From positions 176,542 through 240,541 of the forward strand of contig CAVPRN010000002.1 of the NCBI GenBank assembly GCA_963707935.1: a stretch of DNA of 64,000 nt, given 5' to 3'. Source of the stretch: an uncultured Acidobacteriota bacterium (GTDB lineage Bacteria > Acidobacteriota > Thermoanaerobaculia > UBA5066 > Gp7-AA6). The translations under genes and the position numbers were made by a program. Below, piece by piece: positions 1 to 64,000 of this stretch (its first letter is position 1; the number at the start of each line of letters is the position of its first letter). Under the pieces are notes generated by a model. It saw only the letters and a program-made list of their open reading frames with translations. It had not been told where the DNA came from and did not search any database.

Positions 1-930
1 CACGCGTCGTCCGGGTTCTTCGAGAGGTTCTCGAAATCGACGACCGCGAGCGTGTCCGGCAGCGGCGCGACGAACTCGCCGGAAGCGACCGCCCGGAGGT
101 CGGCGAGGAATTCCGACGCGGTCCGATAACGCCGCTCGCGGTCCCGGGCCATGGCGCGCGAGAGGACCGCGTCGATCTCGGCGGGAACGCCGCCGGCCGC
201 GAGGGGCGCGACGTCGTCCGACAGGATCGCCGCGATCCGTTCCCCGGCCGAGGTCCCCCGAAACGCCGGCTGCCCCGCGAGCGCTTCGTAGAGGACGACG
301 CCGAGCGAGAAGAGGTCGGACCGCTCGTCGAGATGCTGGGACTTCAACTGCTCCGGCGACATGTAGCCGATGGTGCCGACGATCGCGCCGGTTTCGGTCA
401 GCGCGGCGGCGGTGGGCGCCTCGCTGTCGTTGGCGCCGTGCCCGATCAGCGCGGGCGATCCCGAAGTCGAGGAGCTTGGCGAGGCCGTCGGGCGTGACCA
501 TCACGTTCTCGGGCTTGATGTCGCGGTGGAGGACGCCGGCGGCGTGCGCGTGGTTCAGGGCTTCGAGGAGGCACCCGGCCACGGTCATGGCCTCGGCGAC
601 CGAAAGCGGTCCCCGCGCCAGCCGCGCGCGGAGGGTCTCCCCCGGGACGAACTCCATGGCCAGGAAGGCGACGCCGTCCGCCTCGCCGGCGTCGTAGAAA
701 GTCGAGATTGCCGGGTGCTGCAGGCGGGCGCTCGCCTCGGCTTCGCGCAGGAGGCGGTCGCGGAACGCAGAGGACAGCGGCTGGGCCAGGACTTTGATCG
801 CGGCGGGCCGGCCCAGGGCCAGATCGCGGCCGAGGAAGACCTCGCCCATCCCTCCGGCGCCGAGGCGTTTCTCGATGCGATAGTGAGACAGGGTCTGCCC
901 GATCAGGGGGCCTCCGATGGACGGACATTC
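1..930 (-). CDS. Ser/Thr protein kinase, partial (C-terminus lies beyond the window start)
   Basis: Minus-strand translation gives the glycine loop LGAGGMGEVF, the catalytic loop HRDIKPENVMV and DFGIA. The frame stays open to position 1. No in-frame ATG is present near the N-terminus (~918-960), so the start is uncertain. Confidence 0.8.
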
Positions 931-994
931 TCCCTCGACGGCGCCGCGGGAGGATAATCGGCGGCCAAGATCTGATTTACCAGGAGGAGAGTCT

Positions 995-1831
995 ATGAAC
1001 CGACCGATCCAGGCCGCGGCACCGCCTCGCTCCCTCCGGATCCCGAGAGCCCCTCGCTCGGTCGCGCTCGCGAGAGCGTCCGCCGCCTTGTTGCTCGCCT
1101 CGAGCCTCGCCGCGCTCGCCGGATGCGCGACCGGCAGCCAGGCCCGTAAGACGGAGGCGAGCGGCTTCCTCGGAGAATACAAGTCCCTGCTCCAGCCCGG
1201 GAAGCCCGGCGAGGAAGAGCTCCTGATCTACAAGAACCCCGACGCGAACTGGGGAAGCTACAAGAAGATCGTGCTCGAGCCGGTCACGATCTGGAGCGAC
1301 CCGAAGAAGAAGATCACGGAGGACACCCGCAAGGACCTGCAGAAGCTCGTGGACAGCTTCCAGGCGACGCTCCACCAGAAGCTCTCGGCGGACTACGAGA
1401 TGGTGGACCGGTTCGGCCCCGACGTCCTGCGCGTGCAAATCGCGCTGACGGGGGGCAAGAAGGCGATCACGATCCTGAAGGTCGCCTCGAAGGGCGTGCC
1501 GTACGGGAGCGCGCCGACCTATCTCTGGACGTTCATCACGGGGAAGCCGCCGTTCGTCGGCGAAGCCTCGATCGAGTTCATGGTCAAGGACGGCGCGACC
1601 GACAAGCTCCTCGCCGCGGGAGCCGACCGCCGTGTCGGCGCGGACACGATCGTGGCGGGAAAGACGGTCAACACGCAGTATCTGAACTCGTGGGGAGACG
1701 TGAAGTACAGCCTCGACTACTGGACCGACGAGGTCGTGTATCGGCTCTGCGTGCTGCGCGCCGGCACGAACTGCGTCGCGCCGAAGAAGGGTCTGAAGGT
1801 CCCGGTCCCGAATCCGAATCCTTCCCGCTGA
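995..1831 (+). CDS. putative lipoprotein (hypothetical)
   Basis: AGGAGGAG Shine-Dalgarno before the ATG at 995. Signal peptide with lipobox LAALAGC. Uninterrupted 278 aa ORF. Confidence 0.6.
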   Translation: MNRPIQAAAPPRSLRIPRAPRSVALARASAALLLASSLAALAGCATGSQARKTEASGFLGEYKSLLQPGKPGEEELLIYKNPDANWGSYKKIVLEPVTIWSDPKKKITEDTRKDLQKLVDSFQATLHQKLSADYEMVDRFGPDVLRVQIALTGGKKAITILKVASKGVPYGSAPTYLWTFITGKPPFVGEASIEFMVKDGATDKLLAAGADRRVGADTIVAGKTVNTQYLNSWGDVKYSLDYWTDEVVYRLCVLRAGTNCVAPKKGLKVPVPNPNPSR

Positions 1832-1941
1832 ACGACGCCGGAAAATTTCGGTCCGCCCGCCGGCCGAGCCGCCGGCGCGTCGACGCGCGCGGCGTGATAG
1901 CGTCACGCCACGATTTCGCGAAAAAAGGAGGGAGTTCTGCA

Positions 1942-2421
1942 ATGAGAGGGAGAAAGACTCTGGCGGTCGTCGTGTCAGTTCTGGCGGCTTGGGCGCTCCT
2001 GGCGCAAGGCGAGGCGAAGGCCAAGAGCGAGCACAAGGGGAGCGAGACCACTCCCCTGATCGTTCCCGCGGCGGATCTCAAGTGGGTCGACCTGTCTGCC
2101 GACACTCCGGGCGTCAAGAGCGCGGATGTCTGGGGCGACCACACCAAGGGAGCCTTCGGCGGGTTCACGAGGTTTCCGGCGGGCTTCACGGCGCCGCTTC
2201 ACACGCACACCAACGGCATGCGCATCGTGGTCATCTCGGGCACGTTCATCCACACTCCGGAGGGGAAGCCGGAATCGCGCCTCGGTCCCGGGTCGTACCT
2301 GTTTCAGCCGGGGGGCAGCTACCGCCACACGACCGCGTGCGACAAGGCCTCGGAGTGCCTCTTCTTCATCACGAGCACGGGGAAGTTCGACATCAATCCG
2401 GTCGAGCCGGGGAAGAAATAG
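1942..2421 (+). CDS. secreted cupin-domain protein
   Basis: AAGGAGGGAG Shine-Dalgarno, signal peptide and the cupin metal motif HTHTNGMRIVVISG. 159 aa. Confidence 0.7.
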   Translation: MRGRKTLAVVVSVLAAWALLAQGEAKAKSEHKGSETTPLIVPAADLKWVDLSADTPGVKSADVWGDHTKGAFGGFTRFPAGFTAPLHTHTNGMRIVVISGTFIHTPEGKPESRLGPGSYLFQPGGSYRHTTACDKASECLFFITSTGKFDINPVEPGKK

Positions 2422-2827
2422 CGGGCGCCCCTCCGGCGAGCCGTTCGAGCTCGCGCTCGAGAAAGCGCCGCTCGAGGTCGTTGGACACGAGCTCGAGCGC
2501 GCGCCGATAGGCCGAGGCCGCTTCCTCGCGGCGGCCGAGTCGGGCGAGGAGCCCGGCGCGGGCCGACGGCAGCAGGTGGTAGTCGGGGAGCTCGCCGCGG
2601 CTCTCGAGGCCGTCGAGCAGCCGCAGGCCGTCTTCCGGACCGGAGGCCTCGGCGACGGCGGCCGCGTGGTTGAGCTCGATGACGGGCGACGGATGCCGCG
2701 CGAGGAGCTCGCGGTAGAGCGCGGCGATCTGGCGCCAGTCGGTGTCTTCCGCCCGCTGCGCTTCGGCGTGGACAGCGGCGATCGCCGCCTGGAGCGCGTA
2801 GAGGCCCGGCCCGCCGTCGCGGAAATC
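2393..2827 (-). pseudogene. C-terminal remnant of an ECF-type sigma-70 family factor (COG4941-like); sigma domains 2/4 missing
   Basis: Minus-strand frame reads DFRDGGPGLYALQAAIAAVHAEAQRAEDTDWRQIAALYRELL...LERRFLERELERLAG, typical of the C-terminal domain of these sigma factors. No N-terminal half is present. The fragment sits directly behind, and in frame with, the stop codon of the upstream gene (..NEMMAR*AVDF..). Confidence 0.5.
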
Positions 2828-2833
2828 GACAGC

Positions 2834-3672
2834 TCAGCGCGCCATCATCTCGTTGACGCTCGCGTGGGGGACGATCCCCTCGAGCGACGAGTAGGTGCCC
2901 CGGGTCAGAAGCTCTCGAGTCAGCCGCTCGACGAGGCTCAACGCCGCGCGCATCGGCCCCGAGCCCAGGGATACCCGCGCCACGCCCAGGCGGGCGAGCT
3001 CGCCGACCGGAGGACTGTCGGCCCCTGCCAGGACGTTGACCGGGCAGCCGAGCCGCCGGACGATCTCCTCGATCGTGGCTGGGTCCGTCACCCCGGGCAC
3101 GAACACACAGTCCGCTCCCGCGTCCCGGTACGCCTCCCCGCGCCGGACCGCGAGATCGAGCCGTCCGTCTTCGGGGCCGATCCGGTCGAGGAACACGTCC
3201 GTTCGGGCGTTGACGACGATCGGCACGCCCGCCCGGTCCGCTTCGTCCCGCGCCGCGCGGATCTTCTCGATCTGGATCGCCAGGTCGGCGAGCGCCCCTC
3301 CGGGCCGGGCGTTTCCGTCTTCGAGGTTGATGCCGACGGCCCCCGCCTCGAGGACGCCCCGCACGGTCCGCCGCACGTCCTCGGGCGTCGGGCCGTAGCC
3401 CGCCTCGACATCGGCCGTGACCGGGACGGACACCGCAGCGCAGATCGCCGCGATCCCTTCGAGCATGCGCTCGCGCGGGATCTTCTCGCCGTCCGGATAG
3501 CCGCGGGCGAACGCGATCCCCGCGCTCGTCGTGGCGATCGCCTCCGACCCGGCCCGCTCGGCGACGTGCGCCGTCGCGGCGTCCCACGCGTTGGCGAGGA
3601 GAAGCGGTCGTCCCCTCTGGTGGAGCGCCCGAAGTCGCTCCGCTTTCTCTCGCAGTCTTTGGAAGCTACTCA
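2834..3672 (-). CDS. PEP mutase / isocitrate lyase family enzyme (2-methylisocitrate lyase / carboxyvinyl-carboxyphosphonate phosphorylmutase-like)
   Basis: 279 aa ORF with LLLANAWDAATA, TTSAGIA and VNARTD motifs of the ICL/PEPM fold. Start MSSFQRL. Confidence 0.8.
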
Positions 3673-3784
3673 TCTTCCCTACTCTCTCACTCCTCGCGGG
3701 GGCTCCCACGGTGGCACTCGGCTTGCAGGCCCAGAGCGAGGTGATGCCGCGCTTCGAGAAGGTCCGCTCCTAACCCGCGACATA

Positions 3785-5674
3785 ATGCCGGCTTCTCGAA
3801 AGGTCGTGGACATGAGCGATACTCTTCTCCGAAACCCTCGAGCGTCGCGCGAAAGCGGCCGGGGCTGCCGCGTGCTCCCGAGGCTGCTCGCGACGGCCGC
3901 CGGGGTCGTCGCCGCGGCGCGGATCGAGGCCGCGATCGCGGTTTCGCTCGAGCCGAGCCAGCCAGGCCCGGCGCCGGTCGGGACGCTGGTTCGATGGACG
4001 GCCCGGGTCTCGGGCGGATCCGCCGATCTCTGGTACCGCTTCCGCGTCCACGAGCCCGACGGCGCCGTTCGCACGATCCGCGACTTCGGGCCCGTCGACA
4101 CGCTCGACTGGACCTCGCTCGACGAGGGCCGACACGAGCTGGAGGTCACCGCGCGGGACCGGATCGGCCAGGAAGTCGAGACCGCGATGTCGAGCTTCCA
4201 GCTCGCCAGCCGGGTCGTGGGCGGCGCCCTCGTCTCTTCGACTGCACAACCCCTCGTCTTCCTGTTCAGCAGTCCCGGGTGCGGAGTCGGGCGGGCGAGG
4301 GCGCGATTCGAGTCCGCGGCGGGAGTGGTGCAGTTCACTTCCTCGAAGCCGTGCGCGGCGGGCCGGAGTCTGAACTTCTACCTCGCGGGCCTGCGGCCGA
4401 ACACGATCTATCGGGTCAACCTCGTCGTCGAGCAGGGCCGCGACGCGATGCCGAGAACCGCCGTGACGTTTGCGACAGGAGACGCCTCCTTCGCGGCGCT
4501 TCCGACGGGCGGACAGAGCTCGGCGGCGGCGGAAGGCTCGGAGAAGATCCTCCTCCAGGCGCCCCTCTTCGTGCCTCCCTTCGCCACGGACCTCGAAGGG
4601 AACCTGCTCTGGGTCGGGCCGCCGGACCTCGCCCTCCTGACGCGCCCGGAGCCCGGCGGGACCTTCTTCGGGATCGCCGACACGCGCGACGACCCGGCCC
4701 GGAGTGTCGTCCGCAGGTTCGACCTCGTCGGAACGACTCTCCAGGAAACCAACGCCGCCCGGGTGAGCGAGCAGCTGGTCGCGATGGGGAGGCGGCCGAT
4801 CACGGCGTTCCACCACGAGGCGCGGAGCATCCGCGGCGGGAGGACGGTCGTGCTCGGGACCGTCGAGCAGATCCTGACGGACGTGCAGGGCCCGGGCCCC
4901 GTGGACGTCCTCGGCGACATGATCGTGGTCCTCGACCAGGACCTGCAGGTCGTGTGGGCCTGGGACGCCTTCGATCACCTCGTCGTCTCAAGAATCGCTC
5001 TGCTCCAGGAGAAGTGCAGCAACAGCCCGGGCTGTCCCCCCTACTACCTGGCGGCCGACGCGAACGACTGGACTCACGGCAACTCGGTGGCGGAGACGCC
5101 GGACGGCGCGCTCCTCTTCTCGGTGCGCCACCAGGATTGGATCCTGAAGATCGACTATGGAAACGGCGAAGGGAGCGGCGAGGTGATCTGGCGGCTCGGC
5201 AAGGACGGAGACTTCACCTTCGACTCGGCAGACCCGCACCCGTGGTTCTCTCATCAACACGACGCTTCGTACCTGGAGGGCAGCTCCTTCCTGATCGCGC
5301 TCTTCGACAACGGCAACGCGCGCCTCGTCCAGAGCACCGAAGCCAGGAGCCGAGGACAGGTCCTCGAGCTCGACGAGGAGAATCGGGTCGCGCGCCTCGT
5401 CCTGAACGCGGACCTGGGCGTTCAGTCGCCGGCGCTCGGCTCGGCGCAGAGGCTCGCCGGGGGCTCCTTCCACTTCGAAGCGGGCCTCGTGCCCGACGCC
5501 GGGAGCGCTTCGGGCTACCAGGCGCACGCCCTCGAGGTCTCTCCCTCGGGAGACGTCTCCTCCTCGATGGTTCTCGGACAGCCCGTCTATCGCTCGTTCC
5601 GGCTGAAGGACCTGTACGGCGAGGAGGCTTCGCCGGAGCGTCCTGGGACCCGAGTCGTCGTGCGGGGGGAGTAG
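3785..5674 (+). CDS. arylsulfotransferase (ASST) family beta-propeller protein, secreted
   Basis: 629 aa ORF with an N-terminal hydrophobic segment and ASST-like motifs (WTHGNSV...DWILKIDYGNGEGSGEVIWRLG). The long upstream extension of the six-frame ORF (2126-3784) overlaps the minus-strand PEP mutase gene and is not coding. Confidence 0.65.
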   Translation: MPASRKVVDMSDTLLRNPRASRESGRGCRVLPRLLATAAGVVAAARIEAAIAVSLEPSQPGPAPVGTLVRWTARVSGGSADLWYRFRVHEPDGAVRTIRDFGPVDTLDWTSLDEGRHELEVTARDRIGQEVETAMSSFQLASRVVGGALVSSTAQPLVFLFSSPGCGVGRARARFESAAGVVQFTSSKPCAAGRSLNFYLAGLRPNTIYRVNLVVEQGRDAMPRTAVTFATGDASFAALPTGGQSSAAAEGSEKILLQAPLFVPPFATDLEGNLLWVGPPDLALLTRPEPGGTFFGIADTRDDPARSVVRRFDLVGTTLQETNAARVSEQLVAMGRRPITAFHHEARSIRGGRTVVLGTVEQILTDVQGPGPVDVLGDMIVVLDQDLQVVWAWDAFDHLVVSRIALLQEKCSNSPGCPPYYLAADANDWTHGNSVAETPDGALLFSVRHQDWILKIDYGNGEGSGEVIWRLGKDGDFTFDSADPHPWFSHQHDASYLEGSSFLIALFDNGNARLVQSTEARSRGQVLELDEENRVARLVLNADLGVQSPALGSAQRLAGGSFHFEAGLVPDAGSASGYQAHALEVSPSGDVSSSMVLGQPVYRSFRLKDLYGEEASPERPGTRVVVRGE

Positions 5675-5811
5675 ACGCCCCTCCCGGGAGCCGCGTCCGC
5701 TTTTTCGGGACGAAGCCCGCGCCGTTGTCCGACATCGTCTCCGCGCCTCGCGGCGAGTTCCTATACTGGCGCGCGCGCGGAAGCGCCGCGCGCGAAGGGA
5801 GACGAACATCC

Positions 5812-6501
5812 ATGAAGAACCGGTCCGCCGCCGCCTGGTCGCTCGTCGCCGGCGCCGCGGCGATGCTCGTCACGATGGCCGTCCACCCGACCGGCCACGA
5901 CTTCGCCGGCGGCCCCCGGCAGATGGCGCACGCGGCGCGCGTTGCGATCGGCGCCCATGCGCTCGGCCTCGTCTCGGTCCCGTTCACGCTCTTCGGGTTC
6001 CTGGGATTGAGCCGGTGGCTCGGATTCCGGCGGAACTCCGTCTCGGCCGCGTTTCTCCTCTACGCGCTCGCCTCCGTCGCGGTGATTTCGGCCGCGCTCG
6101 TCAACGGCATCGTGGCGCCGGCCCTCTTCCAGACGCTCTCCGGGGCCGAGGCGGCGGAGCAGCCCGTCTTCCACGCCCTGCTCCGCTACAACTCGCTCGT
6201 GAACCAGGCCTACGCCATCTTCCACGTCGTCGCGTCGTCGGCGGCGATCATCTTCTGGTCGTCGAGCCTGCCGAAGACCCCGGCTCCCGCGCCCGCGGCG
6301 AAGGTCCTCGGCATCGCGATCGGCGCCGTCACCGTGGTCGCGCTCCTGTCGGGGCACTTGACGCTCGACGTCCACGGATTCGGTCTGGTCGTCCTGACGC
6401 AGTCGCTCTGGATCGCGCTCGTCGCGGCGATGCTGCTGCGCGCGTCCGAGACCTCCGGAGAGGATGCTCTCGCGCGCGGCCTCCCGGCCGCGAGCACCTA
6501 G
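5812..6501 (+). CDS. hypothetical integral membrane protein
   Basis: AAGGGAG Shine-Dalgarno. 229 aa with about six predicted transmembrane helices. Confidence 0.6.
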   Translation: MKNRSAAAWSLVAGAAAMLVTMAVHPTGHDFAGGPRQMAHAARVAIGAHALGLVSVPFTLFGFLGLSRWLGFRRNSVSAAFLLYALASVAVISAALVNGIVAPALFQTLSGAEAAEQPVFHALLRYNSLVNQAYAIFHVVASSAAIIFWSSSLPKTPAPAPAAKVLGIAIGAVTVVALLSGHLTLDVHGFGLVVLTQSLWIALVAAMLLRASETSGEDALARGLPAAST

Positions 6502-7184
6502 GACGCGGCGCCCCGCAACGGCCGGCCGCGCTCGAAGACGCCGGCGACCAGCGCGAGAAGGACGTAGCCCGCGAGCGCCTGGACGGCGAACGCGTTCGGG
6601 CTCGGCGGGTCGGGCATCAACGGAGTGGCGACCGTCAGCGCGACGAGGAGAACGCCGATGGCGGCGGTCACGACGGCAAAGGCGCGGCTCCGCGGGCGCG
6701 AAGCGCGCCAGTAGAGGATCCCGCCGGCCGCGAGCGCCGCGAGCTCCGCGGCGACCGCCGGCCACCGGTGATTCCAGAGCGAGAGCCCGATCTTCGGCGA
6801 GCCGGGCGCGAATCCGAGGGGGAGGTCGGGCGTGTGCATCGGAAAGTCGAGCGCGAAGTGGGAGAAGACGGCCCCGCCGAGAACCGCCGCCGTCCACCGG
6901 CGCTCCCGAGGCGGCAGCTTTCGAGAGACCGCCAGAAACGCGAGCGCCGCGAGGGCGGACCAGAGGAGGGCGCCGGCGAGGCTGTGGGAGTAGGGCATCC
7001 GGTAGAGGTCGTAGGGGTTGTAGGCGGTGAATCCCGGCACGATCCGCATCTTCTCGATTCCGCCGAGCACGAAGATCGCGAACAGGACGTCGAGGAGCTG
7101 AACGGCCAGGAAGAGCGTCGCGAGGGAGACCCGCGGTCGGAGACGCTTCGCCGCGAGCGAGACGCCGTAGTGGCCGATGAACAT
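6498..7184 (-). CDS. membrane-bound metal-dependent hydrolase (YdjM/DUF457-like)
   Basis: Start MFIGHYGVSLAAK, characteristic of the DUF457 family. Multi-pass membrane protein. 4-nt overlap with the convergent neighbour. Confidence 0.65.
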   Translation of the reverse strand: MFIGHYGVSLAAKRLRPRVSLATLFLAVQLLDVLFAIFVLGGIEKMRIVPGFTAYNPYDLYRMPYSHSLAGALLWSALAALAFLAVSRKLPPRERRWTAAVLGGAVFSHFALDFPMHTPDLPLGFAPGSPKIGLSLWNHRWPAVAAELAALAAGGILYWRASRPRSRAFAVVTAAIGVLLVALTVATPLMPDPPSPNAFAVQALAGYVLLALVAGVFERGRPLRGAAS

Positions 7185-7270
7185 CGCGACCCCGAGAATC
7201 CCGGGATCGGGGCGGATTATTCCGGATCCCGCCGCCGTCGGGCCCGCCCGATCCGCGCTAGTCTTGTCGC

Positions 7271-7918
7271 GTGAGCCGGCGGGCGAAGGCGAGCACCCCG
7301 GAAGGCCGCTGGCCAGTGCTCGTCACGCTCGTCGGGCTCGCCGGGATCTTGCTCTCGCTTCCTCACTCGCTCGTCCTCGGACCGCGCTGGCTCTTGCCTG
7401 CGATCCTCGTGGCGCTCCTCGTCCCGGCGGTCCTGGCGCACCGGGCCGGAAACCACCGAGCCGACCGGATCCTCGGGTACCTGATCAGCGGACTCGTCAC
7501 CCTGGGCCTCATGGCCTCGCTCGCGCTCCTGATCACGACGCTGCCCTCGAAGAGCGAGACCCCGGCCTCGCTGCTCGGCTCGGCCGCCGCGCTCTGGATC
7601 ACCAACGTCCTCGTCTTCGCGATCTGGTACTGGCGTCTGGACGCGGGCGGCCCGCATGCCCGCGAGTCCCGCGGCCGCCACACGGCCGGCGCCTTCTTCT
7701 TCCCCCAGATGATGGACGGCGCGCCGATCGAGCATCCGGAGAACTGGTCGCCCCGCTTCGTGGACTACCTCTTCCTCGCCTTCAACACGAGCACGGCCTT
7801 CTCCCCGACCGACACCGCGGTCCTCTCCCGGTGGGCGAAGGTGCTCTCGATGCTTCAGGCCGTGATCTCTCTGCTGATCGTCGGGATCCTCGCCTCGCGG
7901 GCGGTGGGGCTCTTGTAG
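7271..7918 (+). CDS. DUF1345 family membrane protein
   Basis: GTG start. 215 aa hydrophobic protein with WYWRLDAGG and FNTSTAFSPTDTA motifs. Confidence 0.6.
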   Translation: MSRRAKASTPEGRWPVLVTLVGLAGILLSLPHSLVLGPRWLLPAILVALLVPAVLAHRAGNHRADRILGYLISGLVTLGLMASLALLITTLPSKSETPASLLGSAAALWITNVLVFAIWYWRLDAGGPHARESRGRHTAGAFFFPQMMDGAPIEHPENWSPRFVDYLFLAFNTSTAFSPTDTAVLSRWAKVLSMLQAVISLLIVGILASRAVGLL

Positions 7919-7920
7919 CA

Positions 7921-7951
7921 GGGGTTAGGGGTTAGGGGTTAGGGGTTAGGG
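7921..7951 (+). repeat. (GGGGTTA)4GGG telomere-like G-quadruplex tract
   Basis: Four and a half perfect tandem GGGGTTA units immediately after the stop at 7916-7918. An inverted CCCTAACCCC copy lies at 7984-7993. The tract sits between convergent genes. Confidence 0.9.
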
Positions 7952-8015
7952 AAAGAGGACAGGAGCCCGGCCTCGTCCCTGATCCCTAACCCCTCGCCCC
8001 GAGCCCCGGCCTCCG

Positions 8016-9588
8016 TCACCTTGCCAGCGTCTGATCGTAGAACCGCGCGAGGTCGGCCTTCATCTGCTGGAGGGCCGGCTCGTGCAGATAGATCATGTGT
8101 CCCGAGGGGTAGTAGCCGAAGGCGATGTTCTTCTCGAGCGACGCGTCGAGGCCCATGTGGGCGAGGGTGTACTCGGTCTCGAAGAAGGGTGTCGCGAAGT
8201 CGTAGTAGCCGTTCGCCGAAAAGATTTTCAGGTTCGGGTTGATCGACATGACGGCGCGCAGATCTTCCGCCACGTCGGGCATCGGGGCGCGTCCGCCGGC
8301 GGTCTGGTGGCGGTTGTCCCAGTCCTTGCCCGACCTCTTCGTAGTTGAACGGCTTGTAGAGATCCTCGGACTTGTAGCCGAGCGTGTCGCGGACGTAGGC
8401 GTTGAACGCCGCCGTGTACGCGCTCGCGATCGCCGTGCCCGCCGGGTCGTATTCGGGGTTCTCGCCCGCGGCGTCGCGGTCGATCCCGAGGAATCGCGCG
8501 TCGAGCCGCCCGATCGTGCGCCGCTCGCCGCGCAGGACCTCCTTCTGGTAGCGGCCTGGGTCGATCCGCAGGTTCGAATTGCGAATGAACGTCTCCGGGA
8601 GCCCCGTGTAGCGGCGCAGCTTCGCCACGATCGCGGCGCGCGTCGCCTCGTCGAGCTTTGCGCCCTGCTGGAGCGCCTGGGAGTATTCGCCCAGGGCGAA
8701 CTTTCGCACTTCGGCGAGGAAGGCCGCGAGGTCCGGCGGCTGCGGGTCGAGCTTCTTGTGGAACCAGGAGGCCGCGGCCATGGTCGGCAGATAGAGCTCG
8801 TAGGCGCGGTCGTTCGAGAAAGCGGGCCCGTTGAAGTCGTCCCAGGCGTTCAGGTACGAGGAGATCATCACCGCGCCGTTGAACGCCATCCCCTTCCCTT
8901 CGAGATGCGCGAGGAGCGCGGCGCCGCGCGTCGTGCCGTAGGACTCCCCCATCAGGAACTTCGGGGAGTTCCAGCGGCCGTTGGCGTTCATCCACCGCTC
9001 GAGGAACTGCCCGAAGGCCTCGACGTCCTGGTCGGTTCCGTAGAAGTTCTTCGGCTCCCCCTTGCCGATGATCCGCGAGAAGCCGGTCCCGACCGCGTCC
9101 ACGAAGACCAGGTCGGTCCGGTCGAGCAGGCTGTCGGAGTTCTCGACGAGACGGTAGGGGGGCGGCGGCGTGTAGCGCGCGTCGGGCGTCTCGACGCGGA
9201 GCGGCCCGAAGGAACCCATGTGGAGCCAGATGCTCGAAGAGCCGGGGCCGCCGTTGAAGCAGAACGTCACGGGGCGCTGCTTCGCGTCGGCGCCGTCGGC
9301 CGTGTAGGCGACGTAGAACATCCGCGCGATCGGCTCGTTCTTCGAGTCTTTCAGGTCGATCGTGGCGGCGGTGGTCGTGTAGGCGATCGGCTTGCCGCCG
9401 AGCGTGATCCGGCCGTGCTTGACCGCCGGCGCCGGAGCGGGGGCGGGCGTCGGCGTCGGTGTCGGCTCCTTGCCCGCCGCCGAGTCGGGCTTCGCGCTTC
9501 CCGATTCCTGCGCGAGGGCGATCGAGACCCCGAGAGACGCCGCGAAGAGGGCCGCCGCGAAGACGCGGCACCGAGCGACGAGAGTCAT
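8016..9588 (-). CDS. S10 family serine carboxypeptidase, secreted; reading frame broken by a +1 indel near 8310
   Basis: AAAGGAGA Shine-Dalgarno, signal peptide, a Pro/Thr-rich linker, then peptidase S10 motifs (FNGGPGSSS, GESYGG-like GESYGTTRG). The C-terminal 88 aa continue in another frame (ORF 8016-8282) after ..YKPFNYEEV. An extra G in a G-run explains the shift. Confidence 0.75.
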
Positions 9589-9652
9589 GCGCACGAGTCT
9601 CCTTTCGCGTTCGAAACGGCCGAGAGCCTATTACAGGGGCGGGCCCGGCCGC

Positions 9653-11470
9653 TCAAAAGCCGGGCGGCCGCTCCCGGGCCGCGCCGAACGCCCGCTCGAG
9701 CGCGATCCCGGCCGAGCCGATCGTCCCTTCGTCGAAGAGGCGGCCGATGAGCGACACGCCGTGCGGGACGCGCCGCGGGGGCGAGAGGACGGGCATCGGG
9801 CGCGCGGGGTCCGGCGCCCAGTCGCTCCGCGCCCGCGCGACCTCGACGAAGCCGGCCGGGAGCGTGAGCGAAGGGTGTCCCGTGAAGTTCGTCACGGTCA
9901 GGACCTCGTCCCGGAGCGCCGGGACGAGCAGCAGGTCGGCCTTTTCGAAAAGGCGCTCCATCTCCCGCGCCACCTTGCGGCGCAGCCGATCGGCCTGCAC
10001 GAAGTCGACCGCGGAGAGGAAACGCGACTGGCGGAAGACGTTCGGCCAGGCGTCGGAGACCTGCACCTTCAATTGATCGAGCCCCCCGGAAAGCGTCAGC
10101 TCCTCGAACGCGGCGGCCGCTTCGGCGAAGAGGATCGTGTTCAACGACCCGTAGGGCCAGTCCGGGAGGCTCACTTCGACCGCCGTCATGCCGAGGCGCT
10201 TCGCCGTCTCGAGCGCCGCGCGATCCACTTCGGTCGCCGGGCTCTCGTTCATCCACGCCGGGAAGTAGCCGAGCCGGAGGCCGCGCGCGCCGCTGTTCGC
10301 GTCGAAGTCGAGCCGGCTCGCGACCGTCGAGAGGTCTCCCGGGTCCGGCCCCGAGATCGCGGCGAGGACGAGCATCGTGTCCTCGACCGAGCGGGCCATC
10401 GGACCCAGCTTGTCGAGCGACCAGCAGAGCGTCATCGCGCCGGTCCGCGGGACGCGCCCGAAGGTCGGGCGCAGACCGGTCACCCCGCAGCGCATCGACG
10501 GATCGACGATCGAGCCTTCCGTCTCGCTCCCGATCGAGAACGCGACGAGCGCCGCCGCGGTGGCCGCGCCCGGGCCCGCGCTGCTCCCTCCCGAGCCCTC
10601 TTCGAGGACCCAGGGGTTCATCGTCTGGCCCCCGAACCAGATGTCGTTCAACGCCAGGGCGCCGAGCGAGAGCTTCGCGACGAGGACGGCGCCCGCGTCT
10701 TCGAGACGCGCGACGACCGCGGAATCGGCGTCCGGAATCCGATTTCGGTAGGGCTCGGCGCCATAGGTGGTCGGGATCCCCTTCGTGTCGAGCAGGTCCT
10801 TGACGCCGAAAGGAATGCCGTGGAGGGGACCGCGGCGCTTTCCGGCCGCGATCTCCGAGTCGGCGCGGCGCGCCCGCTCGAGCGCCCGCTCCGGCGTGCG
10901 CGTGATCACGCAGCGCAGCTTCGGGTCGAATCGCTCGATCCGGTCGAGGTAGATGCGCGTGAGCCGTTCCGAGGTGAGCGCCCGCTTCTCGATCCAGACC
11001 GACTGGGCCGCGACCGGCGCGAAGGCGATGTCCTCGTCGCGCTTCGGCAGAGGCCCGGGATCCGCCGCGCTCCGCACGAACCGGTCGCGCGCCGGGGCCC
11101 ACGTCACGCCCGGGATCCGGGGATTCCAGAGCGTCGCCGGGGAGAGGTCCGGCTCCAGAGCGACTTTCCTCGGACCCACCCGGCGCTCCATCGTCGAGGC
11201 CATCGACTGGCGCCAGTTGCCGGCGGCCTGCGCCCGATGGGCTTCCGACATCTCGACGCGCGTGAGCTTCGAGGCCTCGGCGATCGTCGCGGCGGAGACC
11301 TCGGGGCCGACCGGAGGCGCGGTGCCGAACGCCGGCGGCGTGCCGGCCACCGGGGTGACCGGAGGCTCCGGGCCGGGCGCGGCGGGTCGCGCCGCCGCCT
11401 TCGCCACCGCGCCGGCGCCGAAGAGTCCGGCGGCGGCGCGCGTCAGGAAATCCCGTCGCGAGTTGGGCAT
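9653..11470 (-). CDS. amidase (amidase-signature family), TAT-exported
   Basis: GAGGAGAGG Shine-Dalgarno. Twin-arginine signal MPNSRRDFLTRAAAGLFGAGAVA. GGSSxG amidase-signature motifs (GGSSAGPGAA). 606 aa. Confidence 0.85.
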   Translation of the reverse strand: MPNSRRDFLTRAAAGLFGAGAVAKAAARPAAPGPEPPVTPVAGTPPAFGTAPPVGPEVSAATIAEASKLTRVEMSEAHRAQAAGNWRQSMASTMERRVGPRKVALEPDLSPATLWNPRIPGVTWAPARDRFVRSAADPGPLPKRDEDIAFAPVAAQSVWIEKRALTSERLTRIYLDRIERFDPKLRCVITRTPERALERARRADSEIAAGKRRGPLHGIPFGVKDLLDTKGIPTTYGAEPYRNRIPDADSAVVARLEDAGAVLVAKLSLGALALNDIWFGGQTMNPWVLEEGSGGSSAGPGAATAAALVAFSIGSETEGSIVDPSMRCGVTGLRPTFGRVPRTGAMTLCWSLDKLGPMARSVEDTMLVLAAISGPDPGDLSTVASRLDFDANSGARGLRLGYFPAWMNESPATEVDRAALETAKRLGMTAVEVSLPDWPYGSLNTILFAEAAAAFEELTLSGGLDQLKVQVSDAWPNVFRQSRFLSAVDFVQADRLRRKVAREMERLFEKADLLLVPALRDEVLTVTNFTGHPSLTLPAGFVEVARARSDWAPDPARPMPVLSPPRRVPHGVSLIGRLFDEGTIGSAGIALERAFGAARERPPGF

Positions 11471-11549
11471 GGTGCCTCTCCTCGCGCCTATCCTATTTCG
11501 GCCGGCGGCGCGACCGGTCTCGGAGAGGGGGCCTCCTCGGCGCGCCGGA

Positions 11550-13196
11550 TCACATCTCCTTGAGCACCTGGTGGACGAATTGAACGGCCATCGCGCCTTC
11601 GCCGACGGCGGAGGCGACTCTCTTGACCGATCCCGATCGCACGTCGCCCGCGGCGAAAACGCCGGGCCGGCTGGTCTCGAGGAGGAAAGGGGTTCGCCGG
11701 GCGGGCCAGTGCGGTGACTCCAGGAGCTCCGGACCCGTCCGCACGAAATGCCTCGCATCGCGCTCGATCACCGAAGGGAGCCAGTCGGTGTGCGGGGTCG
11801 CGCCGATGAAGCTGAAGAGCGCCGGCGTCTCGATCGTGCGCTTCTCCCCGGTGACGCCGTCCACGACGTCGATCGAGGCGAGCCGGCCGTCTCCGCCCAT
11901 GCGGACGACCGTCGAATTGAGCAGGACCTCGACGTTCGGAGTGGCTTCGATTCGGCGCGCCAGGTACGTCGACATGCTTCGGTCGAGGCTGTCTCCCCGG
12001 ACGACGAGAGAGACCTTGCCGGCGTGCGCGGCGAGAAACACCGCGGCCTGTCCGGCGGAATTCCCGCCGCCCACGATGACGACCTCCTGGCCCTGACACC
12101 CCAGCGCTTCGTTGTAGGTCGCGGCGTAGTAGACGCCGCACCCCTCGAACCGGTCGCAACCCTCGACTTCGAGCCGGCGGTACTGTGCGCCGCTCGCGAT
12201 CAGCAGACACTTCGAGACGACGCGCTCGCCCCCTTCGAGCGCGAGCACCGCGTAGTGGTTTTCGAAGGAGAGGCTCAGAACCGGCGCTGGCACGGTCAGG
12301 ATCGCCCCGAACTTGCTCGCCTGGACGACCGCGCGCTCCGCGAGCTCGGACCCGGACAGGCCCGTCGGAAACCCGAGATAGTTCTCGATCCGCATGCTGG
12401 TCCCGGCCTGCCCGCCGGTCGCGGACCGTTCCAGCACGACGGTCGAGAGGCCTTCCGACGACCCGTAGACCGCGGCGGCCAGGCCGGCCGGCCCGGCGCC
12501 CACGACCGCGAGGTCGTAGACCGCTTCCGCGAGCGGCCGCTTGATGCCGACCGCCGTCGCGAGCTCCGTGTTCGACGGATTCCTGAGGACGAGTCTCGTC
12601 CCCATGGCGACGACCGGCGTGTCGGCCTCCGTCATCCCGAAGCGCCGGAGGAAGTCGTCGACTTCGCGGTGCTCTTCGAGATCGAGGAACGTGAACGGAA
12701 TGCGATTCCGGGCGAGAAAATCGCGCACGCGAAAGGTCTCGCGCGAAAAGCGGGAGCCGATCACGCGCAGCCCCGTGAACTCGCCGGACTGGCGGAGGCG
12801 CTGCCGGCGCAGGAGGAACGCCTGGAGAATCGTGTCGCCGATCTCCGGGCGCAGATTGATGAGCTGCCTCAAGGCGGTCTGCGAGACGACGTAGACGTCG
12901 GCGTCCGTCCGCGCCCGGAGCGTCGCCAGAGAGCGACCGCCGCTCAAATGGCTGACTTCCCCCGAGAAGTTGCCGGGACCGAGGGTAAAGATCGTCGTCG
13001 GCGGGTCCTTCGACTCGTCCAGGATCTCGACTTCGCCCTTTCGCAGGACGAAGACGGGAACGTCCGGGTCTCCGGCGCGGGCGAGAGTCTCCCCCGATGC
13101 GTAATGGCGGGAAGTCGTCGCGGGGCAGGTTCCGATCACCGCCAGGTGCGAATCGTCGAGCCTGGGAAACGCGATCGGAAGGTCGCTGGAATCCAT
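11550..13196 (-). CDS. thioredoxin-disulfide reductase-like FAD/NAD(P) oxidoreductase with an N-terminal cyclic-nucleotide-binding domain
   Basis: N-terminal cNMP-binding-like segment (~130 aa). GxGxxG FAD motif VVGAGPAGLAAA and a second nucleotide motif VVIVGGGNSAGQAA. 548 aa uninterrupted. Confidence 0.85.
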   Translation of the reverse strand: MDSSDLPIAFPRLDDSHLAVIGTCPATTSRHYASGETLARAGDPDVPVFVLRKGEVEILDESKDPPTTIFTLGPGNFSGEVSHLSGGRSLATLRARTDADVYVVSQTALRQLINLRPEIGDTILQAFLLRRQRLRQSGEFTGLRVIGSRFSRETFRVRDFLARNRIPFTFLDLEEHREVDDFLRRFGMTEADTPVVAMGTRLVLRNPSNTELATAVGIKRPLAEAVYDLAVVGAGPAGLAAAVYGSSEGLSTVVLERSATGGQAGTSMRIENYLGFPTGLSGSELAERAVVQASKFGAILTVPAPVLSLSFENHYAVLALEGGERVVSKCLLIASGAQYRRLEVEGCDRFEGCGVYYAATYNEALGCQGQEVVIVGGGNSAGQAAVFLAAHAGKVSLVVRGDSLDRSMSTYLARRIEATPNVEVLLNSTVVRMGGDGRLASIDVVDGVTGEKRTIETPALFSFIGATPHTDWLPSVIERDARHFVRTGPELLESPHWPARRTPFLLETSRPGVFAAGDVRSGSVKRVASAVGEGAMAVQFVHQVLKEM

Positions 13197-13362
13197 CGAC
13201 GCCGGCCGCCGACCGTATCACACGCCCCCGCCGACCGGCGGGCCGCCTCCCTCCGCCGCCCGCCGCCGGAGCCGCCGGGCGGCAAGCCCCGTTCGCCCGC
13301 TCGCCGATCCGCGCGAGCGAAGGCCGCGACGCGCCGTAGGTTCTCCGCGGAGGACATCTGTC

Positions 13363-14217
13363 ATGGCTCTACTCGCCTGGGTCTTCGCGCTCGCGGCATC
13401 GGCTCCGCACCCGGTCTCCCCCGCGCTCCAGGAAGCGCGCCTCTCGGCTCTCGCCGCCGAAGTGCTGTCGGCGGACTACCGCGGCGATCGGCCGGTGCTC
13501 GCCCGGCTCGACGACACGCTCGGGCGCCTGGACGCCGACGCGCTCCGAGAGTACCGCGACTACTGGCGAGGCTTCGCCCGCTGGCGCCGCGCCTTGAACG
13601 GCTTCAACGAGACGCCCACACCGGCGGACCTCCGGGACGACCTCGAGACGGCGATCCGGCGGTTTCGCGACGCGCTCGCGCGCCGGACGGACTGGCTCGA
13701 ACCGAAGATCGGAATCGTCGGGTCCACGGCCTCGCTCCTCTACCTCGCCGGAAACGACGAGGCGAGGAAGAAGGCGCTCCTCGAGGAGTACCTGCCCTTC
13801 ATCCAGACCGTTCAGAAAGACGGCCTCGAAAACCCGCGCGCGCTCTGGCTGATCGGGGGATTCCAGGCCTACAAAGGCGACTCGGCCAAGGCGATCGCGA
13901 CCCATACCCGGGGCCTCGCGGCGGCCTGGCGCGAATCGACCGAGGAGCCCGCGGCGCCGCCGTGGGCGCCGAGCTGGGGCGGCCCCGAGAACCTGATGAA
14001 CATGGCCTACATCACGTCGCACGGCTCTTCGCCGAACAAGGGCCTGGCGCTCGCGTACGCTCAGGGCGCGACGACGGCGGTGCCGCAGTGGCACTACGTG
14101 CGCGACATCCTGCTGCTCGAGATCCAGGCGCTCCCCGAGACGCCCTCGGGCGGGAGCCAGCCCGCCGCCGCCACTTGCGGCGGCGACGCGCCGCCGGGAG
14201 AATCGAATCGACCATGA
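13363..14217 (+). CDS. hypothetical secreted protein
   Basis: GGAGGA Shine-Dalgarno, signal peptide, 284 aa. Directly precedes and overlaps (ATGA) the LytS-type kinase gene. Confidence 0.5.
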   Translation: MALLAWVFALAASAPHPVSPALQEARLSALAAEVLSADYRGDRPVLARLDDTLGRLDADALREYRDYWRGFARWRRALNGFNETPTPADLRDDLETAIRRFRDALARRTDWLEPKIGIVGSTASLLYLAGNDEARKKALLEEYLPFIQTVQKDGLENPRALWLIGGFQAYKGDSAKAIATHTRGLAAAWRESTEEPAAPPWAPSWGGPENLMNMAYITSHGSSPNKGLALAYAQGATTAVPQWHYVRDILLLEIQALPETPSGGSQPAAATCGGDAPPGESNRP

Positions 14218-15305
14218 CCGAAGACTCCCGACGGCGAGAGGCGGCGCCGTCCGTGCCGTGGCGGATCTACGTCGGGGCGTGGGCGCTCCTCGCCTGCGTC
14301 TACGCCGCCGTCTTCGCCGCGGGCGGCGCGGCGGCGCCGATGGCGCTCCGCGCGGCGTTTGCGATCGTCCTCCCCAACGCCCTCTTCGGGCGAGTGTCAC
14401 TCCGCCTCGCCCGACGCCGCCCGCCGTCCCGGGGGACGCGCCTCCGGCAGGGGGTTCGCCTCGTTTTCGCAGTCCTGGGCGTGGCCGTGGCTTCGACGGC
14501 GGGGTGGGTCGGCCTCGCCGCACTCGACAACGTCCTGACGCACGGGACGCTCAAGTGGAGCGGGACGATCGTCGCGTGGCAGCTGGTCTTGAGCACTCTC
14601 ACGCACACCGCTTTGGCCGGAATCGGATACGCGTGGCACGCGGCGGAAGCCGTGCGCGTCGCGCAGGAGCGCGCGGCCCGGGCGGAAGTCCTGCGCGCGA
14701 AGGCGGAGCTCCACCTCCTCCGCTCGCAGCTCCACCCCCACTTCGTGCTGAACACGCTCCACGCGCTCCTCGGCCTCGTCCGGCGCGATCCGGCCCGCGC
14801 CGAGAGCGCGCTCGAGCGCCTGGGAGACCTCCTCAAATTCGGGCTCTGGGTGCACCAGAGCGGAGCCGACTTCGTCCCGCTCTCCCGCGAATGGGACTTC
14901 GTCAAGAGCTACCTGGACCTCGAACGGATCCGGCTGGGCGAACGCCTCCGTGTCTCCCTGGACGTGGAGGAGGCGGCGCTCCAGGTGCCCGTTCCGCCGT
15001 TCGCCCTCCAGCCGCTCGTCGAGAACGCGATCCTCCACGGCGTGGCGCCCCGCGCCTCCGGCGGGCGCGTCGGGGTGTCGGCGCGGCGCGCCGACGGCCG
15101 GCTCTTCGTCGCCGTCGAGGACGACGGGCCCGGCTCGTCGGAGGCGGCGATCGCCGCGAGCCCGCGAATGGGGCTGCGGCTGCTCCAGGAGCGACTCGCC
15201 GCCATCTACGGCGGGCGCGCCCGCCTCGCCTACGAATCGCCGGCGGCCGGGGGCTTCCATGTCCGCCTGGAGTTGCCCGACGACTTCGCCCCGGAGGTCG
15301 CGTGA
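14214..15305 (+). CDS. sensor histidine kinase, LytS/YehU type (His_kinase + HATPase_c)
   Basis: Five to six N-terminal transmembrane helices. H-box LLRSQLHPHFVLNTLHAL, N-box LVENAILHG. ATGA overlap with the upstream gene. Confidence 0.8.
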   Translation: MTEDSRRREAAPSVPWRIYVGAWALLACVYAAVFAAGGAAAPMALRAAFAIVLPNALFGRVSLRLARRRPPSRGTRLRQGVRLVFAVLGVAVASTAGWVGLAALDNVLTHGTLKWSGTIVAWQLVLSTLTHTALAGIGYAWHAAEAVRVAQERAARAEVLRAKAELHLLRSQLHPHFVLNTLHALLGLVRRDPARAESALERLGDLLKFGLWVHQSGADFVPLSREWDFVKSYLDLERIRLGERLRVSLDVEEAALQVPVPPFALQPLVENAILHGVAPRASGGRVGVSARRADGRLFVAVEDDGPGSSEAAIAASPRMGLRLLQERLAAIYGGRARLAYESPAAGGFHVRLELPDDFAPEVA

Positions 15306-16045
15306 GCAGTCGGCGCGTGCGCGCGCTCGTCGCCGAAGACGAAGCGCCGGCGCGGGAGAATCTGCGCGAGTACCTGACCGATACGCCCTGGATCGAGGTC
15401 GTGGCCGAGGCCGTGGACGGGCGGTCGGCTCTGGCGCTCGCCGACGAGCTCCGACCCGACCTCCTCTTTCTCGACGTGCGGCTGCCGGAGCTGTCGGGGC
15501 TCGAGGTCGCGCGCCAGATCCGCCATCCCGCCGAGATCGTCTTCACGACGGCCTATGACCGATTCGCCGTGGCCGCTTTCGAGATCGGAGCGCTCGACTA
15601 CCTCGTCAAGCCTTTCGGTCGGGAGCGGCTCGCGGCCGCGACCGAGCGGGTCCGCGCGCGCCTCTCGAGCTCGGAGGCCTCCGCCGGGGATCGGGTCCGA
15701 AGCTCGTTCGGGCCGGACCCTCTCGCGCGCCTCTTCGCCCGCCAGGGGGACCGCATCGTGCCGATCACCGTCTCCGGAATTCGCCGGATCCAGGCGCAGG
15801 GGGACTACGCGGAGGTTCACTCCGCGGAGGGCGTGTTCCTGCTGCGCCTGACGCTCGCGGAGCTCGCGGCGCGGCTCGACGCGGCCCGGTTCCGGCAGGT
15901 GCATCGCTCGCACATCGTCAACCTCGATGCGGTCGAGCACATGCGCGCGTACGACGATCGCCGCCTCGCGGTCACGCTGAAGGACGGCACCGTCGTCGTG
16001 GCGAGTCGGGCCGCCTCCGAAGAGCTCCGCCGTCTCGCGCGCTGA
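15302..16045 (+). CDS. LytTR-family response regulator
   Basis: GTGA overlap with the kinase stop. Receiver domain (VAEDE...LLFLDVRLP) plus a C-terminal LytTR DNA-binding domain. Confidence 0.85.
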   Translation: MSSRRVRALVAEDEAPARENLREYLTDTPWIEVVAEAVDGRSALALADELRPDLLFLDVRLPELSGLEVARQIRHPAEIVFTTAYDRFAVAAFEIGALDYLVKPFGRERLAAATERVRARLSSSEASAGDRVRSSFGPDPLARLFARQGDRIVPITVSGIRRIQAQGDYAEVHSAEGVFLLRLTLAELAARLDAARFRQVHRSHIVNLDAVEHMRAYDDRRLAVTLKDGTVVVASRAASEELRRLAR

Positions 16046-16061
16046 ACGGGGCGGCGCCCTC

Positions 16062-16835
16062 CTAGAAGAAGAGCTTCAGCCGGACGTCGATGGCGTTGGA
16101 GTCGGGCTGCGGTTGGGCGCCCTTGCTCTCCCGGTGCACGTTGCGGATGTAGAGCGCTTCGAGGCGCGTGGCGTAGCGGAACCGATAACCCAGGCCCGCC
16201 CGGAATCGTCCCTTCGAGACGAAGTGCTCGTCCACCCCCTCGCCGATCGGGGCGAAGTACTCGGCGTCGAAGATCCCGTAGAGCGAGCAGTCCTCGGAGA
16301 AGTCGGCGTGGTTGATGCCGATCTTCGATTCGAGCCGGACGCGCAGGCGCCACTCGTGCTGGGGCTCGCTCCCATCGCTGTACCAGAAGTTCCGATACTC
16401 GAGCCGGACGAGCGTGGCGAGCCGGATCCTCGTCATGGGCCCCTTCTCCAGAAGCGGCTTCTCCCGGAGGTTGTTCAGGATGTTCAGTCGAAGGCCGACC
16501 CGCGGCGTGAGCTCGGTCGTGTTGACGTCGTCGGTCTGATGCGTGAAGCCCACGGTCGTCTCCCCCTCGAGGTCGATCCAGCGGCTCGGGTAGTACTCGA
16601 CGAGCGGCGTGAAGTCGAGGTTCCACCACTTCTCTCCGCCGGAGAGGAGGGTCTTCGGCTCGAAGTCGACCTCGAAGAGCCAGCGATGCCCCTTCGGAAA
16701 GTCGAGCGTGACGTTCCCCCAGAGCTCGAGCGGGACGTCGCTGTCGGCGTCCGCGCGGAGGGGCTCCTGCCCCATCCCGGCGCCGGCCGCCGCCAGGAGC
16801 TCGAAGAGCAGGGCGAGAGGCCGAAGTCCGCTCAA
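16062..16835 (-). CDS. putative outer-membrane beta-barrel protein
   Basis: Alternating amphipathic strands and a C-terminal ...RLKLFF. Signal-like N-terminus LSGLRPLALLFELLAAAGAG. Start uncertain (TTG at 16835 or internal ATG). Confidence 0.5.
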   Translation of the reverse strand: MSGLRPLALLFELLAAAGAGMGQEPLRADADSDVPLELWGNVTLDFPKGHRWLFEVDFEPKTLLSGGEKWWNLDFTPLVEYYPSRWIDLEGETTVGFTHQTDDVNTTELTPRVGLRLNILNNLREKPLLEKGPMTRIRLATLVRLEYRNFWYSDGSEPQHEWRLRVRLESKIGINHADFSEDCSLYGIFDAEYFAPIGEGVDEHFVSKGRFRAGLGYRFRYATRLEALYIRNVHRESKGAQPQPDSNAIDVRLKLFF

Positions 16836-17059
16836 CGGTAGGAACCCTACCCCGTTCGCCCCCGCGGCCGCTCGACGCTGCAAAACCCTGTGCTCAAAGA
16901 GAGTTGACAGGGGCGGCAGTCTATGATTGCGTGTGCTTTCATTTACTTGTGTTCGCTTCGCGAGTCGGGTCCCCGCGGCGCCGTCGAAGCCGGAAGGCGC
17001 GGCCCGGCGGATGCTCGCCCGATCTCCAAGAGTGCGCCTCGGAGCGGAGAGGAGGGGGA

Positions 17060-20000
17060 ATGAAGAACTGGCGGATCTTTTCGATATCGCTCGTCGCGCT
17101 CGGCTTCCTCGTGACTTCGTCCTCCGCGCAGGTGGATACCGGCTCGATCCTGGGCACCGTGCGAGACGCAAGCGGCGGGGTGTTGCCGGGGGCGGCCGTG
17201 ACCCTGACCCAGAAAGAGACGAACGTCGCGACTCGATTGACGACCAACAGCCGCGGGGCCTACGAGGCCGTCGGCCTCGCGATCGGCACCTACACGATCA
17301 CGGTGGCGCTCCCGGGATTCAAAGCGGCCAGCCGGGAGAACGTCGGCCTGCGGATCCAGGATCGCCTCCGAATCGATTTCACGCTCGAGGTCGGAGCCGC
17401 GAGCGAGACGGTCGTGGTCTCGACCGAGGCGCCGATCCTCCAGACGCAGGAGGGCTCTCTCGGCCAGGTCATCGAGTCCGCACAGATCGAGGCGCTGCCG
17501 GTCAACGGCCGAAGTTTCCTTCCCCTGGCGGCGCTCACACCCGGGGTCTGGCTGGTCGGCGGCTCGACGAACGGAAACGCCGGTGAGGAAGACACCGTCA
17601 TCACCAACGGGATGCGGGCCTCCGCGACGAATTTCATGCTCGACGGCATCGACAACAACAACAACGACAGCCCCGGCCACCCGATCGTCGAGCCGAATGT
17701 CGATGCGATCTCGGAGTTCAAGGTCCAGACTTCGAACTATTCGGCGGAGTTCGGCCGCAACGGCGGCGCGGTCATCAACATGACGATCAAGTCGGGAGGC
17801 AACGATACGACCGGGACCGTCTTCCTGTTCGGGCGCAATCAAGGCCTCGAAGCCCGGGACTACTTCGCCGATCCGGAGGAGCCGAAGGCGCCGTTCAGCT
17901 TCTACCAGTTCGGCGGAACGCTCGGCGGCCCGATCGTGAGCGACAAGACCTTCTTCTTTGCCGATTTCCAGGGGACGAAGTCGAAGCGCTCGGACACGCT
18001 CACGCTCTCGGTCCCTACCGCGCGGATGCGCGCCGGTGATTTTTCCGAGGAAGGCAATCCGATCATCTACGACCCCACGACCGGCCAGCCGTTCGACGGC
18101 AACGTGATCCCGCAGAATCGGATCTCCCCGCTCGCGCAGTCGTTCATCAATCTCTACCCGAGCCCGAATCGCGAGGGTCTCCGCAACAACTACGTGGTCG
18201 CGCCGACCGTGACTCAGGACACCTACCAGGGGGACTTGCGCCTGGATCAGAATTTCTCACCCAGTGACTTCGTCTTCCTACGCGGCTCCTACGTCAACGT
18301 CTCGCGGTTCATCCCGGCGCCGCTCCCCGGCATCGCCGGCGGCGGCGACTACGGCGCCGGAGACACCAGCCGCGAGATCTGGGGCGCCGCCCTCGGCTAT
18401 TCGAAGACCCTGACGGACCACTCCGCGAACGAGCTCCGCGTCGGGTTCAACCACTTGTCGACGAGCGTCGGCGTTCCGGCCGGAGGGACCTACATTCCGC
18501 CGGAGAGCCTTCAGGTCCCCGGCGTGGTATTCGATCCCCGGGTCAACGGACTGACCAACTTCGCGCCCGACCAGTACTCCTTCATCGGGGATCCCGAATT
18601 CAATCCGACTTACACCCTCAGCCAGGAGATCCAGATCTCGGACACGCTCACGTTCCTTCTCGGAGAGCACACGCTCCGCACCGGTGTGGAGATTCGTCAG
18701 TCCCGTTTCAACCTGTTCCAGATTCCGCAGCCCCGCGGAAAGTTCACGTTCAGCGGCGAGTTCACGGCCGATCCGGCGGCCGACCACCTCGACCAGGGAG
18801 ATCCGATGGCGGACGCGCTCCTGGGGCTCGCTTCCCAGACCGACATCCAGAACATCACCGACGTCAAGAACCGGACGATGTACTACGCCGGCTTCATCCA
18901 GGACGATTTCCGGGTGACGAACAACCTGACGATCAACATCGGCCTGCGCTATGAATACACGAGCGCGACCCTAGAGACCAACGATCGCCAGAGCAACTTC
19001 AATTTCGCGACGGGGCAGATTCTCGTGGCGGGCCAGGACGGGAATTCGCGCGGTCTCATCGACGTGGACGAGAACAATTTTGCGCCGCGTTTCGGGGCCG
19101 CCTGGAGGCCGGGCGGAAGCGAGTGCTGGGTGGTGCGCGGCGGCTGGGGCCGGTTCTACAACAACCAGGAGCCGCGGACGGCGTTCCAGCTCGGGTTCAA
19201 TCCGCCGTTCTTCTTCTCGGTCAGCCGATTCAGCGACTTTGGTGTGACGCCGGCGGCCCAGGTCGACGAAGGGTTCCCCCCCGTCAACCCCGAGGACGCC
19301 GAATTCCCGCTCCTCGTCACCGTGGACGAGCGGTTCCGCAGCCCCTACTACGATCAGTGGAACGTGGCCGTCCAGCGGGTCATCGTGCCGTGGGACGCGA
19401 GCATCGAGCTCGGGTACGTCGGGACGCGCGGGCACCGGCTCCAGGTCCTCCGCGACCTGAACCAGCCCCCGCCGGGCCCGTTAGATGTCCAGGAGCGCCG
19501 CCCTTACCCGCAGTACGGCAACTTCGCTTCGATTCGAAATGACGGCAAGTCCGCGTACAACGGGTTCCAGGTCAAGTTCAGCAAGCGGTTGACGCGGGGG
19601 TTCTGGTTCCTCGCCTCGTACACCTACGGCAAGGCCAAGAGCGACCAGGGCGAGATCGGGCTCGCGTCTCCCTGGCCCCAGAACAGCCTGGACGTCGCTT
19701 CCGACTACGGGCGCTCCGACGGCGACCAGGTCCACCGGGTCGTGGCCAGCGCCACGTGGGACTTGCCCTTCGGCCAGGGCCGCACGTACATGAATCAGTC
19801 GGGCATCCTCGACATCCTCTTCGGCGGCTGGCAGCTCGGCGGCATCTTCAACTACGGCTCGGGATTTCCCTTCACGCCGCTGATCGGCGAAGATCCTTCC
19901 AACACGGGGACCTTCGGCTCGGTCCGACCCAACCTGGTCGGAGATCCGAAGGTGCCGAATCCCTCTCCGGATCGCTGGTTCAACAAGGACGCGTACGCCC

Positions 20001-20264
20001 CTCCCGACCTCTACACTTTCGGCAACGCGCCGCGAAACAGTCTGACCGGACCCGACGTTCACCAATCTCGACCTCTACCTGGCCAAGCGATTCGGCCTCG
20101 GGAAGGACATGTCTCTCGAGCTCCGCATCGAGGCCTACAACGTCCTGAACCACGCGAATTTCGCCCAGCCGGATCCCTTCGTCGACAGCGATTCCGGGGG
20201 TACGATCACCGGGCTCGCCGGACCGATGAGGGAGCTCCAGTGGGGCCTGAGGCTGTACTTCTGA
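17060..20264 (+). CDS. TonB-dependent receptor with carboxypeptidase-regulatory-like N-domain; frame broken ~20058
   Basis: Strong Shine-Dalgarno GGAGAGGAGGGGG, signal peptide, CarbopepD_reg-like N-domain, plug and barrel. The C-terminal frame reads ..FTNLDLYLAKRF...NHANFAQP...LRLYF* after a one-base shift at ~20058. Confidence 0.85.
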
Positions 20265-22345
20265 TGGGACGGTGGCCGGCGGCGCGAAACGCCGGCCACT
20301 CGCGCTCGGCCGACAAGAAAGCGTTCGCGGCGGCGCTGCTCGGCGGCGTTCTCCTCCCGGCGGCCGCCGGCGCCGTCACCGCCGCCGGCCGGGGCATCGA
20401 GCTCGAGTTCGACGCCCGGCTGCACAGCCGCGTCGTCGCCGTCCTGGACGGGAATCGGATCGAGCTCGGCCCCTTCTCCGCCTCCGAGACGGTGACGGCG
20501 GCCGGGGCCGAGCGGCTCGATTTCGAGCTCGTCGATCAGAGCGAGGAGGCCGTCTCGGATGCGATCGGGACCGGGCGCCGGCACCGGCTCGTCGGACGCG
20601 CGTCCGATCTCGAGAAGACAATCGAGATCACCTTCTACGACGACTGGCCGCAGGTGGCCGTGATGCAGTCGGTCTATTCGAACCGTGGGGACAAGCCGGT
20701 CGCGATCGAGGCGTGGACGCAGAATCTCTACGCGATCTCAGCCGCCGCCGGCGCCCCCGAGCCCGCGTTCTGGTCCTATCAGAGCGGCTCCTACGAGAAA
20801 CGACCCGATTGGGTGCTGCCGCTCCGCGTCGGCTTCCGGCAGGACAACTTCCAGGGGATGAACGCCGACGACTACGGTGGCGGGACGCCGGTCGCCGACG
20901 TCTGGAGGCGCGACGTCGGGCTGGCCGTGGGCCATCTCGAACTCGTGCCGAAGAGCGTCTCGCTGCCGGTCGCCCGGCCGACCCGGGACCGTGCGACGCT
21001 CGGGATCCGCGACGCCGTCGGGCGAACCCTCGCGCCGGGCGAGCGGCTGACGACGCTCCGGACCTTCGTCGCGGTCCACCGCGGCGATTACTTTCCGGCG
21101 CTCGTCGCCTACCGGCGGCTCATGCTGCGCCAGGGCGTGCGACTGCCGTCGGCGCCGCCCGCCGCCTTCGAGCCGATCTGGTGCGCGTGGGGCTACGGGC
21201 GAGAGTTCACGCCGGAACAGGTCCTGGCGACGATCCCGCTCGCGCAGAAGCTCGGCTTCGGCTGGGTCACGCTCGACGACGGCTGGCAGGTGGCCGAAGG
21301 CGACTGGACGCCGGTGCCGTCGAAGTTTCCGCGCGGCGACGCCGACATGAAGGCGTTCGTGGACCGCATCCACGCCGCCGGGATGCGAGCGCAGCTCTGG
21401 TGGACTCCGCTCGCGGCCGATCCGGGATCGCGGACCGCGCGAGACCACCCCGAGTGGCTGCTTCGCAATCGGGACGGCTCGACCCGGAAGATCAGCTGGT
21501 GGGACTCGTTCTACCTCTGCCCGGCGCTCGACGGCGTGCGCGACGACGCGCGGGCGTTCGTCCGCAAGGCGCTCGGCGAGTGGGGCTTCGACGGCCTGAA
21601 GATCGACGGCCAGCACCTGAACGGCGCGCCCCCCTGCTACGACGCCGCCCACGGGCACGCGTCGCCCGAGGACGCGCCGGAGGGCGTCCCCGGCTTCTTC
21701 CGCGCGATCTGGGACGAGGCCATCGCGACGCGCGCCGATGCGGTCGTCGAGATCTGCCCGTGCGGCACGGCCTACTCCTTCTTCACCCTGCCGTACCTGA
21801 ACATGACCGTCGCATCCGATCCGGAGAGCTCGTGGCAGGTGCGGTTGAAGGGCAAGACGCTGAAGGCCCTGCACGGGGACTCGATCGCCTATTTCGGCGA
21901 CCACGTCGAGCTCTCGACCGGCGGCGAGGATTTCGCCTCCACCTTCGGCGTCGGCGGCGTCGTGGGCACGAACTTCGCGTGGCCGGGAGCGCCGGGCAAG
22001 AAGGACAAGAAGCTCCTGCTCACCCCCGAGCGGGAGAAGAAGTGGGCCTTCTGGGTGAAGCTCTACCGGGAGAAGCGGCTCTCGGCGGGCGAGTATCTGG
22101 GCTCGCTGTACGACATCGGCTTCGACCGGCCCGAGACGCACGCGATCCGCAAGGGGGACGCCCTCTACTACGCCTTCTACGCCGGCCGCTTCGGCGGGAA
22201 AGTGGAGCTGCGCGGGCTCGAGAACCGGCGCTACCGCGTGCGCGACTACGAGACGGGCCGCGATCTCGGGTCCGTCGAGGGGCCGAAGGCGAGCCTCGCG
22301 CTCTCCTTCAAGCATCACCTGCTTCTGGAGGCACTGCCCGAGTAG
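20264..22345 (+). CDS. glycoside hydrolase, alpha-galactosidase / alpha-N-acetylgalactosaminidase-like (GH27/GH36 clan)
   Basis: ATG overlaps the TBDR stop (TGATG). Signal-like N-terminus. Motifs WCAWGYG, GFGWVTLDDGWQ and GLKIDGQH typical of melibiase-type TIM barrels. Confidence 0.7.
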   Translation: MGRWPAARNAGHSRSADKKAFAAALLGGVLLPAAAGAVTAAGRGIELEFDARLHSRVVAVLDGNRIELGPFSASETVTAAGAERLDFELVDQSEEAVSDAIGTGRRHRLVGRASDLEKTIEITFYDDWPQVAVMQSVYSNRGDKPVAIEAWTQNLYAISAAAGAPEPAFWSYQSGSYEKRPDWVLPLRVGFRQDNFQGMNADDYGGGTPVADVWRRDVGLAVGHLELVPKSVSLPVARPTRDRATLGIRDAVGRTLAPGERLTTLRTFVAVHRGDYFPALVAYRRLMLRQGVRLPSAPPAAFEPIWCAWGYGREFTPEQVLATIPLAQKLGFGWVTLDDGWQVAEGDWTPVPSKFPRGDADMKAFVDRIHAAGMRAQLWWTPLAADPGSRTARDHPEWLLRNRDGSTRKISWWDSFYLCPALDGVRDDARAFVRKALGEWGFDGLKIDGQHLNGAPPCYDAAHGHASPEDAPEGVPGFFRAIWDEAIATRADAVVEICPCGTAYSFFTLPYLNMTVASDPESSWQVRLKGKTLKALHGDSIAYFGDHVELSTGGEDFASTFGVGGVVGTNFAWPGAPGKKDKKLLLTPEREKKWAFWVKLYREKRLSAGEYLGSLYDIGFDRPETHAIRKGDALYYAFYAGRFGGKVELRGLENRRYRVRDYETGRDLGSVEGPKASLALSFKHHLLLEALPE

Positions 22346-22351
22346 CAGCGC

Positions 22352-22463
22352 CGCGGGAGCGCGCGCGCAGCTCGGGATCAGGCCAGCCGTCGAGCCCTTT
22401 TGGGCGAGCGGCCGGCCGGTGCGCCCGCGGGGCGCAGATCCCGAGCGAAGCGCGAGCGACGGA
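22352..22463 (+). repeat. structured intergenic repeat element, copy A (3' two-thirds only)
   Basis: Shares ..cgtcgagccc(c)tttgggcgagcgg..ccggtgcgcc..gcgcaga.cccgagc.aagc..gcgacgg with copies at 42016-42178 and 45815-45971. Confidence 0.75.
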
Positions 22464-24041
22464 TTAACCGACGCCGCGCGTCCGCCGCAGCTCGCAGCGA
22501 CCCGTCCGGCTCGAGCTTCTGCTGACAGGCCCAGCGGACCGGGTGGCGCGTGCCCTTGACCTCGAGCTCGGCCGAGAGCCGGAGCCCCTCCCACGCGGTC
22601 CCGTGCGGCAGCGGCAGCCGCGCCTGCCGGATCTTCCCCGGGATCGGCCAGCCGGGATCGAGGCCGCCGGCGACGAGGACCCTCCCTTCGCCGTCGCGGA
22701 CCGTGACGCGAAGGACGCCCGGGACGCCGGCGATGCCGTCGTTGGCGAAGCCGATCACGAGCCCGTTCTGGCCTTTCCCGTCGTAGGACCAGATCCACGA
22801 CGGGCGCACGCGGTAGCCGATCCGCCGGGCGATCTCGTCGATCTTCTCCGGATACTGCCGGTAGTAGCGGAGCACGTTCTCGGCTCTCTCGTTGTGCCAG
22901 TTCCAGAGCGACCAGTAGTTGGCACCGAGGTCGAGGACGTGGGCGATGGCGTTGTCGGTCGAGGTCACGCCCTCGTCGAGCTCGAGCGAGTCGGGCGTCC
23001 CGTCGGCCATCGAGACTTCGAGAATCGCGGCGACCCAGGGAGGCCGGTTGCTCAGCGCCTCGATCTGCTCGTTCTCGATGAAGACCGTGTCGGTCCGGAG
23101 CCAGTTGTGGCTGCGGATCGTGCGGTCCACGATCTCCGAGTTGCCGACGCGGCTCCAGTCGGGCTGCGTGTTCGTGACGAGCGGGGTCTTCTTCCAGTTC
23201 TCGAGCTGGACCTCGAACATGCGCACGAAGGTGCGCTCCGCGGTGGCGTCGTCCGGGAAGGGGTGATTCGTGAACGGCCACGTGTGCCCTTCGCCCCAGA
23301 AGCCGTACAGGAAGGTGTCGAGGTACTCGACCTGCGGGTTGCCGTCGAGCTCGGCCGCGAGCAGCGCGTTCAGCTCCCGGAAGGCCTCCTGGAAGAAGGG
23401 GTCGTCGTAGCGCGGCTCTTCGTAGAAGGCGGGCTGCCGCGCGCCCTCGCGTCCGCTCCGCTTCCACTCGCCCTGCAGATCGCACCATGGGGACGCGCTC
23501 GAGGACGAAATCCGGCAGCGCCGGCCCCGCGATGTCCGGGCTTCCCATCATCACGCGGAAGCCGACGCGCTTCCCGTACTGCTTCGCCGCGGCGAAGGTC
23601 GCCTTCCAGTAATCCTCGGGGTCGAGCCGGCCGGGCCTCTTCTGGAGCTCGCGCCAGGTCGGGCGCACGTAGAGCTTCTGCCCCAGAGGGATCCGCGCGA
23701 GCGCGTCGATCTCCTTCTCCATGTCGAGGCCGCGGAAGGTCGCGGCGCCGTAGTCCCCCGTGACATACGTGACGAGCCCCATGCCGTATCCCGGCACGAC
23801 CTCGCGCGAGGGAGTCGTCGCCATGACGACCTCGGAGCCGGGGAGCACTTCCTCCGGCGGGTACTGCGGGAACGGCCCCTGATTCAGCCGGTCCGGGACG
23901 GGAGGCGCCGTGCCCCAGTCGTAGCCGTCCCAGCGGTGCGCGGGGACGAACGCCGAAGCGGCGCGGGGCGCGGCCATCGGCGCCGGCTCCCGCCGCGCCG
24001 AGTCGAAAGAAGTCTCTCCGGTCCACGCCGCCTCCCCTCAC
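22378..24041 (-). CDS. TAT-exported hypothetical protein (possible glycoside-hydrolase-like), with at least 2 frameshifts
   Basis: Twin-arginine signal VDRRDFFRLGAAGAGA in one frame joins MAAPRAASAFVPAHRWDGYDWG.. (shift ~23978). A second shift at ~23497 (LERVP|WCDLQGEWKR) joins to the 282 aa C-terminal ORF. The low-complexity C-terminal tail overlaps repeat copy A and may not be coding. Confidence 0.45.
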
Positions 24042-24060
24042 TCGAATCGCGAAACGGTTC

Positions 24061-25203
24061 TCAAGGGCGAGGCCGGCGGCGAAGGAGCTCGTCGGCGTTT
24101 TCGACGTAGATGCGGCGAAGGATCGCCGGCGGCAGATTCATGCCGTAGCCGCGCCACCACTCGGCGTCGGCGGGCCAGAACCACTCGTCCTCGGTCTCGA
24201 GCTGCCGGACGTGCGCCGCGTACATGCCGAACGTCGGGTCGTTGTCCGTCCCGAAGAGGATCCGGCTCGCGTACGCGTCGAAGAAGCGGCGGGCCGAGAA
24301 AGGCTGCCGCGCGAGCTCCCACATGCGCGCCGCAAAGTCGATCTGCACGTTCGGGTGGCGGTCGAGGATCTGCCCGACCTGCCCGAGGTCGTTGGCGAGA
24401 TTGAAGGCGTGCACCGCGACGAAGCGGGTCCCGGGATGCCGCGAAAGCACGCGCTCGAACTTCTCGAGCATCGCGGCGAAGCCCGGGGTCCCCTTGCCGG
24501 AGAGCGACCAGTTGCCGGAGCGGCGCAGCTCGTTCTTCCCGTCGGGCGCGTCGTAGAACGCCGCCGGCTCGGCGATGTGGACGAACACGGGGATTCCGAC
24601 GCGGCCCGCTTCGTCCCACAGCGGATCGAAACGCGGGTCGTCGATGAAGTACGCGCGCTCGCCGACGCGGACGAATCCCTGGCCCTTGTCGGTCAGCTCT
24701 CCCAGCGCGACCGCGCCCGCCGCGACGTCTGCGCGCACCGCCCGCCGCAGGCGCTCGCCGTAGTCGGCCGCCTCGACGCCCTCCTTCTCCATGCCGGCCC
24801 CCATCGCGAAACGGCCCGGATGGGCGCCGGCGTAGCGGGCCGAGATCGCCCGGAATTTCGCTCCCGTCTCGCCGGTCAGGATCAGAGACGTCCGAACGCC
24901 GATTCGGTCCATGAGCGCGACCCATGCGGCGATCTGCTCGGGCGTCTCCGCGTAGGCATGGCTGTGGACGTCGACGACGGGGACGAGGAATCGCTCGATC
25001 TTCGTTCGCGGCACGACCAGCCGGCTCTCCGCCTGCCCCGGCGAGAAGCAGTCGCCGTCGGGAAGGTCCTCCGGTCCGTGTTCCTCGTCGGCGCTCGCGA
25101 TGGCTGCCGCCGGCGCCGGAGTCGGAGCGGGCGGCGCCTGCCGGCCGGCCGCGGCGCCGGCGAGGACCAGAGCGAGGAGAAGCGCCAGGGCCGCGGCTTT
25201 CAT
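24061..25203 (-). CDS. amidohydrolase-2 family metal-dependent hydrolase, secreted
   Basis: Signal peptide MKAAALALLLALVLAGAAAG, HSH motif (VVDVHSHA) and a TIM-barrel hydrolase pattern. ATGA overlap with the upstream PfkB gene. Confidence 0.75.
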   Translation of the reverse strand: MKAAALALLLALVLAGAAAGRQAPPAPTPAPAAAIASADEEHGPEDLPDGDCFSPGQAESRLVVPRTKIERFLVPVVDVHSHAYAETPEQIAAWVALMDRIGVRTSLILTGETGAKFRAISARYAGAHPGRFAMGAGMEKEGVEAADYGERLRRAVRADVAAGAVALGELTDKGQGFVRVGERAYFIDDPRFDPLWDEAGRVGIPVFVHIAEPAAFYDAPDGKNELRRSGNWSLSGKGTPGFAAMLEKFERVLSRHPGTRFVAVHAFNLANDLGQVGQILDRHPNVQIDFAARMWELARQPFSARRFFDAYASRILFGTDNDPTFGMYAAHVRQLETEDEWFWPADAEWWRGYGMNLPPAILRRIYVENADELLRRRPRP

Positions 25204-26113
25204 CCCTGCGCCGCCAGGAGGGCCCGGGCCTCGGCGAGGTCGGCTTGCGTCGCCGTGCCGCCGAGACCGCGGGTCGAAAGGGAGCCGCACGCGACGCCGA
25301 GCCGCAGGCAATCCGCGAGTGCGGCGCCGGAGAGCCAGGCGTGGAGAAAGCCGGCGTCGAACGAATCGCCGGCGCCCGTCGTGTCGGTCACCGCGACCCG
25401 CGGCGCGGGAACGTGGACGAGCCGGCCGTCGTCGTCGATCGCCATCGCCCCCTCGGCGCCGAGCTTCGCGACGATGCGCGCGGAGCCGCGCTGCAGCCAC
25501 CGCACGGCCTCCTCGGGCCGGTCTCGACCCGTCAGCGCGCGGAGCTCCACCTCGTTGGGGAAGAAGACGTCGACGTCGGCGAGCGTCTCGAGGAGGTCCG
25601 GCTCCCATTTCTCGCTCGGGTCGAAGCCCGGGTCGAGCGAGGTCGTGAGATTCGCCGCCCGCGCCTCCCGGAAGAGCTTCCGGACTCCCGGGCGGAGCCC
25701 CGCCTGGAGGTAGTAGGAGGAGACGTGGAGGTGCGCGGCTCCCGGGAAGAGATCCCGCGGGACGTCCTTCTCGGTGAGGGACGCGATCGACCCGAGGAAC
25801 GACACGAGGGCGCGGTCGGTCGGCGACGTGATGGCGACCGTGACCCCCGTCTTCACGGCGGGATCGACGAGCGCGTGCGTCGAGGTCGATGCCCCGCGCG
25901 CGCATGGCGTCGAGGCAGAAGTGCCCGGAGGGGTCGTCGCCGACCTTTGCCGAAGAAGACGACCGGCGTCCCGAGGCGCGCGAGCCCCATGGCGCAGATC
26001 GCCGACGCGCTGCCGAGGACCATCTGGAAGTCGTCGACGAGGACTTCGCGCCCGGGGGACGGGAAGGCGTGGTACCCCTGGCAGATCAGGTCGATGTTGA
26101 TCTCACCGACCAC
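25200..26113 (-). CDS. PfkB-family carbohydrate kinase, with two frameshifts near the N-terminus
   Basis: C-terminal DTTGAGDSF anion hole, N-terminal VVGEINIDL, GGSASAICAMGLARLG. Frames switch at ~25935 and ~25880. GGGAGG Shine-Dalgarno and GTG start. Confidence 0.7.
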
Positions 26114-26134
26114 GAGGACGCGCTTCGGCCTCCC

Positions 26135-27314
26135 CTATTCGTCGGCATGGATCGCGAAGCTCTCGACGACACGGCGGATGACTCCCTCGGAGGGGGAATC
26201 GGGCCGGCCGCCTCCGTGGAGACACCGGAAGAAGGCGAGCAGCTGCCCGGCCACGGCGTCGAGGAGCGCCAGTTCCCCGTCGTCGAAGGGTCGTTCCCCG
26301 CCGTTCACCTCGAGGCGGACGTCCTCGGGCTCCGGGGCGAGCTCCGGCGGGATCCGCTCGCCGACGACGAGACGCCAGCGGCCGAGCCCTTTGCGCCGCA
26401 GCTCGAGGAGGACGTCCCGCTCGTAGGCGCGGACGACGGGGTCGCTCGAAAGGAACGCCACGAGGAGGCTCTCCTCGCCGACCGCCGCCATCGGACCGTG
26501 GCGGAGACCGAGGAACGAATCGGCGATCGTGACCACGCGGCCGCCGTTCGATTCGAGCATCTTCAAGGCCGACTCGTGGGCTGACGCGAGACGGCCGCCG
26601 CTCCCGAGGTAGACGACGGAGGAGTAGGCGCGCCGGGCGAGCGCCGCGAGGTCGTCGGCGCGCTCGAGGAGCAGCGCCCGCGCGGCGGCGGCCAGATCGC
26701 TCCGCGCTCTCGAGGGAGCGCTCGGCCCGCGCGGCCAGCGAGCGGGCGGCGAGAACGAGATTCGTGAAGCTGCTCGTCATGACCAGACTCTGGTCGTTCG
26801 TTTCGGGCGGGAGCACGACCGACTCGATGCGCGGCGTCGAGCCGAAGCGCCGGGTGAGCGCGCCCTCCCGATTGCAGGAGATCAGGAGCTGCTCGGAGCG
26901 CTCGTCCTCGAGAAGACGCTCGACGACGGCGGCGCTCTCGGGGCTGTCCCCGGAGCGGGCGAGCGACACGGCGACGTACCGGCCCGAGGGCGGAAGGGTC
27001 GCGCGCGGATGCGTCAGGAGGAGACCCGCCGGCAGAGCGCGGACCGCGACGCCGAGCGTTTCCTGGAGCGACACGGCCGCGCACTCGCCGGCGAAGCAGG
27101 AGCTGCCGGAGCCGGTCAAAAGGAGCGAGCCCGAACGGTCCCGGATGCCGCCGCCGTGAGCGCCCTCTCGATTCGATCGGCGGCGGCCGCCATCGTTGCT
27201 CGCGGTGCGCGGCCAGGTGAGCGGCTGCTGGCAGATTTCGCGGAGCGTGTGGCCGTATCCGCGCTCGAGCTGTGCCGCCCGGGGAACGTCGAGGAGCGGG
27301 GCGAACGCCGGCAC
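26135..27314 (-). CDS. SIS-domain sugar isomerase/deaminase (AgaS / GlmS-C-like), frameshifted
   Basis: N-terminus ..TLREICQQPLTW.., first SIS domain LLLTGSGSSCFAGE..VAVSLARSGDSPES, C-terminal SIS half in ORF 26135-26566. Frame break ~26600-26700. Start approximate. Confidence 0.6.
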
Positions 27315-27480
27315 GGCCGCGAGGCGAGCGAGCCACGCGTCGATTCGCGCCCGAAGCGTCCCCTTCCATGGCGTCGGCGGTCCGACGCCGGAGGTCGTGA
27401 TCGGCCTCGTTCACCGCTCCTCCGCTCGAGCCGGTTTTCTCGACAATCGCCGGGAGCGAAGTCTAGAATAGGAGGAAAGC

Positions 27481-28325
27481 ATGCACAACTGTACGAAATC
27501 AAACGAAAACTGGCCGGATACCCGGTGAAAGCCGGGGGCGTCCTGCGGCAGCGGCCGCCGCTCTTCCTGGAGGAGCGCCGCTCCCGCATCAGCGATTTCA
27601 TCGAGTCGCACGAGCGCGCCACCGTCCGGGAGCTCGCCACCCATTTCGGGGTTTCGGCGGTGACGATCCGGAGCGACCTCGACGCGCTCGCCCGGGCCGG
27701 GGGCGTCATGCGGTCGCACGGCGGGGCCATGCGCCGGGAAGAGGCCGAGGACATGCCGCTCGGGCTCAAGCAGACGCTCCACCGGGGCGAGAAGGTGCGC
27801 ATCGCACAGGCGGCGGCCCGGATGATCCGCGACGGCGAGACGATCATCCTGGACTCCGGCACGACGACGGCGCGGATCGCCGCCCGGATCGGCGGCCTCA
27901 AGCTGCGCTCGCTCACCGTGATCACCAACGCGCTCAACATCGCCACCGCTCTCGCGCACCTGTCGAACGTCCGCCTGATCATCATCGGCGGGCTGCTCCG
28001 GCAGGTCTCGTCCTCGCTCGTCGGGCCGCAGGCCGAGCAGGTGCTGCGCGGGCTGCATGCCGACCGGCTGTTTCTCGGCGTGGACAGCCTCGATCCCGAG
28101 ATCGGGCTGATGACGCCGGACGTCCTCGAGGCTCAGCTGAATGCCTTGATGATCGACGTGTCGCACGAGGTCATCGCGGTCGCGGACGCCTCGAAGTTCC
28201 GCCGCCGCAGCCTGTCCGTGATCGCCGGCGTCGAGAAGCTCCACAAGCTCATCACCGACAAGTCCGCCAGCCCCGAGGTCGTGGAGGCGCTGCGCGCGCG
28301 GGGCGTCGAGGTCATTCTGGCCTGA
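27481..28325 (+). CDS. DeoR-family transcriptional regulator
   Basis: AGGAGG Shine-Dalgarno + ATG at 27481 is out of frame with the body by one base. A conservative in-frame GTG start lies at 27525. HTH ..VRELATHFGVSAVTIRSDLDAL.. and a C-terminal DeoR sugar-binding domain. Confidence 0.75.
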
Positions 28326-28381
28326 CGGCGTTCCGGAGGACCGGGGCGCCGCGGCCCGGGCCCGTGAGGAGGCCGGTCGCG

Positions 28382-29240
28382 ATGGAAAACTGGCTCGTCT
28401 ATGCCGTCGTCACGACGCTCTTCTGGGGCGTCTGGGGAGCCCTCATCGAGCTCCCCGAGAAGCGCGGGTTCCCGGCGACGCTCGGCTACGTCGTCTGGTC
28501 GCTGACGATGATCCCGTGCGCCCTGGTGGCGCTCTCCCTGGTTGGCTGGAAGCTCGACGCGGACGCGCGCTCGGTGGCGCTCGGCCTCGCCGCCGGGCTC
28601 CTCGGCGCGGGAGGCCAGCTCGCCCTCTTCGAAGTCGCTGCGCATGGGGCCGGCGTATCTCGTCTTCCCGATCGTGTCGCTCTCGCCGGCGGTCAGCGTC
28701 GTCCTGGCGGTGGCGCTGCTCGGCGAATCGACGACTCCGCGCGTCTGGACGGGCATCGTCCTGGCGCTCATCGCCGTGCCGCTCCTCTCCTATCAGCCCC
28801 CGGGCGGCTCCACCGCGACCCGAGGCCGCCTCTGGCTCTGGCTCGCGCTCGCGGTGTGCCTCGCCTGGGGGATCCAGGCCTACGTGCTGCGGTTCGCCAA
28901 CCAGACGATGAAGAGCGAGAGCATCTTCTTCTACATGGCGGCGACCGGGCTTCTCCTCGCGCCCGTGGCGCTGTGGATGACCGACTTCCGGAAGCCGATC
29001 CACTGGGGACCGCGCGGTCCGATGCTCGCCGCGGCCATCCAGTCTCTGAACTCGATCGGCGCGCTGACCATGGTCTACGCGTTTCGCTACGGGAAGGCGA
29101 TCGTCGTCAGCCCGCTCATCAACGCCGTCGCGCCGGCGATCACGGTCCTGCTCTCGCTCCTCCTCTACCGGACCGTTCCCCACCGGATCGTCCTCCTCGG
29201 CATGACGCTCGCGGCGATCGCGTTCTTCCTGATGGCGTGA
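28382..29240 (+). CDS. DMT (EamA-like) superfamily sugar transporter, frameshift ~28645
   Basis: GAGGAGG Shine-Dalgarno. Ten-TM hydrophobic profile. Two ORFs (28364.. and 28542..) join at ..GGQLALFE|ALRMGPAYL... Confidence 0.65.
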
Positions 29241-29249
29241 GAGCAATCG

Positions 29250-30210
29250 GTGCGCGAGCTGACCGTCGGCAAGCTGCGCGGGCTCTCCCAGTGCTCCGAC
29301 CGGCGGGGCACGCTTTCGATGCTCGCCCTCGACCACCGCAACAACCTGCGCAAGATCCTGCGCCCGGAGGCGCCGGCGGAGGTCGGGGACGCCGAGCTCA
29401 CGGCGTTCAAGCGGGAAGCGGTCGAGGCGCTCGCCGAGGCCGCCACGGCCGTGCTCCTCGACCCGGAGTTCGGCGCGGCGCAGTGCATCGCGAGCGGGTC
29501 GCTGCCCGGCGATCGCGGCCTCGTCGTCGCCCTCGAGAAGACGGGGTACGGCGGCGACGCGCACGCCCGGGAGAGCCGGGTCCTCGCGGACTGGGGCGTC
29601 GCCAAGGCCCGGCGCATGGGCGCGAGCGCGGCGAAGCTCCTCGTCTACTACCATCCGGAGGCGTCCACCGCGCGGGCGATCGAAGAGCTCGTGCGCGACG
29701 TCGCCCTCGAGTGCGCGCGCGAGGACCTGCTCCTCGTGCTCGAGCCGCTCGTCTACAACCCCGAGCGCGGCTCCGGGACGCTTTCGCCGGAATCGCGGAA
29801 GCGCGCGATCCTCGAGGCGGCTCGCCGGCTGGCGGGCCCGGGGGTCGACGTCCTCAAGGCGGAGTTCCCGGCCGTCTCGGCGGACGAGGCGGAGTGGCTC
29901 GAGGCGTGTCGGGAGCTCACCGCCGCGAGCGGGGCGCCCTGGATCCTTCTCTCCGCCGCGGCCGACTTCGAGACGTTTCTGCGCCAGACGGACGTCGCCT
30001 GCCGCGCGCGGAGCCTCGGGCGTCGCCGTGGGGCGGGCGGTCTGGAACGAGGCGCCGCGCCTCGCGGGCGAGGAACGCGCCGCCTTCCTGCGCGGCGAAG
30101 CGCGCCGGCGGATGATGGCCGCCTCGCGCTGCTGTTCCGAGCGCGCGCGACCGTGGTCGACGATCTACGGGGCTCCGGAGATCGACGCGCGGTGGTACGA
30201 GCGCTATTGA
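29250..30210 (+). CDS. tagatose-1,6-bisphosphate aldolase, class I (LacD family), frameshift ~30005
   Basis: LSMLALDHRNNLRK, KAEFP and the overall LacD pattern. The C-terminal 60 aa continue in ORF 30028-30210. Confidence 0.7.
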
Positions 30211-30232
30211 CGGCTCGCGGCGCGGGCAGGCG

Positions 30233-31227
30233 ATGAGCGGAAAGGCGCGCGCCGGGGTCCTCTGCGTGACTCCCAACCCCGCGCTCGATCGGACGCTCGA
30301 GGTTCCGAATCTCCGGCCGGGTGCCGTGATGCGAGCGACGTCGGAGCGCGTCGCGGCCGGCGGGAAGGGCGTCAACGTGGCCCGGGCTCTCAAAGCGCTC
30401 GGGGCCGAGGCCCGTTGCATGGGACCGCTCGGAGGGGCGAACGGGCGGATCCTCGCCGACCTTGCCGCCGCCGAGGGCCTCGAGTCCGCCTGGACCTGGT
30501 GCGAGATCGAGACGCGGAGCTGCCTGATCCTCGTCGACCCCGCGGCGCGCGAGGCCACGGTGATCAACGAAGTGGGGCCGCGGCTCTCCGCCGAGGACTG
30601 GAAGCGCGTCTGCTCCGACGTCCTCGGCGAGGCGGCTCGCGCGGCGGCCGTGTGCTTCAGCGGCAGCCTGCCGCCCGGCGTCCCCCCCGAGGGGCTGGCC
30701 GATCTCTGCCGGTCTCTCGTCGAGTCGGGGCACGCGCCCTGGGTGGATTCGAGCGGTGCCGGCTCTCGTGGCGCTCCTCTCCGTCGCCGGGCCTGCGGCT
30801 GAAGATCAACCGCGAAGAGGCGCAGGAGGCGTTGCGGCCTCCCTCTCGAGCGGCGTCGCCGCGTGCGGGACGGCCGCGCGGCGGCTCCGCGGAGCGCGGG
30901 ATGGCGACCGTCGTGCTGACCCTCGGCGACGAGGGCGCCGTGCTCGCGGCGGCCGAAGGGTGCTGGCACGCGGCGGCGCCGCCCGTCGAGACCGCCAGCG
31001 CCGTCGCGAGCGGCGATTCGTCTCCTCGCCGGGCTCGTGGCGGCGCTCGCCTCCGGGTCGCGACCTGCCCGAAGCACTCTCCTGGGGGGTCGCCGCCGGC
31101 GCCGCCAACGCCCTGGCCGGACGGCGGAGCGCGCTTCTCGCGCGAACAGTTCGAGTCCGGCCCTCGCGCGAGTCGAGCGACGGGCGGTTCCGTAGCGCGC
31201 AGCGCCCGCACCCGGAGCGTGGGCTAA
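30233..31227 (+). CDS. PfkB-family 1-phosphofructokinase / tagatose-6-phosphate kinase (FruK/LacC-like), multiply frameshifted
   Basis: N-terminus VLCVTPNPALDRTLEV, GGKGVNVARALKALG, C-terminal ..GDEGAVL.. and ..ALSWGVAAGAANALA split over three frames. 3' end approximate. Confidence 0.6.
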
Positions 31228-32099
31228 TCGACGACCCGCAGTTCTTCGCTGTTCCCGCCGCCGGCCTTGATCGCGTACATCAGCTCGTCGGCCAGTCGAA
31301 CCATCCTCTCTGGAGAGTCCGGAGCCTTCCGGAATGCGACAGCACCGAAGACATGGTCAGGTTCCAGTCCTCCTGCAGACGGGCCGAGTTCAGGAGCAGA
31401 AGAAGCTTCCGGATCGCGGCCGATGCCTCCTCCGGGCCGGTCTCCGGAAACGCCGACGCAGAACTCGTCGCCGCCCAGGCGCGCGAAGATGTCGGTGGCC
31501 CGAAGGCTCCCCCGCACGGTCGCAGCGATGAGCGCCAGCAGGCGATCTCCTTCCTCGTGTCCCCTTTGGTCGTTGACCCCCTTGAAGCCGTCGAGATCGA
31601 GGTACGCGATCGTCAAGGGACGGCCATGCCGCGCCGCTCTCTTGATCTCAACCGCCGTGAGCTCGAAGAACGCCCGTGCGTTTTGCGATCCCGGTGAGCG
31701 GATCCGTACGGGCCAGACTCTGCTCGCGGGAATGCGCCGTCACGAAGGGACGACAGCAGCCAGCCGAAGACGAGAAAGACGCCGAGCAGCAGCAGGCTGT
31801 TCCAGTAGAGGATCGAGTCCGTCGAGAACGTATGCCCGGATTCCCGCGCGGTCGAAGTCATCCCAGGGCGCTGGCGACCGAGATCGCAACGCCGCTCCAC
31901 CGCCGAGAAGCCAGGAAGCGAACGAAATCGGGACGAGAAACAGGAAGGAGAGGCGAAGCTGCCATCCGGTCCGATCGCCGGCGAAGGATATGGCGCCGAC
32001 CATCGCGAACGCGAGGGCGAAGAGAAGGGGCCCGGGGATCACGCTTCGAGAGTCGCGCCGCGCCTTCATTTTCTCACTGACAGAATAACGCTCGGTCAA
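31224..32099 (-). CDS. diguanylate cyclase (GGDEF) with an N-terminal membrane domain, multiply frameshifted
   Basis: C-terminal frame has DPLTGIANR../YLDLDGFKGVNDQRGHEEGD...RLGGDEF. N-terminal TM segments sit in two other frames. Confidence 0.6.
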
Positions 32100-32148
32100 C
32101 CGAGACCGGGTAGCCCTCGATACTCACTTGTGTTTCAATCGCTCCGGC

Positions 32149-34420
32149 CATGGGTCGTCCGTTCCGGTTCCTCGTCGCTCTGATCCTCGGACTCGCTCTG
32201 CTGACGTGGGCGGCCTCCGTCATCGTCAACGAGACCACACGCGGCTGGTTCGAGAAGGACATGAACCTGCGAGCGCGGCTCGTCGTGAGCGGTGCGCGCA
32301 GGCCCTGATCTCGCACTGGCACAAGGAACAGCGGGCCGACCTGCGGGACCTGCTCATCGAAATCTCCCACGATGAGCGCATCATGGCGGCCGCGGCGTGC
32401 GCGTCGGATCTGACGCTCCTCAGCCGGACCGAAGACTACCCCGAGCACTTCACGTGCGCGGAGCTCGGAAAGCACGTTCGCGGCGCCGGCGGGAGCACGC
32501 GGGCGACTGGCTCTCCTGGAAGAGCATCCTCTCGCTGCCGGGCGGCGAGGCGCACGTGAGCGCGATTCCGGTGCTCGACGGCGGTCGCCTCTCGGATTCG
32601 TGGTGCTCGTGCACGATCTGAGCTTCGTCGAACGGCGAGAGGCGAAGACGCGGCAGTTTCTCCTGCTGGCGTTCGGATTTCTCGCGGTGGCGGCCTCCGC
32701 GGTGACGATCATCGCAGCTCGGCTCTCGTGGCGCGGATGGAGCAAGGACCTGCGGCGGTTCCTTCGGGGGGGCGCGGACCGCCCCGAGTTTCGGCCCATC
32801 CTGCGGGATGTCCGAGAGCTCGTCGATCGCATCGTCGCGGAGAAGGAGGCCGATCGCGAGGGAGGCGACTGGACGCCGCAGCGTCTCAAGCAAACGCTGA
32901 ACCGGTACCTGCACGGCGAGAGAGCGGTGATCGTGCGCGAATCGGGAACCCTACATCCACGAGCGAGATCAGGACGGCCGTCTCGCGCTCTTGCACCCGG
33001 CGAGCGGCCTGGTGACCGCGCTCGAGCCGGTGATGCGGGCCTGCTCAGGCGTCTGGATCGCCCACGGGAGCGGCTCGGAGATCGGGCGACAGCGGATCGC
33101 GAGGGACCGGATTGCGCGTGCCCCCTGGGGAAGAGTCGTACGTCCTGCGGCGGGTCTGGCTCTCCTCCGAGGAAGAGAAGGGCTACTACTACGGCTTCTC
33201 GAACGAGGGTCTCTGGCCGCTTTGCCACGTCGCCCACACGCGGCCGGTCTTCCGAAGGGAGGACTGGAAACAGTACCAGGCGGTGAACGAGAAGTTCGCC
33301 GAAGCTCGTCTGTAAGGAGGTCGACTCGGAAGATCCGATCGTCCTCGTGCAGGATTACCACTTGGCCCTCGCGCCGCGGCTGATTCGCGAGCGGCTGCCG
33401 CGGGCGACGGTCATCATGTTCTGGCACATCCCCTGGCCCAACTGCGGAGCAGTTCGGAATCTGCCCCTGGCGCGAGGAACTGCTCGACGGGATGCTCGGC
33501 GCGAGCATTCTGGGATTCCACACGCAGTCCCACTGCAACAACTTCGTGGATTCAGTGGATCGAACGCTCGAAGCTCGCATCGACCGCGAGCAGAACGCGG
33601 TCGTTCAGCACAGGGCGGAGCACGCTCGTACGCGCCCTATCCGATCTCGCTCGAGTGGCCGGTGCGGTGGCTCAAGACGGCTCCGCCCCCGGACGAATGC
33701 CGGGCCAGTGTGCTTCCGCGAGCTCGGACTGCCGTCGAACGCGCTTCTCGGCATCGGAGTGGACCGCCTCGACTACACCAAGGGCATCGAGGAGCGTCTC
33801 CTCTCCGTGGAGCGCCTGCTCGAGCGAATCGCCCGAGTTTCGCGGCCGATTCACGTTCGTCCAGCTGGCGGCGCCCAGCCGACGGCCATCCAGCGCTACC
33901 GGGAGCTCAACGAGAGGGTCGAGCGGGTCGCTGCGCGCAGTCAACGAGCGCTTCGGCGCGGACGGCTACCGTCCGATCGTGCTGCTGCCGGGCGCACCAC
34001 GAACCGCCGACCGTGTTTCGGCTACTACCGTGCCGCCGACCTCTGCTATGTGAGCAGCCTTCACGACGGGATGAACCTCGTGGCCAAGGAGTTCGTGGCG
34101 CTCGCGGGACGACGAGCGGGGTGTGCTGGTCCTGAGCCAGGTTCACGGGCGCGGCGCGGGAGCTGACCGAGGCGCTCATCGTCAATCCGTACGACCTGGA
34201 TCGAGGCGAGCGCGGCCCTCGCGGTCGCTCTCAAGATGTCCCCGGACGAGCAGCGCGACAGGATGCGGGCCATGCGGGCGTTCCTCGCGGAATTCAACGT
34301 CTACCGCTGGGCGGGCCGGATGCTCGTGGATGCGGCACGTCTGCGACGGCGCGACCGCCTCACGGGGCGTTTGATGGACCACCCGGCCGCGGTGGTGGCC
34401 GCCAGGGCGCTGAAAGAACG
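32149..34420 (+). CDS. otsA: trehalose-6-phosphate synthase (OtsA, GT20) fused to a ~260 aa N-terminal membrane and sensor-like extension, multiply frameshifted
   Basis: N-terminal TM1 (FLVALILGLALLTW), a Cys-containing periplasmic-like segment and TM2 (FLLLAFGFLAVAASAV). Then GT20 motifs VIVANREPY, YYYGFSNEGLWPLCH, YHLALAP, YVSSLHDGMNLVAKEF spread over all three frames. 3' end approximate. Confidence 0.6.
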
Positions 34421-34474
34421 GGACTTGCCGCCGACTTCCGGCCCTCCGTGCTATCCTTCGCCCCCTCTTCCGGT

Positions 34475-34551
34475 GGGGCTGTAGCTCAGTTTGGGAGAGC
34501 GCCTGAATGGCATTCAGGAGGTCGCCAGTTCGATCCTGGTCAGCTCCACCA
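34475..34551 (+). tRNA. tRNA-Ala (anticodon GGC), CCA encoded
   Basis: Cloverleaf: acceptor GGGGCTG/CAGCTCC with the G3:U70 Ala identity pair, anticodon loop aTGGCAt, T-arm GTTCGATCC, 3' CCA. Confidence 0.9.
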
Positions 34552-34697
34552 ATGCCCCACGACGCTTCAAGACCCGGCACAAACAACTGCCGCGATCGGA
34601 CTGGATCGAGCCGGCGACCTCCGTGAGGGGCACGGGGGGCGCCACGCGCCCCCCGCCTGAGACGTTCGACGGAATCGTCACCCGAGCGAAGCGAGGC

Positions 34698-34727
34698 GTG
34701 ACGGTTCGATCCCGTTCAGCTCCACCA
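34698..34727 (+). repeat. duplicated tRNA 3' end (T-arm + acceptor + CCA), att-like fragment
   Basis: ggttcgatcccgttcagctccacca matches the tRNA-Ala 3' end (gttcgatcctggtcagctccacca), about 150 bp downstream. No complete tRNA folds here. Confidence 0.7.
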
Positions 34728-34820
34728 AGCACGTCGCTCCGCTCGATCGTGGACCTTCGCCGGCCGGTCTTCAGATAGCTCTGGCTTCGGATTGCTCACA
34801 TGTTCCGGCCGGCGAGCTGG

Positions 34821-34847
34821 CGCGAAGCCTGGTCGCGTTGCGAGCGC
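34821..34847 (-). repeat. inverted partial copy of the structured repeat element (outer stem only)
   Basis: gcgcgaagcctggtcgcgttgcgagcg is the reverse complement of the ..cgctcgcaacgcgaccaggtttcgcg.. arm of copies B and C. Confidence 0.5.
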
Positions 34848-35003
34848 GACGAAAGACCGAGGCGTCGCTCGAACTGACCGCGGTAAGCCTGTTTCGCGCA
34901 CCGCGCGCAATCTCCGCGAGGGCGGCGGAGAAAGTCCGCGCGCCGCGGACGAATTGACTTCAGGCCGGCAAGCGCGACACCTGGATCTTCGCGTCGGCGC
35001 GCG

Positions 35004-36158
35004 TCAGAAGACAGGGATAGAAGGCTCGCGGCGCAGAAAGACCCTCCCGGCCTCCTCCCAGACAAACGGCGCGACGGTAAAATGGTGGAGAACGGCCTCG
35101 GCATCGCGCGCGTGGCGCTGTATCGAAGAGGAGGAGAAAATGGCGCTGCCCCCGGCAAGGACGTTGGCGGTTCGCGCGACCCGCGCTCCCGTCTCCGAAG
35201 CCTGACTCGCGGCGACGCGTCCCCGGGCGAGCTGCCGGAGCGTCGGAGCCGTTCCCGCGCGCACCGTCTGCCACATCTCCTCGACCGTCTCGTGGAGGAA
35301 CGCGCGGGCGCCGCCCAGCTCTGCCTCGGCCCGCGCCACTCCGATCTGGGCGGCCGGCCGGTCGGCGAGGGGTTGCGCGTAGAGCGTCGGGGCCTTCGTC
35401 TGCGCGAGGTCGGAGAAGCTCGTCGAGAGCCGCGCGGGCGATGCCGAGACTCACGGCCGCGACCTGGTCGACGAAGAATCCGAGGGGTGGCATCTGATAC
35501 AGAGGCTCGCGGCGGTGCCCCGAGGGATCGAGCAGCGCAAAGATCCGTTCCTCGGGCACGAAGACGTCATCCGCGCTGAAGTCGTTGCTTCCCGTGCCGC
35601 GCAGCCCGCTCACGTGCCACGTGTCGTGGATCACGACGCTCGAGACCGGCATGCAGACGTGGATGATCTCCGGACCGTACGCCGTCATCCTGGGTTGGCC
35701 GTTCTCGATGACGAGACAGCCGGCCCAGACCCAGTCGGAATGCGTGATGCCGCTCGCGAACGCCCACCGGCCGCTCACGCGCACGCCTCCTTCCACGCGG
35801 ACCGCCGCCCCGAGGGCGCCGCGATTCCGGCGGCCGGCGCCATCGGATCCGCGAAGACCTCCTTCGCGCCCCGCTCGGGCATGTACCCCGCTGCGACGTT
35901 GCTGCCGGTCGCGATCATCGTGCACCAGCCTGTCGAACCGTCGGCGGCCGCGACCGATTCGATCGCACGCAGAACGTCGAGGGGCTCGGCCTCACGGCCG
36001 CCGAGAAAGCGGGGCACCGTGAGCGAGAAGACGCCGGTCTGGCGCAGCTCCTCGGCGAGGTCGCGGGGCAGGCGACGCGCTTTTTCGATCTCGGCGCGGC
36101 GTGTGCGGATCGCGGGAAGAAGATTGTCGATGGCCGTCAAAACGCTGGTCGTATCCAT
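35004..36158 (-). CDS. acyl-CoA dehydrogenase-like flavoprotein (type-2 ACAD / SfnB-DszC-like), multiply frameshifted
   Basis: GGAGGA Shine-Dalgarno + ATG. N-terminus MDTTSVLTAIDNLLP..., middle ..WAFASGITHSDWVW.., C-terminus ..LAGGSAIFSSSSIQRHARDAEAVLHH.. in three frames. Confidence 0.55.
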
Positions 36159-36374
36159 GGATCCTCCGAGTCGAATGTCGAGACCCCCACATTCTAGACA
36201 TCGGCCTCGGTCCGAAGGAACCCGGCCCGCAGAGTCGGGGCCCTCGACTCCTCTCCTGGGCAAGTCGCAGCGGGAATCCGGAATGGCACTCCGATGTCGA
36301 CGGTGCGATCCCGTACGGCTCCATCAGGAGGTTGCGCGTTCCCGCGGCGCGCCGAGCGCCTCCTCCGCCGCGAC

Positions 36375-38287
36375 CTAGCGCTCGCCGCCGAAATCCTCCT
36401 CGGGCGACTGGCGCTGCTCGTCGAGCACGCGGTTGATGTTGACGGCGGCGGAAATGAGACCCAGGTGGGTGAACGCCTGGGGGAAGTTCCCGAGCGACTC
36501 GCCCGTCAGGCCGATCTCTTCGGAGTAGAGGCCGAGATGATTGGCGTAGCCGAGCATCTTCTCGAAGGTGAGACGCGCCGCGTCGAGCCGTCCCGACCCG
36601 GGCGAGAACCTCCGCCAGCCAGAACGTACACATGGAGAAGGTTCCCTCCTCCTCCTCGCTGATGCCGTCGGGTGAGACCCGCGGATCGTAGCGCCGGACG
36701 AGGTTGTCGCTCTCGAGATTCCCCTGGATCGCCTGGAGGGTGCCGAGCATGCGGGGATCGGAGGGAGAGATGAACTTGACCATCGGAGCCAGCAGCATGG
36801 ACGCGTCCAGCACGTCGCTGTCCAGGCTCTGGACGAAGGAGTTCCTGGAACGGGAGAAGCCCCGCTCCATGATCGTCTCGTAGATCGCGTCTCGCGTGGC
36901 GAGCCATCGGTCGCGGTCCCCCGGCAGGCTCTCTCTTCATGGAGAGGCGAAATGCGCGATCCAGCGCCACCCAGCACATCATCTTGGAGAACGTGAAGTC
37001 CTGACGCCCTCCGCGCACCTCCCAGATACCTTCGTCCTTCTCGCTTCCAATGGTCGCAAACCCAGCCGGCGATGCCGCGCACGAGGTTCCAGAGGCGATG
37101 GGACAGGGGCTCGCAGTACTTGGCATAGAGATAGAGGGCATCGAGCAGATCACCCGCGACGTCGAGCTGGAACTGCCTGGCCGCGTCGTTCCCGATTCGG
37201 ACAGGGCGAGAGCCTCGGTAGCCCTCCAGGTGAGCGAAGCTGGATCTCCGAAATCTCCCGGCGTCCGTCGATCCCGTAGAGGACGCCGCAAGCCTTCCTC
37301 GATATGGCAATGCTCCGCCAGGAAAGAGATGAACTGGACCGCCTCCTCCGTGATACCCCACCCGCAGGAACGCGTAGACGGTGAACGCGGCGTCGCGAAT
37401 CCACGTGTACCGGTAGTCCCAGTTGCGATAACCGCCGACGCGCTCGGGGAGACTGCAGGTGGCCGCCGCCACGATGGCGCCCGTAGGCCGGAACGTCAGC
37501 AGTTTCAACGTCAGCGCGGATCTCTTGACCATCTCCCGCCAGCGGCCCTGGTACCGGCTTCGGATGATCCAGTTCTGCCAGAAACGCAGAGTGCGCCGGA
37601 ACTCGCTCTGGCAGATTTCCTCGAGCTTCTCCAGTGGAGGAGGCGGCTCCTCGTCGGCCTGCGCGAGAACGACCGGAATCTGGTCGCCTTCGCGAAGAAG
37701 GAACTCCGCGACGACGGCGCCCCCGTCGATCCGGGCCTCCAGCGGCGTGACGAGATTGACCGCGAGATCGCCCGCCGAGAAGCTGAAAGCCGAATTCGGT
37801 TCTCCGAATCCGGCTCTCCTGGCGTCCGTAGTCGAAGGCCGGCCGGCATTCGAGGCGGAAGGGGATCTCGCCACGCACGCCGCGGACCATCCGGACCACC
37901 TGATGGTCGGCTCGACGTTTCGGTCCGCCGCCGGCGTGGATGGGCATGAAATCGACGACTTCTCCGACGCCGTCCGGCGTCAGAAAGCCGCGTCATCAGG
38001 ACATTCGAGTCCGGAAGGTACATCTGCCGGCGGCCCGCTTCTTCCGAGACCGCGGCGATTCGGAAGTGGCCGCCGCGGCGGTCATCCAGAATCGAAGCGA
38101 AGAGACTCCCCGAATCGAAATAGGGAAGGCAAAGCCAATCGATCGTTCCGTCCGTACCGACCAGCGCACAGGTGTGCAGGTCGCCGATGATCCCGTGACT
38201 CTCGATCGGCAGGTAGCTCAAGGCTCTTTCGTCGTCGTTTCGAGAAGCCGGGCAAGGGCCGGCACCGGGCGCCTCCCCTCGCGGCAT
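36375..38287 (-). CDS. glycoside hydrolase family 15 (glucoamylase/trehalase-like), multiply frameshifted
   Basis: N-terminal domain [39 protein letters not shown]-terminal ..[17 protein letters not shown]. At least four frame switches. Confidence 0.65.
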
Positions 38288-38532
38288 TCCGCGGCCGGCG
38301 CCGACAGACCGCACAAAAACTCCTCGAGGCATCGGTTTCGAGCGGCTCCTCTGCCAGATGCGCGGCCGCAGCCTCGGCTCCTCTGGAGAGAGTAGCATGG
38401 CGCCTTCCCCGACCGGCGAGGCCGGGTCCCCCCGCACAATATCGGATTCCTGTGCATCCGGAATCGCATGCCGTCGCGCCGCCGGTTCGGTCGGGCGCCG
38501 GCTCGGCCGCGCTTTTCGAGCTCGTTGCAGCG

Positions 38533-39120
38533 TCAGGCGAGCGCTATGAACGCCTTCGGATCGCTCCACTGCCCGCGCTCATAGAGGAACCGAACCGCCT
38601 TGTCCACGACGATCTGGCCGTCGTCGGGGGAGATCGCGATCTCGGCGCGCTCGAGCGGCCGGGGCGTCGGGCCCTCGAAGTTGATGCCCGAAATGTAGTA
38701 GCCCGACCCGTGGCAGGGGCACTTGAACTTGTTTTGCGCAGGGAGCCAGTTGGGCGTGCAGCCGAGATGCGTGCAGACGGCGATCAGCGCGTAGATCGAG
38801 TCGGTGTTACGCACGATCCAGACGCCGAACTTCTCCTTCCATCGCTCGTCCACGCCCATGCCGTAGCTCGACGGGTCGCCGGCTTTGAAGCGCGTCGGCG
38901 GCTCGAAGAGGACATTGGGGAAAAGGAAGCGGACCGTCGCGGCCAGCCCGGCGGCCGTGGCCGCGGCGAAGGCGATCCAGGCCAGGACCATCCACTTCAG
39001 AGCCGAGCGGCGGTCCATCGCGTCGGTCCGAGGGTCGGCCGTCCCGAGCACCCCCTCGGGAGAGGGCTCTGTCGGGCTCGAGCCGGTAGGCGTTTTCGGA
39101 ATCTCCGGGACGGCGCTCAC
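38533..39120 (-). CDS. Rieske [2Fe-2S] protein, copy 1 (orphan)
   Basis: TAT-like DRRSALKWM, CTHLGC...CPCHGS cluster boxes. About 85% identical at protein and DNA level to the Rieske gene at 51867-52466. Confidence 0.8.
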   Translation of the reverse strand: MSAVPEIPKTPTGSSPTEPSPEGVLGTADPRTDAMDRRSALKWMVLAWIAFAAATAAGLAATVRFLFPNVLFEPPTRFKAGDPSSYGMGVDERWKEKFGVWIVRNTDSIYALIAVCTHLGCTPNWLPAQNKFKCPCHGSGYYISGINFEGPTPRPLERAEIAISPDDGQIVVDKAVRFLYERGQWSDPKAFIALA

Positions 39121-39329
39121 GATCTTCTTCCGGAGATCTCAACGCAGTTTCGGCTCGTCGGATTTCGCACGGATCGTCCCTCGGCCCGCAAGGCTTCGAG
39201 ACGAGCGGAAATCCCCCTTCCGCCGGTCCGCGCGGGAACCGCCGCCTGGGAGTCCGCGGCCGACGGTTCCTGGCCGCCGCGAGGCCGCCGTTCTGAAATA
39301 TATATCGTAATCCGATATGTTTCTCCAGA

Positions 39330-39644
39330 ATGGCGAAGGAGGAGCTCATGGCGAGGTTGAAGGTCCTTCCGACCGCATTGGCGGCCGGCTTCACCTGGGG
39401 GATCGGGGTCCTGCTTCTCGGCAGGGTCTCGGGTGGAGGGTGGGGAGCGCGGTTGGTCGAGGTACTCTCGAGCGTCTATCTCGGTTATGCCTCGACTTTT
39501 CTGGGCGGGCTGATCGGTGGGCTCTGGGCGTTCGCGGACGGGTTCCTCGCGGGCCTCGTGCTGGCGTTCTTCTACAATGCCTTCGCCGGCCCGCGCTCCG
39601 AACCGGTCAGCATTCTGAAACGGACCGAGCAGCCGGCGCACTGA
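39330..39644 (+). CDS. small hypothetical membrane protein
   Basis: AAGGAGGAG Shine-Dalgarno. AT-rich promoter-like stretch (tgaaatatatatcgtaat) upstream. 104 aa with 3 TM helices. Confidence 0.4.
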   Translation: MAKEELMARLKVLPTALAAGFTWGIGVLLLGRVSGGGWGARLVEVLSSVYLGYASTFLGGLIGGLWAFADGFLAGLVLAFFYNAFAGPRSEPVSILKRTEQPAH

Positions 39645-40098
39645 GCCGGACGTCGCGCGGGCCGCGCCGGCCGGAGGCGCGGGTGCAGGTGTGTCATCGG
39701 AGCGCCGTCGATCTGGTTCGCGACCGCCGGGGCGCGACGTCCGGAAAACTCCGATCGGATAGCGGGAGCTGGATTGAGCCGGAGTGATTCCGGCACGCCG
39801 TGCCGCTTTTCCGAGAATCAGATGAAGCGCGGCAGGGCGCAGCGAAATTCGGAAAGCCGAAGAAACCACTGCAGTACCGCCCTTCTGCACCGAGTCGTCG
39901 GAGATTCGCTGGCAGGAGAATCGGCGGGCGCACCTCCTCGTAACCGTCAGGTAGGATTCGAGGCTACGCTCCCGGAGCCGAGTCGGGCCGATCCCGGACG
40001 AATCGCTGACGAGCGCGACCCCGCGGTCGGACCGGGCGCTCGCCAGGAGGAGGGCGTCTGACGGGGCGCCGTCGGCCACTTTCGAGCTCGAAGGGACG

Positions 40099-40918
40099 AT
40101 GCGACTTCTGAATCCCGACTTCGATCCCGCCCGCTTTTCGGAACGGGTCCGAATCGCGCCGCATTGCGCGCTGCTACTCGACTACGACGGCACGCTCGCC
40201 CCTTTCGCGCCGGATCGGAGTCACGCGATCCCGTACCCGGGAGTGCGCGAGGCGCTTCGAGCGATCGCGGGCGACGGCCGCACGCGGCTGGGCATCGTCA
40301 GCGGCCGGCCGGCCGAGGATCTGGCGCGGCTGACGGCGCTCCCGGCCGGCGTGGAGCTGTGGGGTTCCCACGGGCTCGAGCACGTGCCGGAAGAGGGCGA
40401 AGCGCTCACCAATCTTGCTGGGGAAGTCCGGCATGCGCTCGAAGAGGCCGAAGAGTGGCTGTCGCGAAACGGCTGGGACTCCCTGCTCGAGAAAGCCGTA
40501 CGGCCTCGCCCTGCACGGCAGGGGTCGTCCGGAGCTGTTCGCGGCTGCAGCTCCCCTCTTTCTCGAACGCTTCTCGGATCCGCTGCGCCGCGCGGGTCTG
40601 GAGATTCGTTCGTTCGACGGCGGGGTGGAAGTCCGGCGCGAGGGGATTCACAAGGGGCTCGCCGTCGAGCGGGTGCTGGCGGAAATGGGTCCCGGCACGC
40701 CGGTGGCCTATCTGGGCGACGACGAGACGGACGAGGACGCTTTCATGGCGATTCGGGGGAGGGGTCTGGCGGTCCTCGTGCGGCCGGAAGAACGCCCGAC
40801 CGGGGCGGATCTATCCCTGCGCCCTCCCGAAGAGCTGCTCGATTTTCTCGCACGTTGGGCGGATCCGGAAGGAGGCGTCCCGCTGCTTGCCGGTGTTTTG
40901 AGCGGATCCCCCTCGTGA
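40099..40918 (+). CDS. otsB: trehalose-6-phosphate phosphatase (OtsB, HAD family), frameshift ~40500
   Basis: HAD motif I LLLDYDGTLAP. C-terminal half (..GIHKGLAV..YLGDDETDEDAF..) in ORF 40415-40918. Confidence 0.7.
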
Positions 40919-40978
40919 AAGGATATGGACCCGTCCGTCCAGGCGGCTGCAGAAAGTCCGTAGAACGGCCGCCAAAGC

Positions 40979-41007
40979 TTGACATGGATCAATTAGTTCG
41001 ATATAGA
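40979..41007 (+). promoter_or_regulatory. sigma-70-type promoter (TTGACA-N17-TATAGA) for the MarR-like regulator
   Basis: Near-consensus -35/-10 with 17-nt spacing in an AT-rich island. ATG lies ~10 nt downstream, giving a near-leaderless transcript. Confidence 0.5.
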
Positions 41008-41016
41008 GTGAACTCA

Positions 41017-41493
41017 ATGAACCGCAGTGCCAGGCCTCCCGCGGACCTCGCCTTCCACGTCGAGGAGTGGGGGCTCCTCTTCGAGCAGTCGGGGCTTCCC
41101 CGGATGGCGGGGAGAGTGCTCGGCTGGCTCCTCGTCTGCGATCCCCCGGAGCAGACCGCCGCGCAGGTCGTCGAGGCCCTGTCCGCCAGCAAGGGCTCGA
41201 TCTCGACGACGCTCCGGCTTCTCGAGCGGTTCGGCCTCGTCGAGCCCGTGGGCCGTCCGGGCGAGCGGCGAACGTACTTCCGGATCGCGCCGGGGGCGTT
41301 CACGACCATGATGGAAGACAAACTGAAGTCCGTCGCGACCTGGCGGGAGCTCGCGGACCGCGGGATCGCGATCCTCCAGAAGTCGGGGCCGGAACGGCTG
41401 CGCCGCCTCCAGGCCGTGCACGACTTCTACGCCTTCCTCGAGCGGGAGTTCCCCGCGCTGATCCTCCGCTGGAGGAAGGAGCATCCGAAATGA
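41017..41493 (+). CDS. MarR/GbsR-like winged-helix transcriptional regulator
   Basis: wHTH ..AAQVVEALSASKGSISTTLRLLERFGLVE..RRTYFRI. Confidence 0.6.
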   Translation: MNRSARPPADLAFHVEEWGLLFEQSGLPRMAGRVLGWLLVCDPPEQTAAQVVEALSASKGSISTTLRLLERFGLVEPVGRPGERRTYFRIAPGAFTTMMEDKLKSVATWRELADRGIAILQKSGPERLRRLQAVHDFYAFLEREFPALILRWRKEHPK

Positions 41494-41999
41494 TCGCCGC
41501 CGCCGGGCTCGCGCTCCTGCTCGGAGCCGCCGGCGCGCGGCCGACCGTCACGCCCGCCGCGGGCAAGGAGGCCGCCGTGTCCCGGACGAAGGACGAGGAA
41601 ACCATCCGCCGGACGTTCGCGGCCTTCACCGAGGCCGTGAGCCGCGAGGATTTCGAGGCCGTCCTCGACATGATCACCGACGACGCCGTGTTCTGGACCG
41701 CGAACTACCCCGCGATCACCGGCAAGGCTGCCCTCCGCGCCGCGTACGCCGGCCTCGCGGCGTACCGCGTCCGCCAGGAGTTCGAGATCGAGGAGCTGCA
41801 GGTCTGCGGCGACTGGGCCTTCGTGCGCGGCTACGAGAACTTCCGGCTGGACCCGAAAGACGGTGTGGGCGCGCCGATCGAGATCAAGCGGCGGCGCGCC
41901 CTCTCGATCCTGCGCCGGCAGGCCGACGGCTCGTGGAAGACCGCGCGCGGGATGACGAATTACGATGCGCCTCCGCCGCAGCCGCGACAAGACGAGTGA
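41490..41999 (+). CDS. SnoaL/NTF2-like (DUF4440-type) secreted protein
   Basis: ATGA overlap with the regulator. Signal peptide. ..FTEAVSREDFEAVLDMITDDAVFW.. and a C-terminal ..DGSWKTARGM.. pattern. Confidence 0.6.
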   Translation: MIAAAGLALLLGAAGARPTVTPAAGKEAAVSRTKDEETIRRTFAAFTEAVSREDFEAVLDMITDDAVFWTANYPAITGKAALRAAYAGLAAYRVRQEFEIEELQVCGDWAFVRGYENFRLDPKDGVGAPIEIKRRRALSILRRQADGSWKTARGMTNYDAPPPQPRQDE

Positions 42000-42015
42000 T
42001 GCCTCAGTGACTCAA

Positions 42016-42178
42016 CCGCTCGCAACGCGACCAGGTTTCGCGACCTAAGGAGCGAAACGACTCGCGTTGCGGGAGCCGGAGCGCAGCAAGGGAATCGGCG
42101 AGCGGTCGAGCCCCTTTGGGCGAGCCGCTCGCCGGTGCGCCCCGCAGGGCGCAGATTCCCGAGCAAGCGAAGGCGACG
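42016..42178 (+). repeat. structured intergenic repeat element, copy B (full length)
   Basis: Nested hairpins: cgctcgcaacgcgacc...ggtttcgcg-N-cgaaacg...tcgcgttgcgggagc, then gagcccctttgggcgagc and ggtgcgcc ccgcag ggcgcag palindromes. Confidence 0.8.
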
Positions 42179-42179
42179 G

Positions 42180-42428
42180 TCAGTAGAAGTCGGAACAGGA
42201 GAGGTAGTAGCCGCAGGCCGGCTCCGGGCAGAGGAGCTTGCACTTCCTCTCGAGGAGCGTCGCGCCGCAGTTGGGGCAGACCCGTTCGGGGCGGTGCTCG
42301 GACGGCGTCTCCTCCGGCGGCCGGCTCGGCGCGGTCTCCCGAGCGCGAAGATCGGACGCGGGCTCGCTCACGGCTTCGGAGTCGGCGTCGGTGTCGCCGG
42401 GGGCGGCTCCGTCTTCGCGAGGAGCCAT
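42180..42428 (-). CDS. small zinc-ribbon protein (hypothetical)
   Basis: CPNCG...[13 protein letters not shown] four-Cys ribbon. Might be the C-terminal part of the upstream lipoprotein if an indel is present. Confidence 0.35.
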
Positions 42429-42596
42429 CCGGCGGGGGTCCGCAAAGCGGCGATCGGCGTGTTGTCGGGAGTGGGAGGCGCCGGGGCCTGCGCCGCCGGG
42501 GCGTGCCCCTTCCCGGAATGGCCATTCTTGCCGCAGGCGAGGCCGCCGCCCAGTGCCAGGACGGCCAGGCTCAGAGCCGTCAGCCGAACCGATCGC
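42368..42596 (-). CDS. small lipoprotein (hypothetical)
   Basis: GGAGGGGGAGAG Shine-Dalgarno. Lipobox LGGGLAC. Pro/Thr-rich tail. Confidence 0.4.
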
Positions 42597-42855
42597 ATCT
42601 CTCCCCCTCCATGGAACGTTCGCCCGACAAAATTTGTCCGGAATGCCAACGAAACGCTGCCCGAACTTGACGCCGCTGCCGCCTTGCCCGGTCTCAAATC
42701 CTTGAGCCGCAACGATCGAGCGATCTCGACGAAGATGGTACGGCTCTTGATACTACACGACGTCAATTGAGAGTGCCGGCATGGGAGTTCCGGCAACGGG
42801 GGAAGCCGAAAGGCTTCCCCCGTTGTCTTTGTGGGCCGGTCTTCGGAAGCCCGCT

Positions 42856-44131
42856 TCACCTTCCCGCGGCCGCGGCCGCGACTCCGGCCGGCTCGTCGAT
42901 CCGATAGCGCTCGAGCGGGCCGAGCCGTTTCCTCTCTCCCGCCACCGTCAGGAGAAGCGAGTCGCCCCGGTCCTCCTCGGCGAGGATCCGAAATCCGGCG
43001 CGCGCGGCGGCGATGGCGCGGCCGTCGCCATACGGGATGCGGAGCCGCAGGCGTTCGCGCTCCGGCCGGATCCGCGAAGCGATCATCTGCTCGAGCTCCG
43101 CCACGCCGGCGCCCGTCTTCGCGGACACGCGCGCCGCGGAGGACGGCCCGAGCGCGCCCGGCAGGTCCCGCTTGTTCCAGACCGGCAGGATCCGCTCCTC
43201 CCCGACGGCGAGCTCGGCGAGGACCTCGGAGGAGACTTGCCGCTCCTCGTCGACCCGCGGCGGAGGAGGCGTCGAGCACGTGCAGGACGAGGTCCGCGTC
43301 GCGGATCTCGGCCAGCGTCGAGCGGAACGAGGCGACGAGGCCGGGCGGGAGCTTGCGCACGAAGCCGACCGTGTCGAGGAAGACGACGCCGCGGAGCTTG
43401 GGCGAAGCCGCCCGCGCCGCGCGCGAGTCGAGGGTCGCGAAGAGCCGGTCGGCGGCGTACTCCGACGCCCGCGTCAGCCGGTTGAAGAGCGTCGTCTTGC
43501 CGGCGTTCGTGTAGCCGGCGATCGCGACCTGGAAGAATTCTCTGCCGGCCGCGGCGGCGCACGTCGCGCGCCGTCTCGATCTTCGCGAGATCGCGGCGCA
43601 GCCGCGCGATCCGGTCGCGGATCCGGCGCCGGTCGAGCTCGAGCTTCTGCTCGCCCGCGCCGCCCCTCGCCCCGATTCCGCCGCGGAGTCCCGAGAGGCG
43701 ATCGTAGCGCCCGGCCAGGCGCGGCAGCAGGTACTGGAGCTGCGCGAGCTCGACCTGCGTTCGCGCCTCGCGCGTGCGGGCGTGCGAGGCGAAGACGTCG
43801 AGGATCAGGCCCGGGCGGTCGAGCACGCGCACGCCGTCCCAGGCGCGCTCGAGGTTGCGCGTCTGCGCGGGCGTCAGCTCCTCGTCGAAGACGACGAGCT
43901 TCGCGCCGTGCTCCTCGGCCGCGGCGCCGACCTCTTCGACCGATCCCTTCCCGATGAACGTGGCCGGATCCGGAGCCGCCCGCTCCTTGACGAAGCGCGC
44001 GACTTCGACGCCGCCCGCCGTGTCGAGCGAGCCGCTCGAGCTCGTCCAGGTGCTCCTCGGCCGCGGCGCGCGGCATCGACTCGGTTGGCGATCCCGACCA
44101 GGATCGCCTTTTCTCTCGGGGCCCGATTCAC
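42856..44131 (-). CDS. hflX: GTPase HflX, multiply frameshifted
   Basis: N-terminal HflX domain (..ERAILVGI.., ..LILDVFASHARTREARTQVELAQLQYLLPRL..). G-domain G1 IAGYTNAGKTTLFN, G3 DTVGFV, G4 NKRD, spread over three or more frames. Confidence 0.7.
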
Positions 44132-44159
44132 GACACCGCAATGATGGCAGAATTCGGGC

Positions 44160-45050
44160 GTGAATCGTTCGGAGCGCGAACGCCTCCTCGGGTCTCGGCT
44201 CGAGCTCCTCTACCGGACTTACGGGCCCGAAACGGCCGGGAGCGACCCGATCGGTCTTCTCTCGCGGTACCGCGCGCCGGAGGACATCGAGGTCGCCGGC
44301 TGGATCGCGTCGGCTTTCGCCTACGGGCGGGTCGAGACGATCCGGGCGAACGTGTCGGCGCCTCCTCGACGCGCTCGGCCCCTCGCCGGCGCGCGACGCT
44401 CGACCGAGTCGCGGACTTTCGCGCGCTTCGCGCGCGAGCGCCTCGCCGGCTTCCGGCACCGGTTCCACGGCGCGGAAGACGCCGCGGCGCTCCTCTTCGC
44501 GATCCGGAGGCGCGCGGCACGAGCGCCGGGTCGCTGCGCGCGCACTTCGAGTCGGAGTTCCGCCCCGAGGAAGGGGACGTCTCGGGCCTCCTCTCCCGCG
44601 TGTCGCAGGGGCTGCTGCGCCTCGACTACCGTCCCGCCCTCGGCCGGCGCCGCCTTCCGGACGAATCCCCGCGTTCGATTCTTCTTCCCCGACCCGGCGT
44701 CCGGCTCCGCCTGCAAGCGCTGGCACCTCTATCTGCGCTGGATGGTGCGTCGGGATCGGCTCGACTTCGGCCTCTGGACGGGGATCCCGACGGACCGGCT
44801 CCTGATCCCGACGGACACGCACATCCACCTCGTCTCGCGCCGGCTCGGCCTCACCCGGCGGCGGACCCCCGACGGGGCGGCGGCCCGGGAGATCACGGCG
44901 CGCCTCGCGCGATTCGACCCGCGCGACCCGGTCAAGTACGACTACGCCCTCTGCCGCATCGGCATCTTCGGAATCTGCAAACCGAAGTTGCGGCAGTCCC
45001 GCTGCCACGAGTGCCTGGCGGCGGAGGCCTGTCCGGCGGGAAGAGGGAGA
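44160..45050 (+). CDS. TIGR02757/DUF2400-like conserved hypothetical protein, multiply frameshifted
   Basis: Segments ..LLSRYRAPEDIEVAGWIASAFAYGRVE.., ..LRLDYRPALG.., ..DTHIHLVSRRLGL..DPVKYDYALCRIG.. in three frames. Family assignment tentative. Confidence 0.4.
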
Positions 45051-45203
45051 ATCGGGAGATCGGGGGATCGGGAGATCGGGCCATCGGCCTTAGCCGGCCT
45101 CGCAGCGCCGACGGCCAGAATGGATTACGCTCTCTCGATCATGATCCGTCAACGATGTCCCGATGATCCGATGATCCGATGATCCGATGACCCGATTCCG
45201 ATG
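45044..45203 (+). repeat. GATC-rich tandem repeats (GGGAGATCG x3-4; CCGATGAT x3-4) around a GGCC palindrome
   Basis: At least eight GATC sites in 160 bp directly upstream of the tlpA-like ATG at 45201. Confidence 0.8.
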
Positions 45204-45737
45204 AAGACCCGCACCTTCCTCCTCGTCGCCTTCGCCGCCGCGCTCGTCGCCGCGGCGACGGTCTTCGTGAAGTCGCTCGAGCCTCCGGCCTCCCCGTCGG
45301 GCTCGCTCGCGTTCCTCTCGGCCGCCCCGCACCTCCCGATCGCCGACCGCTCGGGGGCGAAAGTGGATCTCTCGAAGTTGAAGGGGAAGGTCGCGATCAT
45401 TCACTTCTGGGCGACCTGGTGCCCGCCCTGCGTCGAGGAGGTCCCCGCCCTCTCCCGATTCTGGGAGCGCTACCGCGGGCGCGACGACATCGCGCTCTAC
45501 GCGATCTCGGTGGACAAGGACTGGAAGACGATCGACGCGTTCAACACGAAGAACCCGAACACGCTGCCGCTCTACATCGATCCCGACGCGGCGACGGCCA
45601 AGCGCTTCGGAACGATCCAGTATCCGGAGACCTACATCGTCAATCGCAACGGGCGCGTTCTCGAGCGCGTGCCGGGCGCCGTGTCCTGGGACGATCCCGA
45701 GGTCCAGAAGCGGATCGAGCAGTTCCTCGCCTCGTAG
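45201..45737 (+). CDS. TlpA/ResA-like periplasmic thiol-disulfide oxidoreductase
   Basis: Signal anchor. WATWCPPC thioredoxin active site. Confidence 0.85.
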   Translation: MKTRTFLLVAFAAALVAAATVFVKSLEPPASPSGSLAFLSAAPHLPIADRSGAKVDLSKLKGKVAIIHFWATWCPPCVEEVPALSRFWERYRGRDDIALYAISVDKDWKTIDAFNTKNPNTLPLYIDPDAATAKRFGTIQYPETYIVNRNGRVLERVPGAVSWDDPEVQKRIEQFLAS

Positions 45738-45814
45738 CACGTCGCTCGCGCTTCGTGCTCGCGGGCCCAGAGACTTGCGAAGGGGATTTCAGTTTCCGTC
45801 GGACTGATCGTTAC

Positions 45815-45971
45815 GCTCGCAACGCGACCAAGGTTTGCGAGCTAACGAGCAAACCGACTCGCGTTGCGGGAGCCGGAGCGCAGCGAGGGTGTCAGGTCGG
45901 CCGTCGAGCCCCTTTGGGCGAGCGGACGGCCGGTGCGCGCAGCGCAGAACCCGAGCAAGCTACGGCGACGG
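45815..45971 (+). repeat. structured intergenic repeat element, copy C (full length)
   Basis: Collinear with copy B. The inner stem differs (ggtttgc/gcaaacc vs ggtttcgc/gcgaaac), a compensatory change that keeps the pairing. Confidence 0.8.
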
Positions 45972-46573
45972 AAACAGCATGTACGTCCCCACGTCGGCCC
46001 TCGCATAGCCGGGCTCGATCGTCCGCGGGAACGTCATCCCGAGGCGCCACGGCGCCATCCAGGACTCCCAGGTCGAAACCGCCCGGCCCCGGGTCATGCC
46101 GCCCGACCAATCGGGGGCAACGTCGGCCCCGAGCGAAGGATCCGTCTCCTCGACCAGCAGCACGAAACCGCCCGTCGCGATCCGCCGCAGCTCCTCGGCG
46201 ATCCTCCTCGCCGCATCGTCGGGCACGTGCTGGAGAACGGTGAAGCTCATCGCGAAATCGAATGCGCCGTCCTCCGCGGGGAGCTCCGCGAGGTCCGCGA
46301 TCCCGCTCCACTCGACTCCGGGCTGCAGGCGCCGCGCCTCCGCGAGGAGCGCGTCTTCGCGCTCGAACCCGACGACGCGGGCGGCGAACTCGGCGAGCAC
46401 GGGAGTGAGCCGGCCGTAGCCGCAGCCGACGTCCGCCGCGCGGCGGATCGGGCGCTCCCGGGCGGCCGTCTCGAGGCATCGGCGGACGTCCCTCTGCTCG
46501 AGGTAGTTGCGCAGGGCCGACGCCGCTCCCGAGATGTCCGAGACCTCGTCGAATCGCCAGGCGTGGCGGCTCA
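45960..46573 (-). CDS. class I SAM-dependent methyltransferase
   Basis: Motif I VGCGYGRL, post-I FDFAM. 204 aa. Confidence 0.8.
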
Positions 46574-46680
46574 TCGCTCTTCTCCCTCTCCCCCGCGGGA
46601 AGAGGGCCGGGGTGAGGGGGCTTCTTCTCCCTCTCCCCCGCGGGGAGAGGGCCGGGGGGAGGGGGGCTCCCTCATCAACC
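46574..46680 (+). repeat. two tandem ~48-bp units, each holding a perfect GC hairpin CCCTCTCCCCCGCGGGGAGAGGG
   Basis: cttctccctctcccccgcggg(a/g)agagggccgggg(t/g)gaggggg repeated twice, between the methyltransferase start and the cytochrome c stop. Confidence 0.85.
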
Positions 46681-46773
46681 ACAGAAACACGACGACGCCG
46701 GCCGCCGAGATGCCGAGGCTCACCCAGTAGAGGACGGCGGAGAGGTCGGCCGCCACGGCGAGCCCGTGCCGGG

Positions 46774-49700
46774 CTAGCGGCCCCGGCCGCCGCCGGCGGA
46801 GGAGGAGGCTGCGGCCCTCCCCTCCGAAGCGCGCGCGGCCTCGGGCGCCGGCGCGGCGGCCGCTCCGACCGGCGCCGTTCCGCCGTTGACGCCGATCGAC
46901 CAGACGTAGTCGCGCAACGCGCGGGTGATGAGGTCCGGGCTGCCGAGGAACGACTTCACCTGCTCGTCGCTCCCCAGGATCTGATCGAACTCCGCGCGAT
47001 CCCTGGCGAAGGCCGGAGCGTCGAGCATTCCCGCGAGCGGCGAGATCCGATGGCCGTCCTCCCCCATCGGGAAGTTGGTCGGCATCCGGGTGCCCGGCAT
47101 CCACTCGTCCGGGCGCCGGATCCAGTCGTTGATCCAGTCGTGACGGAGCCGCGTCGAGCCGCCATCTGGAGGTTCGGCGCGAGGGTCGCGCGGTCCACGC
47201 CGGGCGCGTTCATCTCCTGCTCGTTGCGCGGATGGCACTGCTTGCAGCGGAGGAGCTCGAAGACCTTGCGCCCGGCCGCCCAGCGCGTCGGGTCGGTGAC
47301 GTAGTCGGCGGTGTCGAAGGGGTAGCGCGCCCGGTCGAGCGCCGCGAAGTAGCGCGTCAGGTCGTTCAACTCCTCGGTCGAGAGGCCGAAGGTCGGCATG
47401 TGGACTTCGAGCCACGGCCGGATCTGCCCCGTCCTCGGCGCCTTCAGGAACGCGAAGAGCCAGTCGCTCTGCGTCTTGGCGCCTTCGCCCTGGATGATCG
47501 GCGGCGCGAGCGACGGGTCCGCGAGGAGCGAGCGGAAGGAGCCGCCGAAGCCTTCGATGACGTGGCACCCCTGGCAGTTGTGGTTCTTGATGATGCGCCG
47601 GCCCCGCTCGATCGCGGTCTCGTCGGCCGAGAGCTCCTTCTCCGCCGCGGCCGAAGCGTTCAGCTTCTGGAACCCGAGGACCGCCGTCGTCACGTAGTCG
47701 AGCTCGCGCGGCGAGAAGCGGAAGAGCGGCATCTTCAGCTTCTCCTCCCAGCCTCGGGCGCGGTCGCGGTCGAAGAGGCGCGTGTTCTCGAGCTTCGCGC
47801 GGAACCAGTCCTGGCGCGTGTGCGGGACGTGCACGAAGCCGAAGTCGAGCCGGTGGACGGCCTTGGAGCCCTCCTCCGTCAGCTCGGTGCCGATCGGCTT
47901 GGCGTTCTCGAACCCCGGGATCGCGTGGCAGGCGAAACAGCCGTAGTGCGCGATGAGCTTCTCGCCGGCGTAGACCTCCTTGGCGTGCAGGTCCATCTTC
48001 GCAAGCTCGGCTTTCGCGTCGAAGACGGTCTTCGTCGCCATCTGGAAGTAGAGGGCCATGCGCTCGAGGGTGGCCGGATCGGTCTTCGCGAGCGCCGTCC
48101 GCTCGAAGGCGGGAGGCGCCTTGAGGTTCGAGAGGTATTCGGCGATGTCGAGCGCCTCCTCTGGCGTCAAGCGCAGGTTCGGCATCTTGGTCTCGGGATT
48201 CCAGGCCTTCGGGTCGAGGATCCAGTGATAGATCCAGTCGCGCGAGGCCTTGGATCCGATGCCGGCGAGGTTCGGGCCGAACTGGCGGTAGGTCCCGATC
48301 AGGTCGCGCTCCGCGTCGGGGTCGGCCTGGTGGCAGCCGAAACAGCCGCGCGCGGCGAGGAGCTTCTGGCCGCGAGCCGGATCTCCCGCGCCCGCGACCG
48401 GGGCCACCGGCCCCGGCTTCGACCTCTCGTACAGGTAGGCCACGATCGAGTTGACCATGGCGTCGTTCTCGATCCGGCCTTCGGCGTTCATCCGCTCCTG
48501 GGCGGCGGTCGGCTTCTCCGGGCCCGAGACGTTGACGAAGTTCTCCAGATAGAAGAAGGACGGCATCCTGGTGTCGGCGCGGAACGCGGGCGGGTTCATC
48601 ACCCAGCGCGTCGCCCACTCCCGCGGGACTTTCGCGGCGATCTTCTCGAGCGAGGGCCCGACCCTCGGCAGCGCCTGGCGCTCGAGCCCCTCGATGCGAT
48701 GACAGCCCCAGCAGCCCAGCGACTCGACCATCCTCATGGCGCCGTCGAGCCTGGGCGCGTCGGGGAAGTTGGTCTCGCGGGCGTGGCACCGATAGCAGCC
48801 GGCTTCGGTGTACTGGAGCGGCAGCACCGGGCTATCGTTGAACTTGTCGAAGCGCCAGTCGTACTTCCTCTCCCAGATCGCCGCCTGTCGGACGCTCCCC
48901 GGAGAGTGGCCGGCCGACCAGAAAGAGCTCGCGCGGTCGCGCCCGCCGTGGCACGGCGTGCAGCCGAAGGACCCGTAGGGGTGGGGAGATTCGCTTCCGA
49001 CCATCAGGGCGAGATCCGGGTGCGTGCGGAAGACGGAATTCGAGGCATCCTCGAACCCCTTGCGGTCCGCCGCCATGTGGCAGGTCGCGCACCGGTCCAC
49101 GCGGGGGATGCGCATGAAGTTGACGTCGTTGTAGTGCTCGGGGAGCTGGACCTGCTGCACGCGCAGCGACGGGTTGATCATGTCGAGGATCGGCGAGTTG
49201 CGGAGCGTGAAGATGCGTGTCCTGCTTCAGGCTCCCGTACTTCTGCCGTGCGAGCTTGAAGTCCGCGGAGAGCTTCTCGATCGCGGCCCGGGCCTCGATC
49301 TCGCGCGCCTCGATCTTCTGGATCTCCGCCTTCGCGGCGGACTCCTCGCGCTGCAGGGTCGCCAGGCGGAGATTGGCCGCGTCGAGCTCCGCGCGGAGGC
49401 GGTCGAGGTCCCGCCGCGCCGAAGGGGCCGACTTCGGCTTGTTGGCCAGGGCGTCCTCGTACTTGTAGAGGGCCGCGTCGAAGGAGGCCTTCGTGAACTT
49501 GGCCTGCTGGTCGGCGAGGTAGATCTTCGGCGAGAGCTCCTGGAGCTTGCGGTTCTGCCGGGCGCGCTCCTTGGACTGCGCGTCGGCCTGGCGCCGCGCC
49601 TCGCCGAGCTCCCCGAGCAGTCGCCGGCGCTCCTCGCCGTAGGCCTTCTCCCGGGCCGCGAGCGCGGCCTCGCGGGTCTTCCGCGCGTCCAGGCGCAGGA

Positions 49701-49857
49701 AGACCCGCTGGATCGTCTTCCAGGGACGGGCGTAGTCCTCGATCACCATGCCGATGAAGATGACCGTCAGAACCGCGCCCGCCGCGAAGAAGACGCGGTT
49801 CAGCTTCGGGATGTCGTAGTGATGGTCGATCGGCTCGGCGGGGGGCTTTCTGGGCAT
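46774..49857 (-). CDS. large membrane-anchored multiheme cytochrome c of the bc-type complex, frameshifts ~49210 and ~47150
   Basis: N-terminal TM anchor and coiled coil (ORF 48832-49857). Then eight CxxCH motifs (CATCH, CTPCH, CYRCH, CWGCH, CFGCH, CFACH, CQGCH, CKQCH). C-terminus in ORF 46774-48789. Confidence 0.75.
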
Positions 49858-49953
49858 AGCTATCAGCTGTCAGCTATCAGCTCTCAGCTTTCAGCCGGAA
49901 CTGGATCTCGTCTCTCTGGCTGACGGCTGATCGCTGACAGCTGAAAGCTCTTC
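49858..49953 (+). repeat. palindromic array of AGCTNTC heptamers (5 tandem + inverted arm)
   Basis: agctatcagctgtcagctatcagctctcagctttcagc ... gctgacggctgatcgctgacagctgaaagct: about a 33-bp imperfect stem in the cytochrome b - cytochrome c intergenic spacer. Confidence 0.85.
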
Positions 49954-51032
49954 TCATATGTTGAACGAGAACTCCGGGATGTTCACGATGTACTTCAAAT
50001 TGAAGATCCAACGCAGATACATCTTGATCGGCAGCGCCATCATCGTCAGCACGAGCGTGACGCCGAGCATGTACCGGGCCATCCCCATCTTCTCGAAGAA
50101 GCCGCGCAGGAGCGTCTTCGAGAAGAGGAGCGGCAGCGCGACGATGTAGAAGCCGCAGATCGCGAGGCCGACGATCTCGCGCACGAGCCAGAAGTTCGGC
50201 ATCGGGCGCTTCAACATCCGGATCCAGATGACCTCCGACAGGTTGATGTTGTTGAGCGGCACCAGTTTGTTCACGTCCCAGAACTCGTAGGGTCCGAAGA
50301 AGTTCCAGTTGGGGCCCCGCAGGAACGTGCCGAGCACGATGAGCGTGCACCAGAGCACGATGAACCCGAGGAGAAAGAGCGTGATTTCCGTCTTGCGCTC
50401 GCGGAAGGTGAAGTAGCCGTTCCCCCTGGGATTGGTGTCCATGTAGGGGATCGCCATGAGCCCGACGATGATGAGCGACGGCAGCACGACGCCGGCGAGC
50501 CACGGGTCGAAGTAGACGAGCATCTCCTGGAGCCCCAGGAAGTACCAGGGGGCCTTCGCCGGATTCGGCGAGTCGGTCGGATTGGCGGGCTCCTCGAGCG
50601 GCGCCTTCAGGAAGATCGACCAGATGATCATCACCGCCGTGACGAGCGTCAGGCAGATCAGCTCGACGTACACGAGGTCGGGCCAGGAGAAGACCTTCTG
50701 GGCGGAGTCCTCCCCCTCGATCGTCGGCAGTCCCGCGGCGAGACGCCGGTCGTTCTCGTACGCCTGATTGAGCGCGAACCAGAAGAAGAACCCGACGAGG
50801 AAGATCATCCCGACGATAGGGACGTTGTCCGGCAGCGTCGCGACCTTGTTGAAGTTGGGGTCGATGTACGAGAGGCCGATGCCGCCCGCGACGAGGGCGA
50901 GGAGCGCGAGCCCCCCTTCTTCGTCCAGAGCGGACGCCACCGGATGCCGACGAGCAGCAGCACCAGCATCAGCGTGACGAGGTACTGCGGCGCCGAAATG
51001 AAGTTGATGAAGGACTTGAGGAGGTTGATCAC
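49954..51032 (-). CDS. cytochrome b C-terminal / b6f subunit-IV-like protein (split cytochrome b), frameshift near N-terminus
   Basis: PWYFLGLQEML (PEWY-box region). Multi-TM. N-terminal TM in ORF 50805-51032. Confidence 0.8.
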
Positions 51033-51042
51033 GGCAGCGTCG

Positions 51043-51831
51043 CTAGACCGGACCGGAAATTCCGCCGTCTTTCCGGACGCGCCAGAAGTGCACGGCCATC
51101 AGAAACGCCGCCACGAGCGGGATCCCGACGCAGTGGAGGACGTAGAAGCGCAGGAGGGCCCCGGCGCCGACGAAGCGGCCGCCGAGCAGTCCGAAGCGCG
51201 CGTCGTTGGTCGAAGTCACGAGCGGGATATCGCCGATCTTCAGGAGACCCGTGCCCGGGCCTTGCAGCCCGATGAGCGGGGTCGCCGAGGCCATGTTGGA
51301 GCCGACCGTGATGGCCCAGATCGCGAGCTGGTCCCAGGGCAGGAGATACCCCGTGAACGAGAGGAGGAGCGTCAACACGAGCAGGATCACGCCGATGACC
51401 CAGTTGAACTCGCGCGGCGGCTTGTAGGAGCCGGTCATGAAGACCCGGAACATGTGGATCCAGACCGAGATCACCATCGCGTGCGCGCCCCAGCGGTGCA
51501 CTTCGCGCATGATCCCGAAGGGCACCTGCTCGCGCAGGTCGAGGATGTCCACGAAGGCGTACTCGACCGTCGGGCGGTAATAGAACATCAAGAGGAGGCC
51601 GGTGAACGTCAGGACCAGGAAGAGGAAGAAGGTGATCCCGCCGGCGCACCAGGTGTAGCGCATCTTGACGCCGGACTTCCGCGTCTTGACGGGGTGCAGG
51701 TGCAGCACGACGTTGCCGAGCATCGCGAGCACGCGCTTGCGGTTCGAGTCGGGGATGCCGACGCGGAAGATGGATTTCCAGAGCTGGCTCGTGACGATCG
51801 AGTGCTGTATCTGGCGCCAGCGAGATTCCAA
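51043..51831 (-). CDS. cytochrome b6-like (N-terminal heme-binding half of cytochrome b)
   Basis: Paired His helices (..[20 protein letters not shown].., ..[17 protein letters not shown]..). TTG start after GGAGG. Confidence 0.85.
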
Positions 51832-51866
51832 TCGGGCCTCCGGTCAGATTCGGGAGATCGCGGGGA

Positions 51867-52466
51867 TCACGTCAGCTTGACGAACGCCTTCGCGTCGGAC
51901 CACTGTCCCCGCTCGTAGAGGTATCGGGTCGCCTTGTCCACGACGATCTGCCCGTCGTCGGGCGAGACCGTGATTTCGGCCCGCTCGAGCGGCCGCGGCG
52001 CCGGGCCTTCGAAGTTGATGCCCGAAACGTAGTAGCCCGAACCGTGGCAGGGGCACTTGAACTTGTTCTGCGCCGGCAGCCAGTTGGGCGTGCAGCCCAG
52101 GTGGACGCAGACAGCCACGAGAGCGTAGATCGAGTCGGTGTTGCGGACGATCCACACCCCGTATTTCTCCTTCCACCGCTCGTCCACCCCCGGCGCGTAG
52201 GTGGACGGGTCCCCCGCCTTGAAGCGGGTCGGGGGCTCGAAGAGGACGTTGGGAAAGAGGAAACGCACGGTCGCCGTCAGCCCCGCCGCGGTCGCGGCGG
52301 CGAAGCCGACCCACGCGAGCGCCATCCATTTGAGGGCGGAGCGCCGCGTCACCCCGTCCGGGGTGACGTCGGCATCGGGCGGCGGCTCGATCTGTCGCTC
52401 GGGAGTCGACATCCCTGGGGAAGGGAGCCTATCAGACGGTCCGGCGCCGCTCAAGCCGCGGCGCAC
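51867..52466 (-). CDS. Rieske [2Fe-2S] protein, copy 2 (in bc operon)
   Basis: TAT-like TRRSALKWM. CVHLGC...CPCHGS. Start may be the internal MSTPERQ (52412). Confidence 0.85.
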   Translation of the reverse strand: MRRGLSGAGPSDRLPSPGMSTPERQIEPPPDADVTPDGVTRRSALKWMALAWVGFAAATAAGLTATVRFLFPNVLFEPPTRFKAGDPSTYAPGVDERWKEKYGVWIVRNTDSIYALVAVCVHLGCTPNWLPAQNKFKCPCHGSGYYVSGINFEGPAPRPLERAEITVSPDDGQIVVDKATRYLYERGQWSDAKAFVKLT

Positions 52467-52478
52467 GCCGGCGAAGCC

Positions 52479-53372
52479 TCACGAGACCTTCGCTCCGATC
52501 GCCGCGATCGCCTCGCGCGCCGCGGCGCGAACGCGCAGATTCGGATCCTCGCGCGCGACCTTTTCGAGGAGCGTCAGGCTGTCCCTGTCACGGAGGAGCG
52601 CCAGGGCCTTCGACGCCCCGACCATGGCCGTCTCCGCCTGCTCGGCCGAGAGCGTCGCCTGCCGGTTGAGCGCCTCGCGGTCGAGCATCGAGCGAAGCAC
52701 CGCCAGGCCCGCGCCGTCTCCGAGCGACGCGAGCGCGATCGCGGCGTTCCATCGAACGTCGGCGACCGGATCGCCGAGCAGGACCTCGAGCCGGGGCGCG
52801 GCGGAACGGTCGCCGAGCTGCCCCATCACGTACGCCGCCATCTTGCGCATCCCCGCGTCCTCGGAGCTCGAGGCCTCCGTCACGGCCGGGAGCGCGCGCG
52901 CGTCTCGGATCCTCCCGAGGGCCCAGATCGCGTAGAGACGCGTGTCGGGGTCGGGATCCTTCGCGGCCGTGAGCAGCGCCTCGACCGCCTGCGGCTCTCC
53001 GAGCTTCCCGAGCACGAGGGCGAGGTAGCGGCGCACGGGAACGTCATCGGCCCGCGTCGAAGAGAGGGACGTGAAAATTCGGAGCGTTTCGGACGCGAGC
53101 GCGGCGCGCTCGGGCGCCTCCAGGCTCGGAAGCGAGCGCGAGAGCTCGAACGCCGCCTGCCAGCGGCGGCTGGCGGTGCCTCCCCGCACCTCCTGAAGGT
53201 AGTCGGCGGGCGTGCGCCGTTCGAAGGTGATTCTCGAGAAGAGCCAGAAGACGCCGACCGCCGTCCCGACGACGAGCAGCGGCAGGAGGAAGAAGCGAAA
53301 TACTGTTCCGCCTCCGCCTCCCCCGCTCTCCTCCGGCGCGGGCTCCTCCTCGGGAGGCCGCTCTTCGGTCAC
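52479..53372 (-). CDS. membrane-anchored HEAT/PBS-lyase-repeat protein
   Basis: GTGA overlap with the ferredoxin stop. One TM helix. Repeated ..AIWALGRIRDARALPAV.. HEAT units. Confidence 0.55.
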   Translation of the reverse strand: MTEERPPEEEPAPEESGGGGGGTVFRFFLLPLLVVGTAVGVFWLFSRITFERRTPADYLQEVRGGTASRRWQAAFELSRSLPSLEAPERAALASETLRIFTSLSSTRADDVPVRRYLALVLGKLGEPQAVEALLTAAKDPDPDTRLYAIWALGRIRDARALPAVTEASSSEDAGMRKMAAYVMGQLGDRSAAPRLEVLLGDPVADVRWNAAIALASLGDGAGLAVLRSMLDREALNRQATLSAEQAETAMVGASKALALLRDRDSLTLLEKVAREDPNLRVRAAAREAIAAIGAKVS

Positions 53373-53815
53373 AGGACGGGAAGGTATCGCTTGGCCTGCG
53401 TGATCGGATTGGGAACGAAGATGGCGTCCTTCTCGCAGACGGTCTCGCAGAGCCGGCAGGAGACGCAGGGTGCCGCGTCCACTTCCGCGATCTTGTGGAA
53501 GGTCTCGTGGAGCGGGTCGTCGATCAGGTAGATGCAGTCGAAGGGGCAGATGTCGATGCAGAACTCGCAACCCGTGCAGAGGTCGCGGTCCACGATCGCC
53601 TTGGGGATGTCGCGGGGCTTGACCTTCTCGACGAGCTCCCCCTTCTGATCCTGGATGCAGGAGACGGGGCAATATCGAGCACAGACCGAGCAGTCGATGC
53701 AGCGGTCCGCGTGGATGACGTACTTCTCGCTCTTGTCGCCCGTGATCGTGTGCGTGGGGCACTTGATCTCGCACACCCCACAGCCGATACACGTTTCCGT
53801 GATGAAGTGAGGCAT
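53369..53815 (-). CDS. 4Fe-4S ferredoxin (four Cys clusters)
   Basis: CIGCGVCEIKCP, CIDCSVCARYCP, CTGCEFCIDICP, CVSCRLCETVCE. Confidence 0.8.
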   Translation of the reverse strand: MPHFITETCIGCGVCEIKCPTHTITGDKSEKYVIHADRCIDCSVCARYCPVSCIQDQKGELVEKVKPRDIPKAIVDRDLCTGCEFCIDICPFDCIYLIDDPLHETFHKIAEVDAAPCVSCRLCETVCEKDAIFVPNPITQAKRYLPVL

Positions 53816-53943
53816 CTTCTCGCTAATCGCCCGGCAGAAAGGGCCTTTTCCCTCGGCTCGGACTGAGAAAAAATATCACAGGCTCCCGGCCGAGGCGGAA
53901 CATTTCGCTCACGCCTGCGTTGGGAGCCTGCGGGGAGAGTCAC

Positions 53944-54501
53944 ATGAGGGAAATCCGGGCCGTCGTCGCGGGCCTCGTCGTCGTGGTCCTGATCGCCATG
54001 GCCTGGTCGCTCTGGCAGCGCCCGGCCAAGGAATTCCACAAGATCAAGGGATACCGCGTCGAGATCCAGAAGGAAGAGGGGGGAACCCGCAAGCACGTCA
54101 GCTTCACGATCCCGATCGTCACGGTCGCGCGAATCGCTTCCTTCCTTCCGATGGGCATTCACGGCAACTGGGACGCGGACTGGGGCAAGGGCGACGTGAC
54201 GGGCAAGGACATCCTCGACGCCGCCCGCGAGAGCGCGCCCGGGAAGCCCGGAGTGATCGAGCGAAACGGCAACCGGATCGAGGTCCAGGCCGACGGCTTC
54301 GCGCTCGACATCACTGTCAAGGACGACTGGGGAAAGTCGGTCAAGGTCCGCGTCCCGAGGAGCCTCGTCGAGAGCTTCACGGAGGGGCACGGCCTCTCGG
54401 TCAGGGAAGTCCTGAAGAAGCTCGACGAGCTCGGGCCCGGCGACGTCGTCCGCGTCGAGGACGGCGACAACGAGGTGACGATCACGGCCGAAGCGAAGTG
54501 A
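53944..54501 (+). CDS. hypothetical membrane-anchored protein
   Basis: GGGGAGAG Shine-Dalgarno. N-terminal TM. 185 aa. Confidence 0.45.
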   Translation: MREIRAVVAGLVVVVLIAMAWSLWQRPAKEFHKIKGYRVEIQKEEGGTRKHVSFTIPIVTVARIASFLPMGIHGNWDADWGKGDVTGKDILDAARESAPGKPGVIERNGNRIEVQADGFALDITVKDDWGKSVKVRVPRSLVESFTEGHGLSVREVLKKLDELGPGDVVRVEDGDNEVTITAEAK

Positions 54502-54502
54502 A

Positions 54503-54592
54503 GAATTGAATCATTGGGGGATTGAGGCATTGAAACATTGCCCGCGAGCGACGACCCGATGAACCAATGACTCAATGATCAATTCTTCGGGC
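54503..54592 (+). promoter_or_regulatory. AT-rich spacer with a terminal inverted repeat GAAGAATTGA(A)TCATTG and three CATTG repeats
   Basis: Inverted arms at 54503-54520 and 54568-54592. Sits between a gene end and the yyaL-like start. Confidence 0.4.
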
Positions 54593-54605
54593 GTATGCTC
54601 GCCCT

Positions 54606-56651
54606 GTGCCCAACCGGCTGGCGCGCGAATCGAGCCCTTACCTCCTCCAGCACAAAGACAACCCCGTCGACTGGTACCCCTGGGGCCCGGAGGCCTTTTC
54701 TCGCGCGCGTTCGGAGGGCAAGCCCGTCTTCCTCTCGATCGGCTACTCGACGTGCCACTGGTGCCACGTCATGGAGCACGAGTCGTTCGAGAACGAGCGG
54801 GTGGCGGAGGCCCTGAACCGCGACTTCGTCGCGATCAAGGTGGATCGCGAGGAACGGCCCGACGTGGACGACGTCTACATGGCGGCGGTCCAGGCGATGA
54901 CGGGCTCGGGCGGCTGGCCCCTCTCCCTCTTCCTGACCCCCGAGGGGAGGCCCTTTTACGGCGGAACCTACTTCCCGCCGGAGGACCGCTGGGGCCGCCC
55001 CGGGTTCCGGACCGTGCTCGCGTCGATCTCGAAGGCCTGGAAGGAGCAGCCCGAACGGCTCGAAGAGTCGGCCGGGGAAATGCTCCGGCACCTCGAAGCG
55101 ATGGCGCGCGGGCTGCCGGGGGGAGAGAGCGTCGGAGCCGAGGCGCTCGCCCGGGCGGTCCGCGAGATCCGCGCGGACTTCGACGCGGAGCACGGCGGCT
55201 TCGGAGGAGCTCCGAAGTTTCCCCCGACGATGCGGCTCGAGCTCCTGCTGCGATGGGAGCGGCGGTCGGGCGAGGCCGCCGCCCGCGCGATGGTCGAGAC
55301 GACGCTCGAGAAGATGGCCGCCGGCGGAATCTACGACCAGATCGGCGGCGGTTTCCACCGCTACAGCGTGGACGAGCGGTGGCTCGTGCCGCACTTCGAA
55401 AAGATGCTCTACGACAACGCCATGCTGGCGAGGGTCTACCTGCTCGCGGCGCGCGTCTCCGGGCGGGACGACTTCCGCCGGGTCGCCCGCGAGACGCTCG
55501 ACTATCTCCTGCGGGAGATGACCCCGCCGGGGGGCGGCTTCTTCGCCGCCCAGGACGCCGACTCCGGAGGCCGGGAAGGGACTTTCTACGTCTGGAACCC
55601 GGAGTCCGTGCGCGAAGCGGCCGGCGCCGAAGCGTCTCCGATCATCTGCGCCCGCTACGGCGTCACGGAAGCCGGCAACTTCGAGGGGGGAGAGACTGTT
55701 CTCTCGGTCGTCCGTCCGGTGAGCGATCTCGCGAGCGAGTTCGGGCGGAGCGAGCGCGAGATCGAAGATCTCCTCTGCGACGGGAGGCGGAGGATGTTCG
55801 CGGCCCGGGCCGAGCGCGTGGCGCCCGGCACGGACGACAAGCTCCTGACGGACTGGACGGCGCTCGGGATCTCCGCGTTCGCCCTCGGCGCGAGGCTCTG
55901 CGCGGAGCCGCGGTACGAGAGGGCCGCGGTCGAGGCGGCGGATCGGATCCTCGGCCGTTGCCGGAGCGGCGGGCGGCTCCTCCATCGCGAGCGAAACGGG
56001 CGCGCCGACATCCCCGGGTTTTCGACCGACCATGCCTTCCTCGTCGAGGCGCTCCTCGACCTCTACGAGGCGACCTTCGAGCCCCGATACTTCCGCGAAG
56101 CCGTGGCACTCCAGGCCGAGCTCGACCGCCTCTTCTCGGACCCGCGCGGCGGCTACGCGCTCGCTTCGGAGGCACACGACGGTTTGATCCTTCGCCCGCG
56201 CGAGCTCTACGACGGCGCCGTTCCCTCCTCCAACTCCGTCTCGGCTTCGAACCTGCTGCGGCTCGCCGCCTTCACCGGGGAGAGCCGCTATCGCGAGCGG
56301 GCGGAGGCGATCTTCGCGGCGAGCTCCGGCTATCTGGCGCGCGCTCCGCTGGCGCTCCCCCGGATGCTCTGCGCGCTCGACTTCGCGACGGCGCGGCCTC
56401 GGGAGATCGTCCTCGCCGGAGACCCCGGAAGCCCGGACTTCGACGGCCTGCGCGCCGCCGCGGATCGGAGCGCGGACCTCAATCGCGTCCTCGCGCACGC
56501 CGACCGGAAGGAGACCCTCTCGGATCTCGTCCCCCCGCTCTCGGGCCGCGGCGCCTCCCACACCGGGGCCCGCGCCTACGTGTGTCGCGACTCCGCCTGC
56601 GGGCTCCCGATCTCCGACCCGGCGGAGCTCGAGGCGCTCCTCGATGGCTGA
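54606..56651 (+). CDS. thioredoxin-domain protein YyaL (DUF255 + six-hairpin glycosidase-like domain)
   Basis: [29 protein letters not shown]. 681 aa uninterrupted. Confidence 0.85.
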
Positions 56652-57030
56652 TTCGGGCTCCCGGTTCCGCGTCGTCGGGCAGGGAGAGCCGCCGCCCCGC
56701 CGCCGGCGGGGGCCCGGCATCGCGGTCCTCCTCGTCCTGATCTACGCGCTCGCCTTCGGCGCGGCGCTCTGGATCTTCTGGAGTCGGGCACGCCGCGACC
56801 GCGCGGCGACGCTCCCGCCGCCGAGCGCCGCCGCTCCGGCTCCGGACCGGACGGCGCTCACGACCGGCGAAGGGATGCTCCCCGCGGCCCGGGCGGAGTA
56901 TCTGCGCGAGCTCCAGCGGGACATTTGCGACTGCGGCTGCGGCCGCACCCTCCAGGACTGTCTCGCGGCCGACCGCAAGTGCGCGCGCAGTCCCGAGCTC
57001 GCCCAGCATCTTCGCCGGAAGCTCGATTGA
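56644..57030 (+). CDS. small Cys-rich membrane protein (hypothetical)
   Basis: ATGGCTGA overlap with the yyaL stop. TM helix. CDCGCG...C motif. Confidence 0.4.
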
Positions 57031-58074
57031 CGAGGCGGCCGACGGGGCTTCTCTTCGACGAAGCCTTTTTGGCGCACCGCGCGCCCTACGAGCACCCGGA
57101 GCACCCCGGTCGGCTGACGGCGATCCGCGCCCGCCTCGAGAAGGAGGGGCTCTTCCACGCGTGCGAACGCGTGCCGGCGCGCGAGGCGACCGACGAGGAG
57201 CTCCTCGCGATCCACACCGCGGAGCTCCTCGCCGTCGTCGAGGCGACGTCCCGGCTCGAGTTCGATGCAGCTCGACCCGGACACGTACACCTGTCGCGAC
57301 TCGGCGCGCGCGGCGCGCCTGGCGGCGGGGGGCCTCGTGGACCTTTCGCTCTCGGTCCTCGCGGGGAGGCTCGAGAACGGCCTCGCGCTTGTGCGCCCTC
57401 CGGGCCACCACGCCGAGGCCGACCGCGCCATGGGGTTCTGCCTCTTCAACAACGTCGCCGTGGCCGCGGCGGCGGCCCGGGGCGCGGCCGCGCGCCGCGT
57501 GCTGATCGTGGACTGGGATCTCCACCACGGCAACGGCACGCAGCACACCTTCTGGAACGATTCCGACGTCCTCTATTTCTCGACGCACCAGCACCCCTTC
57601 TATCCCGGCACCGGCGGCCTCGACGAAGTCGGCGGCCCCGACGCCCGCGGCCGAACCGTGAACGTGCCCTGGCCGCCCGGGTGCGGCGACGCCGAGTTCC
57701 TGGCGGCCTTCGACCGGCTGTTGCTGCCGATCGCCCGGCGATTCGACCCCGACCTCGTCCTCGTTTCGGCCGGCTTCGACGCGGCCGCCGGAGACCCCCT
57801 CGGTTCGCTCCGGGTTTCGCCGGACGGATTTGCCGCCATGACATCGCGCCTGGCGGCGCTCGCTTCGGGCCGGCTCGTCCTCGCGCTCGAAGGCGGCTAC
57901 AACCTCTCGGCGATCGCGCGCTCGGCCGAGGCGTGCGTGCGCGTCCTGCTCGGCGAAGAACCGCCGGGCGAGGCCGACGCCGCCCCGCCTGCGCCGGCGG
58001 CTCGCCGGGTGCTGGAGAAGGTCATCGGCGTTCAACGCCCCTTCTGGCCCGACGCGCTCGCCGATCCGGCCTGA
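57027..58074 (+). CDS. histone deacetylase-family amidohydrolase (AcuC/Aph-like), frameshift ~57270
   Basis: TTGA overlap with the upstream stop. ..LFDEAFLAH.. N-terminus. RPPGHHA, DWDLHHGNGTQ, GGYN motifs. Confidence 0.75.
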
Positions 58075-58128
58075 CGGAGAAGACGTTCACGAGGGGTTCA
58101 CGCGCCCTCCTCTAGCCTCCCGCCTCGC

Positions 58129-58860
58129 ATGACTCGAGGCCGGAGACTTCTCGGGCGCATCCTGGCCGCCGCGGCGGCCCTGCTGCCGGCCTACGCGGCG
58201 TTCGCCTACGTGGTCGTGCCGGCCGCCTGGTCGCGCCACCAGAGGCGCGCCGGCGACCTTCCGGGCGTCACGTACACCGCGGAGCGGCTCCCGGCCGATC
58301 CCCTGAACGTGGCGCTCGTCGGCACGGGGGAGGAGCTCCTCGAAGCGATGCGCTCCGCCGGCTGGTCCGCCGCGGACGCGATCACGCTCCGCTCGGGGCT
58401 GCGGGACGCCGGCAGCATCGTCTTCCACCGACCCTATGCCTCGGCCCCCGTGAGCACACACTTCCTCTGGGGACGGTGTCAGGACGTGGCTTTCGAAAGG
58501 ATCGTCGGGGGAAGCCCGCGCCGGCGCCACCACGTGCGTTTCTGGCGCGCGGCCGGATCCGTCGGAGACCGGGAGGTTTGGATCGGCGCCGCGTCCTACG
58601 ACCGCGAGCTCGGGTTCTCCCGCTACACCGGAGAGGTCGTCCATCACATCGACGAAGACGTGGACGCCGAGCGGTATGTGCTCTTCGAGGACCTCGGCCG
58701 CGCGGGCCGGCTCGGAGACGTCTCGCGCGTCCCCGGATTCCGCCCGGCGGGCTCCGGCGTCAATGGCGCCGGGGACGCCTATCGCACGGACGGCGCGCTG
58801 CTCGTGGGGGAGCTCGCGCCGGAGGGGCTCAGTCGTCCAGCCGGGTCGCGCCCTCGATGA
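58129..58860 (+). CDS. hypothetical membrane-anchored protein (possibly LssY_C-like)
   Basis: N-terminal TM. 243 aa. Family guess weak. Confidence 0.4.
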   Translation: MTRGRRLLGRILAAAAALLPAYAAFAYVVVPAAWSRHQRRAGDLPGVTYTAERLPADPLNVALVGTGEELLEAMRSAGWSAADAITLRSGLRDAGSIVFHRPYASAPVSTHFLWGRCQDVAFERIVGGSPRRRHHVRFWRAAGSVGDREVWIGAASYDRELGFSRYTGEVVHHIDEDVDAERYVLFEDLGRAGRLGDVSRVPGFRPAGSGVNGAGDAYRTDGALLVGELAPEGLSRPAGSRPR

Positions 58861-59374
58861 GGTCGGTCAGGTCGTAGGAGCCGGTCGCGAAGTGGAGTGT
58901 CAGCGCTCCCTCGAAAAACTCGGTCCGTTCGAGGGAGAGATCGACGCCCGCGGGCATCCATTCGTTCAGGTTCACGACCATGATGCGATCTTCCGCGTAG
59001 TAGGTGAGCAGGCCCGGCGGCGCCTTCTGGACGAGGTACGTCAGGAGCTGGTCCGGGATCGGAATGAACGAGAGGGCCTGCACCCGGTCGAGCACGAAGG
59101 CGAGGAAGCCGTCCTTCAGGCGCAGCTGCGACACCGTCGCCTTGGCCGAGAGGGGCACGCCGAACCGGTGGACGACGAGGGTGACCGCGAGCTCGCCCGG
59201 CGTCACCTCGACGGTCAGGTCGGAGAGCTCCGGGATCTCGTCGACGGCGCGGTGAACCAGAACGTTCAGGGTCCGCTCAGAGAAGGTCAGGGCCAGGCCG
59301 CTCCAGGTGACCCGGTGACCCTCGGGCTCCTCTCGGGGCGGCGGCAGCTTCGGCGCCGTCGCGGATGGACTCAT
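58829..59374 (-). CDS. hypothetical protein
   Basis: 181 aa ORF with mixed composition. Convergent 30-nt overlap with the neighbour. Confidence 0.4.
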   Translation of the reverse strand: MSPSATAPKLPPPREEPEGHRVTWSGLALTFSERTLNVLVHRAVDEIPELSDLTVEVTPGELAVTLVVHRFGVPLSAKATVSQLRLKDGFLAFVLDRVQALSFIPIPDQLLTYLVQKAPPGLLTYYAEDRIMVVNLNEWMPAGVDLSLERTEFFEGALTLHFATGSYDLTDLIEGATRLDD

Positions 59375-59379
59375 GGGAA

Positions 59380-59592
59380 CTCGCCGCTCATTCTACCGCC
59401 CGCGGCATGGCACTTGGGTGGACTGTCGGCCGCGGCGGTCGCTTCGCGACCGGCGGCCGAGAGGTCTAGCCGTCCACGGCTCCGGCCGGTCAAGCCAGGT
59501 AGGCCAGTGCGAATCCGATCTGCGCGTCAGGCCGCGGCGGTCGCTCCGCGACCGGCGGCCGAGAGGTCGAGCTCACCGTGGCGACTGATCCA
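59380..59592 (+). repeat. ~105-bp tandem duplication carrying palindromic terminator-like hairpins and a degenerate copy of the last 11 codons of the downstream UbiA-family gene
   Basis: cggccgcggcggtcgc(t)tcgcgaccggcggccgagaggtc occurs twice (59427, 59531). tcaagccaggtaggccagtgcgaatccgatctg mimics the gene tail tcagaccagatacgccagcgcgaagcccat. Confidence 0.75.
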
Positions 59593-60570
59593 TCAGACCA
59601 GATACGCCAGCGCGAAGCCCATTTGACCCGCCATGAGCAGGAGATACATGTGGGTCCAGGCGGGATGGTTCTCGGTCGACGCGAGCTCGTCCGGATTCTT
59701 GAGCAGGAGCCGCGCCGCGTAGGCGCCCCAGGCCGCGAGCAAGAGCCCCAGGGCGACGAGCAGTGGGCGGTTCCCGGTCAGCAGAGGCTCGGCGGGATTC
59801 CCGGGATCGGGCAGCCAGGCGAAGAGCGGGATCAGCAGCCACGGCAGGACGAAGAAGGGCGCGATCATCCGGGCGGCTCGCCGGACGCCGAATCGGATCG
59901 GCAGCGTGATGCAGCCGTGCGCGCGATCCCCCTCCATGTCGGAGAAGTCCTTGGTGGAGGTCGCCCCGAGGAGGAAGAACGCGAAGATCGCGCCGATCGC
60001 CCAGGCTTCCGAGTGCCAGACGGCCGCGACGAAGGACCAGCCGGCGACCTTCAGGAGGCCGCCGCGCGTGACGGCGATCGTGAAGTTCGCCCAGAACCAG
60101 TGCCTCTTCGAGCGCCCGAAAGCCCGGAAGGAGTAGACGAAGGTCGCGAGCGCGCCGATCAGATAGATGAAGAACGCCGCGTGCAGACGAAGCGGTGCGG
60201 CGAGACGATCGGCGAAGGACTCGTGCGGAAACGGAACGACGATCCACGTGGGCACGATCGCAACCACGTACAGCCCCGCCGCCACCGCCCACGCGCGGCG
60301 GATCGAGACCTCTCCGGTCACGAGGGGCCGGTCCGGCTTGTTCTTTCGGTCGATCTCGAGGTCGGCGATCTGGTTGACGATGTTCGAGGCGGCGTTCATC
60401 GCCGAGGCGCAGAGCGAACCGATCGCGACGGTCAGGACGACCGCCCAGGTCACGCGCCGCGACGGATCCGGATTGTGGGCGGAGCCGAAGGCGCAGACCG
60501 CCCCCGACACGATCCCGAGGAGTGGCGGCAGGAGCGTGAAGGGCCGCGCGAGGCGGAGGTAGCGCTTCAA
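59593..60570 (-). CDS. UbiA-family prenyltransferase
   Basis: Nine TM helices. Asp-rich motifs NQIADLEIDRKNKPDRP and a second D-rich region. TTGA overlap with the upstream stop. Confidence 0.8.
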   Translation of the reverse strand: MKRYLRLARPFTLLPPLLGIVSGAVCAFGSAHNPDPSRRVTWAVVLTVAIGSLCASAMNAASNIVNQIADLEIDRKNKPDRPLVTGEVSIRRAWAVAAGLYVVAIVPTWIVVPFPHESFADRLAAPLRLHAAFFIYLIGALATFVYSFRAFGRSKRHWFWANFTIAVTRGGLLKVAGWSFVAAVWHSEAWAIGAIFAFFLLGATSTKDFSDMEGDRAHGCITLPIRFGVRRAARMIAPFFVLPWLLIPLFAWLPDPGNPAEPLLTGNRPLLVALGLLLAAWGAYAARLLLKNPDELASTENHPAWTHMYLLLMAGQMGFALAYLV

Positions 60571-61919
60571 CCGTTCATCCCCCCTCGACCGGGAGATACA
60601 GCGATCCCTTCGCCAAACTCGCGGCGATCTCGACGGCGACGAGCGCGCCGACGAACGTGTTCAGGCCGTTGGCGAACTCGTGATCGAGCCGGAAGCCGAA
60701 TCGCCGCCCGAGGTCGTTCGCGACGCTCTCCGCCAGGGCTCCTCCGAATCCCGCGACCGCGACGATCCAGACGGCAGCCGCCGAGAGGAGCCCGGTCGCG
60801 GCGCCGAGGAGACCGATCGCGGCCGCGCCCAGCACTGCCGCCACGAGACCCGGCCCCGAAACCGCGCCCGGAGCGCCCACGGGGAGGGGCGTCCCGGAGA
60901 GCGGCGACCGGGGGCGCTTCCCGTAGAGGCTCCCGAACTCGGTCGCCAGCGTGTCGGCGAGCGCCGCCGCGAAGCAGGAGGCGAAGACGAGACCCCACTG
61001 CCTCTGGTACCCGGAGAGCGCCGCGATCGCCACGGCGACGAGGCAGTTGGCCGCCACGTGCTCGGCGCCGCGGCGCCCCTTCTTCGCCTGCGCCGTGCCG
61101 CGCTTCTCCTTCTCGCGATACCCGATCTTCGAGGCGATCGTCCCGGCGAGGAAGAAGCCCCAGAGAACGGCATAGGCCGGCCAGCCGCCGGCGGCGAGGA
61201 TCGCGGTCCCGACCGCGCGCTCCGGCCACCGCGCCCGAGACCGTCACGGAGCGGGCGAAGTACGCCAGGCCCGCCACCGCCGCGTTGACCGCGAGAGCGA
61301 TCGCGAGACCCGGCGCGGCCGGTCGGGTCGCCGCGGGGTCGGCCAGGCAGATCCAGGCCAGGGCGAAGGCGACGGGAGGCGCGGCCACGAGGTTGTCGTC
61401 GATTCCGGCGGAGAGCGATTCGAGGAGGGCGAAAAGGAGGGAACCGGCGACGAGGAGCGCGACCGACTCGAGCGCGAGATCGCGCGCCGAAACGAAGCGG
61501 AAGACCGCGACCGAGGCGGCGGCGCCGACCGCCCAGTCGGCGAAGAGGCCGATCCAGGTCTTCTCCCCGTTCCAGGGGAGGCGCGGCCCGCCGACGAGCC
61601 GGCCGAAGATCGAGGCGGCCGGGTCGCCGAATGCCATCATGGCCCAGATCGACGCGGCGATCGGGAGATACCGGCCCCGAAAGACGAGGAGGAGGAGGAG
61701 GACCGACGCCGGGTAGGCGACGATCCCGACGTCGAGCCGCCGCGCCCCGTCGCGGTAGATCCCGCGCCCGAAGCGCGGCAGCGCGAAAAGGTTGAAGAGG
61801 AGGGCGGCGAAGGCGGCGAGCGCCGCCTCCCGCCAGTCGAGCCAGCGCAGCGCCAGGGCGAAGAGGCCCATGCCCGCGTGGATTGCCTTGCGCTTCCACT
61901 CGGAGGCGGAAAGCTTCAC
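60567..61919 (-). CDS. DUF92/TIGR00297-family integral membrane protein (extended N-terminus), frameshift ~61100
   Basis: C-terminal ..ADTLATEFGSLYG.. DUF92 signature (ORF 60575-61057). N-terminal multi-TM region in the 60567-62309 frame. GTGA overlap with rfbD. Confidence 0.55.
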   Translation of the reverse strand: MKLSASEWKRKAIHAGMGLFALALRWLDWREAALAAFAALLFNLFALPRFGRGIYRDGARRLDVGIVAYPASVLLLLLVFRGRYLPIAASIWAMMAFGDPAASIFGRLVGGPRLPWNGEKTWIGLFADWAVGAAASVAVFRFVSARDLALESVALLVAGSLLFALLESLSAGIDDNLVAAPPVAFALAWICLADPAATRPAAPGLAIALAVNAAVAGLAYFARSVTVSGAVAGARGRDRDPRRRRLAGLCRSLGLLPRRDDRLEDRVSREGEARHGAGEEGAPRRRARGGQLPRRRGDRGALRVPEAVGSRLRLLLRGGARRHAGDRVREPLREAPPVAALRDAPPRGRSGRGFGAGSRGGSAGRGRDRSPRRRDRAPLGGCRLDRRGRGIRRSPGGERRERPRAAIRLPARSRVRQRPEHVRRRARRRRDRREFGEGIAVSPGRGGMNG

Positions 61920-62848
61920 GCCGGGGGTCTCTTGCGCGACGAAAGGTACTCGACGAGCGGATCGCGGAAGTGCCGGATCACGCGACCCGTCGTCCGCTCG
62001 TACTTCCCCGTATCGAGCACGGAGTACGCGGGGCGCCGGGCGGGGCGCCCGAGAGAGGCGGAATCGATCGGCACGATCTCGACGCGCGGATCCCCCGCGA
62101 TCGTCACGATCTCCCGCGCAAGCTCGAACCAGGACACCTCGCCCCGGTTGGCGAAGTGGAAGGTCCCCGCGGCGCCGTGCTCGAGCAACGCGAGCACCGC
62201 GGCGGACAGGTCCGTCGTCGCCGTCGGGCGGCCGCGCTGATCGTCCACGACGGTCAGCGTGCGGCGGCCTTCCGCGACCTGCTTCAGGATCGCTTCGACG
62301 AAGTTCCACCCGGCGATCCCGAAGAGCCAGGACGCCCGCACGACGAGGCCGCTGGCCGCGCTCAAGACCGCCTCTTCACCCGCGAGCTTCGACCGGCCGT
62401 AGGCGGAGAGCGGAGCGGGAGGGTCCTCTTCCAGGTAGGGAGCCGTCTTCGTCCCGTCGAAGACGAAGTCGGTCGAGATCTGCACGAGGCGCGCCGCGCG
62501 CGGCCGACAGGCGGCCGCGAGGATCTCGACCCCCCGGGCGTTCACCGCGAAGGCGCGCGGGTCCGTCTCCGAGGCGTCCACTTTCGTGAAGGCCGCGCAA
62601 TTCACGACGATCTCCGGCCGCGTGTCGCGGAACGCGCTCGCGACCTCCTCCGGACGCGTGATGTCGAGCTCCGACTTCGGGCGCGCGAACACCTCGTAGC
62701 CGGCGCCGACGAGCGCCGGCACGAGGTCGGCTCCGAGCATCCCCGAAGCGCCGGTCACGAGGACGCGCTGCTTCGGGCGAAGCGAAGGCCGGGGCGCGGC
62801 GATGACCTCGGGCAGCGACTCGAGGGGAGCGACCGCCGTGTCGCTCAA
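61916..62848 (-). CDS. rfbD: dTDP-4-dehydrorhamnose reductase
   Basis: VLVTGASGMLG, NCAAFTKVD, YGRSKLAGE. N-terminal start uncertain (TTG 62848 proposed). Confidence 0.8.
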   Translation of the reverse strand: MSDTAVAPLESLPEVIAAPRPSLRPKQRVLVTGASGMLGADLVPALVGAGYEVFARPKSELDITRPEEVASAFRDTRPEIVVNCAAFTKVDASETDPRAFAVNARGVEILAAACRPRAARLVQISTDFVFDGTKTAPYLEEDPPAPLSAYGRSKLAGEEAVLSAASGLVVRASWLFGIAGWNFVEAILKQVAEGRRTLTVVDDQRGRPTATTDLSAAVLALLEHGAAGTFHFANRGEVSWFELAREIVTIAGDPRVEIVPIDSASLGRPARRPAYSVLDTGKYERTTGRVIRHFRDPLVEYLSSRKRPPA

Positions 62849-62925
62849 GAGTCCCGAGGGCGAGGGGTGAAGGGGGAGGCGGGAAAAGCGGCCCACTCGG
62901 GCTTTCCGGTTCCCTTCGCGAGTCC

Positions 62926-63969
62926 TTATCCGGCCGGTTTGGCGTGGGCGGTCGAAGTGGCCAGGCGCTCCGCGTACTGCGTCCGATAGAAGGCGCGGTA
63001 CGCGGCGTCCTTCTCCTTGACCGGCCGCCACCATTCCGGATGATCACGGTACCAGCGGATCGTCTTCGAGAGCCCTTCGGCCAGAGGGGTGCGCGGCGAG
63101 AAACCGAGGCGCGCGAGCTTCCCGGCGTCGAGCGAATAGCGGCGGTCGTGCCCGGGCCGGTCGTCCACGTAGCGGATGAGGCTCATGGGCTTCCCGAGCT
63201 CCGCGAGGACGCGGCGGGTGATCTCGATGTTCTCCACTTCGTTTCCGCCGGCGAGGTTGTAGGTCTCTCCGGGCACACCGCGGTCGAGCAGGAAGTCGAT
63301 CGCTTCGGCATGGTCCTCGACGTAGAGCCAGTCGCGCACGTTGCGGCCGTCGCCGTAGAGCGGGAGCGGCTCGTCGTCGAGCGCGTTGGTCACGAAGAGG
63401 GGAATCAGCTTCTCGGGGTACTGATAGGGGCCGTAGTTGTTCGAGGCCCGCGTGACGACGACCGGCATCCGGTAGGAGGCCCAGTACGAGAAGGCGAGCC
63501 GGTCGCCGCCGGCCTTCGAGGCCGCGTAGGGGTTGCGCGGCTTCAGAGCCGACTCTTCGGTGAAGGAGCCTTCGGCGATCGTCCCGTACACTTCGTCCGT
63601 CGAGATCTGGATGAACTTCTCGATGCCCCGGCGCCGCGCCTCCTCGAGCAGGACGAAGACGCCCCGCACGTCGGTCTCGATGAAGGAGGCGTCGCCGAGC
63701 AGCGAGCGGTCCACGTGCGTCTCCGCGGCGAAGTTGACGACGTGCGTGCACCCCTCCATCGCCGCGCCGACCGCGTCCGGATCCGCGATGTCCCCCTTCA
63801 CGAAGCGGTAGTTGGCGCGGCCCGACACGTCCGCCAGGCTCGCCGGGTTGGCGGCGTACGTCAGCTTGTCGAGATTGACGATCGACACCGAGTCGCCGCG
63901 GGCCGAGAGCACGCGGCGCACGAAGTTCGAGCCGATGAAGCCGCAGCCTCCGGTGACCAGGAGCTTCAC
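62926..63969 (-). CDS. rfbB: dTDP-glucose 4,6-dehydratase
   Basis: LVTGGCGFIGSNFV, YAASKAGGD. 347 aa. GTGA overlap with the upstream gene end. Confidence 0.9.
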   Translation of the reverse strand: MKLLVTGGCGFIGSNFVRRVLSARGDSVSIVNLDKLTYAANPASLADVSGRANYRFVKGDIADPDAVGAAMEGCTHVVNFAAETHVDRSLLGDASFIETDVRGVFVLLEEARRRGIEKFIQISTDEVYGTIAEGSFTEESALKPRNPYAASKAGGDRLAFSYWASYRMPVVVTRASNNYGPYQYPEKLIPLFVTNALDDEPLPLYGDGRNVRDWLYVEDHAEAIDFLLDRGVPGETYNLAGGNEVENIEITRRVLAELGKPMSLIRYVDDRPGHDRRYSLDAGKLARLGFSPRTPLAEGLSKTIRWYRDHPEWWRPVKEKDAAYRAFYRTQYAERLATSTAHAKPAG

Positions 63970-64000
63970 AGGATCCCGATCTCCGAGTTGTCGCCGATCA
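63970..64000 (-). CDS. 3' end of an upstream gene (..IGDNSEIGIL*), partial
   Basis: In-frame tail ending in TGA overlapping the rfbB GTG. Too short to classify. The hexapeptide-like tail suggests a sugar nucleotidyltransferase. Confidence 0.3.

Follow-up and report, generated by a model that had tools for sequence, protein, structure and literature searches.

Do the trehalose genes and their neighbours around a tRNA-Ala gene in an uncultured Acidobacteriota bacterium record the decay of a genomic island, or have they been broken on paper only, by errors in the deposited sequence? The question arises from a 64-kb stretch of DNA (hereafter, the window, i.e., the whole stretch that was analysed), in which one conserved gene after another is cut by single-base frameshifts. 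The answer favoured here, with a probability of about 0.9, is that these frameshifts are consensus or base-calling errors of a poorly polished contig assembled from noisy long metagenomic reads, with low read support locally, and not marks of pseudogenes. Hence, the trehalose, sugar-kinase, and GTPase genes that look "broken" would be artefacts rather than decaying genes.

In the frame plot of GC at third codon positions, most of the window gives a sharp signal (>=0.9); at ~30.75–38.4 kb the signal is blurred, and the frame changes every few hundred bases. Pfam searches of the translated frames, in which X replaced each stop, found the GT20/OtsA domain spread over three plus-strand frames (HMM positions 72–133, 134–185, and 174–470), the PfkB domain in two frames, and GH15/TREH_N in three minus-strand frames, with ACAD and GGDEF likewise split. 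The features of this stretch are as follows:

30233..31189, plus strand: PfkB2 ("LacC"), a 1-phosphofructokinase-family kinase, aligned against L083, L084, P0165, and P0403, with DNA-level gaps against L083
31180..32081, minus strand: membrane GGDEF diguanylate cyclase, identified with Pfam GGDEF and aligned against P0283–P0287
32150..34412, plus strand: OtsA (GT20), a 750-aa membrane-anchored trehalose-6-phosphate synthase, aligned against P0001
34475..34551, plus strand: tRNA-Ala(GGC), structurally intact, 77 nt, Rfam 60.8 bits
34850..36050, minus strand: ACAD, an acyl-CoA-dehydrogenase-type-2 / Rv3094c-like flavoprotein, from Pfam, the codon model, and PDB 7f70
36420..38221, minus strand: GH15 trehalase-like glucoamylase, from Pfam and alignment against L001

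Frameshift-aware protein-to-DNA alignment against orthologues supports at least 69 frameshifts across the window, and the total reaches ~75 once the calls made by a codon model alone are added. As many as 43 of them fall within 30,758–37,989 (zone A: PfkB2 9, GGDEF 6, OtsA 18, ACAD 2, GH15 8), against ~7.3 expected under an even spread (Poisson P ~4e-20), and another 11 within 42,835–44,669 (zone B: HflX 6, DUF2400 5); ~15–20 more are scattered elsewhere. The density amounts to ~6 errors/kb in both zones, ~1.6 per kb at 22.5–30.0 kb, and ~0.2 per kb in the remaining window. Thus, the dense clusters reported in the initial annotation are borne out by the frame plot, the split domains, and the orthologue alignments alike, as are the location of the worst stretches (30.7–38.3 and 42.8–45.0 kb) and the description of domains as intact and divided over frames. 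Its figure of at least 35 frameshifts stands as a lower bound but is too low, the number of supported events being about twice as large.

The left edge of zone A lies inside PfkB2, where codons 1–175 are clean and are followed by nine insertions within 400 bp (~30758, 30789, 30835, 30848, 30888, 31021, 31055, 31119, and 31159, all +1). The source's own gene call, P0213, is a truncated ORF (30233–30802; 189 aa instead of the 316-aa kinase). After correction, 316/316 residues align at 81% identity. Against P0403, the identity is 95% in the clean half and 86% in the corrected C-terminal half, a trend that is also seen among the homologues themselves. In the GGDEF gene, the number of frameshifts is 5–7 depending on the reference (6 with 3/5 references), namely +1 at ~31454, 31683, and 31741 and -1 at ~31347, 31859, and 31897, with a possible extra one at 31225; in-frame stops are absent from it.

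OtsA is the most heavily affected, with 18–20 frameshifts found by the frameshift-aware alignment. The -1 sites are at ~32298, 32498, 32584, and 33881; the +1 sites are at ~32936, 33114 (alternatively, two -1 events at 33079 and 33108), 33307, 33443, 33609, 33634, 33713, 33831, 33939, 33988, 34022, 34101, 34141, and 34202. The corrected protein aligns over 750/750 residues at 83.5% identity to P0001 and contains no stops, and every one of the 120 OtsA homologues among the matches listed is a single ORF of 721–756 aa. A search of 5.8 billion proteins returned no same-species relative of OtsA, the best match being 83% identical. The ACAD gene has two frameshifts, ~35418 (+1) and ~35827 (-1 or +2), and matches PDB 7f70 in three consecutive stretches alternating between two frames. 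GH15, the right edge of zone A, has eight (all +1: ~36597, 36937, 37040, 37236, 37285, 37352, 37782, and 37987); when corrected, it aligns over 597/598 residues at 82% identity to L001, again without stops. The comparison with orthologous loci, which had been proposed earlier as a check, therefore shows corrected genes aligning end to end with intact orthologues.

Beyond zone A, frameshifts were located in the following genes:

42766..44131, minus strand: GTPase HflX (zone B), with an intact 455-aa L084 orthologue at 82% identity
44160..45071, plus strand: DUF2400/TIGR02757 protein (zone B), its Pfam model divided over fragments
40081..40900, plus strand: OtsB, trehalose-phosphatase-like, one frameshift (+1 ~40465), called with distant references (33–38% identity)
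57030..58062, plus strand: histone-deacetylase-family gene (HDAC), split at ~57264 (+1)
TBDR: +1 at 20047
519-aa protein: +1 at 22491, 23479, and 23978
PfkB1: +1 at 25881 and 25948, -1 at 26126
SIS: +1 at 26696, 27200, and 27345, -1 at 27156
EamA: +1 at 28637
LacD: +1 at 30009

The frameshifts of HflX are +1 at ~42835, 43261, 43544, 44028, and 44080 and -1 at ~43052, and the E. coli HflX structure matches the window across three frames. Those of DUF2400 are +1 at ~44355, 44392, 44426, and 44669 and -1 at ~44524. In the HDAC gene, positions 1–53 and 68–298 of the Pfam model sit in different frames. The last six genes of the list belong to a sugar-utilisation operon (20047..30009), in which all scattered frameshifts were called against intact L084 orthologues and window-only single-base insertions are also visible at the DNA level. 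Since the TBDR truly ends at 20262 (...RLYF, then stop), the 1877-aa ORF that fuses it to the next gene is a read-through artefact. At several isolated frameshifts, the second fragment lay mostly beyond the Pfam domain, and these sites were later confirmed with the L084 orthologues. Each of the isolated positions given in the initial annotation (8310, 20058, 23497, 23978, 25880, 25935, 28645, and 30005) was recovered within a few bases. The codon model alone added probable frameshifts at 453, 8331 (S10 peptidase), 50911 and 51072 (cytochrome b), and 61223, and uncertain ones at 46829, 47161, and 49215; Pfam support for the sites called in this way is partial or none.

The spectrum of the lesions is narrow. 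Insertions of one base make up 57 (83%) of the 69 supported events and deletions of one base the other 12 (17%), with no longer indels; an earlier count for zone A alone gave 34 against 9 (binomial P = 1.7e-4). The 31.2–33.1 kb sub-stretch is deletion-rich, and its flanks are insertion-rich. An identical neighbouring base was found at only 6/21 of the insertions resolved at the DNA level, whereas a random base would be expected to meet one in about half of the cases (a rough, uncomputed estimate), and the events resolved at the protein level are singletons in most cases. In the 22–30 kb stretch, the inserted base is A or T in 9/13 events. The initial description of the lesion, a single additional G or C that often sits in a short homopolymer, proved right as to the extra base but not as to the homopolymer or the restriction to G and C.

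Homopolymer-linked errors were considered as a separate candidate and rejected, as most insertions have no identical neighbour. The association with homopolymers is a classical signature of Nanopore, 454, and Ion data and was lacking here, a feature that low-depth consensus noise can dispense with.

Apart from the frameshifts, the genes look healthy. The frame-corrected genes contain neither nonsense codons nor large deletions, and no IS elements accompany them, as had been stated from the outset. Corrected OtsA retains 216/219 columns that are near-invariant among the 120 homologues (intact homologues miss 0–3), and its three missed columns lie 1–11 residues from a junction; corrected PfkB2 retains 45/45 invariant columns. 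Third-position GC in the corrected frames is normal (0.83–0.87). When substitutions were counted in a three-way relative-rate comparison, those unique to the window and those unique to L084 stood in similar ratios, 10:35 in the dense part of PfkB2 and 20:109 in the preceding 2.75 kb, and an excess specific to the window is not clearly visible in the dense zone. Substitution errors or relaxed selection in this zone thus find no support in either the invariant columns or the relative rates. The distribution of lesions is also independent of gene boundaries and function, since the lesions fall in genes of metabolism and signalling, in the core gene HflX, and probably in the tRNA-Ala. The D-loop of the latter reads CAGTTTGGG in the window vs. 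CAG-CTGGG in the 76-nt L084 orthologue, and the additional base, judging from this pair of sequences, is probably a further insertion, in this case within a non-coding gene.

The same kind of lesion is found in a sister assembly. L083 (ENA ERZ25039502, contig_66759), 89.7% identical to the window at the DNA level, carries a separate set of 18 frameshifts, of which 15 are +1, within a 3.3-kb part in which the ORFs of the window stay open. The reference-free codon-model detector, with ~60% sensitivity in dense stretches (at high penalties, it calls them non-coding), made 36 frameshift-class calls in the window. In controls scaled to ~21 kb, it made 24 in L083 and 0–3 in the other related assemblies (L002, a MEGAHIT assembly, 0; L082, 0; L081, 1; L001, 1; L084, 3). 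One contig of 465,887 bp, available at NCBI and ENA, is the recorded source of the window's ORFs, among them the truncated P0213. Its nearest relatives are ENA MAG assemblies with "contig_N" (Flye-type) names, and L001 is a MAG of the MFD (Microflora Danica) collection. For the long-read MAGs of that collection, only Nanopore reads were used, with Flye --meta as the assembler and a single round of Medaka polishing (PMC12313526). Nanopore bins below ~40-fold coverage have been reported to need polishing because indels turn into frameshifts in gene calls (PMC9262707), and gene-fragmenting errors of the same kind have been described (PMC12007338).

The reading as consensus errors is preferred on four independent grounds: because the lesions are almost exclusively 1-bp indels, without nonsense codons or loss of invariant residues; because the onset of the dense zone, at codon 176 of PfkB2, falls inside a gene; because a comparable patch turns up in the sister assembly at a place free of lesions in the window; and because the ORFs belong to a public 466-kb contig whose nearest relatives are Flye-named long-read MAG contigs. 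On the same grounds, the earlier preference for sequencing or assembly indels over pseudogenes is upheld. The contig would have been assembled from noisy long reads without effective polishing, and where few reads stood behind the consensus, single spurious bases (~83% extra, ~17% missing) would have been kept, giving rise to the two stretches of ~6 errors/kb and the moderate stretch at 22.5–30.0 kb; we infer that the patchiness was caused by local read depth. To judge from the nearest relatives, the platform was probably Nanopore and the assembler Flye. Against this stand the insertion bias and the mostly non-homopolymer positions, which depart from the classical Nanopore consensus signature of homopolymer deletions (PMC9262707). 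Most likely, PfkB2, GGDEF, OtsA, the ACAD-like flavoprotein, GH15, HflX, DUF2400, and other genes are intact in the organism.

It is conceivable, albeit rather unlikely, that the artefact arose by another route, i.e., that reads of co-occurring strains differing in content or orientation were collapsed, or a segment of a minority strain was joined in, and the polisher was left with few or conflicting reads. Such a scenario draws on the architecture of the locus. Synteny with L083 and L084 stops at 31,154–31,185 and returns with L084 at 40,979, and where the window carries the 31.2–41.0 kb segment, L084 has an integrase element. The nearest relative changes at ~28 kb, which suggests a mosaic; the gene order is OtsA...GH15...OtsB in the window vs. 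GH15(-) OtsA(+) OtsB(+) in L081 and L082; and the deletion-rich sub-stretch between insertion-rich flanks points the same way. Inverted repeats flanking 31.2–34.7 kb, searched for with an inversion in mind, were not found. However, zone A begins 430 bp ahead of the synteny break and stops 3 kb short of the synteny return, there being only one frameshift at 38.0–41.0 kb, while zone B (HflX, DUF2400) and the errors at 22.5–30 kb lie within conserved synteny. Moreover, collapsed haplotypes would raise the number of substitutions, and no window-specific excess was seen. For the same mismatch of boundaries and the position of zone B, a strain-specific island with low coverage is only partly tenable as a description of zone A. 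Still, the overlap with a locus differing between close relatives means that biology may contribute to the peculiarity of this zone.

True pseudogenisation, i.e., a decaying island beside the tRNA-Ala with real frameshifts inactivating the trehalose genes and their neighbours, is far less probable. Bacterial pseudogenes are expected to show deletion bias, varied indel sizes, and many substitutions. What speaks for decay is that the indels are present in the deposited sequence, that the locus varies between relatives, that its GC content is slightly lower (0.65–0.68 at zone A vs. ~0.71), and that a 24–38-nt copy of the tRNA-Ala 3' end, an att-like partial copy, lies 150 bp downstream of the tRNA. 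These att-like repeats enclose only ~150 bp (34552–34703), with neither an integrase nor an island between them, whereas in L084 the same repeat stands on both sides of a ~3.9-kb element encoding an integrase. Rather than keeping to a mobile segment between the repeats, the frameshift zones run on to the left and right into genes of conserved synteny. Against decay also stand 43 frameshifts in zone A without a nonsense codon, an indel of >1 bp, or an IS element, invariant residues kept as in intact homologues, the normal third-position GC, and a predominance of insertions opposite to the expected deletion bias, as well as the onset inside a gene, the lesions that also strike HflX and further core genes whose synteny is conserved, and their recurrence at other places in the sister assembly. 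Although the locus that the dense stretch overlaps is indeed variable and linked to tRNA-Ala, signs of decay are absent there, and the earlier suggestion of an island in decay beside the tRNA is not supported.

Slightly more improbable still is that the extra bases are real products of a recent local burst of single-base insertions (an "indel shower"), covering ~7 kb around the tRNA-Ala-linked variable locus and a ~2-kb stretch; if so, the trehalose genes, HflX, and others would have been inactivated before substitutions could accumulate. Programmed recoding, by which the genes would be expressed despite the indels via ribosomal frameshifting, transcriptional slippage, or deletion-type RNA editing, can be practically discarded: only the lack of stop codons in the corrected frames favours it, against up to 20 sites per gene without a common slippery motif or homopolymer, the occurrence of both +1 and -1 events, and sites that are unconserved, the listed OtsA homologues all being single ORFs, and we know of no bacterial system that corrects dozens of random single-base insertions.

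The value of the case lies mainly in quality control, as the frameshifts themselves yield no new biology. Truncated and chimeric proteins of this contig are already in public protein collections, e.g., the 189-aa P0213 and, as an example of a chimeric ORF, the 1877-aa ORF, and an automated metabolic reconstruction of the MAG would falsely report the loss of trehalose synthesis and degradation, 1-phosphofructokinase, and HflX. Consensus errors of long-read MAGs can evidently cluster (~6/kb over 2–7 kb) inside an otherwise good 466-kb contig. Genome-wide averages, like checks restricted to homopolymers, can therefore overlook errors of this kind, which are strongly clustered, biased towards insertions, and mostly away from homopolymers.

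Among known systems, tRNA-linked integrative islands, recognised by an integrase and a directly repeated tRNA 3' end, are called to mind by the tRNA-Ala 3'-end copy and the integrase element of L084; the window differs in having no integrase or island between the repeats, and as the frameshifted genes are conserved chromosomal ones to the left and right of the tRNA, the zone of frameshifts is no such island. True pseudogenes of decaying genomes or islands, e.g., in Mycobacterium leprae and recent host-restricted symbionts, share with the window the frameshifting of many adjacent genes. They differ from it in that the window lacks nonsense codons, larger deletions, IS elements, and loss of conserved residues, while its lesions are insertion-biased and recur in a sister assembly. 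The closest likeness is with the gene fragmentation that residual indels cause in assemblies and MAGs made from long reads only (Nanopore or PacBio CLR), as measured by the IDEEL test, where conserved genes are likewise split into adjacent ORFs by single-base indels, truncated proteins enter the databases, and the density of errors depends on coverage. Unlike that system as the literature presents it, with its stress on homopolymers, the window shows mostly extra bases outside homopolymers, strongly clustered in stretches of 2–7 kb within one contig.

The reading frames of the window are interrupted by at least 69 supported frameshifts (57 of the +1 and 12 of the −1 type), and it is very probable (roughly 0.9) that these represent an assembly artefact. 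In this DNA of ~70% G+C, the codon-phase plot displays a sharp third-position G+C signal (≥0.9) over most of the window; at ~30.75–38.4 kb, the signal is smeared and the frame switches constantly. Pfam searches with frame translations, in which stops were masked as X, revealed the GT20/OtsA domain split across three plus-strand frames at consecutive model positions (72–133, 134–185, and 174–470), the PfkB domain divided between two frames, and the GH15 and TREH_N domains spread through three minus-strand frames, with the ACAD and GGDEF domains likewise broken across frames. The events were located by frameshift-tolerant protein-to-DNA alignment with orthologues from public assemblies. For the genes flanking the dense stretch 30,758–37,989 (zone A), the reference was L084, a related locus syntenic with the window on either side of zone A, ~91% identical to it in DNA, and coding for many proteins with 93–99% identity.

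Frameshifts in the genes of the window (position, strand, gene, events)
30233–31189, plus strand, 1-phosphofructokinase-family kinase (PfkB2): 9, all +1, within 30758–31159 behind 175 clean codons
31180–32081, minus strand, GGDEF cyclase: 5–7 (6 by three of five references)
32150–34412, plus strand, trehalose-6-phosphate synthase OtsA, 750 aa: 18–20 (14 +1 and 4 −1 vs. the public protein P0001; 750/750 residues aligned, 83.5% identity)
Zone A, ACAD-like gene: 2 (PDB 7f70 matched in three stretches, two frames alternating)
36420–38221, minus strand, trehalase-like glucoamylase GH15: 8, all +1 (597/598 residues aligned, 82% identity to the related locus L001)
42,835–44,669 (zone B), vs. L084: HflX, 6; DUF2400, 5
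Other genes, vs. L084: TBDR, 1; 519-aa protein, 3; PfkB1, 3; SIS, 4; EamA, 1; LacD, 1
Other genes: trehalose-phosphatase-like OtsB, 1; HDAC-family gene, 1

About five further frameshifts come from the codon model alone. The melibiase, amidohydrolase, DeoR, MarR, SnoaL, and AhpC genes have no frameshifts relative to L084, and the corrected frames of the GH15, OtsA, PfkB2, GGDEF, and ACAD-like genes contain no stop codons. Zone A harbors 43 frameshifts, with ~7.3 expected if they were evenly spread (Poisson P ~4e-20). The clustering described in the initial annotation was real and all its isolated frameshift sites were recovered, although its count was too low. One event created an artefactual gene: the 1877-aa ORF at 16712–22342 is a fusion of the TBDR with the next, melibiase/GH36-like gene (20339–22342). 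The true TBDR end (...RLYF and a stop) lies at 20262 in the frame entered past the +1 event at 20047; since the original frame happens to stay open beyond this event, it reads through the TBDR end into the neighboring gene.

The codon-model detector, run with identical settings on all loci, made 36 frameshift-class calls in the window, its sensitivity being roughly 60% in dense stretches. Per ~21 kb of the related loci, it made no calls in L002 (a MEGAHIT contig) and L082, one each in L081 and L001, three in L084, and 24 in L083 (ENA ERZ25039502, contig_66759; 89.7% DNA identity across window 20.1–31.15 kb). Separately, the gene call for PfkB2 in L084 covers just a 187-aa fragment, and two +1 events are probable there (L084 11148–11353).

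The lesions comprise 1-bp events only, 83% of them insertions; nonsense codons, indels longer than 1 bp, and IS elements were absent. The initial annotation had characterized the typical lesion as a surplus G or C that frequently fell within a short homopolymer. This holds for the inserted base in PfkB2 (G or C in 8/8 resolved cases) but not at 22–30 kb, where it was A or T in 9/13; nor was homopolymer contact frequent, as an identical base adjoins 6 of the 21 insertions resolved at the DNA level. Singletons make up the majority of the events resolved at the protein level. Among the resolved insertions (window 22491–31117, vs. L083), 9/21 are located directly 5′ of a CG dinucleotide, and two A insertions (CAG[A]TCGC at 23479 and 26696) create GATC. 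Such surroundings might point to a base-calling bias linked to sequence context or methylation.

Apart from the frameshifts, the affected genes look intact. Corrected OtsA keeps 216 of the 219 near-invariant columns in the alignment with 120 homologues; intact homologues show 0–3 misses by the same leave-one-out test. Its three missed columns are situated 1–11 residues away from a junction; two belong to a stretch modelled equally well by two −1 events or one +1 event. PfkB2 keeps all 45 near-invariant columns, and in its frameshift-rich C-terminal half, its similarity to the homologues matches that among the homologues. When the window, L083, and L084 were compared three ways, window-only and L084-only substitutions stood at 10:35 within the dense PfkB2 part and at 20:109 in the preceding 2.75 kb, which does not clearly indicate an excess specific to the window. 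The corrected frames have a normal third-position G+C (0.83–0.87).

The left edge of zone A falls at codon 176 of PfkB2, disregarding gene boundaries, and the tRNA-Ala, though non-coding, is also affected (77 nt with the D-loop CAGTTTGGG vs. 76 nt with CAG-CTGGG in L084). A comparable patch exists elsewhere in a relative: within a 3.3-kb stretch (L083 3837–7109; amidohydrolase, PfkB1, SIS), L083 carries 18 frameshifts not shared with the window, of which 15 are +1; its gene calls are fragmented there, and the corresponding window ORFs are open and full length. Insertion-only, substitution-free lesions that strike different genes in two related organisms argue for an assembly-quality problem and against a real mutational process. 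Together, the 1-bp spectrum, the lack of other decay, the disregard of boundaries, the hit in the tRNA, and the L083 patch support the artefact reading of the initial annotation, and the frameshifts are without biological novelty. Neither true pseudogenisation nor programmed recoding fits, as the features that define them were lacking.

The tRNA-Ala locus itself does vary between relatives. L083 and L084 are syntenic with the window up to 31,154–31,185, and synteny is restored with L084 at 40,979 (MarR), the PfkB2–MarR segment being wholly different among close relatives:

Window, 31186–40983, 9.8 kb: GGDEF, OtsA, tRNA-Ala, ACAD, GH15, Rieske, unknown gene, OtsB
L084, 11938–16303, 4.3 kb: integrase, HTH protein, 271-aa protein, TauE, tRNA-Ala in the opposite orientation
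L083, from 10951: genes other than those of the window or L084

The order OtsA...GH15...OtsB in the window also differs from GH15(−) OtsA(+) OtsB(+) in L081 and L082. The tRNA-Ala(GGC) of the window (within 34475–34737) is accompanied, 150 bp downstream, by a direct copy of its own 3′ end (34704–34727, extending over 34696–34737), which at 34700–34737 is 100% identical over 38 nt to the repeat of L084. In L084, a ~52-nt copy of the tRNA 3′ half adjoins a phage-type integrase, and this repeat and the tRNA-Ala (12110–12169 and 16033–16108) bound an integrated element of ~3.9 kb. Judging by these repeats, the locus is an integration hot spot or a putative att site, nearly empty in the window. Strain heterogeneity at such a variable locus overlapping zone A could have lowered the effective read support there; this is unlikely, and could not be the whole explanation, since zone A is not delimited by the tRNA repeats (it reaches leftward into PfkB2 and ends 3 kb before MarR) and zone B and the errors at 22.5–30 kb lie inside conserved synteny. 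The "decaying island next to the tRNA" considered initially is borne out as to the variable, integration-prone locus but not as to decay.

There are several side observations. Within window ~22.4–31.2 kb compared with L083 and L084, the nearest relative switches at ~28.0 kb: on the left side, L083 groups with L084 and the window stands apart; on the right side, the window groups with L084. This pattern suggests either mosaicism through recombination between related strains or a chimera in the consensus of one of the assemblies. An intergenic REP/MITE-like repeat of ~100–160 bp (copies 84–96% alike, direct and inverted) occurs at 22370–22470, 34821–34852, 42017–42179, and 45814–45971 and in L084 at 11934–12017; compared with L083, one of the copies is inserted (101 bp), and another directly follows PfkB2 in L084. 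Two paralogous genes for Rieske iron-sulfur subunits (cytochrome b6-f/bc1 type according to the names in the sources) are located at 38533–39120, adjoining GH15, and at 51867–52412, within a cytochrome b operon (49.9–52.5 kb) with a probable frameshift pair (50911 and 51072).

Regarding the origin of the artefact, several window ORFs equal public proteins letter for letter, all from one 465,887-bp contig (NCBI and ENA). The truncated 189-aa ORF at 30233–30802 is exactly the public entry P0213, out-of-frame tail included; hence, the public sequence already contained the frameshifts, and no later step produced them. The nearest relatives are Acidobacteriota/Thermoanaerobaculia MAGs, which bear Flye-style names (contig_N) in ENA analyses; L001 belongs to the MFD (Microflora Danica) MAGs. 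For the MFD long-read catalogue, Nanopore reads alone were assembled by Flye --meta, followed by a single round of Medaka polishing, and its authors tied drops of coding density in low-coverage MAGs to errors (PMC12313526). Nanopore bins below ~40-fold coverage reportedly need polishing, as indels lead to frameshifts in gene calls (PMC9262707). By analogy with these relatives, we infer that the contig was probably built from Nanopore reads with Flye and that low local read depth may lie behind its errors.

Overall, gene fragmentation is familiar from long-read-only assemblies (PMC9262707, PMC12007338), and the window presents the same problem. Still, the strong clustering, insertion bias, and homopolymer independence seen here are less often described among long-read errors and, in contrast to the textbook Nanopore signature, the insertions reside mostly away from homopolymers.

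Follow-up and report, generated by a model that had tools for sequence, protein, structure and literature searches.

The 64,000-nt stretch of Acidobacteriota DNA analysed here (the window) carries a gene for a membrane-anchored trehalose-6-phosphate synthase, referred to below as TM-otsA, in the company of other trehalose genes and a putative regulator. Within and around this gene, the following features were delineated:

32150–34412, plus strand: TM-otsA, membrane-anchored trehalose-6-phosphate synthase of 751 aa, from alignment to the intact ORF of locus L002 and Pfam GT20; readable only after 20 frame corrections
32162–32224, plus strand: first transmembrane segment (TM1), residues ~5–25, a hydropathy peak and part of helix 3–48 in the AlphaFold (AF2) model
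32225–32656, plus strand: predicted extracytoplasmic PDC/Cache-like domain, residues ~26–170, from alignments, AF2 (pLDDT >90) and Foldseek
32657–32719, plus strand: second transmembrane segment (TM2), residues ~171–191, the second and last hydropathy peak, within helix 157–204 of the AF2 model
32720–32920, plus strand: linker, residues 192–258, predicted cytoplasmic, from conservation and AF2 helices; HAMP-like by position only
32921–34334, plus strand: OtsA-like GT20 catalytic domain, Pfam PF00982 (E 6.5e-119), a relative of OtsA 5jij
36395–38221, minus strand: trehalase/glucoamylase-like gene of family GH15, stop-free but with 9 frameshifts
40099–40881 (approximate), plus strand: otsB, trehalose-6-phosphate phosphatase, with 2 frameshifts and Pfam Trehalose_PPase on both fragments
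41027–41480, plus strand: MarR/GbsR-like winged-helix regulator, start codon ATG at 41027, Pfam MarR_2 helix-turn-helix at ~41089–41271

No intact ORF spans positions 32149–34420, where the reading frame shifts repeatedly and the plus strand yields fragments of 143, 228, 262 and 83 aa. With the intact 750-aa ORF of locus L002 as reference, frameshift-aware protein-to-DNA alignment rebuilt TM-otsA as one continuous 751-aa product from the ATG at 32150 to position 34412, the true stop being uncertain (~34412–34420). Frameshifts were placed by frameshift-aware dynamic-programming alignment; tblastn HSPs overlapped across frames. The rebuilt protein is identical to the L002 ORF at 625 of 745 residues (84%) and required 14 corrections of +1 nt and 6 of +2 nt, with zero in-frame stops. 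Once the frames are corrected no stop separates the N-terminal and GT20 parts, in agreement with the initial annotation, which had read them as one gene. The window copy is broken by single-base indels only, which appear to be sequence errors and not signs of decay.

The same architecture was recovered as an intact ORF of 735–757 aa in 66 of 80 loci fetched from independent assemblies, using a search with an 8-sequence alignment. Intact TM-otsA genes were distributed across Acidobacteriota, Myxococcota, Planctomycetota, Pseudomonadota and Gemmatimonadota. Burkholderiales and other groups harbour a second clade. Because intact ORFs occur in so many independent assemblies, an artefactual fusion is excluded; the N-terminal fusion to OtsA is genuine, and the proposal of a sensor-like extension joined to this enzyme is borne out as far as the fusion is concerned. 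The N-terminal module (N-module, residues 1–258) is encoded in at least 172 species-representative genomes (GTDB species), and its profile matches 1,443 sequence clusters (50% identity), of which 903 have E ≤ 1e-10. The fusion had been thought unusual: it is not rare, but it is unannotated as a domain in Pfam, NCBIfam and the PDB. Among the 250 best relatives, no output domain other than GT20 was found, and tails that lacked GT20 were set aside as out-of-frame junk or chimeras. Full-text literature searches did not find a membrane-anchored or sensor-fused bacterial OtsA described, the only precedent being membrane-bound AlgC. The N-module is a conserved, previously undescribed module that is common in soil bacteria.

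The catalytic half is readily assigned to family GT20. Pfam Glyco_transf_20 covers residues 257–723 (profile positions 2–470 of 473) and scores 398 bits (gathering cut-off 32.5), and the predicted domain start near 32935 (VIVANREPY) was recovered as a VIV/ANREPY junction at 32921–32950, with a frameshift at 32936. The closest solved relative is OtsA 5jij (E 1.9e-87), aligned along the whole catalytic domain. Motifs kept in this alignment comprise ANR(E/L)P (here ANREP), YYxGFxNxxLWPLxH, QDYH, (F/W)H(I/V)P(F/W)P (here WHxPWP), DRLDYTKG, PSR (here APSR) and DGMNLVAKE, whilst the glycine-loop GG of OtsA reads SG; the roles of these motif residues we take to be those of E. coli OtsA. The equivalog cut-off of TIGR02400 (trehalose_OtsA; 564.85 bits) was missed by both the stitched window protein (420 bits) and the intact L002 protein (414 bits), so the TM-otsA GT20 domains are regarded as a divergent subfamily.

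Ahead of the catalytic domain, TM-otsA is laid out as TM1, an outside domain of ~145 aa with a cysteine pair, TM2 and a helical linker of ~65 aa. Exactly two hydrophobic peaks, TM1 and TM2, were detected (Kyte-Doolittle, 19-aa window > 1.6), preceded by a short N-terminus, MGRPFR, that is predicted to be cytoplasmic. Two membrane segments flanking a cysteine-containing outside segment had been proposed from the start and are upheld, although the segment is ~145 rather than ~190 aa long. A GT20 domain must face the cytoplasm to reach its substrates, and this need, together with the basic N-terminus, suggests a cytoplasmic catalytic domain and a two-TM receptor topology. The cysteines, C84 (32398–32400) and C103 (32455–32457), sit in the loop between TM1 and TM2, are nearly invariant (99% of 67 sequences), were lost together in one sequence, and probably form a disulfide. 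Invariant residues of the outside domain are W33, D37, R41, D75, R77, P98, G133, G150, D157 and R164, of which the charged D37, R41, D157 and R164 lie on two membrane-proximal stalk helices; conservation is strongest near the membrane, away from any obvious pocket. The linker is predicted to fold as helix-loop-helix-loop-helix, with conserved SWRGW, EF.P..RDVR.LV.R and W242/R246/L247, and its mean pairwise identity (0.61) exceeds that of the outside domain (0.50). Judged from these alignments, the N-module is under purifying selection.

Sequence searches place the N-module in no family of Pfam, NCBIfam or the PDB sequences. No Pfam Cache, PAS or CHASE family reached E ≤ 0.001 in 33 N-module members, marginal matches being limited to dCache_3 (0.01, 2 of 33), CHASE4 (0.051, 2 of 33) and PAS_4 (0.11, 1 of 33). 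NCBIfam gave nothing significant for the N-module, nor did a profile search against PDB sequences (best E 0.36). DUF7268, the sole recurring Pfam/NCBIfam match, fell below threshold over TM1 and was taken as helix composition. The linker had been described as HAMP-like, a label that is not established: Pfam HAMP (PF00672) matched none of the 33 members, even with the threshold relaxed to E ≤ 10, and model confidence in the linker is low.

The AF2 model of the N-module has a mean pLDDT of 82, rising above 90 in the outside domain, and comprises helices 3–48, 50–55, 59–73, 103–110 and 157–204 and strands 78–85, 90–93, 122–128, 131–142 and 145–155. In this predicted structure the order of elements in the outside domain is that of the PDC type: a long helix at the N-terminus, then a sheet of five strands interrupted by an inserted helix, and finally a C-terminal helix that runs into TM2. 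The best Foldseek match of the TM-PAS-TM-helical module was a full-length WalK model (E 1.7e-8, TMq 0.64), followed by WalK extracellular-domain crystal structures (E 2e-5 to 1e-4) and CitA and DctB (E 2e-3 to 1e-2), with further matches of the outside domain to chemoreceptor and Cache ligand-binding domains. On the strength of this model, the N-module resembles the extracytoplasmic PAS/Cache sensor domains of WalK, CitA and DctB, consistent with the initial description of the extension as sensor-like. The WalK model including its HAMP domain aligns with the N-module model across 271 columns. In the linker region the monomer model has a pLDDT of 55–70. At that confidence the linker-region helices are 157–204, 214–233 and 242–252, with the TM2 helix running to ~204 and then a loop before helix 214–233. 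In a full-length model (target database protein P0121), pLDDT was 64, the C-terminal half was unmodelled and linker–GT20 contacts were unreadable.

The neighbouring trehalose genes offer functional context. Along with a MarR-like gene, a GH15 gene and otsB had been proposed to form a cluster with otsA; all are present, and the latter two are conserved partners. In 60 of 71 loci otsB immediately follows TM-otsA on its strand, and in six more it lies 5' of it. A divergent, trehalase-like GH15 gene adjoins the 5' side of TM-otsA in 40 of 75 loci, and GH15 homologues bear both Glyco_hydro_15 and TREH_N. The usual order is divergent GH15, TM-otsA, then otsB. The window is atypical, with otsB 5.7 kb off and the GH15 gene downstream on the other strand.

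Comparison with known systems shows which parts of TM-otsA are familiar. Canonical OtsA/Tps1 enzymes (E. coli 1GZ5/1UQU, Mycolicibacterium thermoresistibile 5JIJ) share a homologous catalytic domain, aligned motifs and a common otsB partner, but are cytoplasmic proteins of 450–500 aa without membrane segments, to which TM-otsA adds the 258-aa N-module; solved OtsA structures hold no counterpart of it, and PDB matches begin at TM-otsA residue 252 or later. Plant class I TPS (for example AtTPS1) has an autoinhibitory N-terminal extension that likewise precedes a GT20 enzyme and regulates catalysis, but it is soluble, short, unrelated in sequence and devoid of any membrane or extracytoplasmic part. 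Histidine kinases of the WalK/YycG and CitA/DcuS/DctB types have an input module (TM1, PAS/Cache, TM2, HAMP or linker) whose fold and topology match those predicted for TM-otsA, whereas their output is a kinase rather than a glycosyltransferase, their sequence identity to TM-otsA is 10–17%, and no phosphorelay partner is implied for TM-otsA. The nearest precedent in design is the membrane-bound phosphomannomutase AlgC, whose N-terminal two-TM dCache domain was overlooked in annotation and for which sensing has been predicted but not proven (Qian, Fei and Galperin, bioRxiv 10.1101/589796). Both proteins place a periplasmic Cache-superfamily domain, in TM-otsA a predicted one, with two TM helices N-terminal to a cytoplasmic sugar-phosphate enzyme, a phosphohexomutase in AlgC and GT20 in TM-otsA. 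The AlgC sensor is a dCache of ~200 aa recognisable by sequence, while that of TM-otsA is a single PDC-like domain of ~145 aa without a sequence family, and the two N-modules show no sequence relationship. The AlgC fusion occurs in Gammaproteobacteria, and TM-otsA mainly in Acidobacteriota, Myxococcota, Planctomycetota and Burkholderiales.

As the likeliest explanation, at about even odds, we propose that TM-otsA is a receptor-enzyme, in which a putatively sensing outside domain modulates OtsA. The GT20 domain would convert nucleotide-glucose and glucose-6-phosphate to trehalose-6-phosphate, which a co-transcribed OtsB would then dephosphorylate. A cue at the outside domain, be it a ligand or disulfide redox state, may shift TM2 and both stalk helices in the manner of PDC-type histidine kinases, and the linker would relay this movement to GT20, changing how active the domain is or how it oligomerises. 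In this way trehalose synthesis could be tuned at the level of the enzyme, without a transcriptional relay. We infer both the signal and its effect on catalysis. The AlgC precedent, a two-TM Cache domain fused to an enzyme of sugar metabolism, counts in favour of the proposal. Counted against it are the absence of any N-module partner other than GT20 in the 250 best relatives, the lack of Cache, PAS or HAMP membership by sequence, the low linker pLDDT and the membrane-proximal focus of conservation; typical sensor domains are common to kinases, cyclases and chemoreceptors. Tentatively, and with somewhat less than even confidence, we suggest that the N-module may be an OtsA-dedicated family of extracytoplasmic receptors, through which a cue from outside, such as a solute, stress on the envelope or from water potential, or disulfide redox, would switch compatible-solute synthesis on or off within seconds and without transcription. 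The groups concerned, Acidobacteriota, Myxococcota, Planctomycetota and Burkholderiales, dominate soils.

Several of the points that weigh against a receptor favour a passive anchor or scaffold instead, one that only keeps OtsA at the inner membrane and may also dimerise it, with an outside domain that is structural or docks other proteins; synthesis of trehalose-6-phosphate might, for example, be placed beside OtsB, a transporter or envelope partners. The N-module accompanies GT20 only and never signalling outputs among the 250 best relatives, matches no known ligand-binding family or motif, and is conserved chiefly near the membrane, and the WalK extracellular domain, its best structural match, is known mainly for partner interactions. 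However, a folded, conserved outside domain of 145 aa with a predicted disulfide far exceeds what an anchor needs, the linker is more conserved than the outside domain, and canonical OtsA works as a soluble enzyme. In two loci (L009 and L007) a soluble GT20 gene adjoins TM-otsA, which suggests that the membrane and soluble forms are not redundant. Taking both sides into account, we consider a purely anchoring role rather unlikely.

That the GT20 domain is no true OtsA and makes a different sugar phosphate (glucosylglycerol phosphate, for instance, or some other compound resembling trehalose) would accord with its scores below equivalog cut-offs (TIGR02400 as above; PRK14501, 470 against 634 bits) and with the 309–312 bits it obtains from TIGR02398 (GgpS) as well. 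The OtsA models nevertheless clearly outscore the GgpS model, the top solved relatives are all OtsA/Tps1 enzymes, the operon partner is a Pfam Trehalose_PPase and the adjacent GH15 bears the trehalase-like TREH_N, leaving only a slim chance of a different product. It is very improbable that the trehalose genes of this host are decaying pseudogenes with biological frameshifts. Frame changes are densest in the trehalose part of the window (20 in otsA, 9 in GH15, 2 in otsB), some of its other genes keep one frame for kilobases and GC content is slightly reduced at 32 to 40 kb, yet changes of frame are found all along the window and similar out-of-frame tails occur in several related long-read MAG proteins in databases. 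Neutral decay, moreover, would bring in substitutions and stop codons much more quickly than indels. The 751 + 605 + 280 aligned codons contain no in-frame stop, which makes decay unlikely, and amino-acid identity to orthologues is still 84% and 72%.

Trehalose ranks among the main compounds that protect against drying and osmotic stress, and the OtsAB pathway is thought to be under mostly transcriptional control together with soluble allosteric effectors. If the receptor-enzyme proposal is correct, a widespread OtsA wired to an outside-facing sensor would link environment and enzyme directly in hard-to-culture bacteria that dominate soils, and a glycosyltransferase would join the few metabolic enzymes that carry a fused Cache-type receptor, of which membrane-bound AlgC is the known precedent. 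The conserved 258-aa N-module occurs in hundreds of protein clusters without a domain model because databases label these ~750-aa proteins simply 'trehalose-6-phosphate synthase'. Such a model would make annotation better and define a clear construct with which to screen ligands.

The MarR-like gene, the remaining member of the proposed cluster, was present in one of 80 loci, 9.7 kb away, and is a neighbour only, outside the conserved module. The initial annotation had placed a strong promoter before it, which is overstated because a sigma-70 consensus scan of 31600–42200 returned 0 sites; visible 5' of the ATG at 41027 are TTGACA (40978), a 17-nt spacer and TATAGA (together 40978–41006).

The window (~70% GC) holds no intact ORF across 32149-34420, where plus-strand ORF fragments of 143, 228, 262 and 83 aa are instead traversed by a single protein sequence that switches between the three frames. 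Frame changes were placed by frameshift-aware dynamic programming, in which the window DNA was aligned with an uninterrupted 750-aa ORF from a related genome (L002). This rebuilt a continuous 751-aa protein, TM-otsA (32150-34412, +), identical to the L002 ORF at 625 of 745 residues. Its frame needed correcting at 20 places, 14 times by +1 nt and 6 times by +2 nt, and no stop interrupts it. Correcting the frameshifts, as the initial annotation had proposed, thus leaves no stop dividing the N-terminal part from otsA. The same alignment recovered the two neighbouring trehalose genes:

36395-38221 (-): GH15 trehalase/glucoamylase-like gene, 9 corrections, no stops
about 40099-40881 (+): otsB, the trehalose-6-phosphate phosphatase gene, 2 corrections

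Frame changes occur throughout the window (1-64000) but unevenly, with peak density at 30-43 kb and 8.8 per kb in otsA; no change falls within a Rieske gene (38546-39013), and just two fall in 17058-22310. All nine in GH15 are single-base insertions, the indel positions have no obvious link to homopolymers, and related long-read MAG proteins in databases carry similar out-of-frame tails. True pseudogenisation of these trehalose genes is highly improbable: at 72-84% amino-acid identity the many indels are not accompanied by even one stop, a pattern that marks errors in the sequence or assembly and not a decaying gene.

Only two hydrophobic segments were found in the protein, at aa ~5-25 (TM1) and ~171-191 (TM2). 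They enclose an outside stretch of ~145 aa, shorter than the ~190 aa initially annotated for an otherwise confirmed layout, and a linker of ~65 aa behind TM2 leads to the GT20 domain, which starts at VIV/ANREPY (32921-32950). Across 67 full-length sequences, the N-module (everything before GT20) is invariant at L15, W33, D37, R41, L69, D75, R77, P98, G133, G150, D157, R164, F176, P217, D221, W242, R246, L247 and E258. C84 and C103 each occur in 99% of these sequences, and both are lost jointly in one member of a 33-sequence set, which fits a C84-C103 disulfide, as we infer. The mean pairwise identities of the regions indicate that the N-module is under purifying selection, with the linker more conserved than the outside domain.

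Mean pairwise identity by region
Outside domain: 0.50
Linker: 0.61
GT20 domain: 0.75

Pfam detected nothing significant in the first 256 aa of a hand-stitched 755-aa product, and among 33 members no Pfam family matched the N-module significantly and HAMP gave no match even at E<=10; a profile search of PDB sequences with the N-module also returned nothing. With no family membership at sequence level, the term 'sensor-like' rests on predicted fold and topology. AlphaFold2 (33-sequence alignment) gave a mean pLDDT of 82, exceeding 90 in the outside domain and falling to 55-70 in the linker. In the model, a long helix that prolongs TM1 leads into two short ones; a pair of strands, one helix and three further strands come next, and the last helix enters TM2. 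The modelled order is typical of PDC/sCache domains, and the outside domain is confidently predicted to be PDC-like. Foldseek against the PDB placed a full-length WalK model first (E 1.7e-8, TMq 0.64, 271 columns), followed by WalK/YycG extracellular-domain crystal structures (E 2e-5 to 1e-4) and then by CitA, DctB, LuxQ and Cache chemoreceptor ligand-binding domains (E 2e-3 to 1e-2). The predicted fold and topology therefore support a sensor-like extension, as first annotated, whilst the accompanying HAMP assignment is not established, the linker being HAMP-like in position and helix-loop-helix layout only.

The catalytic domain matched Pfam Glyco_transf_20 at aa 257-723 of the hand-stitched product (E 6.5e-119). 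OtsA models ranked first in NCBIfam, yet under their equivalog cut-offs; on TIGR02400, whose cut-off is 565, the intact L002 protein reached 414 bits, indicating a divergent OtsA subfamily. The best solved relative is Mycolicibacterium thermoresistibile OtsA (5jij, E 1.9e-87); fungal Tps1 and E. coli OtsA rank next. The motifs ANREP, YYxGFxNxxLWPLxH, QDYH, WHxPWP, DRLDYTKG, APSR and DGMNLVAKE are all kept relative to 5jij, and their residues presumably have the roles described for E. coli OtsA. A GT20 domain with a different product specificity is a minor and improbable alternative; the gene context, with otsB and a TREH_N-bearing GH15, supports trehalose. Across Acidobacteriota, Myxococcota, Planctomycetota and Pseudomonadota the TM form has an unusually uniform GT20 domain (mean pairwise identity 0.75, minimum 0.66 in the full-length alignment), a hint that the cassette as a whole may have spread horizontally.

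The fusion is real and, rather than being unusual as initially proposed, is common, although it lacks annotation, full-length proteins being named simply 'trehalose 6-phosphate synthase'. At least 172 species encode the N-module (one genome scanned per GTDB species), and TM-otsA is intact, at 735-757 aa, in 66 of the 80 loci examined. The closest loci, from Acidobacteriota/Thermoanaerobaculia, share ~80% DNA identity with the window, which points to where the window comes from.

Loci encoding the N-module, grouped by record labels (80 loci, all from MAGs)
Acidobacteriota (Thermoanaerobaculia, Vicinamibacteria, Terriglobia): 44 of 80
Myxococcota / 'Deltaproteobacteria': 15 of 80
Pseudomonadota: 11 of 80
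Planctomycetota: 7 of 80
Gemmatimonadota: 1 of 80
Bdellovibrionales: 1 of 80
Doubtful label: 1 of 80

An N-module-only protein search returned 126 proteins (E down to 1e-112), all fragments (<=452 aa) and many titled 'trehalose-6-phosphate synthase, partial', with 39 spanning residue 1 into the GT20 domain. Since genomes and the representative library do contain full-length members (~750 aa), this picture reflects retrieval bias, not biology; both word-index searches yielded nothing longer than about 460 aa. An N-module profile matched 1,443 of 1.84 billion cluster representatives (903 at E<=1e-10), and a search seeded with the most divergent member added a clade in Burkholderiales (Ramlibacter, Comamonadaceae, Rubrivivax), Frateuria, Smithellaceae and others. 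Among the best 250 relatives the N-module leads to GT20 only; tails without GT20 were considered as alternative outputs and rejected as out-of-frame junk.

We give an even chance to TM-otsA being a receptor-enzyme in which a signal crosses the N-module to GT20. The topology would be N-in/C-in, since GT20 substrates are cytoplasmic, the protein begins with a basic stretch and the loop holds the Cys pair. Signalling may run via two stalk helices, on which the invariant D37/R41 and D157/R164 are modelled at similar heights above the membrane, and would pass through TM2 and the conserved linker into the GT20 domain. The main rival, that the N-module is a passive anchor or docking domain, is favoured by its exclusive tie to GT20 and the lack of a recognisable ligand motif, but we consider it rather unlikely given the large, conserved outside domain and linker. 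A separate soluble GT20 gene beside TM-otsA at two loci also argues against anchoring: one of 499 aa (L009:13105-14601, +; Pfam 472 bits, ~38% identical to the TM form) adjoins TM-otsA and otsB, and a similar convergent gene (-) lies about 3.1-4.5 kb downstream in L007, so some genomes keep both forms side by side.

As a receptor-domain-enzyme fusion, TM-otsA is of a kind already known. Its closest design precedent is the membrane-bound AlgC phosphomannomutase, a long-overlooked protein with a two-TM periplasmic dCache domain ahead of the enzyme, for which sensing is predicted but unproven (10.1101/589796), whereas WalK-, CitA- and DctB-type kinases have input modules that resemble the N-module in fold only. 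Full-text literature searches, covering part of the journals, turned up no account of a bacterial OtsA that is membrane-anchored or fused to a sensor.

Both enzyme genes named initially as cluster partners are true partners: in 60 of the 71 loci with enough sequence, otsB is the next gene downstream on the same strand (it is upstream in 6 more), demonstrating operon linkage, and in 40 of 75 loci a GH15 gene with a trehalase-like TREH_N domain is the immediate upstream neighbour, in divergent orientation. The window gene order is atypical, with TM-otsA followed by tRNA-Ala(GGC), an acyl-CoA-dehydrogenase-like gene, GH15 (on the other strand), a Rieske gene, a small membrane-protein ORF and otsB, beyond which come a MarR_2 gene and a SnoaL-like gene.

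34475-34551 (+): tRNA-Ala (anticodon GGC), 60-odd nt past the TM-otsA end
34960-36263 (-): acyl-CoA-dehydrogenase-family gene, Acyl-CoA_dh_N and Acyl-CoA_dh_2 in different frames
38546-39013 (-): Rieske [2Fe-2S] gene, paralogue of the next
51876-52373 (-): Rieske [2Fe-2S] gene, paralogue of the preceding
41604-41940 (+): SnoaL-like/DUF4440 domain, directly after the MarR-like gene in a different frame

The tRNA occupies the position of otsB in most related genomes and may mark a rearrangement point. The frameshifted acyl-CoA-dehydrogenase-family gene, between the tRNA and GH15, has no relation to trehalose. Both Rieske genes match one segment of several related loci (80-85% DNA identity), and six loci (L001, L002, L005, L006, L010 and L018) have a Rieske gene in the vicinity of TM-otsA. 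At L002:6528-7985 (+), a VKOR-DsbA/thioredoxin fusion (disulfide-bond formation protein) adjoins the GH15/TM-otsA pair, which is possibly relevant to the outside Cys pair or a coincidence.

The MarR-like regulator, initially counted in the cluster, recurs in one locus only (L005, 9.7 kb away), placing it outside the conserved module, to which it is incidental. Its described promoter is visible as TTGACA, a 17-nt spacer and TATAGA, with the ATG about 21 nt beyond the -10 hexamer; a consensus promoter scan did not call the site, and the claim of strength is corrected accordingly. Positions 40975-41030 form an island of AT-rich sequence within the 70% GC genome, and the -10 region is spanned by a short inverted repeat (AGTTC...GAACT) that looks like a candidate autoregulatory operator. 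As the MarR and SnoaL genes also occur together in L005 (72-76% identity), they may form a unit of their own.

Follow-up and report, generated by a model that had tools for sequence, protein, structure and literature searches.

Extra genes for the Rieske iron-sulfur protein are a recognized means by which bacteria adjust a respiratory or photosynthetic complex and need not duplicate the whole of it; to our knowledge, the evidence on them to date comes almost entirely from proteobacteria and cyanobacteria. In Rubrivivax gelatinosus and Rhodospirillum rubrum an extra Rieske gene lies outside the bc1 cluster, with functional redundancy between the two (Ouchane et al. 2005; Schneider and Schmidt 2005, as summarized in PMC6256036). 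Mesorhizobium loti MAFF303099 has two Rieske Fe/S proteins that are differentially regulated (PMC6256036). Synechocystis sp. PCC 6803 makes the isoform PetC2 under low oxygen or high light stress, and its PetC3 has no function in the b6f complex (PMC9958174), so that similarity alone is no proof of a shared partner. The Rieske protein Kustd1480 of Kuenenia stuttgartiensis (PDB 9rk3) has a midpoint potential of +335 mV (PMC12954380).

We analyzed a 64-kb stretch of DNA from an uncultured, soil-type member of the Acidobacteriota (hereafter, the window), which encodes two Rieske proteins, one from a stand-alone gene (copy 1) and one from within an operon (copy 2; Table 1). Spare Rieske subunits are already known in other bacteria, and the Acidobacteriota case adds one more. 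As in M. loti, two Rieske paralogues occur in one bacterium; unlike the pair in the window, those of M. loti belong to the bc1 system of a proteobacterium, in the setting of a symbiosis, and have a different regulator. Synechocystis PetC1, PetC2 and PetC3 likewise provide several Rieske isoforms for a b6-type complex, and the stress induction of PetC2 parallels the stress-linked context described below. However, these isoforms are more divergent from each other than the window pair, PetC3 acts outside b6f, and the regulators are unrelated. As far as the summary of the Rubrivivax and R. rubrum work goes, the likeness there lies in a closely related second Rieske gene away from the Rieske/cytochrome b cluster, with Tat signal, anchor and cluster motifs intact, and the expected action would be the same, the exchange of one subunit for another within a single complex. 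Exchange was proven there for bc1 complexes of proteobacteria, whereas the complex considered here, with a b6-type cytochrome, subunit IV and an octahaem cytochrome c, is a predicted one of uncultured Acidobacteriota; and unlike the genes covered by that summary, the stand-alone copy here has its own conserved palindrome.

Table 1. Features of the window discussed in the text, in order of position
Feature	Position	Strand	Evidence and remarks
tRNA-Ala(GGC)	34475..34551	+	ARAGORN, Rfam
GH15/trehalase-like gene, downstream of copy 1	36375..38230	-	8 single-base insertions; Pfam TREH_N and Glyco_hydro_15 fragments in three frames
Stand-alone Rieske [2Fe-2S] gene (copy 1)	38533..39120	-	Intact ORF, 195 aa; GTG start; DRRSALKW; one N-terminal hydrophobic anchor; Pfam PF00355, hydropathy
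Palindrome ATATCGTAATCCGATAT, candidate operator	39302..39318		17 bp; one mismatch to ATATCGT-N3-ACGATAT; divergent intergenic region
Small membrane-protein gene	39330..39644	+	104 aa; probable start ATG 39348; divergent from copy 1
Weak degenerate MarR-family remnant, at best	39723..39892	-	In-frame stop and frame change; two short tblastn matches, sum E = 6.5e-5 (600-nt target)
Trehalose-phosphatase gene (otsB)	40099..40918	+	Two +1 insertions near 40492 and 40865; Pfam, frameshift-tolerant alignment
Octahaem cytochrome c	46956..49181	-	Pfam; 8 CXXCH motifs counted
214-aa protein with no assigned function, between subunit IV and cytochrome c genes	49216..49857	-	Coding signal; weak coiled-coil-type matches only
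Extended subunit IV-like membrane subunit, cytochrome b C-terminal domain	49954..50940	-	Pfam Cytochrom_B_C; about six hydrophobic segments
Cytochrome b6-like four-helix cytochrome b	51043..51831	-	Pfam Cytochrome_B; CxGG motif (C62) for haem c_n
Operon Rieske gene (copy 2)	51867..52466	-	Intact ORF, 199 aa; CVHLGC box I, GPAP proline loop; likely start ATG 52412 (181 aa)
HEAT-repeat protein, upstream of copy 2	52479..53372	-	Pfam HEAT_2; start approximate
Poly-[4Fe-4S] ferredoxin, first gene of the operon	53369..53815	-	Pfam Fer4 families

Both Rieske genes were found where the original prediction had placed them, and Pfam confirmed each (PF00355, 32.9 bits for copy 1 and 32.3 bits for copy 2; cut-off 20.3). 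With scores of 68.4 and 68.6 bits, where the NCBIfam PetC equivalog NF045928 requires 250, the two proteins are by these scores related to PetC and are not PetC equivalogs. Exact-sequence database look-ups returned no match for either protein, and their best database relatives are ~80-86% identical. When the two copies were compared by BLASTP, 147 of 187 residues were identical (79%, E = 3e-105), and from the RR motif to the C-terminus 139 of 159 (87%); the predicted protein identity of about 85% thus holds for the conserved part. The similar DNA identity predicted over some 500 bp was borne out, at 82.0% (391/477) over codons 37-195. Outside this core, codons 1-36 were 52.8% identical, the upstream flank 47.5% and the downstream flank 43.7%. 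Flanks at ~45-50%, against 82% inside, indicate diverged paralogues and not an assembly duplicate, and on sequence grounds these unrelated flanks exclude the scenario of assembly duplicates with identical flanks that had been named as the counter-case. We therefore regard it as hardly credible that one locus, or two strains, has been represented twice by an assembly artefact: the window does look like an error-prone assembly, yet the sequence lends this no support, 86 nucleotide differences lie across the 477-bp core, each copy has orthologues of the same context in other genomes, and one related contig (L001) carries both copies.

The predicted sharing of the twin-arginine stretch was also confirmed, RRSALKWM being the same in both proteins. 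It is followed in each by a hydrophobic stretch of ~25 residues and then by the hinge FPNVLFEPPTRFKAG. A hydropathy peak was called for the anchor of copy 1, while that of copy 2 fell just under the threshold used. The anchor helix differs at 4 positions only, VRFLFPNVLFEPPTRFKAGDPS is identical in the two copies, and so are the helix end and the hinge. A nearly unchanged anchor and an identical hinge are compatible with a shared partner, and the two proteins may well have the same one. The N-terminus of copy 1, MSAVP, recurs in the orthologue P0001, and its codon usage is host-like (GC3 ~0.9). For copy 2, translation most likely starts at the internal ATG given in Table 1, as the resulting N-terminus (MSTPERQ...) agrees with that of the orthologue P0020.

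All four cluster ligands (two Cys and two His) and both disulfide cysteines are kept in the two copies. In copy 1, box I reads C116-T-H118-L-G-C121, box II C134-P-C136-H137-G-S139-G-Y141, and the proline loop G-P-T152-P. Of the cluster boxes, which had been described as identical, box II (CPCHGSGYY) is so; box I (CTHLGC in copy 1, CVHLGC in copy 2) and the proline loop (GPTP and GPAP) are not. Ser139 and Tyr141, which follow box II, are present in both. In homologues, these two residues form hydrogen bonds to the cluster and raise its potential (PMC12954380). As these best-known potential-tuning residues are the same in the two copies, any redox shift between them may be small. Judged by these motifs, both proteins retain all features for Tat export, single-helix N-terminal anchoring and binding of a high-potential-type [2Fe-2S] cluster.

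The description of copy 2 as part of a complete bc-type operon proved correct: ferredoxin, HEAT-repeat protein, Rieske protein, cytochrome b6-like protein, subunit IV-like protein and octahaem cytochrome c are encoded in succession. The cytochrome b gene starts 36 bp downstream of copy 2, and its CxGG motif is read as a site for haem c_n (PMC5600118). The locus of the orthologue P0020 (L087) has the same operon and the same upstream synteny; there, the HEAT gene call and the ferredoxin stop codon overlap. Related loci keep an equally sized gap at the position of the 214-aa protein gene. Ferredoxin identity is 94-99% at the most closely related loci and 83-87% at those of the group that follows. 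Among solved structures, the nearest homologue is Kustd1480 (158 bits, residues 77-192), whose parent complex likewise combines a b6-like cytochrome b with an enlarged subunit IV and a multihaem cytochrome c. Kustd1480 shares the CTHLGC box I with copy 1 and has a GPAP proline loop, as well as Phe where both window copies have Tyr141. In contrast, the Kuenenia operon encodes an NAD(P) oxidoreductase where ferredoxin and HEAT proteins are found here, and Kuenenia has whole extra complexes and no stand-alone Rieske gene.

That copy 1 stands apart from the operon was upheld in the window and in its relatives. We found no match to cytochrome b, subunit IV or cytochrome c within 7 kb of copy 1, and when its surroundings were searched for further cytochrome b, subunit IV, cytochrome c, ferredoxin and HEAT genes, only the operon copies came up. 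Among the matches listed, 13 loci of the closest relatives, the window included, have a Rieske gene without cytochrome b downstream. The other 12 (L001, L002/L003, L004, L005, L010, L011, L013, L014, L020, L084, L085 and L086) come from metagenome assemblies of Acidobacteriota/Thermoanaerobaculia, and the loci represent different gene neighborhoods. A stand-alone and an operon gene were found together in the window and on the L001 contig, and also in the one assembly bin that L012 and L013 share; in L004 the cytochrome c gene of the operon lies <10 kb from the stand-alone Rieske gene. Synonymous divergence among the retained stand-alone copies is ~0.6-0.9. The dN/dS ratio is 0.11-0.19 overall, with 0.12-0.19 between copy 1 and its orthologues and 0.14 between copy 1 and copy 2; by this measure, copy 1 is under purifying selection.

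These observations bear on the alternative offered with the original prediction, in which copy 1 would be the decaying remnant of an operon that was duplicated and then lost its other genes, in a degenerating region. Frameshifts in the neighboring GH15, otsB, otsA and acyl-CoA dehydrogenase genes, together with a regulator gene that seems degenerate, would fit such decay. We consider it very improbable, however, because the copy 1 reading frame is intact, with host-like codon usage and dN/dS ~0.15, because remnants of cytochrome b, subunit IV and cytochrome c are absent near it, and because the stand-alone state is ancient and common to the 13 loci among the matches listed. The frameshifts themselves point elsewhere. 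Copy 1 had been described as lying beside a frameshift-riddled GH15 gene, and when the frames of that gene were mapped against the intact 615-aa orthologue of L014 by frameshift-tolerant protein-to-DNA alignment, 8 events were found, each a +1 insertion. They are not peculiar to this gene: between ~32 and 45 kb, frameshifts also interrupt otsB, otsA, the acyl-CoA dehydrogenase gene, hflX and the DUF2400 gene. Codon-usage Viterbi segmentation with a stop-distance test gave a rough indication of enrichment at 32-45 kb, a noisy one as the procedure also flags the intact cytochrome c gene. Because the insertions in GH15 are all +1 and other nearby genes are hit too, they are probably sequencing errors, and an artefact is a more likely source than decay. 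That 10 of 10 mapped frameshifts are +1 insertions, and that housekeeping hflX is broken as well, suggests the same for the region.

The two classes of Rieske gene also differ at fixed positions in the cluster loops. Among the matches listed, T117 and T152 occur in 13 of 13 stand-alone loci, and V117 and A152 in 11 of 13 operon copies of the same clade (Fisher p = 2e-5), L006 and L015 being operon copies of the T/T type; three T/T-type database proteins that we looked up were all encoded by stand-alone genes, and the one V/A protein by an operon gene. In trees, copy 1 grouped with L001 and L004 (81-96% bootstrap) and copy 2 with L087 (94%). Reciprocal monophyly of stand-alone and operon copies was not recovered with protein, all codon positions or codon positions 1+2 (bootstrap <=8%), and L015 (an operon gene of the T/T type) and L013 (stand-alone) were misplaced. 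More than one duplication, or some gene conversion, is therefore possible, and the trees are not taken as evidence of one duplication event. Near box II, copy 1 and copy 2 show 7-10 differences per 90 nt, and copy 1 and L087 15-18. This pattern, which hints at gene conversion near box II, the close similarity of the proteins with their identical Ser- and Tyr-containing box II, and the functional redundancy reported, in summary, for Rubrivivax and R. rubrum (PMC6256036) could all be accommodated if copy 1 were simply a back-up or dosage copy that works no differently and has been retained through chance or weak selection. Such plain redundancy seems improbable to us in view of retention in many species at a synonymous divergence of ~0.6-0.9 under strong purifying selection, of the fixed, covarying differences between the two classes, and of their separate regulatory signals.

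The space upstream of copy 1 holds such a signal. It had been taken for a gene-poor kilobase, a view overturned by the conserved small membrane-protein gene and the conserved 17-bp palindrome that we found there. The palindrome overlaps an AT-rich, -10-like stretch and is a candidate operator. It occurs once in the 64-kb window; when <=2 mismatches were allowed, 288 kb of stand-alone loci contained 15 sites, whereas 1.21 Mb of operon loci contained none. It lies upstream of the stand-alone Rieske gene in the window and nine related loci, ~25-30 bp from the membrane-protein gene and 53-182 bp from the Rieske gene, and is missing at 3 of the 13 stand-alone loci (L002/L003, L005 and L084). A scan for consensus sigma-70 promoters around copy 1 found none, a result that says little for an acidobacterium of 70% G+C, and terminator-like matches near copy 1 fall inside coding sequence only. 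Our literature search found nothing relevant on the palindrome sequence or on Rieske genes in Thermoanaerobaculia.

In the relatives, the palindrome co-occurs with genes for a MarR-family regulator, an Fe/Mn superoxide dismutase, a CLC channel and an OmpA-like protein, the regulator gene adjoining the membrane-protein gene. In L013, L014 and L085 the palindrome is found just upstream of the MarR gene as well (confirmed by Pfam), and in L013 the palindrome is followed by co-directional superoxide dismutase, membrane-protein and Rieske genes. This placement, in the promoter region of a target and before the regulator's own gene, fits the pattern of a MarR-family repressor and its operator, as predicted from sequence. 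In the window itself there was no match at E < 1e-4 to an intact MarR of that type and no match to superoxide dismutase. The short matches beyond the membrane-protein gene may represent at best a MarR remnant (Table 1). An intact but frameshifted MarR gene in 39640-40110 was considered and rejected, a frameshift-tolerant full-length alignment being no better than shuffled controls; the MarR_2 gene at ~41000-41493 is of a different subfamily.

Taken together, these results make it probable, in our judgment, that copy 1 is a functional, long-retained stand-alone paralogue, conditionally expressed, apparently under separate control with a link to stress, as an alternative Rieske subunit for the same complex. 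We propose that the Rieske gene was duplicated at or near the base of a Thermoanaerobaculia-like clade, one copy staying in the operon and one lying outside it, and that in certain circumstances, oxygen or oxidative stress being the most plausible, the stand-alone protein would replace the operon-encoded subunit in the complex of cytochrome b6-type protein, subunit IV and octahaem cytochrome c. At the site of quinol oxidation, the swap would give the cluster different redox or pK properties or a different robustness. Because the regulator gene has apparently been lost or has degenerated in the window, copy 1 may be expressed constitutively there.

The same neighborhood could instead be read as a sign that the stand-alone protein serves outside the operon-encoded complex, in some other membrane or periplasmic electron-transfer role, perhaps together with the small membrane protein, or with some partner whose gene lies elsewhere. 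No cytochrome b gene adjoins copy 1; homologues of the membrane-protein gene directly adjoin the stand-alone Rieske gene in 7 of the 13 loci and adjoin no operon copy among the matches listed; the regulation and the neighbors (superoxide dismutase, CLC channel and OmpA-like genes) are unlike those of the operon; and Synechocystis PetC3 provides a precedent (PMC9958174). Yet an anchor and hinge near-identical to those of the operon copy are hard to explain with a different partner, and the head domain is 87% identical between the copies. The membrane protein, moreover, is absent at 6 of the 13 loci and is holin-like rather than redox-like, by a borderline score (NCBIfam holin_4, 69.7 bits, just under the cut-off of 70). 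We thus think this other role unlikely. Exchange of subunits within one complex, the reading put first in the original prediction, still offers the best explanation, and probably the right one, given the conservation of copy 1, the purifying selection on it, its anchor and hinge, the two cluster-loop residues and its own palindrome.

A more specific version of subunit exchange is tentative, and we put it forward as a possibility that may well be wrong. In it, a MarR-controlled stress regulon of a Thermoanaerobaculia clade, marked by the palindrome, would comprise the Fe/Mn superoxide dismutase, the CLC channel, the OmpA-like lipoprotein, the small membrane protein and the stand-alone Rieske protein; upon exposure to oxygen or superoxide it would swap the Rieske subunit of the b6-type/octahaem complex, the T117/T152 isoform altering cluster potential, pK or stability. 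If so, less radical leakage would be expected at the quinol-oxidation site. The genomic link to superoxide dismutase would then predict when the alternative subunit is made, and two experimental handles are at hand: the natural residue pairs T/T and V/A in the cluster loops, and a sharply defined 17-bp candidate operator with a candidate MarR regulator. The present case extends the pattern of extra Rieske genes to abundant, uncultured Acidobacteriota of soil and sediment, and to the little-studied b6-type/multihaem Rieske-cytochrome b complexes that are kin to those of anammox bacteria. Should none of the functional reading hold, copy 1 would be an ordinary retained paralogue.

Across the whole window, Rfam matched the tRNA only. 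In L001 and L004, tRNA-Ala lies directly downstream of the stand-alone Rieske gene; in the window 4 kb separate the two, the Rieske module being inverted with respect to the tRNA.

The window carries two Rieske iron-sulfur genes, one standing alone (copy 1) and one within an operon (copy 2), in DNA with a G+C content of about 70%. By BLASTP their products are identical at 147 of 187 positions (E = 3e-105); a manual count gives 139 matches among the 159 residues that begin with the twin-arginine motif and run to the C-terminus. At the DNA level, identity is 82% across the 477 bases encoding this stretch, 53% over codons 1-36 and 44-48% beyond the ends of the gene. Because identity falls in the first 36 codons and again beyond the coding sequence, the two are, as judged from sequence, truly diverged paralogues with unrelated flanks. 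The outcome named as refuting the original prediction, that the two are assembly duplicates of one locus, is excluded as far as the sequence tells, with flanks unrelated and coding DNA diverged. The stretch RRSALKWM is the same in both copies, as had been noted, and so is box II (CPCHGSGYY). The cluster boxes, however, are not identical as then claimed: copy 1 has CTHLGC as box I and GPTP as its proline loop, where copy 2 has CVHLGC and GPAP. Across core nucleotides ~241-390, the box II region, the copies differ at just 7-10 positions per 90 nt, and copy 1 differs from the nearest relative's operon copy at 15-18 per 90 nt, a mild hint of local gene conversion between the two window copies around box II.

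We fetched 87 related loci (L001-L087) and asked of each whether a cytochrome b gene directly follows the Rieske gene. The nearest relatives in a protein search were proteins of Acidobacteriota/Thermoanaerobaculia, with 72-86% identity in the first forty matches listed. The downstream cytochrome b is missing from 13 loci, the window being one of them (L001, L002/L003, L004, L005, L010, L011, L013, L014, L020, L084, L085 and L086 being the others); all 13 fall among the closest relatives, and nearly all other loci have the full operon. The window contains a stand-alone as well as an operon Rieske gene, and so do the single contig of L001 and the assembly bin from which both L012 and L013 come; in L004 the operon's cytochrome c gene is found less than 10 kb from the stand-alone gene. 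An N-terminus beginning MSAVP is common to copy 1 and P0001, the Rieske protein of L001. In the phylogeny, copy 1 clusters with L001 and L004 (bootstrap 81-96%) and copy 2 with L087, which has the same operon and upstream neighbours; the stand-alone and operon classes, however, were not recovered as reciprocally monophyletic in the bootstraps, and deeper branching was unsupported. Therefore one duplication, several, or occasional conversion are all compatible with the trees. The dN/dS ratio was 0.12-0.19 between copy 1 and its orthologues and 0.14 between the two copies, with synonymous divergence of 0.6-0.9 in these comparisons, and a search near copy 1 for remnants of the other operon genes found none. 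The earlier suggestion that copy 1 may be the relic of a duplicated operon is contradicted by the 13 stand-alone loci, the low dN/dS and the lack of operon-gene remnants nearby; these comparisons indicate a conserved gene rather than a relic, and copy 1 is very probably a genuine, working gene that has been conserved outside the operon.

Two residues separate the classes. Thr117 and Thr152 (copy 1 numbering) are present in all 13 stand-alone copies of the clade, whereas 11 of the 13 operon copies of the same clade have Val117 and Ala152 (Fisher p = 2e-5). Position 117 adjoins the His ligand of box I and position 152 lies in the proline loop, the two elements that make up the cluster pocket in Rieske structures. 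The two positions covary among the 120 closest database proteins, with Thr/Thr and Val/Ala dominant and Val/Thr rare; all three Thr/Thr proteins picked for look-up were stand-alone, and the sole Val/Ala protein looked up was an operon copy. Since most outgroup operon copies have Thr117, it is the operon copy that looks derived at this site. At position 178, stand-alone copies mostly carry Phe, whereas Tyr prevails in the operon class. The operon Rieske genes of L006 and L015 carry T117/T152, a combination otherwise typical of stand-alone copies. The two window copies have one and the same sequence, VRFLFPNVLFEPPTRFKAGDPS, where the membrane helix ends and the hinge follows, and their helices differ at four positions, which points to a probable shared membrane partner.

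Copy 2 lies in a compact minus-strand operon in which every gene from the ferredoxin to the octahaem cytochrome c was found, in agreement with its earlier description as a complete bc-type operon. The core order of HEAT protein, Rieske, cytochrome b, subunit IV and multihaem cytochrome c recurs across many phyla (L006-L083), mostly in uncultured bacteria, including assemblies labelled Acidobacteriota, Planctomycetia, Omnitrophota, Latescibacterota, Gemmatimonadota, Neomarinimicrobiota, Fidelibacterota and Spirochaetia. In these loci the conserved order also takes in a gene for a protein of ~214 aa between subunit IV and the multihaem cytochrome c, and in acidobacterial relatives a ferredoxin gene precedes the HEAT-first string. 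The solved structure closest to the window Rieske proteins is the Rieske domain of Kuenenia Kustd1480 (PDB 9rk3), whose parent complex likewise has a b6-like cytochrome, a large subunit IV and a multihaem cytochrome c; this domain has a potential of +335 mV (PMC12954380).

Features of the window and palindrome sites in related loci
Feature	Position	Strand	Remark
Rieske copy 1	38533-39120	-	195 aa; Pfam Rieske domain above cut-off
Palindrome, one mismatch	39302-39318	.	sole match in 64 kb
Small membrane-protein gene	39330-39644	+	divergent from copy 1
tRNA-Ala(GGC)	34475-34551		4 kb from Rieske/membrane-protein module
Poly-[4Fe-4S] ferredoxin	53815-53369	-	operon gene 1
HEAT-repeat protein	~53372-52479	-	operon gene 2
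Rieske copy 2	52466-51867	-	operon gene 3; 199 aa; Pfam Rieske domain above cut-off
b6-like four-helix cytochrome b	51831-51043	-	operon gene 4; CxGG motif
Enlarged subunit IV-like protein	50940-49954	-	operon gene 5
214-aa protein, no assigned function	between subunit IV and cytochrome c genes	-	operon gene 6
Octahaem cytochrome c	49181-46956	-	operon gene 7
Further broken-frame stretches	~32.9-34.4, 35.0-36.3, 42.8-44.1, 44.1-45.2 kb
Palindrome sites in relatives	L001 9921; L004 7510, 9882; L011 9891; L013 6600, 8889; L014 9917; L020 9849; L085 2957, 3906, 5175, 5664, 8148; L086 3891

When the DNA preceding the stand-alone genes was aligned by eye, a perfect palindrome of 17 bp, ATATCGT-N3-ACGATAT, became apparent; in the window it falls between copy 1 and the divergent small membrane-protein gene. 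With up to two mismatches allowed, 15 sites were found in 288 kb of stand-alone loci versus none in 1.21 Mb of other loci; three stand-alone loci are without it. Of the membrane-protein and Rieske genes, the former is the nearer to the palindrome. In L013 and L085, extra copies precede a MarR-family gene and an Fe/Mn superoxide dismutase gene; L014, too, has a core match before its MarR gene. Others precede a gene for a 98-aa protein (L004 and L085) and one for a zinc-ribbon protein (L085). In L013 the palindrome is followed by co-directional superoxide dismutase, membrane-protein and Rieske genes with 4-bp spacing or overlap. The membrane-protein gene adjoins Rieske in 7 of the 13 stand-alone loci, a CLC channel gene is near seven (one of them sequenced twice, L002 and L003), an OmpA-like gene near three and a MarR gene near four; none of these four genes was found beside any operon copy among the fetched loci. 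The palindrome is a candidate operator, and the simplest reading of the comparative genomics is that a MarR-type repressor with an autoregulated operator would control a small stress regulon, with the stand-alone Rieske among its members. The window's own counterpart of the MarR gene is a weak remnant at best. The window's plus strand at 39680-39718 encodes RVQVCHRSAVDLV, resembling the MarR helix RLQVSHQSAVELI, on the opposite strand to the rest of that remnant; a small inversion within it, or mere coincidence, could account for this.

Rubrivivax gelatinosus and Rhodospirillum rubrum are documented cases in which an additional Rieske gene lies outside the operon and its product can be exchanged within one complex (cited in PMC6256036). 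In Synechocystis, PetC2 is a stress-induced isoform, and PetC3 illustrates that a Rieske paralogue can also leave the complex (PMC9958174). Judged by sequence, copy 1 looks like a paralogue of this already known kind, and we somewhat favour the view that it is a separately controlled alternative to copy 2 within the same complex. As far as the literature was searched, the clade-wide conservation of a stand-alone Rieske, the covarying cluster-loop residues that divide it from the operon class, and a dedicated palindrome tied to MarR and superoxide dismutase genes are apparently undescribed.

The surroundings of copy 1 differ from those in L001 and L004 (regions compared, ~9560-10940). There, a tRNA-Ala(GGC) gene lies directly 3' of the stand-alone Rieske, whereas in the window the Rieske/membrane-protein module (38533-39644) is inverted relative to that arrangement and 4 kb from the tRNA, with an acyl-CoA dehydrogenase gene and a GH15 gene in between; by this comparison, rearrangement has taken place around the tRNA gene. 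Window segments 34.8-38.5 kb and 39.7-42.0 kb are without counterpart in L001 and L004. In L014 an intact 615-aa GH15 trehalase-like gene and otsB adjoin the MarR/membrane-protein/Rieske module, so the link to trehalose genes predates the window genome. When L014 proteins were aligned to the window by a frameshift-tolerant method, the GH15 gene (36375-38230) showed eight frameshifts and otsB two (40492 and 40865), all ten being single-base (+1) insertions. The earlier picture of a frameshift-riddled GH15 gene beside copy 1 was accurate for that gene, but frameshifts are not peculiar to it, as frames are also broken in otsA, the acyl-CoA dehydrogenase gene, the housekeeping GTPase gene hflX and a DUF2400 gene (~32-45 kb). 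Frames are unbroken throughout the 7-kb operon and in several further long genes, and similar breaks occur in conserved genes of related long-read assemblies. The uniform insertion bias and the involvement of a housekeeping gene suggest consensus errors in a poorly polished long-read stretch rather than gene decay, which weakens the picture of copy 1 in a decaying region. An intergenic element of ~150-180 nt, with no Rfam match, occurs twice in the window (42000-42185 and 45795-45985) and also in L001 (10955-11115) and L004 (10900-11045 and 11130-11280); it is predicted to form a long hairpin (consensus energy -49.9 kcal/mol), 10 of whose 40 predicted pairs are kept via two-sided changes, which makes it a candidate structured repeat or small RNA.

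Follow-up and report, generated by a model that had tools for sequence, protein, structure and literature searches.

REP, BIME and REPIN sequences are described as short non-coding extragenic repeats that occur in high copy number at gene ends and form hairpins, with mosaic and tandem arrangements, inverted doublets, decayed singlets, long vertical persistence and possible effects on 3′ UTRs (PMC2817692, PMC3337134, PMC3116915, 10.1101/2022.05.22.493013, 10.64898/2026.03.23.713779). A folded repeat of ~165 nt was found in a 64-kb stretch of Thermoanaerobaculia DNA, the whole of which is called the window here. It resembles REP and BIME sequences in being high-copy, extragenic, mosaic or tandem in arrangement and located at gene ends, and in the broad sense it belongs among them. 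REPs carry a conserved 5′ GTAG. In contrast, the present repeat has no conserved 5′ GTAG, which occurs only in some variants of its first hairpin (P1); it is a branched unit of five helices instead of REP's palindrome of 20-40 nt, and one of its ends is anchored at stop codons. The two arms of a REPIN, an inverted doublet, form one hairpin and move together, whereas the minus/plus pairs of the ~165-nt repeat are independent copies.

Bacterial MITEs (Correia, ERIC, RUP) are non-autonomous elements of 100-200 nt that are structured when transcribed, lie near gene ends and can alter the 3′ ends of ORFs. The present repeat is likewise non-autonomous, structured, close to gene ends and able to change ORF 3′ ends, but it has no terminal inverted repeats beyond TCGC/GCGA and no TA or other target duplication, and its two ends are strongly asymmetric. 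The ends of IS200/IS605 elements and their ORF-less derivatives (PATEs) have neither inverted repeats nor duplications and carry subterminal hairpins on one strand, with a short A/T-rich target at one end. One-ended anchoring without inverted repeats or duplications is also seen in the ~165-nt repeat. Its "target," however, is any stop codon, with a bias toward TAA, and not a fixed motif of 4-5 nt; its better-folding strand has this target 3′ and not 5′; and no TnpA or TnpB was found, the test for TnpA in the loci around the copies being a weak one. Integron attC sites preserve structure rather than sequence, follow directly on ORF stops and recombine through the strand antisense to the ORF. 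The present repeat differs from these in having no core sites, in being branched and in being dispersed outside cassette arrays, and it differs from non-LTR or SINE-like retroelements in lacking target duplications and a 3′ priming tail.

The window holds three collinear copies of the repeat on its plus strand: copy A at 22348-22462, copy B at 42016-42179 and copy C at 45814-45971. Each was recognized from its sequence, its fold and a covariance model derived from relatives, which gave 140.8 bits for B, 123.4 bits for C and 91.7 bits for A and nothing above 23 bits in the rest of the window. B and C are full length and share 89% identity across their first 76 nt, and an ungapped block of 79 nt is common to all three copies at 63-80% identity. 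The 21-nt core motif, GTCGAGCCCYTTTGGGCGAGC, has three exact occurrences in the window against 0.02 expected. Measured against dinucleotide shuffles, fold stability reaches a z of -6.6 in B, -3.9 in C and -3.1 in A. The inner stem reads GGTTTCGC/GCGAAAC in B and GGTTTGC/GCAAACC in C and forms a helix of 7 bp in each.

In a scan of species-representative genomes, at least 115 stretches in at least 30 Thermoanaerobaculia/Acidobacteriota MAGs carried the core motif. There were often several matches per genome, some of them in tandem, and all listed matches fell in such MAGs; none of the viral contigs scanned carries the motif. A covariance model built from 65 copies found 171 copies, of which 147 lie in the first 100 loci and 24 were added by a second search. 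The latter covered the remaining motif-selected loci, which held 22 of the 24 new copies, and 46 TlpA orthologous loci. When the window was compared with Rfam (4227 families), the tRNA alone reached its gathering threshold, and at relaxed thresholds the best match (E = 0.94; 15.6 bits, where the gathering score is 56) was noise. No paper connecting Thermoanaerobaculia with such repeats was found in the literature. The ~165-nt folded repeat is a large, undescribed family that is specific to the Thermoanaerobaculia (Acidobacteriota).

The unit is non-coding and extends over ~160-165 nt, from GYTCGCGG... to ...GCGACGG. It opens with the long hairpin P1 (CGCGGCGCG.../...CGCGCCGCG), which contains a variable inner hairpin, P1b, and is followed by the junction GGGAGCCGGAGCG. 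P2 (GGGATC/GATCCC) encloses P3 and P5. P3 (GGCGNNCGG/CCGNNCGCC) has an invariant internal loop, UCGA/GA, and bears the P4 hairpin GCCC-CTTT-GGGC, while P5 is a variable hairpin, often with a C-GNA-G triloop and sometimes with an insert of 50-70 nt. The unit closes with the tail GAGCGAAGCGGAGGCGACGG. All of these parts are present in copy B, where P2 surrounds P3/P4 (core GTCGAGCCCCTTTGGGCGAGC) and P5 and the tail runs to ...AAGGCGACGG.

All helices covary, and the structure is strongly supported. In a MAFFT alignment, compensatory changes were observed in 23 of the 39 predicted pairs. The alignment of 147 copies was fitted to the model and is hence biased toward the structure, a bias from which the MAFFT result is free; in it, 95.9% of the cells are paired, compared with 34-48% when partners are slid, double changes occur in 34 of 39 pairs and none of 500 shuffles reaches the observed value on any measure. 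The nucleotides of the UCGA/GA internal loop are fixed while P4 covaries. The helices also distinguish the two strands. On the plus strand as written, G.U pairs outnumber A.C pairs (71 versus 40), and three further columns are near-invariant U.G. Fold stabilities lie between -89 and -100 kcal/mol, and in 100 of 104 copies the plus strand has the more stable fold, with a mean difference from its complement of -10.7 kcal/mol. With composition controlled, z is -6.15 for the plus strand and -4.57 for the complement, the plus strand being better in 24 of 28 copies (p ~8e-6). These tests point to the plus strand as written as the one that folds, be it as RNA or as single-stranded DNA.

These results bear on an earlier account of the window, referred to here as the sequence-only reading, which had described a novel structured element without a conserved ORF and under selection on RNA or DNA structure. 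That interpretation is supported by more than 100 copies with massive structure-preserving variation. The copies of the window are not the only ones, as the covariance-model search it had proposed leads to a family of well over a hundred, and the comparison with Rfam gave no match to any family. The word "novel" applies to the family or variant but not to its category: because it is multicopy and modular, has truncated and tandem forms and is gained and lost between relatives, the repeat behaves as a member of the dispersed REP/BIME/MITE class.

Copies that are 90-95% identical and lie in unrelated loci align solely from the base of P1 (GYTCGC) to GCGACG(G), with unrelated flanks. Since the similarity of close copies stops at the helix bases, the unit has sharp boundaries. 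Terminal inverted repeats are lacking: all that GYTCGC... at one end has in common with ...GCGACGG at the other is TCGC/GCGA. No peak of TA was observed at the 5′ boundary, and k-mers shared between flanks were not above the shuffled control, tandem arrays excepted; insertion of the TA-target or Tc1-like kind with duplication was ruled out on these grounds. A conserved 5′ extension or promoter was likewise rejected, the candidate sequences (GAGCGGCACTG, TCTCGAA... and GAGGCGT heptamers) being subfamily-specific or belonging to other modules and not common to close copies. Arrays of the GAGGCGT heptamer and a shared leader of ~60 nt stand beside one subfamily (L018, L100, L071, L015 and L093), either 5′ or 3′ of the copies, and form BIME-like mosaics.

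The 3′ end behaves differently from the 5′ end, at which no comparable anchoring to gene ends was seen. In 64 of 142 copies, a reverse-complement stop codon stands directly after GCGACG(G) (offsets 4-6), compared with a background of 1.2% per position. A crude gene finder using third-position G+C gave false positives on antisense frames, and the junction counts use a stricter test that requires a coding frame, judged by third-position G+C across the next 300 nt. By this test, 67 copies have a convergent gene at the 3′ end; its stop lies 0-3 nt from GCGACG in 53 of them, the gene reads 2-85 nt into the element in 13 and a gap of 7 nt separates the two in the remaining one. The 53 flush stops are TAA in 58%, TAG in 25% and TGA in 17% of cases (59%, 26% and 15% of the 61 flush stops in a looser count), against 12%, 34% and 55%, respectively, for stops in the same loci overall. 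Some copies abut reverse-complement tRNA 3′ ends instead, with 2-5 nt between. The GCGACGG end adjoins either an opposite-strand stop, within 0-3 nt and with the preference TAA > TAG > TGA, or the 3′ end of a tRNA. No motif beyond the stop codon was found at this junction.

Several simple accounts of the junction were considered. The spacer between convergent genes often measures -4 to 36 nt and elements fill entire spacers, but to regard flush junctions as a by-product of tiny spacers leaves the 3′/5′ asymmetry and the TAA excess unexplained. Copies next to ftsZ follow a native-looking C-terminus, ...DIPTVLRRQMD and the stop, which indicates that they sit past the true stop and do not truncate the protein. 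Insertion within ORFs, with the element supplying the stop, was rejected as the main route in view of this native end and of the 13 in 67 copies that genes read into. Inverted neighbouring copies are always arranged head to head, with their tails outward to the two convergent stops. Their arms are just 74-82% identical, no closer than unrelated copies, and thus represent separate, independent copies; on this ground, the idea that such pairs move as a unit, of which single copies would be decayed halves, was rejected as a general rule.

The copies of the window illustrate these junctions. Copy B starts 16 nt past the TGA (41997-41999) of a DUF4440/SnoaL gene, and at its 3′ end it directly abuts the TGA (reverse complement TCA, 42180-42182) of a small minus-strand ORF at 42180-42428. 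A convergent methyltransferase gene (45960-46574, minus strand) terminates within the tail of copy C, where CTACGGCGACGG encodes the final PSP and stop. The window protein thereby ends in YMLFPSP, whereas its homologues in relatives end in YMLF plus 2-3 other residues. Copy A is a 5′-truncated unit that begins in the 3′ arm of P1 (GCGCCGCGGGAGC), 2 nt past the TAG (22343-22345) of a large plus-strand gene. The minus-strand gene 22378-23547 extends 84 nt into it and uses as its stop the conserved TGA of the element (reverse complement of GATCAGG). The genes flanking B and C are ordinary ones (DUF4440/SnoaL, AhpC/TSA-type thioredoxin-like and methyltransferase), and exact-protein look-ups of window genes gave no match.

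Inverted material is also present. Positions 45738-45770 on the minus strand hold the 3′-tail remnant of an inverted copy, recognized from the sequence and from a weak covariance-model hit at 45739-45876 on that strand. The junction reads TAG, CA and CGTCGCTCGCGCTTC..., the remnant beginning 2 nt past the stop codon (45735-45737) with which the thioredoxin-like gene 45201-45737 ends, and a 15-nt stretch of the remnant is identical to the tail of copy A. A degenerate, rearranged copy at 34729-34850, also on the minus strand, was recognized from the sequence and from its intact counterpart in a near-identical strain, L198. An exact 16-mer lies at 34831-34846 on the minus strand, with 84% complementarity over 32 nt, and the tail of the copy (CACGTCGCTCCGCTCG) lies 2 nt past a 25-nt 3′ fragment of tRNA-Ala (34704-34728). 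In L198, the counterpart is a full copy flush with a whole tRNA-Ala; the fragment in the window is the stump of a further tRNA-Ala gene that is intact in that strain. A tail-like fragment on the other side of the stump (34681-34704, plus strand; CCCGAGCGAAGCGAGGCGTGACGG) has a 13-mer in common with the tail of copy A and, as read from the letters, is a probable remnant, so that element tails are found on both flanks of the stump. An intact tRNA-Ala(GGC) lies at 34475-34551, and the 25-nt copy of a tRNA 3′ end, 152 nt further on, is 92% identical.

The sequence-only reading had placed three collinear intergenic copies where they are found, with boundaries that are refined here, and the structure-preserving change it saw in the inner stem of B and C holds for both 7-bp helices. 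The inverted piece it located at 34821-34847 is real and is the P1 arm of the degenerate minus-strand copy, although the two inverted remnants were noted only in part. Its description of each copy as following a plus-strand gene and preceding a convergent one is correct for B and roughly so for C but does not hold for A, into which the minus-strand gene reads, and the sharper rule, that the 3′ end is anchored at the stop codon of the convergent gene, had escaped it.

Comparison with relatives shows that copies are gained and lost between close relatives. At the site of copy C, the element is absent at that position from all 46 orthologous metagenome loci of the thioredoxin-like gene. L120 has the same convergent methyltransferase there with a spacer of just 7 nt, and in relatives at 87-90% and 85% nucleotide identity, that spacer holds another repeat, CCCTCACCCC...GGGGAGAGGG, singly or in two copies. 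At the site of copy B, the copy is present in L198 (98.9% identity over 1210 nt) and absent in relatives at 77%, which instead have a GTAG-flanked, REPIN-like hairpin pair that holds an IS110 insertion in another sample. About 10 of the 13 differences between L198 and the window at this site lie inside the 167-nt element. Between these near-identical strains, the copy diverges at ~20-fold the rate of its flanks. The L198 metagenome contig ends 7 nt past copy B (L198 3524-3697), which is consistent with repeats breaking short-read or mixed assemblies. Retention was also observed: orthologous gene ends of different species, namely the ftsZ 3′ end (L053, L076 and L079) and five other groups, retain copies with different but compensated stems. 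Such retention may stem from selection at the locus, from gene conversion among copies or from targeting of the same sites more than once.

Two other repeat families were encountered. The second family consists of CCCTCACCCC-GCCCTCTCCCC-N4-6-GGGGAGAGGG hairpins and occurs at 46578-46665 of the window, at 1250-1302 of L196, at 3113-3208 of L197 and in L132, L133 and L065/L090. In the window, two tandem units of 43-45 nt upstream of the methyltransferase inflate an ORF with sequence of the PLSP/GRGR type, and in close relatives this family occupies the spacer that copy C holds in the window. The third family forms inverted doublets (GTAGGGGCGGGG...CCGCCCCTAC) with terminal GTAG/CTAC, in L199 (2215-2268), L200, L201 (2530-3560), L035, L053 and L151. 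These GTAG/CTAC doublets are the classic REP/REPIN signature. In L201, a gene for an IS110-family transposase is inserted exactly at the GTAG of this family; IS110 elements are known to target REPs, and the insertion matches that habit. The GTAG-flanked, REPIN-like family of related genomes is a better candidate for a RAYT partner than the ~165-nt repeat.

Further features of the window were recorded in passing. The hflX GTPase gene (~42750-44100, minus strand) appears split across three reading frames in the ORF lists, and its orthologue in L197 is called as a single gene; the split could reflect frameshifts of a long-read assembly or a pseudogene. Third-position G+C is unusually flat across 39-44 kb. 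An inverted repeat at 49851-49956 has 38-nt arms of heptamers of the CAGCT(A/G)T type, 82% complementary and separated by a 30-nt spacer, and it adjoins one of the few promoter-like matches (49934-49962). Two direct repeats of 43 nt (59428-59470 and 59530-59572) are 95% identical, lie 102 nt apart and are each internally palindromic (GGCCGCGGCGGTCGC...GCGACCGGCGGCC). A 300-nt direct repeat (38533-38832 and 51867-52166) has 84% identity; as its first copy lies within a gene for a Rieske-type iron-sulfur protein, it probably represents paralogous genes rather than a mobile repeat.

Taken as a whole, the ~165-nt repeat is best explained, with somewhat better than even confidence, as a non-coding, non-autonomous interspersed repeat family whose propagation depends on the conserved multi-helix fold of one strand. 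It fits the same kind as REP/BIME/REPIN sequences and MITEs, yet fails the defining features of each, namely the palindrome size and GTAG, the paired arms, the inverted repeats and the duplications.

A role in the transcript offers a different and rather unlikely account, in which the element is a cis-acting RNA kept at gene ends. Its plus strand would be transcribed as the far part of the 3′ UTR belonging to the co-oriented gene upstream and would serve as an insulator or non-canonical terminator, the fold stopping or stabilizing the transcript just before polymerase enters the convergent gene. The better folding of the plus strand, the exact coincidence of the element's 3′ end with the start of the convergent gene's territory, the fixed UCGA/GA loop beside a covarying P4 and the copies kept at orthologous sites across species are all in keeping with this. 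So is the scarcity of ordinary terminators: 30 hairpin-plus-U sites were counted at positions 1-60000 of the window against ~26 expected from shuffled sequence, which is chance level, and canonical intrinsic terminators seem rare in this genome. However, neither a sigma-70-like promoter nor a hairpin-plus-U site is present at B or C. One copy lies inside an operon, in antisense orientation, between the stop of a histidine kinase and the start of its response regulator, and others are directly upstream of gene starts; with the lack of a U-tract, these positions led to the rejection of an intrinsic (Rho-independent) terminator and indicate that the repeat is not a simple terminator. Copies beside tRNAs and in tandem arrays of truncated units, the decay of copy B at a rate far above that of its flanks, and sites B and C that are empty or filled by other repeats in relatives also speak against an RNA kept for its function at the gene end.

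The pattern of truncation brings to mind a SINE-like, non-autonomous retroelement, whose folded plus-strand RNA a reverse transcriptase would recognize and copy from its 3′ end at a nick past an A/T-rich site such as TAA. Among the 160 copies uncut by locus ends, 114 are full, 33 are truncated at the 5′ end with the 3′ end intact, 8 are truncated at the 3′ end and 5 at both. A fixed 3′ end with this excess of 5′ truncations, a plus-strand-specific fold with G.U pairs, a TAA-biased junction and the lack of terminal inverted repeats would all suit such a process. We nevertheless regard it as improbable: target-site duplications are no more frequent than in the shuffled control, a priming tail, A-rich or otherwise, is lacking, and no reverse transcriptase was noticed in an unsystematic look near the copies. 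The 5′ truncation points cluster in the loop and 3′ arm of P1 and at the start of P3, and the truncated units, of which copy A is one, form tandem arrays (for example, the 134-nt units in L070), for which unequal recombination is the simpler explanation.

Independently transcribed small RNA genes in many copies are a very improbable identity for the family. The unpaired regions are purine-rich, with repeated GGA/GGAGG motifs, and, like the conserved covarying structure that is absent from Rfam, they could be expected of such RNAs; but close copies resemble each other only as far as the bases of the helices, so that the unit brings no shared promoter or terminator with it. Neither a sigma-70-like promoter nor a U-tract is present at B or C, genes read into copies, and the family includes truncated units and arrays. 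An identity as integron attC-like sites, which recombine as folded single strands, is suggested by ends flush with stop codons, a folding strand antisense to the ORF and structure conserved over sequence. It is barely tenable, since a comparison of motifs and fold largely refuted that identity through missing RYYYAAC/GTTRRRY core sites and a branched two-domain fold in place of a single imperfect hairpin, and the copies are dispersed in both orientations beside housekeeping genes such as ftsZ, with no cassette arrays and no integrase noticed.

For the favored interpretation as a mobile, non-autonomous repeat, anchoring at one end only, a lack of both inverted repeats and duplications, the strand-specific fold and the bias toward 5′ truncation suggest a strand-specific process that recognizes the folded strand. 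Copies would spread by one-ended insertion that recognizes this strand, for which single-strand transposition of the HUH/Y1 type (IS200/IS605, REP-RAYT) is the nearest analogy. The process would join the GCGACGG end to A/T-containing sites, and in a very compact genome of 72% G+C, such sites would be little else than stop codons and gene ends. After its insertion, a copy would be co-transcribed with its neighbors as a 3′ UTR or intra-operon spacer, where its stable fold may, in the manner of REP elements, block exonucleases or polymerases. That the RNA acts as a barrier or insulator in the 3′ UTR is plausible as such a secondary effect, which would not be the reason for the family's existence, and less probable as the primary role.

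Some observations sit less easily with a mobile repeat. No RAYT or other mobilizing enzyme was hit by tblastn in the ~8-kb loci around the copies, a weak test with two queries, YafM and IS200 TnpA. It is the abutting gene's template strand that folds better, whereas under a lagging-strand model of single-stranded DNA the other strand would be the more natural expectation if genes and replication are co-oriented. Orthologous copies with intact, compensated stems could reflect selection at each locus rather than selfish spread, which would count against mobility, and the enrichment of TAA could stem from selection for a strong stop beside a structure rather than from target choice. More speculatively, and with only a modest chance of being right, the family may home to gene 3′ ends, either as a strand-specific mobile element whose machinery joins its GCGACGG end directly past stops (TAA preferred) and tRNA 3′ ends, or as a dedicated gene-end insulator, RNA or DNA, with a protein partner that reads the invariant UCGA/GA loop. 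If true, such homing or insulation would be a form of target choice or a gene-boundary element not described for bacterial repeats.

The Thermoanaerobaculia are abundant Acidobacteriota of soil and sediment and are almost without experimental genetics. For these organisms, the family supplies a structured motif of curated quality that is absent from Rfam, with more than 170 sequences and near-complete covariation. It also carries a practical warning, as the repeats break assemblies and create spurious ORFs. The positional rule, 0-3 nt from a stop with a five-fold excess of TAA, makes the site choice of a bacterial repeat directly testable. Finally, the repeats remodel the C-termini of proteins: in two of the three window copies, a neighboring gene takes its final codons or its stop from the repeat.
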